Virus record (IMG/VR): IMGVR_UViG_3300032270_001188 | Coordinates: 1-45,283 of that record | Reading direction: 5' to 3' (one strand) | Origin: a virus | Lineage: Duplodnaviria; Caudoviricetes | DNA length: 45,283 nt | Part shown: in pieces, positions 1 through 45,283 of the stretch | Layout: every line of letters starts with the position of its first letter | Numbering within the stretch: position 1 is the stretch's first letter | Notes under the pieces: generated by a model | The model's database searches: none | Told to the model about the DNA's origin: nothing | What the model saw: the letters and a program-made list of their open reading frames with translations, nothing else | Program-made: the position numbers and the translations under genes

Positions 1-3000
1 GAAACGTCATTCAGGTCGTTTAGTTCAGACGATGTGGTTAGGGCATCGGTAATTCCATAGCCAGAAACCGTTGTTGGTGCGGTTCCAGCCGTGACGCGAC
101 CGTAGGTGTCAACAGTTACCGACCTGTAGGTTCCGGGGGTAACAACGCCGGATGCAAGGTCAATATCGTCTGCGTTAACAACGATTCTTCCCGACGATGC
201 AGTTCCAATATCAACCGTATTGCCAGTTTTTGATAATCCAGCACCAGCAACAGTTGTTTGAGCAGAGTTGAAGGTCGTGTAGGTAATGTCGTCTGTACCA
301 ATAGCAATTGGGTTGGTTGCCGAGGTGTTAATGAAACCAAACCCACCATTGAGTGTTCCGTTTTGCACAAACACGAACTTGCCGTACTTGATTTCGGTAT
401 TTGTGTCGGCGTCGGTCGGTCTGGTCAGAACAAATGGAATGCTTCCGCTTCCGAGGGTCGTGACTTCATAAATTCCGTTTTGCAGTGCAGAGGCTTGATT
501 TTTGACAAGAACTCGGTCTCCAACGCTAAGTGCATATCCGTCGATTGAACCAATTGCACCGTTGGTAGATTTTGTTAATGTTGCCCCAACCCCAGATGTT
601 CCGTTGGAGTAAGTAACAGCAGGAAGGGCAGAAACTGTAGATACTTGAGCAGCAGTGTCAAAGGTGATTCCCGCTGCAATGTTGTCCACATATTGTTTCG
701 TGGCAGCCTGCAAAGCAGATGCTGGGTCAGCAGGAAGGGTAACCGTGCCAGTAAATACTGGGCTAGCAATTGGTGCTTTTGTGTCAATCTGGGTTTGAAT
801 CGCCGAAGTTACGCCGTCAACGTAATTCAATTCCGTAGTTGTAAGGGTTGCACCGTCAAGGATATTGATTTCTGCGGCACTTGCCAAAACACCGTCAAGA
901 ATGTTGAGTTCGGCAGTTGTAGAAGTTACTCCATCAAGAAGATTGAGTTCCGCTGTTGATGATGTGATTCCGTCAAGAACATTAAGTTCCGCTGCTGTTG
1001 AAGTCACACCATCAAGAATGTTGAGTTCTGCTGTTGTTGCGGTTACGCCATCAAGAAGGTTGAGTTCCGTGACGCTTGAAGTTAGCGAGGTAATGTCGCC
1101 AACCACTATCCCTGTATTAACCCAGTTCGTTCCATCCCATTTCAAATACTGACCTGATGCAGCAGATGTAATAACAACATCGCCAACATTGTTCAGGTAT
1201 TGAATAGCAAGGTTTGCGGCTGCTGTTGAAGAGGCATCTGAATAAGCGGTGGTGGCTACCTTGGTTGAGTTGTCAAGAGCAAGTGCCGTTGGGGCAGTAG
1301 GAGTTCCAGTAAGCGCAGGGCTTGCTAGCGGTGCCTTAGCGTTCAACTGAGTCTGAATGGAAGAGGTAACACCGTCTACATAATTGAGTTCTGTTGTAGT
1401 GAGCGTTGCTCCGTCAAGAATATTGACTTCCGCCCCAGATGCGGTAACACCGTCAGTGAGGTCGGCTAGTGCATAAGTGAGAGCGTTTGCTGCGCCAATT
1501 GCATTTGCTTCTGCATTATTCGCAGCAGTTTGAGCAAATGCGGTTGTAGCAATCTGTGTCGTATTCGTGTTTACCGCTGCTGTTGGTGCTGCTGGAACCC
1601 CAGTTAGTGTGGGGCTTGCAAGATTCGCCTTAAGGTCCAAGGCAGTTTGACCTGCGGTTGAGACTGGCTTACTAGCATCTGATGTGTTGTCCACATTCCC
1701 AAGACCAACCATTGACTTGGAAACACCAGAGACAGTACCCGTAAATGTTGGTGAGGCTAAAGTCGCATAACCCTGACCAGTAACGAATGCAGTTGTTGCA
1801 ATTTGGGTTGTGCTTGTATTGGCAGCAGCAGTTGGTGCAGTTGGAACATCCGTAAATGCCGGACTCTGTAATGGAGCTTTGAAACTCAAAGCTGTTGCTA
1901 CCGATGTTCCGAATGACGAATCATCATTAAGCGCATCAGCCAATTCACCAAGCGTATTTAGTGCCACTCCAGCATCGCCAATCAATGCTGTAATTGCAGC
2001 ATCAGTATATGCAGTTGTCGCTATCTGCGTGTTATTTGTTCCCGGTGCAGCAGTTGGTGCTAGTGGTACTCCAGTAAGGCTCGGACTTGCAAGAGGCGCG
2101 AAGCCAGAAATTGATGCACCAGAAGGAATTGTTACAGTTCCCGTGAATGTTGGTGAGGCAAGGTTCGCTTTTAGTGCATCTGCGGCATCAACATAGGCGG
2201 TTGTTGCAACTGCCGTAGAGTTGTTGGAAGCAGTCTGAGTAGTGGCAATAGTTCCAGTTGGAAGAGTTGGCGTTCCAGTAAATGTTGGCGAAGCAAGGTT
2301 TGCCTTTAGTGCATCTGCAGCATCAACATACGCCGTTGTAGCAACCGCTGTAGTGTTATTAGAAGCGGTCTGTGTTGTGGCAATAGTTCCTGTAGGAAGA
2401 GTTGGTGTCCCCGTAAATGTTGGACTGGCAAGGTTTGCCTTAAGGTCAAGAGCGGCTTGCTGAGCGGTTGAAACTGGTTTTGCAGTATCGGCAGTGTTGT
2501 CAACATTGCCAAGACCAACATCTGTCCTAAAAATCCCAGTTGGGGTATTAATGGTAGGCGATGTAAGAGTTTTGTTGGTCAGTGTTTGGGTTGTATCAGT
2601 ACCTACAACAGTCGTAGTTGCATCTGGAAAAGTAATGGTTCTGTCTGCGGTTGGGTCAACGACTGTAAGTGTTGTCTCAAAGCCATCATCAGTTGTGCCT
2701 TCAAAAACAACCTGATTTTTAACATTGACAGCAGTGCTGTTAATCGTTGTGGTAGTTCCAGAAACAGTTAAGTTGCCGCTGACCGTGAGGTCGTTGAATG
2801 TTACGTTGCTACCTGTACCGACAGCCTGACCAATAGCAATAGTCGGAGTTGCAGTTTCACCAGAGTTGTTACTAAGGGTTACGCCCGTGCCAGCAACAAG
2901 TGATGCAACGTAATCTCCGGTTGTTTTGGTACCAAGTGCAACTGTGTTATCGGGAAGTGTTACCGTCCCCGTAAATGTTGGAGAAGCACTTGGAGCCTTA

Positions 3001-3725
3001 GTGTCAATCTGAGTTTGAATCGCAGAGGTTACGCCGTCAACATAGTTAAGTTCCGTGGTTGAAAGAGTTGCACCGTCAAGAATGTTTAACTCTGTAGCAG
3101 ATGCTGTAAGGACAACATCCTCGTTGATTTTTGGAGATGTCAGCGTTTTATTCGTTAGGGTTTGAGCCGTATCCGTGCCGACAAGGGTTGTCGTTGCATC
3201 AGGAATGGTGATAGTTCTATCCGCCGTTGGGTCGGTTACAGAAAGAGTTGTCTCAAACTCATTTGCAGTTGCACCTTCAAAAACAATGTTCCCATTTAGG
3301 TTTAGGTTGGCAAATGTTGGGCTTGCCGAAGACGCGACATCTTGTCCAATGGCAATGGTTGGCGCTGCACCTTCTCCAGAGTTATTGGTTACCGTAACAC
3401 CAGTACCAGCAACTAGTGATTCAACATATGAACCAACCGTGTCCGTTGAAAGGTTTACAGCATCGTTAATCCACGCTGTTCCGTTCCAGCGAAGGAAGTC
3501 TCCGTTGGCTGCGCTTGTAATCGTTACATCGGCAAGGTCATTTAGGCTTGAACCGCTTAGGTTGCCGTTGAAGTAGGCAAGGGAGTTGAATGCTGTTGAG
3601 CCGTTACCAATCTTGAATTTATTAGTGTCTGTTTCAAGACCGATTTCTCCAGAATAAAGAACGGTGTTAGCGGCAGCCCATGCGGCGGCAGTTGCTCTTT
3701 TGAGTTGTATTCTTGCACCAGCCAT
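1..3725 (-). CDS. Long tail fibre / receptor-binding protein with N-terminal Mtd_N-like domain (partial, runs off the left edge; >1240 aa)
   Basis: Not in the ORF track (no stop in window). ATG at 3725 overlaps the upstream stop (TAATG). Translates MAGARIQLKRATAAAWAAANTVLYSGEIGLETDTNKFKIGNGSTAFNSLAYF, the Mtd_N/HylP-type N-terminal signature. The same frame reads GYGITDA (tail-fibre repeat) at the window edge. Internal KANLASPTFTG and ELNxLDGxT repeats. Confidence 0.88.
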   Translation of the reverse strand, partial: MAGARIQLKRATAAAWAAANTVLYSGEIGLETDTNKFKIGNGSTAFNSLAYFNGNLSGSSLNDLADVTITSAANGDFLRWNGTAWINDAVNLSTDTVGSYVESLVAGTGVTVTNNSGEGAAPTIAIGQDVASSASPTFANLNLNGNIVFEGATANEFETTLSVTDPTADRTITIPDATTTLVGTDTAQTLTNKTLTSPKINEDVVLTASATELNILDGATLSTTELNYVDGVTSAIQTQIDTKAPSASPTFTGTVTLPDNTVALGTKTTGDYVASLVAGTGVTLSNNSGETATPTIAIGQAVGTGSNVTFNDLTVSGNLTVSGTTTTINSTAVNVKNQVVFEGTTDDGFETTLTVVDPTADRTITFPDATTTVVGTDTTQTLTNKTLTSPTINTPTGIFRTDVGLGNVDNTADTAKPVSTAQQAALDLKANLASPTFTGTPTLPTGTIATTQTASNNTTAVATTAYVDAADALKANLASPTFTGTPTLPTGTIATTQTASNNSTAVATTAYVDAADALKANLASPTFTGTVTIPSGASISGFAPLASPSLTGVPLAPTAAPGTNNTQIATTAYTDAAITALIGDAGVALNTLGELADALNDDSSFGTSVATALSFKAPLQSPAFTDVPTAPTAAANTSTTQIATTAFVTGQGYATLASPTFTGTVSGVSKSMVGLGNVDNTSDASKPVSTAGQTALDLKANLASPTLTGVPAAPTAAVNTNTTQIATTAFAQTAANNAEANAIGAANALTYALADLTDGVTASGAEVNILDGATLTTTELNYVDGVTSSIQTQLNAKAPLASPALTGTPTAPTALALDNSTKVATTAYSDASSTAAANLAIQYLNNVGDVVITSAASGQYLKWDGTNWVNTGIVVGDITSLTSSVTELNLLDGVTATTAELNILDGVTSTAAELNVLDGITSSTAELNLLDGVTSTTAELNILDGVLASAAEINILDGATLTTTELNYVDGVTSAIQTQIDTKAPIASPVFTGTVTLPADPASALQAATKQYVDNIAAGITFDTAAQVSTVSALPAVTYSNGTSGVGATLTKSTNGAIGSIDGYALSVGDRVLVKNQASALQNGIYEVTTLGSGSIPFVLTRPTDADTNTEIKYGKFVFVQNGTLNGGFGFINTSATNPIAIGTDDITYTTFNSAQTTVAGAGLSKTGNTVDIGTASSGRIVVNADDIDLASGVVTPGTYRSVTVDTYGRVTAGTAPTTVSGYGITDALTTSSELNDLNDV
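805..1080 (-). repeat. About 7 tandem 39-bp (13-aa) repeats, xxxAELNxLDGVT, in the tail fibre
   Basis: Units SSVTELNLLDGVT, ATTAELNILDGVT, STAAELNVLDGIT, SSTAELNLLDGVT, STTAELNILDGVL, ASAAEINILDGAT, LTTTELNYVDGVT. Shorter copies near 1365-1445 and 3025-3105. Confidence 0.9.
2146..2440 (-). repeat. 135-bp (45-aa) tandem duplication in the tail fibre
   Basis: aatgttgg...gcaagg recurs at about 2146, 2281 and 2416. Unit KANLASPTFTGTPTLPTGTIATTQTASNNxTAVATTAYVDAADAL. Confidence 0.88.
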
Positions 3726-4183
3726 TACAGCTCCCCACCGTCGTAACTAGCGATTATGTTATTTGTGACGTCTGCTTCAAAAATTTCAACAAAGGTGTCG
3801 CCCCCATCAATGTCGCCAGAAACAGCACCAACCCCACCACCCGAAACTTGCACCCAAGCACCCTTAGAGCGAAAGTAGAAGGCATCGTTTAGTGTGTCTA
3901 TGGCAAGAGCACCATCCGGGAGATTCGCTGTCGGAACAGCGCTTACCGTCATAGTGACAACACCTGCTGATGCTTTTAGTACATCATCGGTGGCAAGAAC
4001 ACTTGCTGATTCACGATAAAGATTGGTGTCGTAAGTGCCAGTACCATCACTCCAGGACAAGCGGCCGCCTGCTTCAAGTTTTACGCGACCGTAAACTTCA
4101 CCGTCAAGAAATACGGTGAGCGCATCAGAGCCAGCAGATGCCAACTGCTTGATGGTAATAGGAGTTATAAATTTTTGTGCCAC
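3725..4183 (-). CDS. Virion/tail-fibre accessory protein (152 aa)
   Basis: GTG start with GAGGT upstream. Lies between two fibre genes and is coupled to the long fibre. C-terminal DIDGG/YDGG motifs. Confidence 0.6.
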   Translation of the reverse strand: MAQKFITPITIKQLASAGSDALTVFLDGEVYGRVKLEAGGRLSWSDGTGTYDTNLYRESASVLATDDVLKASAGVVTMTVSAVPTANLPDGALAIDTLNDAFYFRSKGAWVQVSGGGVGAVSGDIDGGDTFVEIFEADVTNNIIASYDGGEL

Positions 4184-4212
4184 TTGCGACCTCGATCGCT
4201 ATTGCTTGTAGT

Positions 4213-4235
4213 TCGATTAACCCCTCAAGGCTAAT
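4213..4235 (-). terminator. Intergenic stem-loop (possible terminator or processing site)
   Basis: Minus strand GATTAGCCC-TTGAG-GGGTTAATC, 9-bp stem with one G-U pair, just after the 4249 stop. No strong U tract. Confidence 0.35.
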
Positions 4236-4248
4236 CTATGGTTAAAAT

Positions 4249-5553
4249 TTAGCCCGTTACGACAATTCTGTAATCTCCTGCGGCGATTGATCCAAGAAGC
4301 GTGACCGTCACAGTGTCTGCATTGGCTCTGACAACATCCCCGATGACCGTTGCTCCACCAGCAACTTCGACAATCTGAACACTCACATCAAGTGTGCCGA
4401 AGTTGTGGGTTACTGTCGTTGTGGAAGTGCCAGAAGTGGAGGCAGCACAACCCTGGCTGGCGATACGGGCAAGTGTTGATGTGCTTGTTGTGACTGCACC
4501 AGCAGTTGTCTTGATACCAAGATTTGTACGAGCAGTTGCCGCATCACTTGCGCCAGTACCACCGTCTGCAACGGCAACATCAGTACCGTTCCAAACACCT
4601 GTGGTGATTGTACCGAGCGTGGTGATTGAGGACTGACCAACGTAAGTTGATGCAATGTCAATCGCATCAGCCGTAATTGCTGTTCTATTGGCAGTTACGT
4701 TGACATTGATGGTGTTTCCACTCTGGGAGATACCATCACCAGCAGTAAATGAGCCAGCGCCAGAGAACTGCGTCCACTCAATACCCGTTGAATCAATTGT
4801 GATTGTTCCGTTTGTGGAAACAACAAACCCTTTATCGGAGTTGACGGTACCTTCTTCAACGAAAGTAAAAGTTCCCGACTTGAGTTCACCCGTGTCGGCT
4901 GTTCCGTTTGCGTCAGATGACCGCGATGCTGCACCAGAAGCGGTAGCAACATAGATACCGTTTTCAAGCGCAGTACTTTGGTTCTTTACGAGAACGCGGT
5001 CACCAGTAACAAGAGTTACACCGTCAATGGTGTCGCCATTATTTAGGTCGGATGAAAGGTTGATTGCCGCAGTGGTAGCAACTCTTACGGATTGCTTGAC
5101 ATCAAGACCTTGACGGGCAGCATCAACATAACCCTTAGTGGCAATGTGGTTAGAATCTGTTGGGGTAGCGACCTTTGCATTGCCGTTTCCATCACGCTTT
5201 ACAAGTTTGCTTGCGGTTGCATCCGAAGTTGCATCTGTGAGCATCTGCCACATTGCGGCTGGCAATAGACCAGCACTATCGGTATCAGCAACAGCTAGAG
5301 TAAGAGTAATTGTGCCGTTTGATTCAGAAACCGTAAGGGCTTCAGCAATACCAGCACCACCACCAGAGACAAAGGTGTGAGGGATTGAAACAAAGGCTGA
5401 ACCCGTATACACCTTGATGGTGTCGGTTGCAGTGTTATAAACAAGGCGACCTTCAAAGTTTCCCGAAGTGGGGTCGGTCGCTACCTTTTGGAAAGTGGCA
5501 TTAAGGAGTTCATTTTGATTGAGGTCTAAATTTGTAAGAAATTTTTGTGCCAT
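4249..5553 (-). CDS. Tail fibre / virion structural protein (434 aa)
   Basis: Thr/Gly/Ala-rich. ATKGYVD, IDGVTLVTGDRVLVKNQ..ENGIYV and VADGGTGAS..ATARTNLG motifs typical of phage fibres. Confidence 0.8.
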   Translation of the reverse strand: MAQKFLTNLDLNQNELLNATFQKVATDPTSGNFEGRLVYNTATDTIKVYTGSAFVSIPHTFVSGGGAGIAEALTVSESNGTITLTLAVADTDSAGLLPAAMWQMLTDATSDATASKLVKRDGNGNAKVATPTDSNHIATKGYVDAARQGLDVKQSVRVATTAAINLSSDLNNGDTIDGVTLVTGDRVLVKNQSTALENGIYVATASGAASRSSDANGTADTGELKSGTFTFVEEGTVNSDKGFVVSTNGTITIDSTGIEWTQFSGAGSFTAGDGISQSGNTINVNVTANRTAITADAIDIASTYVGQSSITTLGTITTGVWNGTDVAVADGGTGASDAATARTNLGIKTTAGAVTTSTSTLARIASQGCAASTSGTSTTTVTHNFGTLDVSVQIVEVAGGATVIGDVVRANADTVTVTLLGSIAAGDYRIVVTG

Positions 5554-5562
5554 TTTACGTCC

Positions 5563-5871
5563 TTATGTGAGATAGGCTTTGCCCGAAAACGCTGCCGAAA
5601 AAGTCACTGCCACCTGAGTGTTGCTTAAATATTGTACCTCACCAAAGACATGTGTATCTGCAGAGTCCACTATTGTTACTTGTGGTTTGCCTCCGAGAGT
5701 GTGGGTTATGGTCCATGTGGTTGAAGCCGTGCCTTGGGTGTGTTCGTAACGGCGAGACACGCTGGATGCGCTCGACATCCTGACATTAACTAGGTTCGGA
5801 GCATCTTGGTTGACAAGAACTTGATTTGGGGTGTCTTGGTTAATGTAAACCTGATTGGGGATATTGCTCAT
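5563..5871 (-). CDS. Small fibre-associated structural protein (102 aa)
   Basis: HTQGTASTTWTITHTLG..PQVTIVD beta-rich module resembling the C-terminus of 4249..5553 (VTHNFGT..VSVQIVE). Confidence 0.65.
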   Translation of the reverse strand: MSNIPNQVYINQDTPNQVLVNQDAPNLVNVRMSSASSVSRRYEHTQGTASTTWTITHTLGGKPQVTIVDSADTHVFGEVQYLSNTQVAVTFSAAFSGKAYLT

Positions 5872-6248
5872 CGAGTAACCTCAGGGATAACCGTGACTGT
5901 TCCTCGGATCACCTTTGACACCTCGCCCAGTGAGTCAATTATTTCTAGGTCATAAACCCCGTCGGAGGTAAGCAACGCAGTATTGGTTGCGGTTATGGAC
6001 AACTTAATCTCATTGTCTTCGGTGCCTGGGTTTATGGTGATTCCACCATTTTCGGTGGTGAGGGAAAGCATTGCGGTTGAAGAGTCAACATTTCTGCGAA
6101 TCTGCATGCGCGCCGTGTATCCATTAAGTAGAAATGGCTCAAAAGTTGCCCCAGTGGGGTCTGTTACAAGGTCAGGCTGTTCAACAGAGATGAGTCGACC
6201 AAAGGTGGAACCCTGCTCTATCGTCATATTGTAAGTTCCAGCAATCAT
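5868..6248 (-). CDS. Virion structural protein, fibre-attachment / BppU-like Ig fold (126 aa)
   Basis: IEQGSTF...GYTARMQIR...GVYDLEI...GTVTVIPEVTR pattern; AGGAG RBS; ATGA overlap with the next gene. Confidence 0.65.
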   Translation of the reverse strand: MIAGTYNMTIEQGSTFGRLISVEQPDLVTDPTGATFEPFLLNGYTARMQIRRNVDSSTAMLSLTTENGGITINPGTEDNEIKLSITATNTALLTSDGVYDLEIIDSLGEVSKVIRGTVTVIPEVTR

Positions 6249-6316
6249 GAACAGACTCTCCTAGGTATATGCCTATTAGAGTTTAGGCTATTGGCCTCAA
6301 GTGGGACAGAACCTCT

Positions 6317-6532
6317 TTAGAGAACTGAACTGGAATCTTTGTTTGGGCCAACCTTTTTGAGCCCAAGCGCTGCGGCAACAGTCAGAGCTAGTGCCGTGAC
6401 TCCAACCTTGAGATTGTCGGTTTTTGTGAGTGAATCAAAATCCAATCCACTTGCCATTGCTGAACCCAACCAACCAGTCAGGAAAGCCATTGCTGATCTT
6501 TCTGCTGTGTCTTTAATGAATTTAGTGCTCAT
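6317..6532 (-). CDS. Putative holin (r1t-like, two hydrophobic segments; 71 aa)
   Basis: KDTAERSAMAFLTGWLG resembles the r1t-holin AERA motif; two hydrophobic stretches; basic C-terminal tail; GAGG RBS. Confidence 0.55.
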   Translation of the reverse strand: MSTKFIKDTAERSAMAFLTGWLGSAMASGLDFDSLTKTDNLKVGVTALALTVAAALGLKKVGPNKDSSSVL

Positions 6533-6573
6533 GTCTACCTCTTTCTAAGGGTATCTATATCTTATCATTTTGT

Positions 6574-7788
6574 TTAGCTGAGTTTGCCTTGGTTGAAGGC
6601 ACCAAACTGCGAATCGTTTAGAATGAAACCAAACTCATCTAAGGTTTCGTGCAAAACGGTAAATCCAGCAGGTTTAGCATCTTGTATTACGGCAAGCACT
6701 TCTGGACTCGAGGTACCTTCCACTGGGTTCCCTGGGGTCTCGGAAACCAATGTTCTGATCAGAATCTCAAACCTGTTGCCATCGTTGAGAGGGGTTACGA
6801 GAACCGACTTGGAACCCGAGAGAGCAAGTTTGGCAGATTCTTTCAAAGCTCGTTTTGATCCTGCAGTCTGACCATACGCCTTGGTTGTCAGTTGCCATCT
6901 CTCAAATTCCACCGTGCTATCGACCACATCCACACCACCAACCATGACCGAGTCTCTCAGATTTGTTCCGACAAACTGTGCGGCCCATGGTATTAGTTCT
7001 TCAGGCATTAGGTTTGGGTTTGTCAACTTGCTTTCAGACATATCATGCACAGGTGACCCCACGATTTGTCTAGTTGAGTCAGTATCGGCTTGACCGATTG
7101 TTGCTACTTCAAGGAATGTGTCCATCACTTTGGACATATTGGCAGTAAGAGAGTGGTATATCTTGTCCATTGGGCGTGTGGGTGCCACGGACACATCATC
7201 AACGTCTCTATATATGTCTGGAAAATAGACTTTTGATAACTGACAAAATTGATTATCAAGGTGGGGAGCATTGTTCGTCAGGGTGGTCATGCTCACATAA
7301 AATGCTGGAGCATTTGAGGAAACCATGGTTATCTTGATGTCTTTTGATGATGTTGCCGAGGTTCCAAAAGTTTTAGCATTTGAAAAAACAGGACTCCACA
7401 CACCAACGACAGCGTTGTTTGTGTATCCAGTTTCGGTCGTGTATGCCTTGTCGGCATCGTGAAGGTAGGCAGTTATTTCAAGTGGTGAATCGCAATACAC
7501 CAAGCAATGAAAAATCAATTCATCGCTGACATTGGGAAATTCAATTTCAAACTCTTCTGTTCTGATTATCTGATTACCCGACTGACTGTTTTGGATAGAA
7601 AGAGAAAATCTGTCAGCAGAGTAAAACGGTGAACGCACGGCTGTAAAAGTTGCCGGACTATCAACAGTCCATCCACCTCCCTGAATGTCCACCTCATTGT
7701 ACGACAGGGATTCATTTGAGTTTGGGTTTGTTGCTTTACGGTAGAGAGCCAACTCGTCTGGTAGGAGATTGCTTTGAATGGGTCTCAC
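6574..7788 (-). CDS. Baseplate wedge / P2 gpI-like tail protein with N-terminal beta domain (404 aa)
   Basis: Follows baseplate J. PEELIPWAAQFVG...AGSKRAL...AKPAGF pattern of gpI-like proteins. Confidence 0.6.
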   Translation of the reverse strand: MRPIQSNLLPDELALYRKATNPNSNESLSYNEVDIQGGGWTVDSPATFTAVRSPFYSADRFSLSIQNSQSGNQIIRTEEFEIEFPNVSDELIFHCLVYCDSPLEITAYLHDADKAYTTETGYTNNAVVGVWSPVFSNAKTFGTSATSSKDIKITMVSSNAPAFYVSMTTLTNNAPHLDNQFCQLSKVYFPDIYRDVDDVSVAPTRPMDKIYHSLTANMSKVMDTFLEVATIGQADTDSTRQIVGSPVHDMSESKLTNPNLMPEELIPWAAQFVGTNLRDSVMVGGVDVVDSTVEFERWQLTTKAYGQTAGSKRALKESAKLALSGSKSVLVTPLNDGNRFEILIRTLVSETPGNPVEGTSSPEVLAVIQDAKPAGFTVLHETLDEFGFILNDSQFGAFNQGKLS

Positions 7789-8990
7789 AGGTAGTTCACC
7801 GTTATCGTGAGATCGGCATCCAGTAACTCTGGCAAAACACCCTTATCGTCAAACTGTAAATCATCCCCCGATGCAGTTGTGTCAGGACATGTCATTGTAA
7901 ATGAAGGAACATATATAACACCCGGTACCGACATGATGCTGGAAATGATAGAAGATTTGCGCAACTTATCTTCGGCATCGGAGAATTTGGAAGGTGAAAG
8001 AAAATTGAATAAGTTCGCTTTAATGGAGTCTGTTGCTGAATTGAGATTCATGTTTTTGTCAATTACCACCGAAGCAGTGATAACTGGATTTTTTATCTGA
8101 ATATCCTCCACAATCAAAACCAATCCAGCAGTCATTCGATCTTGAAGAATGACTGACACCTCTTTTCTAGAAAGATAATTTAGTGGCGCACCATTTCCGT
8201 ATACAAACAGAGAAACATAGCCAGGAACATCGGTGGCAGTTTGACTCCTGTCTAGTTCGGCATCCATTAAGTTCACTGCCCTTGCTCTAGTGATTGTTGC
8301 AAATTGTGTTATGGCAAATGCCTCAATCTGTTGTGCTGTTGTCAAGGAATTTCCCAATGCTCTCAGGTACGTTGCAAACCTTGCAAGAAACTCAGCATCC
8401 GTCTCCTCTTCGGTTCCCTGCTCAAATGTGTCCAAGGCAACTGCAGAGTCACTCACGAATTGCGAATTCAAAATCATCAAAGTTTTGCCTGCAGCAACTG
8501 GTTGTCTGTACCCAATAGTTGTAGCAGACAGGGTGACTGTGGTTGATGGTAAGGGGGTTGGTGGGTCAGCAGATAGATCCGGCTCTACGGGGTCAATGAT
8601 CACGGCTGAGGTTATTTCAAAATAATCCCTGTATGTGGTCCCATTCAGTGTGTAGGAGCATTCAAAAGTGGTTCCTGCTTCAAGTTCTCCACCAGCGTAA
8701 TCAAGAGCAGTTATGGTTGCCGTCACGGTAGCAAATAGTGCCTCGCGTCTCGTTACTCCAATTAGATTCGCCAAACCCTCCATGACCATGTTGGGTAGAG
8801 TGTTTATGTGATTGATTGCCACTGTCGTTAAATACGAAAAAGCCTGAACAAGCGCGTCTTCAACCGTCCCCGGTCTGACGGACATGCCAGGAATGTTCAG
8901 TTGAAGTAATTCAAGCGTGCTTAGGTATAGTTCGGCAGGATCCCTGTCGTATAGCTGCATGTTTACATAGGCGGAAAAATCAACAGACAT
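7785..8990 (-). CDS. Baseplate J-like wedge protein (401 aa)
   Basis: RPGTVEDALV, LANLIGVTRREA, GTEEETDAEFLAR, PGYVSLFV, IMSVPGV motifs; position after a gp25-like gene. Confidence 0.85.
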   Translation of the reverse strand: MSVDFSAYVNMQLYDRDPAELYLSTLELLQLNIPGMSVRPGTVEDALVQAFSYLTTVAINHINTLPNMVMEGLANLIGVTRREALFATVTATITALDYAGGELEAGTTFECSYTLNGTTYRDYFEITSAVIIDPVEPDLSADPPTPLPSTTVTLSATTIGYRQPVAAGKTLMILNSQFVSDSAVALDTFEQGTEEETDAEFLARFATYLRALGNSLTTAQQIEAFAITQFATITRARAVNLMDAELDRSQTATDVPGYVSLFVYGNGAPLNYLSRKEVSVILQDRMTAGLVLIVEDIQIKNPVITASVVIDKNMNLNSATDSIKANLFNFLSPSKFSDAEDKLRKSSIISSIMSVPGVIYVPSFTMTCPDTTASGDDLQFDDKGVLPELLDADLTITVNYL

Positions 8991-8991
8991 A

Positions 8992-9291
8992 TTACTCCAT
9001 CCTGAAAGATACTTTGAATTTGGATTGACCAGTTTGTTCGTCTAGTTCTATTTCTGCCTCGGTAATTGATATATTTGGAAAGAACCGAGAAGCTTGTAAT
9101 ATGAATTGACCCCTATCAACCACTTCAAACGTTGGATCAAAAACTCCGAATGTTGGTGAAAATGGGTGTGTCTGCGGTTCGGTTAATGCACACATTGATA
9201 ATAATTGCGCATAGTAATCTACGCTTTCATCTTCAAGCACCACAAGAGAACCAGTATTGTCAATCTGGATTGGAAATTTTAGGGTTGGCAT
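8992..9291 (-). CDS. gp25/gpW-like baseplate wedge (sheath initiator) (99 aa)
   Basis: LKFPI...LTEPQTHPFSPTFGV.DP; size and position between spike and J. Confidence 0.7.
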   Translation of the reverse strand: MPTLKFPIQIDNTGSLVVLEDESVDYYAQLLSMCALTEPQTHPFSPTFGVFDPTFEVVDRGQFILQASRFFPNISITEAEIELDEQTGQSKFKVSFRME

Positions 9292-9309
9292 ATATCTAGT
9301 CCTTTCGTG

Positions 9310-9708
9310 TTAGTGAGTATGAGAAGTAGAACTCTTCCCAGGCATGGCCGACTCAAGTGCAGCAATTCTTGCTGTAAGCGATGTGATAGTGGTGGCCATG
9401 GTGGCAACTACTGCGGCACTTGCGAACACATCTACTACTATATTACACCTTCCAAGGATGGCACACCTTTCACGATCATTGTTCATGAGAGCCACATAAA
9501 CCACATCTTTGGGTTGGTACTGGTGGAGGGCAGTTACACCAACTGCCTGACCAGTCATGCTTATTGACAAATCCGGTATTCGAACCGAAACGCTGTTTCC
9601 ACTAACCGCACCGACCACCCCTAGCCAAACCCCACCACCAACAAATGGGTGAGGAGCGCCATTGTTCCTATTGATGACATCTAGTTCTCCTAGGCCATAA
9701 TCACTCAT
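9310..9708 (-). CDS. Baseplate central spike (gpV-like, short; 132 aa)
   Basis: N-terminal OB-fold-like GVVGAV...VSVRIPDL...VYVALM...AILG; terminal HTH (HxH metal-binding tip as in P2 gpV); position after the hub. Confidence 0.65.
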   Translation of the reverse strand: MSDYGLGELDVINRNNGAPHPFVGGGVWLGVVGAVSGNSVSVRIPDLSISMTGQAVGVTALHQYQPKDVVYVALMNNDRERCAILGRCNIVVDVFASAAVVATMATTITSLTARIAALESAMPGKSSTSHTH

Positions 9709-10880
9709 TGTGGTGGCTGCCTTCCCTGATATGTTGATGAAACTTGACGCCTAATATACGGAGCTATAACGTCTGGGCCAATAGCATCTAGGGTGTTTAC
9801 ATAAAGCGGACCAACGGGGAGATTTAGTATCTTTTCTTTGGGTTTGCGCTCTGGCGTGGCAAATGATATTCCAACTGGATTAGGTGATCGATCCTCAAAG
9901 TTGACTGCAGTTATCAGGTAGTAACCCGTAAATGTTGGTATTCCACCAATAAAAACCGTCATACCAGGACGAAGCGAGACACCGTTTGTTCTGTCAATTT
10001 GGGCATCACCTTGAGCCTCCATGGGTGTGTTGTCTGATTTTTTCATATTCGGCATTTTCATTGCAGGAAAATCTCTTCCGTATGGGCCAGGCATGATCGG
10101 AACGTATCGTCGGGTAACCTGTTTTTTGACCGTTTTTCCATCAATCTTTACTTCGTGGTTGTATGAGAGGGCCTCTGAACCCCACTGATACATCAACCAT
10201 TTCATTGAGCCAAAATACAGGGTTCCATCTGACTCGAAGCATTTAAAGTTCGCTGCTTGTGCGAGATTTTGAATCACATCCCAAACGGAGTCTGCTTCCT
10301 TTTCGCCGCTCGCCTTAGTTATTGTCTTGCTCTTGGTCGTTGGCTCACCAATGAACTTGAGTCCAAATTTCTTTGCTACAGCTGCGACGTAAGCGGTTCC
10401 ATTACCGCTTATAGCGCCTGGTGTTTTGTCTCGCTTCATTTGTTGACACGCCTTAGTCCTGCACTTAATTGTCCATATCGTGGACACACTATTTTCTTGA
10501 CTGCAAGACACGTCGGCTATCTCCATTAAGAGGGTTATTAGCGATACTTTTACCTTGCTACCCTCTATCAGTTCTGTGTTGCTTATGGTTTTTGTAACAT
10601 AGGTAACATCCCTAGCGATACTGAAGTAGTTTGCAGCCGCAAAACCAGTGGATATTTTTTGCTGATTCGTCCCCTCGGCGTATCTGTATGCGTCGTAATC
10701 TCTGTCAATAATTTTTAGTGTCAGTTCTGTAATCGCATCCATGCTGTAATCAATTTGGGCAGAGATGATTGAGTCGTTTATCTGCTCCATGATGTTTGCC
10801 GACACCGACCCAAATGACACACTAAAGAACTCAAATCCACGAATTGGTAGTCCGGGTGATCCCGTGTTTGTGTTTGACAT
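9705..10880 (-). CDS. Baseplate hub (gpD/gp27-like) (391 aa)
   Basis: SMDAITELTLKIID, ADSVWDVIQNLA...FESDGTLYFG, LRPGMTVFIGG...GYYLITAV motifs. Confidence 0.75.
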   Translation of the reverse strand: MSNTNTGSPGLPIRGFEFFSVSFGSVSANIMEQINDSIISAQIDYSMDAITELTLKIIDRDYDAYRYAEGTNQQKISTGFAAANYFSIARDVTYVTKTISNTELIEGSKVKVSLITLLMEIADVSCSQENSVSTIWTIKCRTKACQQMKRDKTPGAISGNGTAYVAAVAKKFGLKFIGEPTTKSKTITKASGEKEADSVWDVIQNLAQAANFKCFESDGTLYFGSMKWLMYQWGSEALSYNHEVKIDGKTVKKQVTRRYVPIMPGPYGRDFPAMKMPNMKKSDNTPMEAQGDAQIDRTNGVSLRPGMTVFIGGIPTFTGYYLITAVNFEDRSPNPVGISFATPERKPKEKILNLPVGPLYVNTLDAIGPDVIAPYIRRQVSSTYQGRQPPQ

Positions 10881-10892
10881 GATTTGTTACTA

Positions 10893-13817
10893 CTATCCGG
10901 TTCTTGTGGTGATTGTAGGAGTGAACAACGGGCGGAAACTATCCTTTTCAGTGATTATCTTGTCCTTGTCGCATTCTTTTTTGCATGGTTTTATCGGTGG
11001 CATTTGTACTATGTCAACCTGTTCAATTGGTATTTCCTGAAGTGTCATGGTGCATGATGCCCGTGAAATCCGATTCGGCACAGTAGCGTCCGTCAAGGCA
11101 ACTGGGGCGGCTTGGGTTCTCTGGGTGGCAGTTACGCTAAATTCCTGTATCACGAACTCAATTCCTCTACCAGTATTCAAAGATGGCCAGCGAATTTCAT
11201 CCTGCATGAATTTGTCCATATTGAGAAAGGTCACAGGGTATGGAGATTGTGCCATTTCTCTCAATTCTGTAATTTGATCCTCGCACGAGTAGTAGAGACC
11301 AAATCCAGCCTGGTTCTGCTGTGCCATGCTGACAATATCAAAAGAGAAACTAATTTTAAGTAACTGAAAACTTGTCCAATCAACTATTGGGTAACTGCCA
11401 GTTCGTTCTATTTCTGTCCAGTTGATTCCCAAACCCGAATAGACGACCTGACTTGGAACAAACGGAAATTCAAAACTTCTGATTGGCGTTCCATTTAGTT
11501 GTTTTGAACTCTTGATGCCTTCATATGTTTGAATCAATGTTGGTCGGGTGCCCTCGGTGCCAGTTGACCTGATCCCTGTTCGGTACCCAGAAAGCCCGCG
11601 TGTAACAGTGATTTTTATGGTCTCGCTTTGACTTGATGCTTCTTTTGTATCCTTTTTACCCTGATTGCCTTTATTATTTTTCCCTTTATTGTTTTTGCCT
11701 TTGTTATTGTTTCCAGATCCAGAACCCCCAGATCCAGAACCACCAGATCCAGAACCACCAGATCCTGGACTGCTAGATGTGTAGTTACTAGAACCAGCAG
11801 TTGTAAAAAATTTATTAATGGCGATAGCAAGGGGGTCTTTTGCCCACAATTTCAAGGCCGCATCCTTGGTGATGCCGTCTTTTTTCATGATGTAAGCAAT
11901 CTTTCCCTCTGCCAACTTATTGAGCACAGCAGTTTTGAGTGTGGCTAGGGGGACCCCAATTTTCAGAAGATTTCCAAGATGTGAAACTAGAGCATTTTCA
12001 TTTGCCTTTGTGAAGGTGCCTTTCTGGAGTGCGCTGCTCGAATCATTGATTACCCTCATGTATGGGTCGTTGGGATCATTGAAGTTTGGTGTCGTGACGG
12101 AAGGGGCACCCGGCAATGCGCTTGGCATACCTGCTATCACGGGGAGACCCGGGAAACCCTCAAGGCTGAACCGAAAAGTATTGGCAGTTGTACTCAAGTT
12201 GGCGTTGTATCCAGAAAAGTACCCAATGAATACTTTTCCTGCCAAGTTCGTTGATCCTATTTGTTTCAACTTTGACTCAAGAGCATTCCTGTACGTCGTT
12301 ATTCCTCCTGTTGTAAAACCAGCACTTTTGAGAAATTTTCCACCATGTTTACCTCGTTCTGCCAATTCGGCCCCGACAAAGTCGGTTTTGGCTACTGCGG
12401 CACTTTGTTTGACATTTCGGTGGAGTAAGGTGTCGGTTCGGCTCCAGCCTGGAAGAATGTAGTAGTAGTCACCCCGTGCAGTTGCACTACCAATAGTTCC
12501 CTCTATGTCGTTGTATAGGGTTCCAGTAATAGTTGATCCATCCACCACATGTCCACCAAAGTATTCATCACTGCCCGAGCGTTTACTCACTCCCCAGTTT
12601 TGGATGGTCTCTTTTCCATCGTTGAAATCAAGATTAGGTAGAAGGTAATTCACGCCATGAATTAGTTTTATGCCATCAATCGTGGTGAGACCCGCAGTCG
12701 AACCACTGGTCTCTATGTTCTGTAGCAAGGTTGTTAATTCAGAATGGGAATTTTCGGGAAGAAGGATTTGCTTTTTGATATTCGTCTTGTCAATTACATA
12801 GAAATGCGAATAGACAATCCTGGCGCTTGAGCCAGCAAGGGGTGACCCAGGTGCTTTGTAACCCGGAATGTCCAAAGAGTTGGTGTCATCAATCCTGCGT
12901 AAATCCGATCCTTTGTAAAATGGTGGCTGAACAGAGGGCTGTGATACGACCCTTGTGGGTATCACGCTTGATTGCACTTTTGGTTGCGAAGATTTGCTAC
13001 CGTCTGTCAGGAAAAAAGTTACAGACTCCTGCCCTCGGATTTTTGGAAGTAAAATTTTTCCTTGACCCGACGTTCCCTGTCCCCCTCCAACAGATCCGCT
13101 TGCATAGTAATTGTTTTTGATAAAATTGCTTGCAAGTGCTGTTGTTCCAGATGCACCAGTACCTTTTGGTGTTATCGTGGTGCTGCCGGTACCTGACTGG
13201 TATTTTGCCACCGTAAAGGCAACTTCGCCTGGTGTCCAAATTGGGTAATAATCAATCAAGGCAAATCTTTTGTATCCAAGATAATCTGCCCAGCCAACAA
13301 ACAAAACATTATAGAAAGTATCTGCCGGACCTAGTGCTGAGAAAGGGATTGATCCCGAACCGAATGCAACGTTGATAATACTATGCAAGTAGGGGAGGAT
13401 AGGGTTTGAAACTCGAGTACCAGTGACGCTGTTGTTCCAATTCTTTGCAGCACCTTTGACGACTTCCCGATAGACCCGTAAGTCAACATCTTCTTTGTAT
13501 ACCAAGTTTGGTCCGGCATATCCCTCTACTGAGCATTGTTTTACAAAACCAGTTGCTTGACAACCCCAGAATCCAGGTGCCCATGTGTCGGCTTCAAAGC
13601 TAGTACAGGTCCCGTACCTGTGATTGAGACTGTTTTCTGCTTGCAGACCCCAAGTTAGTGTTTTATTTGCGTATGAATCACCCGTATAAACGTTTGTCAA
13701 GGTTGGGTGTGTCATCAAACTACTCCGTGTCTGTTCCGCGCCCATGCTTCCTACGGAAAGACCTAGGTCGTTGACTAGGGTGTTCGCTTGATCAGCAGGT
13801 GCGACGGTGGTGGTCAT
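10893..13817 (-). CDS. 974-aa tail protein: large unknown N-terminal region, low-complexity linker, C-terminal tube-initiator-like domain
   Basis: Directly after the tape measure. The C-terminal ~200 aa (FEFPFVPSQVVYS..WTEIERTG..PIV..ISFSF..RASCTMTLQE) resembles gpU/tube-initiator proteins. Confidence 0.55.
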   Translation of the reverse strand: MTTTVAPADQANTLVNDLGLSVGSMGAEQTRSSLMTHPTLTNVYTGDSYANKTLTWGLQAENSLNHRYGTCTSFEADTWAPGFWGCQATGFVKQCSVEGYAGPNLVYKEDVDLRVYREVVKGAAKNWNNSVTGTRVSNPILPYLHSIINVAFGSGSIPFSALGPADTFYNVLFVGWADYLGYKRFALIDYYPIWTPGEVAFTVAKYQSGTGSTTITPKGTGASGTTALASNFIKNNYYASGSVGGGQGTSGQGKILLPKIRGQESVTFFLTDGSKSSQPKVQSSVIPTRVVSQPSVQPPFYKGSDLRRIDDTNSLDIPGYKAPGSPLAGSSARIVYSHFYVIDKTNIKKQILLPENSHSELTTLLQNIETSGSTAGLTTIDGIKLIHGVNYLLPNLDFNDGKETIQNWGVSKRSGSDEYFGGHVVDGSTITGTLYNDIEGTIGSATARGDYYYILPGWSRTDTLLHRNVKQSAAVAKTDFVGAELAERGKHGGKFLKSAGFTTGGITTYRNALESKLKQIGSTNLAGKVFIGYFSGYNANLSTTANTFRFSLEGFPGLPVIAGMPSALPGAPSVTTPNFNDPNDPYMRVINDSSSALQKGTFTKANENALVSHLGNLLKIGVPLATLKTAVLNKLAEGKIAYIMKKDGITKDAALKLWAKDPLAIAINKFFTTAGSSNYTSSSPGSGGSGSGGSGSGGSGSGNNNKGKNNKGKNNKGNQGKKDTKEASSQSETIKITVTRGLSGYRTGIRSTGTEGTRPTLIQTYEGIKSSKQLNGTPIRSFEFPFVPSQVVYSGLGINWTEIERTGSYPIVDWTSFQLLKISFSFDIVSMAQQNQAGFGLYYSCEDQITELREMAQSPYPVTFLNMDKFMQDEIRWPSLNTGRGIEFVIQEFSVTATQRTQAAPVALTDATVPNRISRASCTMTLQEIPIEQVDIVQMPPIKPCKKECDKDKIITEKDSFRPLFTPTITTRTG
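11668..11768 (-). repeat. Adjacent 15-bp tandem repeats encoding (GSGGS)n then (NNKGK)n
   Basis: ccagatccagaacc(a/c) x3-4; protein SPGSGGSGSGGSGSGGSGSGNNNKGKNNKGKNNKGNQGKK. Confidence 0.85.
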
Positions 13818-16800
13818 GAGCGTTGCCTTGTATTGTCAATTTGTGCCTTCATCTTTCTTACGGCTATTGTAGCAATTTCCTCGGCACTGGCATTCGGTCC
13901 GCCAGTCACATTCATGTTGATGGATATTCCTCCGCCACCACCTGAGCCCATTGCCGGAGCCGTGGATGTTTTGGCAGGGTAACCCGTATCGCCGTATGGA
14001 CCGCCACCAGGAACGACGTGTAAGTGCCTGGTGCCCCCGTAGCCGTGGAACTCAGCAAAACCGCCATTAGCAGTAGCCAAGCGCTGGTAGGCGCCTAGAT
14101 TTGCACCAACCAGATCGTACGCCCTGCCAGTTACATGGTCAGAGTTGGTTGACCCGAGTCCAGTGGTTCTGTACGCAGATGTCATTGTTCGTTTTCCAGT
14201 AAGCATTCCATCCATTGCTGAATGACGACCCATGGTTCGACCAAGGCGAGATGATGTCGTATCGCCAACACCCTTTCCTCTCGGACTGGAGGTGTCGTTG
14301 TTGTCGGCAATAAACTTGATGAACTTATCTGTCATCCATTCGGGTTTTGACGAATCTCTAGTGTCAAAGAATGTGCCGAACATTTCAATTATTGCGCCGT
14401 AAGTGTCCCTTAGTTCATCTGGCAGATTGTCAATGACTATATTTAACTCATCATTTTTGGCTCTTTCGGTTATGCCAATAAGGGCAGGATCCATGCCGAA
14501 CTGGGCCAGTCGGTTTCTGAAATCATCCTGCGTGAGGGTTTCCATGTCGAGGTCACCAAAGAAATCTCCACTCTCAAACTTGCTTACCAATGCTGCGCTT
14601 TTTTCTGGATCCATTGCCGCCAATGCTTCCTGGAATTTATTTGCATCAATTTTGAATGCATCTGCCCCAACTCCAGTTTTTAGTAACTGGGCATTGATGT
14701 TTGCTCCTTGTGCCAGTCCTCCATCCTTGATTCCCTTGTTGATGTAATCCTGAACCATCACGCCGGTACCGCTATTTACAAATTCATTCTCCATGCCATA
14801 GAAGTTGCCCTTGTTTCCTTTTTCGTCAACCTGAGAGAACGCTGCTCCACCTACACCAAACTGTCTTTTCGCTTCAAACAGACCCTGAAGACCACCGCCT
14901 GCAAAAGTCAAGAAGTTTGGCATGAAATCTGACATAAACGTAGCGAGCTGTTCGTCGCTCACATCCCCACCAGCGGCAAATTGAAGGTCGCCGAAAGCCC
15001 TTGCTTGTTCGTCAAGTATTTCTGGAATTTTTAGTTCATCTACTTTTTTCTGAAAAACCTCAAGACCCTTTAATGCCATGTCCATCTGTACGCCGCGAAG
15101 TTGTTCGCGGGTTTTGAGGGTTGCCACCCCAAGGTCTTCCATTTGCTTGGTGAAGTCTTGTGTGGCATCAAACAGGTCAACACCAGTCGTCATGGCCATA
15201 AGTTCAATCTCTTGCTCGGTTTTACCAGTCATGCTCATTAATTCTGTGAGCCTCTTTTGATAGATTTCCATCAAATGGTTTTGAGCACCCTGCTTCTTAC
15301 CGACTTCAGTTAAAACGGCAGCGGCTTCTCCTGGTCGTTTGTCAATGGCTTTTTTCTGTTCGTCAGTCAGATTAACGCCTATATTTTCTGAATTGTCAAT
15401 TAGATATTTGGCGAAATCCTCTGAACTCATAGAAGCGGCTTTTGCCATTAGGGCATCTGTGTTTGTGTTCATTGATTTGTTTGACTTAATGAGAGCCGAA
15501 TCACCCGTGAATCCACTAGCTAGCATTTCTTGTTGAGCAACACCCAACTGGTTGGTGATCAGTTGGTCAAAAGCGCTTTCAAATGCTTCTTTGGATTCCT
15601 TTTTTTCTTTCTTGATTTTGTTTGCTCTACCCATCAATCCACCGACCGCGGCGCCGATAATCGCACCTGCTGCAGTTCCGAAACCAGGGGCGATCATTGT
15701 TCCTATTGCCGCACCTGCACCAGCACCAGCAAGAGCACCACCCCCGGCTGTTTCTGCCGTCAATGCAGTGCCACCTAGACCTACTGCCAAACCAGCGAGC
15801 GGGTTATACATACCAATCATCGAACCAGCACTAAGGAAGCCAGATGCTTTCTCGGAAACCATTCCCGAGTTTGCCAACATACTCAAACCCATCATGGTTC
15901 CCATGGTCCCTGTTGCCGAGCCTTGGAAACCTTTTCTATTTTCATTTCCGAATATTGCTCCACCAAGGCGACTAGCGCGAGCATCTCGGGAATTCAGTCT
16001 TTGGTTTTGCAAGAAGGTACCGACACGACCCCTTTGAAGCGGTCCCTTGGCACCAATGTTGGATGTCGGCGACAACCAGTTATTGTAAAGTTTACTGTTG
16101 AGATATTTTCCCTTCATGCTGTTGGGATCGTAGGTGCCTGGACCGTATGCAGCATTTGACGACAGCTTCCAAGCTTTATACGCTTTTGAAGTTGGTGTGT
16201 AAGGTTTTCCTGTTCCTGGATTAATGGGCGGACCAGAAGGTCCTAGATATTTACTATTTGCAACCTGCCTGTCGCGATATGCATCTGCTCTTCGTCCAAC
16301 AAATCCGCCAACACCAGTATTCTTTCCCAACATTCTGTCAAACATTGACTTTGGAGTACCATCTCTCCTGAACCCAGATGCACCATGAGTTTGACCCTCG
16401 CCAATAGATCGAGCGAATTGCTCTCTGCGATTGATGATTCTTCCTGTTGCATCAACTATTTTTGTGTTGCCTTTCATTCTTTGATCGCCAGCAACCGTTA
16501 CGCCACTCCTGTAACTAACACCATTTAGGTTTTTTTGTGAATAATTTTCTTGTCCGGTTCCGCGCCCGCCATACATATACTGGACACTCTTCCCACGAAC
16601 ATTTTGGGTAAGAATTTCTTTTCCTTTGTTGGGGCCAGATGTAATCAAGTGTCCACCGTTGGGACCTGATCCAGCTCGGACACTTCCACCGAATTGACTT
16701 CTCATTTGTGTTCGGTCTGCTCTCGTGAGTGGGGCAGAACCAGCACCACGAGATGCAAACCCAGCACTTCCAGTGCCACCACCCCTAGTGCCCGGTGTAC

Positions 16801-18694
16801 CCATATACGGACCACCCCTATGTCCGCCCATCGTCCTAATGGCATTGGAATTTTTTCCTAACGGACCCATCGTGCCGCCACTACCTTTTGGTCCATACTG
16901 AGCAAGTGGTTTTCCGTTCACGTAAATCACCCCTGCGCGAACATTCATGTCTGCCACTTCACGAATTCCGGATCTGCTATCCCCTCTCGTGAAATATCCC
17001 TTAGTGTTCTTCATTCCCTTAGACATGCCCATCAGCATCATTAGAGAGCCAGCACCACCCAAGCCACCAGGTAGAGCCTTTGTTACTGACATGAACTTGC
17101 CTAGGAAGCTGGTAAAAAGTTCAATAAGACTAGTGAAACCTTGTATGACTTTATTGATAAATGGAAGCGCCTGAAAAAAGAGTTTTCTCGCCTCTCCGAA
17201 ATACTCCATCACCTTAGTGATCAAGTTTCCAATATTTGTACCAAATTCTTCAAGAGGTACAGCATTGTCTTGAACCAATCTATTGAATTCACCAAACGAT
17301 TCCTTAAGATAATCTTTTAGTGGCCTAAAAACGTTCATGATCATATTTTCAAGAACGCGCGCACCGTCTATTAGGGGTCGCAGACCGTCAAGCAAACCGT
17401 TCCAACCGTCTTTAAACATGTCCCAAAATTTACCGAAGCGCTCAAAAATGCCCACTGCATTCGGTAGATAATCACGTATCACCCGAACTGCGAAATCTGC
17501 CACTTTTTGAGTAACGACTGAAATTTTGTCAATAAATCCACCCTTTCCGAAATCAGCAATGTCTCCCGACATTCTGAACAATGCAGTTCTCATTATTTCA
17601 AAAACTTCTCTAGCTTCCTTTTTTACTGGTCCGAGAAACTGCTGTCCAAAGTCACCGAACAGTCCTTTCATCATGGTCAACTGACCCTTGAGCGTGTTTA
17701 TCAATGTGCCAGAAACTGCTTCAAACTGCCCATCCACGCCGCCAAGTTTTGCTAGTTCGCCAGAGGTTATTGCAGCAGTGAGTGCTTCTTTTGTTCCACC
17801 TTTTTTTCCTTTTGTTTTTTCGTACTCTTCAAGTGCTTTTTTCATTTGGGGACTGAATTTTTTTCCAGCACTCACCACATCTGCGTAACTTTTTTTCGTA
17901 TCTTGAAGTGTGGCAATAAGTGAACCAGCAGCCTTGGTTCCCTCTTTCATATCCATGCCAGCACTAGCGAAGTCCATCAAACCCTTGAGGGTTTCTTTTG
18001 AAGCACTAGTGAATTTGCTGGTTTTTGATATTTCTCCGTAAGCAGCAGCCAAGTTTTCAACACCAACAGATGCTAAATCAGCATCCATTGTTAGTGCTCT
18101 CATTTGCATTCTTGCTTGATTGAGACCAGAACCAAACTCAGTGGCTACACCCTTAGCAGAAAAAGCATACATTGCCGCTTGTTGCTCCCTAATGGCGGCC
18201 GCGGCCGTACCAGCAGCAATCACAAGACCAGCAAATGCTCCAGCAGCCATGGACATTGTATTCTTGTATGCCTTCATGATCATTTGTCCAGCAGCAAAAG
18301 CCGCATGAACACCAATCATTGCTGCTCCCATTGCTGCAAAACTAACAACAACCCCTTTTGCTGACATAGTGAGGAATTTCGTCATCATTTGACCAGTATT
18401 TCTGATCATTTTGTCATAATTATCAAAACTCTTTTTATACTTGCGCGAAACATGCTCTTGCGATTTATAACCCTTTAGTGCGAGTTTATCTTCGGTTTTT
18501 CGAACGCGCGATGCGAATCCATCGGACTTAGCCCTAGATTTACTATCCCTGTCCCTAGATTTTGATTCCCTGTCCCTGGATTTTGATTCCTTGTCCCTAG
18601 CACCAGCAAGCCTCTCAAGCTTCCTTCTGGTACGGTCAATGTCACTATCATCGGACTTGACTTCTATTTTTATAACGACGCGTTCGTCGGCCAT
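13814..18694 (-). CDS. Tape measure protein (1626 aa) with C-terminal M15/LAS-type zinc peptidase-like domain
   Basis: Longest tail gene, after the chaperone; Ala/Gly-rich helical sequence with hydrophobic segments. C-terminal SAYR...NSDHVTGRAYD...HLHV matches the SxHxxGxAxD / HxH pattern. Confidence 0.88.
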   Translation of the reverse strand: MADERVVIKIEVKSDDSDIDRTRRKLERLAGARDKESKSRDRESKSRDRDSKSRAKSDGFASRVRKTEDKLALKGYKSQEHVSRKYKKSFDNYDKMIRNTGQMMTKFLTMSAKGVVVSFAAMGAAMIGVHAAFAAGQMIMKAYKNTMSMAAGAFAGLVIAAGTAAAAIREQQAAMYAFSAKGVATEFGSGLNQARMQMRALTMDADLASVGVENLAAAYGEISKTSKFTSASKETLKGLMDFASAGMDMKEGTKAAGSLIATLQDTKKSYADVVSAGKKFSPQMKKALEEYEKTKGKKGGTKEALTAAITSGELAKLGGVDGQFEAVSGTLINTLKGQLTMMKGLFGDFGQQFLGPVKKEAREVFEIMRTALFRMSGDIADFGKGGFIDKISVVTQKVADFAVRVIRDYLPNAVGIFERFGKFWDMFKDGWNGLLDGLRPLIDGARVLENMIMNVFRPLKDYLKESFGEFNRLVQDNAVPLEEFGTNIGNLITKVMEYFGEARKLFFQALPFINKVIQGFTSLIELFTSFLGKFMSVTKALPGGLGGAGSLMMLMGMSKGMKNTKGYFTRGDSRSGIREVADMNVRAGVIYVNGKPLAQYGPKGSGGTMGPLGKNSNAIRTMGGHRGGPYMGTPGTRGGGTGSAGFASRGAGSAPLTRADRTQMRSQFGGSVRAGSGPNGGHLITSGPNKGKEILTQNVRGKSVQYMYGGRGTGQENYSQKNLNGVSYRSGVTVAGDQRMKGNTKIVDATGRIINRREQFARSIGEGQTHGASGFRRDGTPKSMFDRMLGKNTGVGGFVGRRADAYRDRQVANSKYLGPSGPPINPGTGKPYTPTSKAYKAWKLSSNAAYGPGTYDPNSMKGKYLNSKLYNNWLSPTSNIGAKGPLQRGRVGTFLQNQRLNSRDARASRLGGAIFGNENRKGFQGSATGTMGTMMGLSMLANSGMVSEKASGFLSAGSMIGMYNPLAGLAVGLGGTALTAETAGGGALAGAGAGAAIGTMIAPGFGTAAGAIIGAAVGGLMGRANKIKKEKKESKEAFESAFDQLITNQLGVAQQEMLASGFTGDSALIKSNKSMNTNTDALMAKAASMSSEDFAKYLIDNSENIGVNLTDEQKKAIDKRPGEAAAVLTEVGKKQGAQNHLMEIYQKRLTELMSMTGKTEQEIELMAMTTGVDLFDATQDFTKQMEDLGVATLKTREQLRGVQMDMALKGLEVFQKKVDELKIPEILDEQARAFGDLQFAAGGDVSDEQLATFMSDFMPNFLTFAGGGLQGLFEAKRQFGVGGAAFSQVDEKGNKGNFYGMENEFVNSGTGVMVQDYINKGIKDGGLAQGANINAQLLKTGVGADAFKIDANKFQEALAAMDPEKSAALVSKFESGDFFGDLDMETLTQDDFRNRLAQFGMDPALIGITERAKNDELNIVIDNLPDELRDTYGAIIEMFGTFFDTRDSSKPEWMTDKFIKFIADNNDTSSPRGKGVGDTTSSRLGRTMGRHSAMDGMLTGKRTMTSAYRTTGLGSTNSDHVTGRAYDLVGANLGAYQRLATANGGFAEFHGYGGTRHLHVVPGGGPYGDTGYPAKTSTAPAMGSGGGGGISINMNVTGGPNASAEEIATIAVRKMKAQIDNTRQRS
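18533..18600 (-). repeat. Three 21-bp (7-aa) repeats RD(K/R)(E/D)SKS at the tape measure N-terminus
   Basis: RDKESKS-RDRESKS-RDRDSKS. Confidence 0.8.
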
Positions 18695-18727
18695 GGGCTC
18701 TCCAGATGATTGGACGGGATGCTGCCG

Positions 18728-18922
18728 TTAGGCTTGTGCTTTTCGCTCTGCTGCGGCGCGATCCTGCTCTATTACTTTAGCACAAGCCATACGTATGAAC
18801 CACTCTTCGTCTGTGCACTTGAGTAATTCAAGGGGGTCGGTGCCCCATAGTTCTCCCAGCCTTGCAGCTGTTTTTATTGCAGACTCTTCGATTAGTTCGT
18901 CGAAGGCCTCATCGTAGGGTCC
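18728..18922 (-). CDS. Tail assembly chaperone frameshift extension (gpT-like, -1 frame; 64 sense codons)
   Basis: Not in the track. The -1 frame opens after a TGA at GAG GAC CCT and reads GPYDEAFDELIEESAIKTAARLGELWGTDPLELLKCTDEEWFIRMACAKVIEQDRAAAERKAQA*. No early ATG; fills the chaperone-to-tape-measure gap. Confidence 0.7.
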   Translation of the reverse strand, partial: GPYDEAFDELIEESAIKTAARLGELWGTDPLELLKCTDEEWFIRMACAKVIEQDRAAAERKAQA

Positions 18923-19443
18923 TCAGCAGGCTCGATTGTGTCGCCGAACCCAGCCGCATCAAGAATTGCAAGAGCAGCCGCCTCCACGTGTGGGTCAAGT
19001 CCAAAGAATGCTCTTACAGCATCTGGAACTGGTTTTGTGGTTTTTGTCATTGAGAGCATGAGATCTGAGCCAAAGGTGATTGAGTAGCCTTCATCATCCG
19101 TAACTTCTGTATCGCCCATGATGATTCCTTCGGTAGTATGACCGATTACGAGCGTCGCAAATTTCGTTGCATCCATGCCGTTCTTGGTATCTTCGCCTGC
19201 TTCTCGTCTCCACTTTCTAACTTGTGCCTGGGAAACGTTTGGACTAATTCGCAAAAGAACATTGTCGCGCTCTGGTACTTGAATAAAGATGTCCTTGCGA
19301 CGAACTTTTTCGCCAATTGTCGCTTTTAGTCTGTCAAGGAGTGTTTCTTGACGTGCATCTTCTTTGACTGTTGAGGTCGTTGCCTTGGTTTTGGTCTCAG
19401 CAGGAGTCTTGGTTTCCTCGGAGTCGTACAGTGGGTTGCTCAT
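18892..19443 (-). CDS. Tail assembly chaperone (gpG-like; 183 aa)
   Basis: Between tube and tape measure; ends EDPTMRPSTN, overlapping the -1 extension. Confidence 0.75.
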   Translation of the reverse strand: MSNPLYDSEETKTPAETKTKATTSTVKEDARQETLLDRLKATIGEKVRRKDIFIQVPERDNVLLRISPNVSQAQVRKWRREAGEDTKNGMDATKFATLVIGHTTEGIIMGDTEVTDDEGYSITFGSDLMLSMTKTTKPVPDAVRAFFGLDPHVEAAALAILDAAGFGDTIEPAEDPTMRPSTN

Positions 19444-19539
19444 AATTACCTTTCGGTTAAGTGGTCGATGAAGAGCAAACTAGCACTCTTAATGTTGGCA
19501 TGGGCGCAACTACTCAACGAAAGAAACTAAGCGAATATT

Positions 19540-19557
19540 GGCGATAACAGTATCGCC
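19540..19557 (-). terminator. Stem-loop after the tail tube gene (possible intrinsic terminator)
   Basis: GGCGATA-4 nt-TATCGCC, 16 nt past the tube stop; U-rich sequence further downstream on the minus strand. Confidence 0.45.
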
Positions 19558-19573
19558 TCAACCTGGATTAGGT

Positions 19574-20083
19574 TTACGCTTCTACCACCGTTGGAACGCT
19601 TACGTCGCTAATTGAGAATGTCAAGGCAAAAGTTGTTGGAGCACCCGAGGACGAGTCGCCATCTGGCTCTGTAAGTCCAACGAGCAAGGCATCCTTGTAT
19701 ACACGATCATTTTTCTTGTCTGACAAACCACAGTTGTAGGTTTGAATGGTTACATCGTAAAAACCGACACCAACAAACTGTCGAACAGTACGAATGGCTG
19801 ACTGAAGTCCACCTGCGGCCGCATCGTCATCGTAGTGAGCGGTTACGGTGATGTCGCCGATTTCTGCTGGAGCACAAAGGACCGTTGGGCGCGATTTCCC
19901 ACCTTCGTAGATTTTTTCTACCGAGGCAGTGATTTCTCCGCCAGACACTTGGGCGAACTGAAAAGGGCTATTGCCTATTTCAAACTTGGGAGGAGTTACC
20001 GTGGCGGTGCCAGTACCGAAACTGGTGTTAACCGTGCTAGGCGATATTGTCGCTAGTACTTGCCTTTGTGCTACTTTTGCCAT
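19574..20083 (-). CDS. Tail tube protein (169 aa)
   Basis: Directly after the sheath; FAQVSGGEI...EIGDITVT...PDGDSSS...FALTF; GGAGG RBS. Confidence 0.8.
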   Translation of the reverse strand: MAKVAQRQVLATISPSTVNTSFGTGTATVTPPKFEIGNSPFQFAQVSGGEITASVEKIYEGGKSRPTVLCAPAEIGDITVTAHYDDDAAAGGLQSAIRTVRQFVGVGFYDVTIQTYNCGLSDKKNDRVYKDALLVGLTEPDGDSSSGAPTTFALTFSISDVSVPTVVEA

Positions 20084-20104
20084 TTTATTTCCTCCGGGAT
20101 CGGA

Positions 20105-21592
20105 TTACGAGGTTACGGATGCTGTGAGAGCAGATTTGATTATTTCAACTTCAATCCGGTCACCAATACTGGATACTCGGATTCCGACTTTTGCTTTTAC
20201 TTTTCCGTCGGCTAGTGAGGCTGTTGGATTAAGTTTAGCATCACATCTTACGGTGTATCCGTAATCAACCCTTTGTCCATTCTGATCGAATGCTTCAAAC
20301 AGTGCACCACCGATTCTATATCCTTCAAGAACGCTGATCAATCGTGCTTCAATATTGGCGAACAAACCGCCACGTCCATCAATGGACGAGAACACTAGGG
20401 GTTCAATAGCGTTGTACGCTTTTGTCACGATTGCATTGACAGTGTCTTGTGACGTGATGTATCTGAAGTTCGTTGTGTCTTGCGACAGTGAACGAGCGCC
20501 ATAAATTCTCACAGTGTTCTGAATAATGCGAATTGCATTGACGCACTCAGTGTCCAGAGCATCGCCATTCGTGCGGTCAATGTCCGTGACCACGCCAACA
20601 GCAAATCTTGCCGTAGATGAGGCGCCAGCAAATGGGTTGTGAGTTCCAATTGTGTTGACATTTCTTGATCGTTTTGCTGCAACGTAACCGTCTGGTGGGA
20701 CCAGTCTGTTGACGCCAGAAACATTTGATGGTGTGTAAACCCAAGGGTAGTACAACGCACCATGCTCAAGGTTTGACTCGTTGGCAATGACTGTTTGGGC
20801 AAATGTTTTTGCCTGAGCAATCGTGTCATCCGAAAGACCGTGGATTATCGCAATTCTGTTGTAATCGTTTGCATGCTCAAGCATCTTGCTGTAAACGACT
20901 TGAGCAGATGATTCTGGACACGCAACAGCACCAGAGCCAAGCGCATCGCCGAATAAGTCAAATCCCGCAGCAAGGAGAGCATCGGTTATTGATGCTGCGT
21001 CAGAATCTCCTGCGGATAGCGCCGTGGCAGACACTGCACCAACTAGTGAGTCTGAAACACCTGCTGATGCAGTAACCAACTTGGAAGCCACAGCATGGGT
21101 GTTGATTTTTCCAATGATTTGGGCATTTGAGGTGCAGTTGCCAGTAGTAGCAATCTGAACATCATCCTCCAAGATCTGAACTGAAACTGTTCCAGCTACG
21201 GTGCCTGCAGTTACGGATGCCTTGATTGAAGTACTCCATGCACCTGGACCATTGGCTGTAAGGATCAAGGCAACGGAGTTTGCGCCAGCCGTAGTACCTG
21301 CGTCTGCATCGGCAAGGCTAAGTGTTCCAGTTGTTGCCGCAGGTCCAGCGACCCGAACAACGTGACACTGTGTGCCACCCTCTTCAAAAAATAATTCCAC
21401 TGTTGGGTGCAAGAGAGCATACGAGATGTAATCACCAAATATATTCTCAAACTCTTCAAGGCTCGATACAAGAACGGCTTGATCTGTTGGTCCGCGCTCG
21501 GCCATACCTACAAAGAATGCCTGCGAAGCTTGTTCAGCTAGGGTTACTGCTGGACCTGTGCGAACTGCTGTTGTAATGACTACGCCTGGCAT
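20105..21592 (-). CDS. Contractile tail sheath protein (495 aa)
   Basis: MPGVVI..., FFVGMAERGP, FFEEGG..CHVVRV, ALYYPWV, VPPDGYVAA, VNAIR..IYGARSL sheath motifs. Confidence 0.93.
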   Translation of the reverse strand: MPGVVITTAVRTGPAVTLAEQASQAFFVGMAERGPTDQAVLVSSLEEFENIFGDYISYALLHPTVELFFEEGGTQCHVVRVAGPAATTGTLSLADADAGTTAGANSVALILTANGPGAWSTSIKASVTAGTVAGTVSVQILEDDVQIATTGNCTSNAQIIGKINTHAVASKLVTASAGVSDSLVGAVSATALSAGDSDAASITDALLAAGFDLFGDALGSGAVACPESSAQVVYSKMLEHANDYNRIAIIHGLSDDTIAQAKTFAQTVIANESNLEHGALYYPWVYTPSNVSGVNRLVPPDGYVAAKRSRNVNTIGTHNPFAGASSTARFAVGVVTDIDRTNGDALDTECVNAIRIIQNTVRIYGARSLSQDTTNFRYITSQDTVNAIVTKAYNAIEPLVFSSIDGRGGLFANIEARLISVLEGYRIGGALFEAFDQNGQRVDYGYTVRCDAKLNPTASLADGKVKAKVGIRVSSIGDRIEVEIIKSALTASVTS

Positions 21593-21604
21593 CGTGCGAC
21601 CTCG

Positions 21605-22036
21605 CTAAATCTCATCGGTTGTTTTTTCGTCAACTATCTCGTTAGTAGATGATACCCAATCTTCGTGCTCAGGTTCAGCAACTAGTGACCCAATCTCACT
21701 AATTTGATCAGATTCAACAATTTCGGGAATTGTTTCTATATCTGATTGCTTTGTTCGGGTTTTCTTCTTTTGTTCCTGCTGAACTTCTGCCTCATCCGTT
21801 TTGGCAGGCTCAACAGATGTTCTCTGTGCGTCAAGTGCTACCAATTTTCCAGAACTGACCAAGGCGGCAATTATGGGGGAGTTTTGAAACTCTCGCAGAC
21901 TCATGGCCGCCGTGGAGTGACCCGACAATCTACGACCGTCAGAATCAATAACCCGAATGTGATCCGATGGGTTGATCAGTATGACCGCATCTGGAAAACT
22001 GGGTTTGGGATTTTGAGGTGTGATGTATTCGAACAT
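21605..22036 (-). CDS. Hypothetical protein (143 aa, acidic C-terminus)
   Basis: Fills the gap between tail terminator-like and sheath genes; no recognisable motif. Confidence 0.55.
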   Translation of the reverse strand: MFEYITPQNPKPSFPDAVILINPSDHIRVIDSDGRRLSGHSTAAMSLREFQNSPIIAALVSSGKLVALDAQRTSVEPAKTDEAEVQQEQKKKTRTKQSDIETIPEIVESDQISEIGSLVAEPEHEDWVSSTNEIVDEKTTDEI

Positions 22037-22052
22037 AGGTTACTATAATAGA

Positions 22053-22706
22053 CTATTCAGAGGGTCTTTCAACGACAAACTTGTCATTTGTATTATCGGC
22101 TGGCAACTCTACGGCTACGCCAAGGGGGTTGTTGGCCTTGTATCCAACTTCAATCTCGCTGACTTCGGCAATATCCTCTCGGTGCACAATCTCGTCAATT
22201 GTTGCGTTGTATGAGATATATGCACCAGCGAGCACCCTGTCACCCTTGAGTAGGGTCAAATCAGAGAATTCTTCACGAATGCTCGTCTGGTCAATTTCGG
22301 CACGGAAGGTCTTTCTGTCGTCATCGGCATTCATGTGGAGGGAATCAAGTAGCGCAGACCTGACAACTACTGTCAGCCGGTCCCTCATCCTTGTGGTGTC
22401 CTCGGAACCCTCGGTTCGTGACCAGACATATGTTCTCATTGAATAGTTGACCCTGTAGAGGGGGTGGATCGAATCCCAACCTATCTGTTCAAATGAGTTG
22501 GTTGATATTACTAGGGTGATAATGGTTGGCCAGTGATCCAAAACCAATGGCTCATGCACAAAGTAATCCTCTGGATCAGGGAGTTCGGCATTGCTTATAC
22601 CCCAGCCATTTCTGTATCTCACCAGCCGCTTTGGAAGTTCTGCTTTTAGATACGTGTTTATGTATTCCTTTGCGAAATGGGGTCCATGCATCAAGTATCC
22701 GGTCAC
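22053..22706 (-). CDS. Putative tail terminator / neck protein
   Basis: Track ORF 22053..22745; likely start is the GTG at 22706 (GTGA overlap with the upstream stop) or ATG 22691. Function from position and the WPTII...YSMRTYVW...LTVVVRSALL pattern. Confidence 0.55.
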   Translation of the reverse strand: MTGYLMHGPHFAKEYINTYLKAELPKRLVRYRNGWGISNAELPDPEDYFVHEPLVLDHWPTIITLVISTNSFEQIGWDSIHPLYRVNYSMRTYVWSRTEGSEDTTRMRDRLTVVVRSALLDSLHMNADDDRKTFRAEIDQTSIREEFSDLTLLKGDRVLAGAYISYNATIDEIVHREDIAEVSEIEVGYKANNPLGVAVELPADNTNDKFVVERPSE

Positions 22707-23182
22707 AGTAGTGACTGCCTTACAGCCGCAGTGTTCCCATGACAAACATAGGTAGCCGCAACCTCGCCCAATCGTGAAGCAAATCCCAAGGGTTCGTAAA
22801 CCACTTTTCTTTTTGGCATTTTTGTTGTTCCGTACTGGTGGAACTTTGCGTATTCAACCTTTGTTCCAAATGTTGCTTCCATGACACCTATCCTATTCGG
22901 TGCAGCATCCAGTGATGTCAAGCTTCTGAATAGGCGACCAGTTCTAATCATTGTTCCGGCACCCGGTTCACGCAAGTTCTTCCATGCAGAATACTGTGGG
23001 TCAAGTGGTGACCACCCCCCTGACGGTAGACCAGCTTGCCGAAAGTTCTCTTCGTTGGCAAAACGGAGCCACTGTTTTGCTCTCCATAAAACTGGTCGCA
23101 TATCATTCGCGCGTTTTTTCATTACAATCATTCTTGCGATTGCTTTTTTGGCGTCAACCGTTATCTTGATGGTGGTCATCAA
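22703..23182 (-). CDS. Phage virion morphogenesis protein (Mu gpG / P2 gpS-like; 159 aa)
   Basis: WSPL...RTGRLFRSL...FGTKVEYAKFHQYGTTKMPKR family signature. Confidence 0.85.
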   Translation of the reverse strand: MMTTIKITVDAKKAIARMIVMKKRANDMRPVLWRAKQWLRFANEENFRQAGLPSGGWSPLDPQYSAWKNLREPGAGTMIRTGRLFRSLTSLDAAPNRIGVMEATFGTKVEYAKFHQYGTTKMPKRKVVYEPLGFASRLGEVAATYVCHGNTAAVRQSLL

Positions 23183-23823
23183 CTAATCCTATTCTTGCGA
23201 TACCTCTTTAGCGTCAACAGTTCGCTTTCCAGAAAACCTGTCTGAAGCGGAGCAACGTTTCTTGTTTCCAAATCCTTCAAACCGACTACATCGTCGTGCA
23301 TGTTTTGCATCTCCCTAGATGCTGCCCTAAGAATAATCAACTTGAATGCTGCAATAGAAGGACCATCGACTCCACCCGTGTACGTCACGGTTACTGTGTC
23401 ATTTGCGTATGCAACAAAAACCTCAACACCATACCCTCGGACTATGTAATCCTGGTCTACAACAAGAGTTCTCACTGTGCCCCTAAATGGTTTGTGTGTC
23501 ACAGAAGTAACCGTAACCACTGGTGTGTTTTTCAGGTAAACGGTCTGGTTTGGCTCCAACAGGGTTGATGATTGAACCTGACTATCGTAAAATGAGTCTC
23601 CACTCGGATTATCGTTCGTGAAAAAAGATGATGCCGGGATTCCCGAATCACTACTTGGGATGACATATACCTCCGTAAAGGGGAGAACCTCTAGAGGCCT
23701 GCGCAGGTACATTTCAAGTTCGCTCTGCAATCCTTCCAACACCATGTCTGCGGCATCCAATTGTCTGTTCGTCAGACTTATGTCCATATAGGTTTTCAGG
23801 TCTGCTGCTGTCACTAAAGCCAT
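23179..23823 (-). CDS. Head-tail connector / adaptor (gp6-like; 214 aa)
   Basis: MALVTAADLKTYM, PVVTVTSV, VTVTYTGG, LLTLKRYR motifs. Confidence 0.8.
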   Translation of the reverse strand: MALVTAADLKTYMDISLTNRQLDAADMVLEGLQSELEMYLRRPLEVLPFTEVYVIPSSDSGIPASSFFTNDNPSGDSFYDSQVQSSTLLEPNQTVYLKNTPVVTVTSVTHKPFRGTVRTLVVDQDYIVRGYGVEVFVAYANDTVTVTYTGGVDGPSIAAFKLIILRAASREMQNMHDDVVGLKDLETRNVAPLQTGFLESELLTLKRYRKNRIS

Positions 23824-23829
23824 TGTCGG

Positions 23830-24054
23830 TCACCTTCCCAGCACTCGGGCGCGACGTGCCCTTGCTCTTCTGCGCTCAGCAACCTCTTCTCTGGTTTGCC
23901 GTTTAGCGAATTCTAGAACTCTTCCTGGGTTTCTGATGCCTCTTTCCCTACCAAAGGCAAAACCCAAAACACGACCAATTCGCCGAGGAATGCTGACATC
24001 CTCATCGCCTGGTTCCGGAACAAGTGGTTTTGGCATGAGTCTCCCAATATGCAA
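23830..24054 (-). CDS. Small Arg-rich hypothetical protein (start may be 24036)
   Basis: Fills the gap; strongly basic C-terminus. Confidence 0.45.
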   Translation of the reverse strand: MHIGRLMPKPLVPEPGDEDVSIPRRIGRVLGFAFGRERGIRNPGRVLEFAKRQTREEVAERRRARARRARVLGR

Positions 24055-24084
24055 ATTTTGCTATATTGATGTTACCACCTATCA

Positions 24085-24639
24085 CTATCTGTCCCCGTTT
24101 GGTGGAACCTCGATCAGGGGTTCGTCTGCCAATTTGACATCCGATTCAATGGGAACCCAAGCCCTTGAATAGATATGATCCTTGATTGCTCGATGTTTCA
24201 CTATGGTTCCATCCAACAGAACTTCAAACTCATCTAGGGTCATATTGAAGGCTGAACATAAATCCTTCTCTGTGGCAGCCCCAGAAATATGTAGTGTCCG
24301 TACAAGCGCCGACAACCTTTTCGTCACGACAGAACCCCTGCCACGATTCATTTGGATATGAAGAATCATTGCCTCTTGCTCTGTGCAGTCAATTATTGAC
24401 ACTGGCACAGTCTCGCCTGCCGATTCACGAATTTGCTGGTTTTTCAAAACGAGCGAACACCGTTCGTGGCCGTCAATAATTGTCATCCCATCTTTTCTGA
24501 CGAGAATTGGGGAGAGTATTCCGTGTTTGTGAACTGAGCGCGCCAAGACTGCAAGGTCTGGTGAAAGCATATATGTTGCTCGCCATGGTGCGGGATTCAG
24601 TTCGCTTGGTTTGACATGCATGAAATCACTCATTGGCAT
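24085..24639 (-). CDS. ParB/Sulfiredoxin-fold protein, IbrB-like (184 aa)
   Basis: LNPAPW...HGILSPILV...IIDGHER...HIQMNRGRG; coupled to the PAPS-reductase-like gene. Confidence 0.8.
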   Translation of the reverse strand: MPMSDFMHVKPSELNPAPWRATYMLSPDLAVLARSVHKHGILSPILVRKDGMTIIDGHERCSLVLKNQQIRESAGETVPVSIIDCTEQEAMILHIQMNRGRGSVVTKRLSALVRTLHISGAATEKDLCSAFNMTLDEFEVLLDGTIVKHRAIKDHIYSRAWVPIESDVKLADEPLIEVPPNGDR

Positions 24640-25750
24640 CCTTTTTGTCTTGGATTATCTTTCCGGTTTTTGTTCCTGGACCAGCAGGATTTGCAGAAGT
24701 TGTGTGAACTGAGTTCAGCAAGAGTGTTCTGATTAGCGAGTGGATTGGATAGGAATTGGGGTCGTGTGCCATTTTCTTTTTGAAGGTAGAGACATATCGC
24801 CGTGCAGCATTTTGCATCGTTGGACCTATCATGAAATCAGAAATAAACTGACTGACCCCCTCTAGTCCGTTTTGCGAATAAGCCTCAACGACCTTGACGG
24901 AATCAAAGTCTTGCCACAGTCGTCGCTGAGCATCAATTCTTGGATACACCCTCACTAGGTCATCGTAAAACTCTGGTTCAGTTGCAACAACATCACCAAG
25001 GCGACGTATGGCTACGGAGTGAAGTGGTATTCCAACACGCGTGTTTGACCCAGTCATTTCGGCAGAGTCGTAATACTCGGAGTATGTTCCACCAGATTCG
25101 AGAATGAATTTAAACACATCACTGGTCTGCCAGTCGTATATCACTTTGGCGAATTTGAGGGGCAATCCCTTTTTTACACCAAACGGGGTAACTATGTAAT
25201 TCTCGTGCAACTTCTGTACGCATGACCGATAACGAATCATTGACTCGTTCGCACGTACGCCAGTGATAAAAGCCGTACGACCCTTCTTCCCCTGCATGGT
25301 GTAGTAATCAATTGTTTCTTTTAGCGGCTCATCGTGACTCAAGCCAAAGTTTTTCGCTGTTATGGCAAACTCTGGAATCGGTCTCATTAGGCGACCCTCG
25401 CGCTCGCGTTTTCCACTCCAAAGAAGTGCGCTTTCCCTGCGTCCAAGAATCCAAATCTCTGCTCCGTAGGGCAAGCAATACCACTCCATATCCACCCACG
25501 GATATTCCTTTACTTTCATTACGTAGTCCAACACCATCGGGCTGACCATTTCTTCGTCACGAAAAATTACTTTTACTGGACCAAGTCCACGCTCTTCGTG
25601 AACCTCTTTAGCCAAGTAGAGAATGGCAGTTGAGTCTTTTCCACCAGAGAACTGAATGCATACGGTGTCAAAGGTGTCGTAAACGTGACGTATCCTCGCT
25701 CTTGCGGCATCTAGGCATGAAGCATCAAGAAACAGCCTTTGCCGAGTCAC
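24626..25750 (-). CDS. PAPS-reductase / PP-loop family protein, IbrA-like (374 aa)
   Basis: FSGGKDST PP-loop, FRDEE, GVRANESMIR, IYDWQTSDVF motifs. Confidence 0.85.
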   Translation of the reverse strand: MTRQRLFLDASCLDAARARIRHVYDTFDTVCIQFSGGKDSTAILYLAKEVHEERGLGPVKVIFRDEEMVSPMVLDYVMKVKEYPWVDMEWYCLPYGAEIWILGRRESALLWSGKREREGRLMRPIPEFAITAKNFGLSHDEPLKETIDYYTMQGKKGRTAFITGVRANESMIRYRSCVQKLHENYIVTPFGVKKGLPLKFAKVIYDWQTSDVFKFILESGGTYSEYYDSAEMTGSNTRVGIPLHSVAIRRLGDVVATEPEFYDDLVRVYPRIDAQRRLWQDFDSVKVVEAYSQNGLEGVSQFISDFMIGPTMQNAARRYVSTFKKKMAHDPNSYPIHSLIRTLLLNSVHTTSANPAGPGTKTGKIIQDKKDANE

Positions 25751-26484
25751 TAGAACTCACAATGTGCTTCTAGGTATTCAAGCAATCTTTCTGCTGTGGT
25801 GTTTCCATCAATTTCTGGTGTTGACCTAAGCCACTTGACAAAGTCGTACCAGCGACTCTGTTGCTCCACGCTGTCAAACACAATTGTGTACTGGACTACA
25901 GCCGTCGGCTTCTTCGTTCCAGGTATGGCCGTGCTGCCAAGAGTTGCCACATCCATTTCGCTTCCTTTTGGAACAACTGGAGCAACATACTCCTCTTCGT
26001 CTTCAATCATCACTGGGGGAATAAATTCAGTAGACGTAAGTATTTCGCTTTCTGAATTGTTCAGAGAATCCTCTATTGCTGCCATCTCAAATTCATCCAT
26101 ACCGAGACCGGACATCAGGTTGGAATAATCGTGCCCAACCTCGCTGATGAGATTCATGAGCAAATCTTCGTCATACCCACCAAGATCGGATGTTCTGTTG
26201 TCGGCATAGGAAAATGCCATAGCCTTATTTGCATCGCCTTCAAAGACGGTGCAGGCGATTGAGTCCCAACCGAGTCTTCTGGCTGCCTCAAATTGGTGAT
26301 TTCCAGCAATAACCGTGTACTTCCCATCATCGTTTTGTACGACGACTATCGGCTTTACTTGTCCGAATTCCTTGTATGACGCTGCGATTGCATCAACATC
26401 ACCACGGCGAGGGTTGTCCTTTAGGGAAACAAGACTGCCAATTGGTATGGAAAGGGAAACTAAAGATTCATGGATTCCGTTCAT
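25750..26484 (-). CDS. ParB N-terminal domain protein (244 aa)
   Basis: NPRRGDVDAIAASYKEFGQVKPIVV...IAGNHQFEAARRLGW...ADNRTSDLG. Confidence 0.85.
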   Translation of the reverse strand: MNGIHESLVSLSIPIGSLVSLKDNPRRGDVDAIAASYKEFGQVKPIVVVQNDDGKYTVIAGNHQFEAARRLGWDSIACTVFEGDANKAMAFSYADNRTSDLGGYDEDLLMNLISEVGHDYSNLMSGLGMDEFEMAAIEDSLNNSESEILTSTEFIPPVMIEDEEEYVAPVVPKGSEMDVATLGSTAIPGTKKPTAVVQYTIVFDSVEQQSRWYDFVKWLRSTPEIDGNTTAERLLEYLEAHCEF

Positions 26485-26834
26485 ACCTGAGCCCTAACAT
26501 TTGCATTGAGGGTTCTCAGAGCATCCACTTGCGTTCTCAGGGAAAGCAGTTTTTCTCGCTTGGCTTTAACTAGTGCTTCTGCGCACTTGTAGTCAAAATC
26601 CATATCGGCAAGTTTGTAATCTGCCCAAGCTTCTCGTTCACGTATTGAGCCTTTGGCAGATAGGTATTCCTTTGCCCATTCACCTTTCAATCTAGATTCT
26701 TTTCTTGCACCATCTTCGGCGAGAGATTCAAAGGCTTCGGTATGGTACTCCAGGTCATCAAGCAATTTGATAATTCGCTCCTCAATTTCAACCTGACTAA
26801 TCGGCGATGTTCTAATACTGTGTATCGCAGTCAT
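26481..26834 (-). CDS. Helical coiled-coil hypothetical protein (117 aa; possibly UvsY-like)
   Basis: 4-nt overlaps at both ends; heptad pattern ending VDALRTLNANVR. Function is a guess. Confidence 0.5.
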   Translation of the reverse strand: MTAIHSIRTSPISQVEIEERIIKLLDDLEYHTEAFESLAEDGARKESRLKGEWAKEYLSAKGSIREREAWADYKLADMDFDYKCAEALVKAKREKLLSLRTQVDALRTLNANVRAQV

Positions 26835-27373
26835 TTATTATTTCCTTTCGTAAGTTTCTCTAGTGGTGACCAATCTACCTTTTCCAAGGCATCGGTGTGG
26901 GATTTCGGCCAATCAATTACCGAGAGTCCAAGTTTGAATCGAAGCATTTCCTCTAGCACCCAAGCATCGCAGCGATCCGTACCATCGCCACCATCCCAGA
27001 CAATGCCAGTGCGAACAGATATTGCTGAAACAACTTCTGATTTTCCAGCATTCCCTTTTCCTGTAGCAAACTTTGCCCTACAGGTTGGAGGTATCTCAAC
27101 GAAGGGAACACCAGCCTCATAGAGGGCAAGTCTCATTACTCCACCAAGTTCCCCGATTGAGTGTGCCTGCGAATTTCGTGAGGCGTAGGAGTAGTGCTCA
27201 ATTGATACGCAGTCAACAGAGTTTTCGTTGACGAGATGCAGCAGATCGTTTCGCGCCTCAAGTAGACGCTGAACCCCACGAGATGATTTCCGAATACTCA
27301 CCGTTATTCCAGTAACCGAAATGCCAGTAGATGTAAGGGATGGATCTATGCCCATAGTGATGATCTTGCTCAC
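26831..27373 (-). CDS. ruvC: RuvC-like Holliday junction resolvase (180 aa)
   Basis: GIDPSLTSTG, SIE, GELGG, KFATGKGNAGK, DRCDA catalytic pattern. Confidence 0.88.
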   Translation of the reverse strand: MSKIITMGIDPSLTSTGISVTGITVSIRKSSRGVQRLLEARNDLLHLVNENSVDCVSIEHYSYASRNSQAHSIGELGGVMRLALYEAGVPFVEIPPTCRAKFATGKGNAGKSEVVSAISVRTGIVWDGGDGTDRCDAWVLEEMLRFKLGLSVIDWPKSHTDALEKVDWSPLEKLTKGNNK

Positions 27374-27726
27374 TTATCCCAACTCCATTTTGCCAATCCA
27401 AGATCAACGGCAAGGGCGGGCTCTCTGCCTATTCTGTCATGGCACTTTCTGCACACGGCAAGAACATTCTTTTCATCAAGTATTGACCCTCCTTGGGATC
27501 GCCGAATAAGTTCATGGACATCACGTGACCCGTGTCGGTTGTAGGTTTTGAGTCCATCGTGAGCAGCGAATTTTGGGCAAGCTTCGCAATATGGGCGCTC
27601 AGAAAGAATCTTCGTCACGAATGCTCGACGGTCAACATACTTCGCTTCCATCTTCTTGCTTCTTTTGCGAATTGGACCACCACGCTTTAGTGGTGTTTTT
27701 CGTTTAGGTGGCTCGCCACGTTTCAT
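27370..27726 (-). CDS. HNH endonuclease (118 aa)
   Basis: CEAC...DVHELIRRSQGG...NVLAVCRKCH zinc/HNH pattern. Confidence 0.85.
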   Translation of the reverse strand: MKRGEPPKRKTPLKRGGPIRKRSKKMEAKYVDRRAFVTKILSERPYCEACPKFAAHDGLKTYNRHGSRDVHELIRRSQGGSILDEKNVLAVCRKCHDRIGREPALAVDLGLAKWSWDK

Positions 27727-28229
27727 GCAATATCCGAGGGTTTGATGTCATCAAACTCCCAACGATCCTCTAGGAGTGCCCAGAGTGCTCGGTCAATTAT
27801 TGTTTCATCAATATCGTACTCGTAGAGCATCGCTCGGTGTCTTATTATTCCCCGTTTTAGAAACTCAACACTCTCCCAGCCACTGCTTTGTGCGACCTCG
27901 CCGGTGTCAATCATGGATGCAACTTCATTGAGTCGTCTTTCAACATGAAATCTAAAGCGAGAAATCTTTTTTATTCGCACGTCGTATGATTCGTTGGCCT
28001 GACCAAGAAGTGTCATCCCATCGTTTCCAAATGATGCATACCTGGAAGTGTCTTCGTCTCGTGACCGTTCGGTCATTTCAATTTGTGAGTCAATATTTTC
28101 AAGAAGCACAACTAGGTTCTGCCTCCACCGTTCCCAGTTTTCCTTGGCCAATAATATCTTTCGTTGATTTGGTGAAAGTTTATTCTTTACCTCTTCAGCG
28201 ACGATTTTGGCAAATGTCTGATCGTCCAT
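27723..28229 (-). CDS. Hypothetical helical protein (~168 aa)
   Basis: Track ORF 27723..28361; ATG at 28229 (MDDQTF) avoids a long overlap with the exonuclease gene. Confidence 0.55.
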   Translation of the reverse strand: MDDQTFAKIVAEEVKNKLSPNQRKILLAKENWERWRQNLVVLLENIDSQIEMTERSRDEDTSRYASFGNDGMTLLGQANESYDVRIKKISRFRFHVERRLNEVASMIDTGEVAQSSGWESVEFLKRGIIRHRAMLYEYDIDETIIDRALWALLEDRWEFDDIKPSDIA

Positions 28230-28239
28230 AGGTCTTACA

Positions 28240-29034
28240 TCAACTCCTTCGAGCGCTCCATGCTGGACATGTTCTTTTATAATGACACCAGTCGCACAAC
28301 TTTGAAACCTTTGTGGGAAAATCACCTGTTTTGAGGGCTTGTTGTATTTCGCCATGGACACTCACGACCTTTGAGAGAGTCGCCTCGTCATCGCCATCCT
28401 TGGTTTTTCTAGAAATACTTTTTCCGTCTTTTAGGTATATGAGTTCTACTTCTTTAACAGGTTTGTTGATTGTCTTTTCAACAATGATTTTATACAAAAG
28501 CAACTGGAACCACTTCTGTTCCACATAGGCAGGTCGTGGAAACTTTCCGGTTTTGTAGTCGCTTATTTTCGCACCATCTTCAACTTCGCTAATTCGATCC
28601 ACAAAACCCTTGATGGTAATACCGGGTGCAACCTCAACGAAGTACTCTGCTTCCAATCCGATTGGCGATATGTCATTTGGGTTTTCAATTGCCCAAAGAT
28701 TTTCCACACACCACCAAGACTTCCATCTGAATTCTCGCATCTGTTTTTCGGTGAGACCAATAGCTTCTAGTCGCTCAGGCCACCCACGAACCCAGACCAC
28801 CCGTGACATCTGTTGGGCATTTGCGATGGTTCTTTGTTCGTTCGGAAGTTTATAAAGTTCTTCTAGTATCTCGTGAACGAAATTGCCCATAATCTGGCTT
28901 TCCGTTGATGGCTCGGGGATTAGATCAATTCTGCTGTATTTGTACCGTAAGGGACATTGCTCCCAAGTAGATATAGATGAAGCCGAAAGGTAATTCGGCA
29001 TCTTGGGTTGATCTTGTTGTTCGGTGCTCACCAA
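28240..29034 (-). CDS. PD-(D/E)XK exonuclease, Cas4/RecB/AddB-like with Fe-S cysteines (264 aa)
   Basis: LSASSI..WEQCP, GNFVHEILE, GFVDRI, DYKTG, QLLLY, CDWCHYKRTCP. Confidence 0.9.
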   Translation of the reverse strand: MVSTEQQDQPKMPNYLSASSISTWEQCPLRYKYSRIDLIPEPSTESQIMGNFVHEILEELYKLPNEQRTIANAQQMSRVVWVRGWPERLEAIGLTEKQMREFRWKSWWCVENLWAIENPNDISPIGLEAEYFVEVAPGITIKGFVDRISEVEDGAKISDYKTGKFPRPAYVEQKWFQLLLYKIIVEKTINKPVKEVELIYLKDGKSISRKTKDGDDEATLSKVVSVHGEIQQALKTGDFPTKVSKLCDWCHYKRTCPAWSARRS

Positions 29035-29043
29035 ACAACCTTA

Positions 29044-29694
29044 CTACTTCTGAAAGCTAAGTCGCGTTGCTTCTGTAAGTAAATCTTGAAGTTGGTTGAG
29101 TGTCGCATCATTCGGCCGCCTTGGTTTTGGAGCATTGCTAGAAATGCTTGCCCAAAATTCGTTGAGCTGAGAACGCTTTGACTCATCAAGACCCTTGCTG
29201 ACACTCACGAAACTTTCCCAAACTTGAGTAGATTCATCCACTGGTGCGTCCATCGCCATTTCAATTTCGATGGCCTCGTCGCTTCGTGCAAGATAGAGAC
29301 CAACACCAAGTGTTTGTACTGCTTTCTTGAGTGCATCAGAAACAGCGCCCTTGACCTCGTCACCGTAATCAACAGCAAGACCAGTTGCTTTGATCCGTTT
29401 GATCTTTTGTCCACCGACACCATCTCGGCTAACTTCTTTTCCATCAATCGTGGTAATAACAGTTACGTGAGCAACGATTGAATCGCCGATTTCGGTGTAG
29501 CCCTTAATTGAGAACGACCAGTTTTCAACACCAAGAACTTTGTTCATGCGATTGATGACTTCGCTCACTGGAATATAGGTAAGGTTGGTTCCACCCTTGT
29601 TGAGTGTCCTTTCCATTTCCTGTGGGAAAGCCTCAGAAAGTGGACCGTAAACGTCCTTGCGCTCTTTCTTTTCTGGTTGAATTGATTCACTCAT
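29044..29694 (-). CDS. Rad52/22-family (Sak-like) single-strand annealing protein
   Basis: LTYIPVSEVINRMNKVLGVENWS...RDGVGG...KGAVSDALKKAVQTLGVGLYL; likely start ATG 29694. Confidence 0.88.
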   Translation of the reverse strand: MSESIQPEKKERKDVYGPLSEAFPQEMERTLNKGGTNLTYIPVSEVINRMNKVLGVENWSFSIKGYTEIGDSIVAHVTVITTIDGKEVSRDGVGGQKIKRIKATGLAVDYGDEVKGAVSDALKKAVQTLGVGLYLARSDEAIEIEMAMDAPVDESTQVWESFVSVSKGLDESKRSQLNEFWASISSNAPKPRRPNDATLNQLQDLLTEATRLSFQK

Positions 29695-30220
29695 CGTATG
29701 TTCCTCCATATGGTTGTCTTACTATTACACTCATGCGCGAATCGCCGGATTCGCAGTAATTATCAACGTTTATGCCCAATTTTTCTAGTTGTGTGACTTT
29801 CCAGTACGAGGGCTGGACGTAGTTAATCATGTCTTTCGCCAACTGCTCAGGGTCAACCCTTACTTCGCCAGTATCCATGTCAATGGACATTCTGTGCAGT
29901 TTTTGCGCCACGGCGCTGGCCAAGTCTTTGTGTTGCCACTTGCTTCGTTTCTTGGAAAAGTTTTTCTCAACTTCGCCACCAGTAGCTAGAAGAACTTTGT
30001 CGTCTTTCATTGCTGACCCGACTCGTAGAGCAAAAGAGTCATAGACGAATTTGAGGCTTGCTTTGTTTCTGTTGAAGGCAGCAAGCACTTCACAGGCTTC
30101 CTCTTGTGGCGGCGATCCTGCTAGATAATCATTCAATCGACCCTCTAGGTCATTGAGTTTTTCGGCGAAGTCGTCAAAAAGGAGGTTGGCAATAGTAGGC
30201 GTGGTATCCATGTCCCTCAC
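29687..30220 (-). CDS. Hypothetical protein (177 aa)
   Basis: Co-oriented ORF between terminase and annealase. Confidence 0.55.
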   Translation of the reverse strand: MRDMDTTPTIANLLFDDFAEKLNDLEGRLNDYLAGSPPQEEACEVLAAFNRNKASLKFVYDSFALRVGSAMKDDKVLLATGGEVEKNFSKKRSKWQHKDLASAVAQKLHRMSIDMDTGEVRVDPEQLAKDMINYVQPSYWKVTQLEKLGINVDNYCESGDSRMSVIVRQPYGGTYDE

Positions 30221-30246
30221 AATATTTAGGTGCTAGTAGAACTTAC

Positions 30247-31569
30247 CTAAACGACAATACTGGCTCTTTTGCGTTGTGGCAACCCCAAACCCGTAAGATA
30301 TCCAAAGGCACCAGTAACCGAGTCAACTTGGTCGTCGTGGTCTGCTGCTTCCGGGAAGGTGGAAAGTTCGTCCAGCCAGTCGGTCAACCAAGGAGCTCGT
30401 AGGACCCTGATATTACCATTTGCTGCCGCCGCGGCGAACGGGCGAGCTCTAGTCACCTTGTCACCAGTTGACCTAATCCCAACAAAATCATACCCAGAAA
30501 GCACATATCGGGCATATTGGTCAATAAGAGCCTTGCCAGACGACCCAGGCTCTTGTTCCATCCGAATTGCCACGCTCGGCCCATCCTCTATGGCTGTCTG
30601 TCGAATCAGGTTTTCAACCTTCTCGCCCTTGACCCTGGCCCTCTTGACATCAAGAACCCAAGCAACACCGTTATCAAATAACATAAGGGTTCCAACGGTC
30701 CAGTCGGGGTTAGGGTTGGACTGGCTTGGCTCCGTTGCCGCCAAGTCCCAAAAGCGCACAGCCCGCGCCGAACTGGTCACTAGGGGTATTTCGTGCTGGT
30801 CAACCACGACAAAAGACGTTCTGTCAAATAGCGAACCAAGGGTGGTCGCCCACCAGTCGCCTTCCTCAAGTCTTCGCCTCTCAAGGGGGTCTAGGGCCTG
30901 TAGGGACCGACGGTATGAAGCGGCATCGATTCCTGGGTTGTCGGTCAAAAGGGACGGCACGAATATCCGATTTTCGGTCTTTCCTTCAACGATAAATCTC
31001 TGGCGAACCCAGTTGGGGGCAGGGTTTGAGGCCGCCCTCATTCGCAATGGAACATCCGAGAGAGCGCCGCTTACTGGTCGTCGTAGTCGAGAAAACAAAT
31101 ACCTGTAATCGCCTTCTCTGATTTCGGTGACTTCGTCCATTCCTATGAACTGGAATTCCGAACCCTTGTATCTGAGGTAGTCCCCCGTGTTGTTGAGGTA
31201 CCCGAAGGATATTCTGGCCCCAGAGGGAAAGGTGGCGATAAAACTGTTGTTGTTCCAGTGGACATCATCGTAGTTTGATATCCATTGGCGAAATCTGTCC
31301 ATGAGGGCGCCAGGGAGTGACAAGTCGGCGAATGTCCGTCTGAAAAGAATTGCCGAATAGTTAGGGACATCCACATACTGAAGCGCTGCCATTAAGAGGG
31401 CAGATGATTTTCCTCCACCGGCGGCACCACCGAAAAGCGCCTCAAGCGAGTAGCACCGCAAAAAAACCTTCTGCGTTAGCGAAGCTTCTTCTGGACAATA
31501 CGACGGAGCCTTGGGTTCCAAATAATCTATTACTTTTTGCCAATCTGCCATTCGTTCTTCCTCTATCAA
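30247..31569 (-). CDS. terL: Terminase large subunit (440 aa)
   Basis: Walker A GGAAGGGKS, Walker B IGMDE, ASNP coupling motif, nuclease WDLA and DDQVDS. Confidence 0.95.
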   Translation of the reverse strand: MIEEERMADWQKVIDYLEPKAPSYCPEEASLTQKVFLRCYSLEALFGGAAGGGKSSALLMAALQYVDVPNYSAILFRRTFADLSLPGALMDRFRQWISNYDDVHWNNNSFIATFPSGARISFGYLNNTGDYLRYKGSEFQFIGMDEVTEIREGDYRYLFSRLRRPVSGALSDVPLRMRAASNPAPNWVRQRFIVEGKTENRIFVPSLLTDNPGIDAASYRRSLQALDPLERRRLEEGDWWATTLGSLFDRTSFVVVDQHEIPLVTSSARAVRFWDLAATEPSQSNPNPDWTVGTLMLFDNGVAWVLDVKRARVKGEKVENLIRQTAIEDGPSVAIRMEQEPGSSGKALIDQYARYVLSGYDFVGIRSTGDKVTRARPFAAAAANGNIRVLRAPWLTDWLDELSTFPEAADHDDQVDSVTGAFGYLTGLGLPQRKRASIVV

Positions 31570-31618
31570 CTATGCTTGATTGTATCGTAAAATGTAATAT
31601 CACCAAACGGGGGTTTAA
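31570..31618. promoter_or_regulatory. Divergent promoter region between terL and the portal operon
   Basis: 49-bp AT-rich gap; TACAAT on minus (31579-31584) and TAAAAT on plus (31588-31593) are back-to-back -10-like hexamers. Confidence 0.45.
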
Positions 31619-31789
31619 ATGCACAAAATAAAAGTGTTCCTAAGCAACCGATCAAACCTTGCTAATATACTAATGGCTTCCTTTGTCATTCTAACTGCAG
31701 TAGGTGCTGGTATAATTTTTCCTCCAGCAGGTTTAATAATTGCAGGGGTTTGTTGTGGCCTGGTCGGACTCCTCCTTGGACTTGAGTAA
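31619..31789 (+). CDS. Small two-helix membrane protein preceding the portal (56 aa)
   Basis: Below the track cut-off. MHKIKVFLSNRSNLANILMASFVILTAVGAGIIFPPAGLIIAGVCCGLVGLLLGLE*; such small hydrophobic genes often precede HK97-type portals. Confidence 0.7.
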   Translation: MHKIKVFLSNRSNLANILMASFVILTAVGAGIIFPPAGLIIAGVCCGLVGLLLGLE

Positions 31790-31792
31790 TTA

Positions 31793-33805
31793 ATGGCTTG
31801 GAACACATACACAAATAAATCTGTTGCCGGAAACGGGAGCAAGGCACTCGTTGGGCCCGGAGCACCTATTGCTCAAAATCTTGGATTTGTTGGAAAGTCC
31901 TACAAAGACTCATGGGACATTGAACGCGCATACCGAGAGGGAATGCAACGCGTTACTTGGGTGGCTCGCTGTATTGACGTAATTGCTGGTAATCAAGCAC
32001 GATTACCCATAATTCTTCGCAAGGACAATTCCCCAGACGGTCAGATTCTTTCTGACGAAAAAATGGGAAAGTCATCACTGCTTGAAGTTTTGAACACGAA
32101 ATCAAACATTGGCGAAAATGCTTTCATATTTAGGTACAGAATCTCGGCGCAGTTGTTGCTCGGAACGCGTGGTGTTTTCATTGAAAAAGTGAGAGGCCGA
32201 GACGGTGGAATCATTGGCTTGAATTTGCTTCCACCCCAATCAACTGCTCCAATACCAGATGCAAAGAAATTTGTTTCTGGCTATGAAGTATCTCTTCCGC
32301 AAGGACAGATAGTCACACTAAGACCAGAGGATGTGGTTTGGATTCGTCGACCGCACCCGCTTGATCCGTACCTCTCAATGACACCAATGGAAGCGGCTGG
32401 CGTGGCCATTGAGATTGAGAACTTTGCCAAACTTTATAACAGAAACTTCCTAATGAATGATGGCAGACCTGGTGGTTTGCTTGTCGTTCGCGGACACCTT
32501 GATGACGAAGACAAAGAAGAACTGAGAAATAGGTTCAGAGGCAACTTATCTCGGGCTGGGCAAACAACGGTACTTGCCGCAGACGATGGTGCTGAATACG
32601 TGGATGTCGGTGCTTCACCACGAGATGCTGCATACATCCAAATGAGGCAAATAACCAAGGAAGAAATACTTGCTTCGTTTGGTGTTCCTGAAACGGTTAT
32701 TGGAAATGCTTCTGGTCGCACATTCTCGAATGCTTCTGACGAAATACGAGTGTTCTGGACGGAAACAATGCTTCCTCACCTTGAGCCAATAGCAAGGTCT
32801 TTGGATGAACTAGATGATGTCAATTACGTTGACTTTGACACCAGAGAAGTACCAGTACTGATGCTTTACAAGCAAGAGCGGGAAAGATACCTCAGTGATG
32901 AGTTTTCTCGTGGTTTGATCAGTCTCAACGAATACCGACTTGGCAGTGGACGCAAAGTCGTTGACTCTGACCTCGCTGATTCGCTGTTAATGAATCCAAA
33001 CCTCACCCCAATCGGCAACACCAAAAAGAAGATGGAGTCACCACCGATGATGGCTGGCGGACCACCTCAGGGCGCCGTTCCCGGAATGGGTGGCGAAGCT
33101 ATGCCGCCAGGAATGCCAGGTATGCCAGGTGCTGAGGCACCACCAGGGGCACCACCAGCCCCACCGGGAGGCGCAGAGCCAGACACGATGGCAGGAGCAA
33201 TCGCCGCAGCGATGCAGCAGGCAAATCCATCTGGAGCCACAGATGTACCAATGGCAACGGCGGCAGAAGCACCGATTGGTCAAGTGCCAATGGAAGTCAA
33301 GACGGCTGACACTGAAAGATCAATTGAGAGATGGTCCGAAATTCTTGGACGATCACTTGAGAGGGTTATTGAGCGTCAACAGAGAGTTGTGATGGAGAAA
33401 TCCATGGGAGCAAAAACAAAGAAGGCTCTATCGGCTGGAACAATGGATGTTCAGTCAGTATTCAACATGGATGTTTGGCAGAAACAGTTAGAGGATGATG
33501 TTAGACCAGTCTTGTTCGCCATCATTCAAGATGCCGCCGAGACGGCTGGACTTCCCAAGCCAGACAAGAAAGACATGGTTATTGCATCCACCGAAAGCCT
33601 TGTTCAACTGCAAACCCTCAACGAGCAGATTGAAAAAGACATAGGAACGGCAATCAAGTCTGCCCTCGGTTTCTTTGGTGACGATTCAAGGGTGGCTTCT
33701 TTCAAAGAAACGCTAATTGAAAGTTATGCGCAACTTGATGCCAAGGACAGATACGCCATCACATCTCATGTGACCTCATCGCTCTGGAGTCAATTCAGTA
33801 ATTAG
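31793..33805 (+). CDS. HK97-family portal protein with Pro/Gly/Met-rich linker and C-terminal helical extension (670 aa)
   Basis: VARCIDVIAGNQARLP, LLLGTRGVF, NFLMNDGRPGG, EEILASFGVP, NRSNA-like GRTFSNA, ISLNEYR motifs. Confidence 0.92.
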   Translation: MAWNTYTNKSVAGNGSKALVGPGAPIAQNLGFVGKSYKDSWDIERAYREGMQRVTWVARCIDVIAGNQARLPIILRKDNSPDGQILSDEKMGKSSLLEVLNTKSNIGENAFIFRYRISAQLLLGTRGVFIEKVRGRDGGIIGLNLLPPQSTAPIPDAKKFVSGYEVSLPQGQIVTLRPEDVVWIRRPHPLDPYLSMTPMEAAGVAIEIENFAKLYNRNFLMNDGRPGGLLVVRGHLDDEDKEELRNRFRGNLSRAGQTTVLAADDGAEYVDVGASPRDAAYIQMRQITKEEILASFGVPETVIGNASGRTFSNASDEIRVFWTETMLPHLEPIARSLDELDDVNYVDFDTREVPVLMLYKQERERYLSDEFSRGLISLNEYRLGSGRKVVDSDLADSLLMNPNLTPIGNTKKKMESPPMMAGGPPQGAVPGMGGEAMPPGMPGMPGAEAPPGAPPAPPGGAEPDTMAGAIAAAMQQANPSGATDVPMATAAEAPIGQVPMEVKTADTERSIERWSEILGRSLERVIERQQRVVMEKSMGAKTKKALSAGTMDVQSVFNMDVWQKQLEDDVRPVLFAIIQDAAETAGLPKPDKKDMVIASTESLVQLQTLNEQIEKDIGTAIKSALGFFGDDSRVASFKETLIESYAQLDAKDRYAITSHVTSSLWSQFSN

Positions 33806-33826
33806 ATATAGTAATTACTGAATTGA
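33790..33826. repeat. Perfect 15-bp inverted repeat with 7-nt spacer over the portal stop
   Basis: TCAATTCAGTAATTA-gatatag-TAATTACTGAATTGA. Confidence 0.85.
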
Positions 33827-33895
33827 TATTATTAGTTGCTGTAAACCCCACTAGTACTGGTTTATCATTGCTGAGCAAGCAACACACAAGGCAGG

Positions 33896-36800
33896 ATGAT
33901 GGACAATCTTCTTTTCAAATCAGGCAATAGTGGTCAAGTAAATGTTGACCAAGCACAAGGAATAGTTGAGTGCTTTGTCGCTGGAATCGGAAACAAAGAT
34001 TCTGTTGGTGACATCGTCGTAACTGGTGCTTTTGCCAAAAGTTTGCTGAGACGAAAGCCGCGAGTTGTTTGGGGACATTCATGGAATGACCCAATCGGAA
34101 AAGTTCTTGAGATGTACGAGGTTCCAGTTGGGGATTCTCGCCTGCCTGTCAAAATGCGAAATGCTGGCATTGGCGGTCTTTATGCAAAAGTTCAATTCAA
34201 CCTGCAGTCCGAAAAAGGAAAAGAAGCATTCGCCACGGTTGCTTTTTTTGGCGAAGACCAAGAGTGGTCAATCGGATACAAAACCATTGACTCCATATTT
34301 GATCCAAACCTTCAAGCAAACGTTCTAAAAGAATTAGAACTGTACGAGGTGTCCCCAGTTCTCCATGGTGCGAATCAGTTGACCGGAACAATCTCAATCA
34401 AGGCAGACGAAAAAGGTCACATGCCAATCATCCCTATGCAGGGTGGGGGTATGCCGATGATGCCTCTGATGGATCAGATGCCAAGAATCGTTGTTGTGGC
34501 TGCACCCAACGACCAACAGGATGAATCAAGCACTGACAATCCGTTCGCAGAAGGCATGTCACGCGAACTAGGACAGCCAGACAAAAACACACTGCAAGCA
34601 GAACTCACGGATCGAACTGGTTCGCAAATTGAAGTTATGAATGCAACAGAAAATATTGTTGTATTCCGACGCACTACCTCTGATGGCAAAGCCTCTATGT
34701 ATCGTCTCCCATATCACAAAGAGGGAAATCTTTACATGTTTGGAAAACCAGAGCCCTATGCGGCCGAGGCACCACAACCGCAAACCATGCAGGGCATTGA
34801 GCAGAAACCCGGCGCACCAGTTGTGGTTCCGAACGGCGGTATTGCATATCGCAACGATGACCAGCAAGAAATGATGAATTTGTTTGGAAACAATGGTGTT
34901 GTTCCATTTGAGAAATCAGATGTATCACACCTCATTGAGTTGCCAGAGTCTTACATGTCAGAAGCAAAGGATTATTTGAATCCTGTTTTGCGCCACCACA
35001 AGTTGGCTGGTCGACCAAGTTCAAAGGGAATCATCATTGATGGTCTCTTGACTGCAAATGCACTTGATGCACTTCAGAATGCCGTGAAGGCACTTGGTGC
35101 AACGATTGGTCAATCAATCGGAAAAGTTCGTGACCTTGCACAAACATTTAATCCTTACGCACTTGACGGCGACGGAGACGGATTCGTGCAAGACGGCAGC
35201 GCATTCCAACGCCCATACATTCCAATCAAGAAGGCAGGCTTTGACCTTCCCGATGTCCGTGGTCGTAAGCGCAGTGGAGACTCGCTTCTTGATAAGCCAA
35301 AAGCAACACCAAAGTTGCCTAAGGATAAAAACACTTGGACACGAGCTCAACGCAACGATGCTTTGACATCGGGAATGATGGAACCAGAAACACGTGAGGA
35401 TCTTGCGTTCCTTGCCAATCGTCGTCCAGAGAATGAAGGTGTTGCCAAGTATTGGGATATGTCGGAAGCCGACCTCACTGTAGAGGGGAACAAATTAGTA
35501 AACGCTCGCAGGCAAGCCACAGGGGCAGAGAAGGAAAAGATTGACGACGAGCTGCTCAAGGTGTCCCATGACTTCCAACGTCGCGCTTCCTACTCTGAAA
35601 CATTCGGACAAGAATTTGTTCCTCCAGCAAAACGAGAGATGCCTGCTGACATGGTGCCAGAGGCCGACAAGCCGAAGCCAGCAAGTAGACCAACCGATGA
35701 TCTGAGTGCCGAAGTACTTGCCGAAAGAAGAAGAGAGCGCGACCTTGATAGACAGGCCGAGGCTGCAATTGACCAAGCCCTTGAGCAATACATCGAAGAA
35801 TACGGCGAAGATGCTCCTGTCCCTGGCTTTGCATCTAGTGGAGAGAAACCGTTCACCAATACAGAAGTATTAATGGAAGTTGCTCGTCGTGACGGCTGGA
35901 AAGGTGGCGACAGACAGCCATCAAAGACTTCCTACGACAAGGCAAACGAAGCACTGAATGATTGGAATAACCTCAGCGACGAAGAGCGTGCTAATTTCCT
36001 TGACGACGACGAACTTACCATTGAACAGTTTGTGGATGAATTGCTTGAAATGCGCGATGTCAGACTGTCCAAAGAAAAAGAAGTCAGAAAGTTACGAACC
36101 GATGCTGAAAAGAAGCGTCGCTCCGACGAGGCTGGAAAAGTCAAGAAATTTGCTCAGGGCGATTTGTCGGGTGTGGAAACAAACGGTCTCCTAGATGTCC
36201 TCGGTGACGACACAGATGATTACGGTAATGCCAGCAATCTTTCTGTGAAATTCAGAAATTATGCACAGCAAAACTGGAAAGAAATGTCTCAAAAAGAGAG
36301 AGACACAGCAATGCGTGATAGCAACACCGTTGTTGATGACCCAGACTCGGTCGTTGAAACACTTAGAGACGCACTCATGGAATATGGATATAAAAATCCA
36401 AAATATAAAACATTCCTTGACGATCTGCAATCTATCGTAGATGAAGAAAACGAAATGTCAAGTGGCCTTGCATCGGGGGGTGGCGATGAACGAGCAGCCG
36501 AACTTGGACGTGGTGGCCGATTGGGATCCCGACCAGACGATGCCGAGTATCGCCGCGAGCAAGCAAAACAGAGAGAAAAAGAAAGCATTGAGCGAGAGGA
36601 CGACAGCAAATTCGTCAAGGCGTTTGATGCAGTTCTTGACAAGTACTTCCAGATGTGGGGATTTTATGCTCCAGATGAAGATGACAAGGGCTGGGATGAG
36701 CCTTTCGGTTTTGCCAGTCGTGGAAAAGACGAGGAAGTAAAGCAAGAAAAGCTTGATGAACTTGTTGAGGGCGTGAGAGTACGTTTGCTTGCCGAACTAG

Positions 36801-39800
36801 AAACTGCCGACCCAGCAACATGGAAGCCATCGTGGCGAAACGATGCGCTTCCGATCAATGCAACTACTGGAAAACCATACAGAGGATTTAATGCATTCTG
36901 GCTGATGTTGCGCGCAAAAGGCGAGCAATACAAGACTGGAAGATACGCAGGGTTCAATCAACTAAAAGCCCGTGGTGCCCAAGTTCGCAAGGGTGAAAAA
37001 GGTGTACCTATTCTTAGACCACAATTGGTGCAGGTTACGGATGACGAAGGAAATGTAAAAGAGTTCGTCAAATTCCGTGGCACCACCGTATTCAACATTG
37101 ATCAAGCAGATGGCGGAGACGAAGAGCTCAGGGCAATTCCAGCAGATTTGCCAGAAGAGCAACGCATCGCAATACTTGACACAACGATTTCCGAACTTGG
37201 CATAGATGTTCGCACTGAGAATGAGACACCGCACTACAGCCCGACTGAGGATTACATCTCAATGCCCGAGTTTGCAAAGGGTACGAGTCCACTTGAATGG
37301 AGTTCAACCCTCGCACACGAAACTGTCCACTGGACTGGTGGTGCAAGTCGTCTCAATAGACCGAGTGTTGCAAAGTACGGAACCGACAAATCAATTCGTG
37401 CATACGAAGAACTAGTTGCCGAAATTGGTTCAGCAATGCTTCTCGCCGCACACGGTATTGAGGCTCCATTCCGCCAAGATCACGCGCCTTACATCAAGGG
37501 TTGGTTGAAACTACTCACAGATGACCCAGACGCGCTTGGTCGGGCATTCAAGGATGCTCAAGCAGCCCTAAACCATTTGCTGGAAAAGTCACCCAACCTT
37601 CGCAAGTTATTCGGAGGCTTGGACAACGGCAAGAAGGCACCAGATGTTGATGCACCGGACATGGCTGAAGCACTGGTCGGTGCGAGCGATGGTTTTGCAT
37701 CACTACACAGAGTGCGCACACCAAGGAGCGAAGCACTAACTGGAATTCTCTACGACGACAACAGCAAAGACTTGATGGTTGGTTTTCAAAAGGGTAAGCC
37801 GTGGGACAAGCTCGGTCAAGCAGAGCAAGAGAACTGGATTGAAAAAGCCACAGAGGAAAGCAGGGATAGGGGCGGACTTTCATCTCCAGCAGAAATCCTT
37901 GATCTTGCTAGAGACGCTTACGATGATTCACGCGACACCGGTTGGTATGTCTATTCAGATGTCACCATGGATGAAGTTGAAGAACTTGCTGCAGTAAAAA
38001 GCAAGGGCAAGCACATCAATGCCCTAAAGAAACTCAAGACGGCTCGCAAGGCGACCGAAGAGGACAGTTTCAACTTCTTTGGCAGAGATGAACGCGTTCA
38101 GGATGTTGCAAAGGCTAAATCAACAGACGGTTTTGCCTCACGTGGTGGAAACGACAACTTGATTGTTGATAAAGACCCACGAACAGGTCGTGTAACTATT
38201 AGTGCAATGGTCACAGGTGACCGTGGTGCCAGCGAAGAGAATCGCGGAACGCGGCGAATGAGAGTCATAGTTGCTGGCGGCTCAATAACCGAAGCAAAAA
38301 GAAATTTCAGAAACCGAATGAAGGAAGATAAGGTTTCGTTTGCTGGCGAAAGTGATGGATTTGCCTCGCGCGGTGCTGCCGAGCCAAACGAAGGGTTGCG
38401 TCGACACAAGTTGATGCCAGCCGAAGTACGCAAAAACATGCCAGACCTTTACTCAACAGAAGATGTTCCACTAGAGGAAAAAGTATTGGCAGCGAAGTTC
38501 TTCTCGCCATACTCCAACTGGACATGGTATGCAGTTGAGTTTGACGGCGAAGATACATTCTTTGGCTATGTAGAGGGATTTGAAAATGAGTGGGGCAACT
38601 TCTCGCTAAACGAAATCGCTGGGGCAACACTTGGTGGTTCGCTTCCCGCAGTTGAGCGCGACACAAGTTTTAGACCAATCAAGTTTGGAGACTTCAACAA
38701 GGGCGATGGTTTTGCTTCGTCTGGATCAAAGAAACTTGGAGTGGAACCTCGCTTCCAGGATTCTGACTGGGTTGGTAAAACACAACAGCGCATCCTTCGC
38801 AGTGGCATTGATTTCCAAAGTCTCCCAGAAAACGACAGAATTGATTGGGCAAACTCATTCCTTGACGAGTGGCTCAGAGAAAATGACATGGGTTACGGTT
38901 TGTCGGATGTTGCCAACGGCAAGAGGATCAACAAGCGCCCAGATATTGATTTGCTCAACTATGCCGAAGATGCCTATGCTCGCATGTCTGATCAACATGC
39001 CTCAAAGCGAGCACAGTTTGGCGAAGAAACTCAGGGTCTTGCTTCTGTTGGTAGCCGAACGAGACGCCTTGGTATTCAGCCAAGCCAAGCAGTTGACTAC
39101 GTTTCATACGACCCCGATTCAGAGAGCCTGTTCGTTGCTTACAAGCGCGAAGATGGCCGTGGGGATATGTATGTCTACGAGGGCGTCAACATGGATGACG
39201 CAATTGAAATTGAGAATGCCAATAGTGTTGGTAGGGCAATCAACGACATCAAGCGTCGCAAGAACGTGCGCAAGGCAACACCAGATGAAGTCATTGGGCT
39301 ATCAGGTTCAGAAGACAAAGCAGGCAAAGCACTAAGAAGAAGAAAAGGCGTAAATACCGCCACAGCAGTATTTGATGATGCACGGCACAGCAAGAACAGA
39401 GATGTTCAGTTGGAAATCAATGCCGACAGAATAACCGTAGATGATGATGGATCCGCAATCTGGACATCAGCAGATGACACGATGCGCTATGCGATCAGCA
39501 TGGATGCCGACGGTGGATACACGGTTACTTCTGAGAAACTCCGCAGTGGTGGCAGGGATGAACCCGATGAATTTGAAACAGTTTCATCGGTACGAACGGA
39601 CAGTCAACCAGATGCAATAACTGCCCTCTTTGATGCCGCAAAGAGCAAGATCGCTGGCGACATCGAAGAGCAAGAACTTGATCGCGAACTCGCTGAGGCG
39701 AAGCGCGAACTAGACATGAGTGGAGATGCCCCAGGAGTCATATCGCTTGATGTGACCTACTCATCAGCACTTGATGCTGTTGACTATAACCCGAGCACTC

Positions 39801-42800
39801 AAGAAATGCGCGTTTCATTCAAGGACGGTGGAACCTACATCTACGAAGGTGTTGACCGAGAAACATTTGATGGCTTCAGTGACGCCCCAAGTAAGGGTCG
39901 TGCGATGAATGAAATCAAGCGCGCATACCCGTACCGCAAGGACAGCGAGTGGGCTGGTGGCGGCGACGATGACGGTGGCGTAGAAGAGTTTGATGTTCGT
40001 GGCTCAGACGCAGTTGAGAAGGTCAGTTACGATCCAGAAACAGAAGACCTCTTGGTCGTTTATGCAGGCGGCAAGGGCTATGTCTACAAAGGGGTAACTA
40101 GAGAAGAAGCAGATGCCGTTCGCTCAGCACCAAGTAAGGGTCGAGCAATCAATGATGTCAAGCGTGCTCATGAGGTGCGCCTGTTGAAGGGCGAAGATAT
40201 TCGCCTATTCGGTGGCAAGAAAGATTCACCAAGAACAGATGAAGCCACGACTCCCGATGTAGATGAACTGCGAACTTTCATTGACGAGCAAGAGGGCTTG
40301 CTTGAGGCCATGGAATTGAACGGTGAGTCAGCAGACAAACTTGCTCAACAGAGAAAACTTATAGAGAAGGCAAAACTTGATCTATCAACAGGTGGCACAA
40401 CAACGATTGATCCAGCGCCAGTAGCAAAGCCAAGGATTCCTACCAGCAAGCCGCCACGCGGTGGTAAGCGTGTTCGTAATCGCAATGTCGTCATCTCAAT
40501 GGAACAGGGCGACCTTGATGAAATTATCGCAGCAGAATCAGGTGGCACAACAGTAGATGCACTTCGTGCCGCTAAGGGTGTTGGCAAATACACCAAGGGA
40601 CCACGCAAGGGAAAGCGTAGAGGCCCAGACACCATTGCTGTACGCGATGCCGAAACAGGCGAACTACTCCATTTCAACGAAATTGAACTAACCAGTTCTT
40701 CGGCAAGAGGCTATGTCGGTCGAAAGCAAGGTCAGTCACCAACTGGTAAAAAGCGTGGCTTCATAAGAGCACGTTCTTATACTGGTCGTCAGAATCACAA
40801 GATTGTCGGCGACGAGGGTCCAAGCTTGCGTGGTGAGGGCAAGGGTATGACTGAGTACGACAAGCGCGTATATGGTCTCGGCTCAGATGAAAAGAACCGC
40901 GAATTTGGTCTTGCCTCAACTGGCTCCGAATCAACCCCGTACGACTATTTAGATATTTTTGCAAAGCCAACGCCAAGAGAGGAATTGAGAAATTACGAAA
41001 ACTATCTTGACTCTGAGTACGGCAACGACTTCATGGATTACACCCAAATGTCTGACGAAGAAGTCAAGCAAGAGGTAATGAGAAATTACCGAATGAGTCG
41101 TAGCGAAGCAAATGCATTTGTCAAAAAGTTGCGTAAAGATGAAGATACATACGATGACTTGTGGATAGCGGCAGACAATGCAAGCGATGACGAAGATGGC
41201 TTTGCTTCACGCGCTATGTCAGATTCTGCTAGAAACCCAGACGGTGATACTTTTGGATCCTTCAAGAAGGTTATCGCAAGAGAATCTGGTTACAAGTTTG
41301 ACGATTTAGATGATGATTACCAAGAGGAAATTTACAATGCCTTCCTAGATGGCACTGCTGATCCAGTAATGATCGCTAACGACATCGCCGATGAGATGGA
41401 TGCAGCATCAGATGACTACAAAGAGCGTCAGATCGGATTCGGTTCGCGTGGTGAGGGAAATGGACCTTGGGGTTCCAGTATGGGTATTGACCCTGATGAC
41501 CCTGAACTTGATGACACATTTGTTGAAGGATACATACTTGACCATGTCAGTGACGGTGAAATTGAATTTGAAAAGTTTGAACGTTGGAACAATAGAAGCA
41601 AGGAACCACTGAGTGATTCTGAACTTCAAGATTTATATGACAGACACAATTCTGACGACGATGCCATTAGAGCAATAGCGAATGATGAAGTAGCTTCACG
41701 TTTCTTTGATGACCTAGTAGACGACCAATACGACAACATGGTTGATGCTCAAAATTCTAAATACGAACCCGACTACGAAGACTACGAGAGAAGTCGTGAC
41801 GGCTTTGCCTCACGTGGGGACAGGGAACTTGCAAAACTCGATGATGACACCGCAGGAAGATACAAGGCAGCCAAAGACAAACTCAATGCACCAGTCGTAA
41901 AGGGAGAAAAGAGCCCAATATTGGGCATGAGCTCATATGATTTTGACACCTGGCGCGATGGTGGTTCCAAGTTTGTCAGACGTTCTGACTCAACCTATGA
42001 CATCTACGGTCCTGTCAATATGCCGATTTACCAAGACGAGGCAACGTTCAATACTCTATTTGCTGACCAAATAGTCAAGGATTTCTCTAGAAGCGACCTG
42101 ACGATTGAGGAACTCGCAGACCGATTTGATCTCACGCCAACCCAGGTTTATGAAGTTCTTGACAATGCCAAGGAAGATATGCTCAGCCTTGATGGGGTTC
42201 GTGCAGGAAAGTATCGTGCCGATCCTTACCGAATTGAACAACTTGAGAAAGTGGAAAAGATTTTTGTTGGTGATCGCAAACATACGGACATTCCTGAACC
42301 AACCGGTGAAGCGCTTGCGAAAAAACAACAAAGATTGGAAATCCAGCGCGCTAATACAGAAAATGACGCCACACGAAAGAAATACAACGACGCACTCAGG
42401 GAACTACAATACTCCGATGAGTACACCCAGGTAGAAACCGGTTACAACAAAACCCGAAGAGAGAACGAACAACGCGAGTACTGGCTTGAAAAAGACAGAC
42501 TGCTCCAAAGCAACGTGGACGACCTTGAGGGGACAGACGAAGACAACTTGTCCATCCTTACCAATGCACTTGCTGGCGATGACATTCTTGAAATACTCAA
42601 AGAGTCGGGATTGGATTTCAATGATCCAACCAGCGATTGGTACGAGGATGACAATGGGATCATGCGTGATGAAGATGGCGACGAAGTCAGTTATGAAGAT
42701 CTCTATTGGGACAACTTTGATGTTGACCTTGAAGATCTGAGCGCCGAGGAACGTGAAAGTCTTAGCGATGCTGTAGAGGCGACTAAGAATTTGATTCGCA

Positions 42801-45283
42801 CACGAGCACAAGATGCCAAAAAAGAGTTGGGTCTCTCGGATAACCCCAGTGCATCAGACATCAACATGGCAATCAGGGCAAGAAACACTGCCGCCCGAGA
42901 GCCACTTACAAAGCTTGAGAAAGAACTCAGCAAAAAGTTCCCACTAGTTCCCGTTCCAGATGAACAACCAAGGTCTTCACTTTACGGCATCGTGGATGCA
43001 GATGGCAACAAGATTGACTATAGAAAACTTGCCACTGAGTACGAAAAAATCCGAGAAGCTCGCCGCGCCGAATTCCTTGCCCGCAGAGAAGAGGATGGTT
43101 TTGCATCTAGTTCAACGACAAAACCATCTGTTGATGCCGAGACACAAAAGAATATTGAGAGAGCATCGCTTGGCCAGTTGGCAGAAATGATCCAAGACGA
43201 CTTGGATGAGCAGGGCAAGAAACTGTACTTTGGAGCAGTTCCATATGTTGATGCTCTATCAACCATGAACTCCATGGACGACCGTTACGGTGCTGACTCA
43301 GCACAAAGCATCGTCGCCTACACACTGAGCAACTTGTCAACCTATAGGGGTGCCAAGGCTCGGGCAATCAAGGCAGAACTCAAGAAGAGACTTGATGGCA
43401 AAGTTGACAAGGATGGCTTTGGCTCTCGCGGGGGAGCATATAAGAAATATGATTCTGGCTGGGATGGCATCATTCAATCCCTAGAGACTGCGCCCGACAT
43501 GAATGCTGCTCGTGCGTTCCCAAGTTGGGACGATTTGGATTACGACGAACAGAATGAATTTGTTCACGAACTCGACTACGACTACATGTACGACAAGCAC
43601 GGGGATCTTGGCGATGACGGAATTGATGACGCCATTGCGACCGGCCAGTACGACGATGAGATTAACGAACATGCCGCCATGGTGTGGGACACAATCACTG
43701 AACGAAAAGAAAAAGAACGCCTTACCGCTGCTGTCACTGGTCCAGCGAAAGACGACGAGGTTGGCAAGTTTTACACCGTTGACCACTGGTACAACAATGA
43801 TGCACGACACGATGAATTCCTAGATCGTGCAGATGGGGATCTTGGCGAAGCCATGAGGCTGTCCTACGAGGACTTCCTTGATGGCTTTGGCTCAATGGGT
43901 TCAGATGACGAAGAATTGTTCTATGACGACGAAAGACGTCCGCGTAGAGGATCTAGGAAGTTTGCATCCAACCGTGAGTACGGAGAGGACAACGAAGAGG
44001 CTGCAAATATGCGCCGAAGAGATGACGGCGATGGCTTTGCATCGGATGGCTGGACCAAAACCAGTGATGGGGTCGAGATGGACGCACCAGATATTGATGG
44101 CGTCTATCAGATACAGGGAAGCAATAACGAAGGGTTTGTAGTTACTAGGTACTCGGATGCCTTCCGAAATGGTGGTCAGGACGGACAGGAATACGAACAC
44201 AACAGAGTGTTCAAATCTAGAGCCGCTGCCAAGAATTGGGCAGAAAAAGATTACGACAAGATAATCGAAAACATGAGCGGTGCTGATGAGTACATGAGCG
44301 AAGATGGCTTTGCCTCAGGTGGCCGAATCCGAATGTCAAACGGCGACCCGCAAATGGACATATGGGTTTCTGACGAAGGCGATGAATACTACGAAGCAAC
44401 AAGGGACGGTTATTACCCAATTGAAGGTGTTAGAAGAACCAGCAATTCAAGGGGCAGATATTACCCAGAATCGGGAGCAACCTATGGTGGAACAGGTTTG
44501 GACGATGATCAGAAAAAAGAAATTGCTGAAACACTCAAGGGGTCAACAGATCCGTTCATTCAGAAATTATTAGGAGATTTAGAATTTCGCGGACGCCTTT
44601 CCGACAAGCAGTGGGGAATCCTAAAGGGAAGAGCAGACAGGGAAAAGAAAAAGACTGCTTCCAAAAAACCAAGTGGTTTCGTTAGCAATGTACGAAATGG
44701 TGGCACCATCGCACCAGGTGCCCGACCAGTAGTTTCTGCTGGCAAGGATCCTTTCGTCACCCCAACAAGTGAACAGATAGCCGATATAGCCGGACTTGAG
44801 AAAATCATAAGCGAAGCAAAATACAATGGTCAGGCTCTCAGATTCAACTACAACGGCAAGGAAAGAGAAGTATTCCCTGTCAACACTTACACCAACCCTA
44901 AAACGGGCAAAGTCAACATGGTTGGGCAAGATGCCGAAGGTGTACAAAAGACATTCACGATTGACAAGATGAGTCCTAGCGAGATGGCATCAAGCACAAA
45001 CGACGGCTTTGCATCGGGCAGTGATGAGTATACGAACCTTCAGTTCAGCAGAGAAGATTTGGGAAAGATTCTTGACAGATTCAGGCAACGGCCAGAGTTT
45101 CAAGAATGGATGGAAGTCCAGGATGAACTTGAAAGACGCATGAGGCGCTCCGATCTTCCCCGCAGTAGATTCACAGAGCTTGACAAAGAAGAGACGAGAC
45201 TAGACAAGATCGCAAACGTGGCTCGTCAGCAAGTAATCGAAGAGCTTCTTTATGAAGGCGAGATAAGCCTGCTGGATGACGGA
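33896..45283 (+). CDS. Giant prohead-protease-fused polyvalent protein / polyprotein (partial, >=3796 aa)
   Basis: Not in the track (no stop before the window end). ATGATG at 33896/33899; manual translation found no in-frame stop up to ...SLLDDG at 45283. All plus-strand track ORFs here are in another frame. Confidence 0.92.
   Translation, partial: [3796 protein letters not shown]
33950..34400 (+). other. HK97-type prohead (maturation) serine protease domain
   Basis: [26 protein letters not shown] (His at 34076), EWSIGY (Ser at 34268), [12 protein letters not shown]; position directly after the portal. Confidence 0.92.
36722..37690 (+). other. ArdC-like module: ArdC-N ssDNA-binding domain plus zincin metallopeptidase (MPTase)
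   Basis: WKPSW..[52 protein letters not shown] (HExxH at 37316), [20 protein letters not shown]. Confidence 0.9.
37727..40180 (+). other. Four KTSC-like domains (about 37727-38030 with insert, 39083-39260, 39761-39940, 40004-40180)
   Basis: For example [31 protein letters not shown]...[12 protein letters not shown]; all share S.A...Y......L.V.[FY]...Y.Y..V...S.G+..N.[ILV]K. Confidence 0.8.
38408..38700 (+). other. DUF2958-like domain
   Basis: [18 protein letters not shown]...[42 protein letters not shown]...VERDTSF. Confidence 0.8.
42070..42165 (+). other. Helix-turn-helix motif within the giant protein
   Basis: [31 protein letters not shown]. Confidence 0.6.
44795..44975 (+). other. WYL-like (Sm/SH3-fold) domain within the giant protein
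   Basis: [32 protein letters not shown]...[19 protein letters not shown] parallels the WYL pattern I..A......+.F.Y....R.V.P......+F.+D++. Confidence 0.55.

Follow-up and report, generated by a model that had tools for sequence, protein, structure and literature searches.

A protease-led cassette array in an uncultured lake phage, with modules joined by a recurring junction peptide

The window, i.e. the whole 45,283-base virus record analysed here, comes from an uncultured lake phage of the contractile-tailed type, as it encodes a sheath, tube, tape measure, baseplate, terminase and portal. Beside the packaging genes, terminase and portal, lies a giant ORF that opens with a prohead protease and runs off the end of the contig. 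The features of this ORF and of its immediate neighbor are as follows:

31793..33805, + strand: portal protein, directly 5′ of the polyprotein ORF, without the junction motif
33896..45283, + strand: protease-led cassette polyprotein, 3,796 stop-free codons, 3′ end missing at the contig end
33917 and 34400, + strand: invariant Lys8 and Lys169, flanking S78 (alignment of 41 rows)
33956..34393, + strand: S78 (HK97-type) prohead protease, His61 at 34076 and Ser125 at 34268
35078..35098, + strand: NAVK-ALG, candidate Lys site opening the cargo chain
35147..35215, + strand: FNPYALDGDGDGFVQDGSAFQRP tag, found again at the N-terminal end of another giant ORF in two complete relatives
35825, 36464, 36707, 37691, 38129, 38357, 38708, 39035, 40874, 40907, 41198, 41435, 41801, 43097, 43415, 43883, 44033, 44306, 44675 and 45005, + strand: starts of the junction peptides G[FL][AGV]S (span 35825..45016)
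36707..37690, + strand: ArdC cassette (ArdC-N and MPTase), HETVH at residue 1141
37691..38128, + strand: KTSC cassette with a helical insertion (profile match and model)
38129..38356, + strand: 76-aa cassette with no family assigned, in 11 of 29 proteins, cleanly absent from one strain contig
38357..38707, + strand: DUF2958 cassette (Pfam)
39035..40873, + strand: three KTSC domains in one segment that has no motif inside it (613 aa, residues 1714-2326)
41435..41800, + strand: 122-aa acidic cassette, in 14 of 29 proteins, missing from a strain contig
43097..43414, + strand: phrog_13953 cassette (137-position profile), no function assigned

The original prediction, made from the letters of the window alone, described a single unbroken frame in the slot that a prohead protease occupies after the portal, and this is what the stop-free codons amount to. 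That the frame is an assembly artefact is excluded by an 11.9-kb contig from another sample, which spans positions 33000-44709 and differs there by two short replaced stretches, the frame being kept in both, and by the relative P0001, whose protease is 99% identical to that of the window and whose chain is 5,072 aa long. Given the length of P0001, roughly 1,000-1,900 residues are missing from the window protein; the closest relatives are 4,100-5,700 aa long (about 5,000) at full length and share a fixed C-terminal segment.

Pfam places S78 at residues 23-166, ArdcN at residues 960-1052 and MPTase at residues 1095-1217, and the model of the ArdC cassette matches R388 ArdC (E 2e-19). The positions initially proposed between motif copies for ArdC, KTSC, DUF2958 and the domain at 43097-43415 were all reproduced by Pfam or phrog profiles. 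The chain thus combines several unrelated domains, including ArdC-N and MPTase, in a set that varies among relatives. PADLOC gave no match within the polyprotein ORF, an Atlas search with one module returned only unnamed viral clusters below 0.9, and the same search with the C-terminal segment returned no match. Many cassettes within 35825-45283 are very acidic (23-30% D+E) and could be DNA mimics; by eye, the acidic cassettes share a helical element of the form W-x-x-L-(S/D)-x-x-E-(Q/R).

The first 640 or so residues had been described as free of the junction motif, with at least 18 copies beyond. Indeed, no copy occurs before residue 644, and the ORF contains 19 copies of G[FL][AG]S, compared to a mean of 0.36 and a maximum of 3 in 5,000 shuffles, and 10 copies of DGFAS, compared to a shuffle mean of 0.005, so that the predicted excess over shuffled sequences is real. 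The spacing of 50-624 aa first given holds generally, except for a GLGS at residue 2327 that lies only 11 aa ahead of a GLAS. The motif is followed by Arg in 7 of the 19 copies and by Gly in 14, giving an F-A-S-R-G form. An AlphaFold2 model covering residues 930-1735 (mean pLDDT 61) places all six motifs of this region in stretches with pLDDT below 50 (271 of 806 residues), in agreement with the expectation that they lie in disordered linkers. In this model, there is one motif per module boundary, located directly before the first strand of a domain. The claim that motifs sit at domain edges stands for the placements reproduced here, with the qualification that three KTSC domains share one motif-free segment at residues 1714-2326.

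To compare related chains, we cut the window protein and P0001-P0028 (29 proteins, 28 of them complete) at the motif, which yielded 649 segments falling into 127 clusters, 76 of which have at least two members. The first segment and ArdC are present in 29/29 proteins and the last segment in 28/28 complete ones, while the remaining segments vary in content and order; conservation of the motif amid swapped segments, as predicted, is thus what these homologs display. Consistently, with the motif masked, 31.7% of 8,123 internal alignment ends fall within 5 aa of a motif versus 7.1% expected (38.5% unmasked and 38.7% with random sites masked, versus 6-7% for random positions), keeping in mind that the ends are not independent, the proteins being related. 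The same is seen between strains: one strain-contig joint, 38106-38353 with 18 letters between, corresponds to a net loss of 228 nt, i.e. the 76-aa cassette, and another, 41443-41810, to a loss of 366 nt, i.e. the 122-aa cassette, the short side of this joint being only 29 letters. Four breakpoints in strain contigs (41443, 41810, 44316 and 45012) lie within motif DNA, and 8 of the 11 loose ends listed (13 in total) lie within 30 nt of a motif start by hand count, about a tenth of the stretch lying that close; 4 of 10 strain-contig joints (35986, 36598, 37849 and 42351) are clearly off the motif. Elsewhere, the window has a gene for an annealing protein of the Rad52 family. The polyprotein gene itself is a cassette array, with a fixed protease front end followed by at least 19 exchangeable modules joined by one peptide.

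The family is large: among 584 candidates, 253 proteins of 2,087-6,643 aa match the protease region (120 of them listed), and we estimate that about 660 viral stretches hold a relative. Across relatives, the junction peptide takes the forms GFAS, GLAS, GLSS, [RK][LF]SSG, GLRS, GMRS, PLGSR, STRS and GMSS, with the shared core x-(F/L/M/T)-(A/G/S/R)-S; each lineage has its own variant, which in many cases recurs in its tape measure and in the further giant head proteins it encodes. In the window, copies outside the polyprotein occur in two tail proteins:

18509..18520, − strand: GFAS(R) at residue 59 of the tape measure protein (13814-18694)
16751..16762, − strand: GFAS(R) at residue 645 of the tape measure protein
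22775-22786, − strand: GFASR at residue 133 of the tail-completion (Phage_tail_S) protein, not found in the homolog of the complete relative G001

The copy in the tail-completion protein may be due to chance. Confinement of the motif to virion-module proteins is borne out in G001, where, of 202 ORF pieces, none contains GFAS other than the tape measure and three giant head-type ORFs, namely the protease ORF, one of 1,456 aa and a third giant ORF; GFAS was not found in the capsid or portal protein. Of 26 tape measures, 18 could be tested, and in 12 of these the two sites were matched best by the profile of their own lineage, compared to 2 of 18 on control stretches; the test failed in six (G007, G008, G009, G010, G011 and G027), with profile classes that we set ourselves and related genomes that represent about six independent lineages.

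The third giant ORF (L085:17698 to L086:8156 in G001, L094:7525-15606 in G002) lies far from the head genes; it contains a DGDGDG tag, three HExxH modules, WYL, DEDDh exonuclease and GNAT-like parts and the junction peptide of its lineage. It has no S78, and it is headed by the same DGDGDG-type FNPYALDGDGDGFVQDGSAFQRP tag that follows the protease in the window ORF. The tag is hence a candidate head-loading handle, and, as judged from an ORF that carries both tag and motif without S78, the protease fusion is probably not the sole targeting device.

At the front end, the protease domain scores 34.5-38.7 bits against Pfam S78 (cut-off 21), and His61 and Ser125, which had been singled out as the catalytic residues at 34076 and 34268, are invariant in 41 aligned relatives. 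The invariant Lys8 and Lys169 are likely self-release sites of S78. With its position after the portal, its intact His and Ser and the Lys junction of the capsid protein, the domain resembles HK97 gp4 (Peptidase S78), but it is fused to more than 3,600 further residues and, with 42.5 bits against TIGR01543, stays under the equivalog cut-off of 59. A further likely Lys cleavage site, NAVK-ALG, marks the start of the cargo chain. In another form of the locus, found in 12 of 31 loci examined (from 80), the protease ORF stops at 455-482 aa and the cargo ORF goes on in the −1 frame, beginning with K-ALG or similar and a DGDGD-like tag; these loci (L181, L183-L186, L188, L190, L191, L200, L201, L203 and L211) carry an A7 run about 1,370-1,450 nt after the protease start, and the run with its −1 overlap is a candidate programmed frameshift. 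Such a frameshift is ruled out for the window ORF, in which protease and cargo are fused in frame, the longest A run is 6 and none lies near residues 390-460. In the window phage, any free protease must come from proteolysis.

The capsid gene lies 3′ of the polyprotein in G001, and the delta-domain junction of the capsid reads Y-x-x-K-D in six of six distinct junctions from the GFAS, PLGSR and LSSG lineages, the capsid cut sites being deduced from sequence. Going by the available text of PMC10275583, HK97 capsid protein is cut at K103/S104; this likeness, together with the fixed active-site loops, indicates that Lys sites are most likely what S78 reads. There is no Lys in the junction peptide, and, going by the deduced capsid sites, capsid and cargo would not share one cleavage motif. 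The original prediction, in which the fused S78 also cuts the junctions, fares poorly: the active-site loops, Lys8 and Lys169 are unchanged across lineages with different junction peptides (41 rows) and the capsid site remains Y-x-x-K-D, whereas the motif drifts over GFAS, LSSG, PLGSR, GLRS and STRS and is also present in the tape measure, a tail protein outside the head. These features make a second cutter more likely. We therefore regard as unlikely that S78 itself cuts the junctions inside the prohead by reading F-A-S-x, then a small residue, in the register of its Lys sites, since its P1 would have to be R, S, G, L, V and others. Nevertheless, S78 is fused, intact and universal in the family, the hydrophobic residue is followed after two residues by Arg-Gly in 7 of 19 copies, giving an F-A-S-R-G shape that an S78 with a loose P1 could read, and a short motif directs the cutting of ejection proteins by T4 gp21 and SPN3US gp245, as far as the available portions of PMC7411985 and PMC10052503 tell.

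Regarding a second cutter, the ArdC MPTase is unlikely to be the sole enzyme, as its annotation is missing in 64 of the 120 long homologs listed, several of which keep the motif (some with 8-15 copies). The most likely candidate would be the putative HExxH zincin of a giant ORF that lies two genes 3′ of the polyprotein in 32 of 35 records, a gene seen only in relatives and located beyond the window. HExxH is found at the expected distance in 72 of 95 segments of this ORF, the other 23 being too short for the test, and 28 of 28 aligned rows retain it unchanged at an identity to the first row of only 14-48%, with ExxAE in the consensus; among 1.84 billion proteins, only 40 representatives match. 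A lineage-specific reader would be expected to look like this, its catalytic motif conserved and the rest of the frame changing fast. Many zincins favor a hydrophobic residue after the cut, in which case the cut would fall before Phe. Against the second enzyme, the fold evidence is middling (model pLDDT 75.5; matches mostly to zincins, the best with Z 7.5, rmsd 5.4 and 172 aligned residues), Foldseek gave no significant match for the model, and searching solved structures by sequence, with the alignment of the zincin as query, yielded no more than designed helical repeats and a peptidase M60 (E 1.5); the F-A-S-R-G form, which leaves room for S78, and the six failed tape-measure tests also count against it.

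Between the polyprotein and the zincin ORF, relatives encode an acidic protein with a PepSY match, which exceeds the Pfam cut-off in one of five proteins tested and is weaker in the others (PDB 9vy3, E 2e-5). A predicted complex of the PepSY domain with the zincin scored 0.00 and carries no weight either way. The G001 protein (L084:1822-3255) and its homologs contain several Lys sites, and its C-terminal piece matches the C-terminal part of the maturation-protease genes of Gordonia and Microbacterium phages. Other possible proteases are a proteasome-beta/HslV-like protein of G001 (L088:7202-7867) and the further HExxH modules of the third giant ORF.

Alternatively, the peptide might stay uncut and serve as a docking or handling signal for a phage part (capsid wall, portal or ejection chaperone), or be recognized by a host protease once ejected. 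Any reader that co-evolves with the peptide would account for variants specific to a lineage, cargo proteins and tape measure are both expected to leave the virion at infection, actinobacterial hosts have proteases of their own and G001 adds its proteasome-beta-like protein. We nonetheless find this improbable, to about the same degree as cutting by S78, as one copy per boundary ahead of the first strand of a domain suits release over anchoring and a candidate handle exists already in the form of the separate N-terminal tag.

The variation of the motif codons had been taken as a sign of selection on the peptide. Part of this holds: Gly, Ala and Ser codons vary, 103 GFAS copies in ten related ORFs use 44 different 12-mers, Gly and Phe codon use is near background and the entropy of the third Gly position is 1.74 bits versus 1.84 for the background. 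However, Ala (GCC) and Ser (TCN) are biased in the same ORFs and Phe is TTT in 12 of 12 GFAS copies of the window, which indicates that DNA-level descent contributes. In our reading, the motif would be kept by peptide selection plus the spread of copies through recombination at the motif DNA. That it is a recombination scar or a favored flexible linker, multiplied through duplications at 12 nt of microhomology and read by no protein, agrees with the strain breakpoints in motif DNA, the biased codons and the Rad52-family protein but is the least probable explanation considered here, given the near-background freedom of third positions and the tape measure, which contains no cassette array and yet holds the variant of its lineage at two homologous sites in many genomes.

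With the two candidate enzymes taken together, we consider cleavage of the junction peptide by a phage enzyme probable. For the fuller reading, in which the chain is loaded into the head and a phage protease, probably another than the fused S78, cuts it at the peptide, we see an even balance of chances; we infer cleavage, packaging and the identity of the cutter alike. According to this second-enzyme reading, the chain would co-assemble into the prohead in the manner of HK97-type proteases, and S78 would cut the Lys sites (capsid delta domain, Lys169 and Lys398), freeing the cargo chain. A second enzyme, most likely the downstream zincin, would cut x-(F/L/M)-x-S, either as the virion matures or once the chain has been ejected. 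Modules released in this way (ArdC, KTSC, DUF2958 and many small acidic domains) might act early in infection against host defenses, and the 12-nt motif DNA might double as a crossover point for cassette exchange. The segment with three KTSC domains and no motif sits awkwardly with this scheme, as does the module at residues 2338-2434, for which we found no convincing free-standing relative, the one match, of 152 aa on a 1.4-kb contig, being uninformative. More speculatively, and with a rather low probability, one could imagine a two-protease, two-code system: the Lys-specific S78 would mature the head and destroy the PepSY inhibitor, and the zincin thus freed would cut the lineage-private peptide, releasing 20-30 injected anti-defense proteins and trimming the tape measure, with the peptide DNA as crossover site, as in an integron-like array at the protein level.

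The closest described kind of protein is the polyvalent protein, for which self-processing by MPTase and injection have been proposed (Iyer et al. 2017, PMC5512222). Like polyvalent proteins, the chain is a giant multi-domain protein of the virion module, with ArdC-N and MPTase and a variable architecture. It differs from them, going by the available text of that paper, in two respects: S78 is N-terminal here, whereas assemblin-like peptidases are described as always C-terminal, and 20-30 modules are set off by one peptide common to the tape measure, whereas the available text names no junction motif or processing sites and KTSC is absent from the main text. As regards ejection proteins, prohead proteases are reported to cut them at AXE (available parts of PMC7411985 and PMC10052503). 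Both T4 gp21 (IPI-III, Alt) and SPN3US gp245 thus use a short motif (AXE in SPN3US) for packaged ejection proteins, but these are separate genes shedding propeptides and the capsid uses the same motif, whereas here there is one cargo chain and the capsid site (Lys) differs. In one group of jumbo phages, a conserved zincin has been noted that might act as a second enzyme of maturation (PMC7824862, available portion). According to the accessible text of PMC7213743, the protease activity of R388 ArdC is dispensable for conjugation, and ArdC has been reported in huge phages in a preprint whose available part does not mention polyproteins (bioRxiv 2025.02.27.640493). In the main texts we covered, mostly from outside subscription journals, we found no description of a motif-delimited, protease-led phage chain; the supplementary architecture lists of Iyer et al. 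could contain such proteins.

Like eukaryotic viral polyproteins and Gag/Gag-Pol, the array combines one ORF, a repeated junction motif and a protease of its own. The motif recurs at domain junctions in predicted flexible linkers, and some relatives split protease and cargo into two ORFs, the latter in the −1 frame, which overlap at the A7 run. Unlike in those viruses, the modules are exchangeable accessory cassettes, the window fusion is in frame and cleavage would be a predicted step; there is no homology.

An actinobacterial host is suggested by the WhiB gene of G001, a complete relative of 150.9 kb. Nearly identical DNA turns up in runs from lakes, freshwater and drinking water (20 rows from 18 studies, one row possibly being the source itself), and the phages would form an abundant freshwater group that infects actinobacteria. 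The nearest S78 domains of cultured phages, from Gordonia, Brevibacterium and Streptomyces phages, are 35-42% identical; no cultured phage exceeds 42% identity in the protease and none of the nearest cultured models has the zincin ORF. In Streptomyces phage Gilgamesh, gp48 (L256:9979-23853) is a 4,624-aa protein encoded between portal-MuF and protease genes, in which no junction repeat of the GFAS type was seen by eye. In Gordonia phage DalanDe, gp27 (L252:10641-15542, 1,633 aa) has S78 about 1,120 residues from its start, a cultured fusion in the opposite order. The family offers concrete lineage-specific candidate cut sites and candidate enzymes for the processing of polyvalent proteins; its more than 120 segment families, most of them without a known domain, are separable candidate anti-defense proteins, and one head gene can serve as a rapidly reshuffled payload array.

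As to genome layout, the terminase (30247-31569, − strand) and portal (31793-33805, + strand) genes are divergent and the tail module lies on the opposite strand from the head module, G001-G003 being laid out alike. A ParB-like, PAPS-reductase-like and ParB-like trio (24085-26484, − strand), conserved in G001, looks like a DNA modification cluster.
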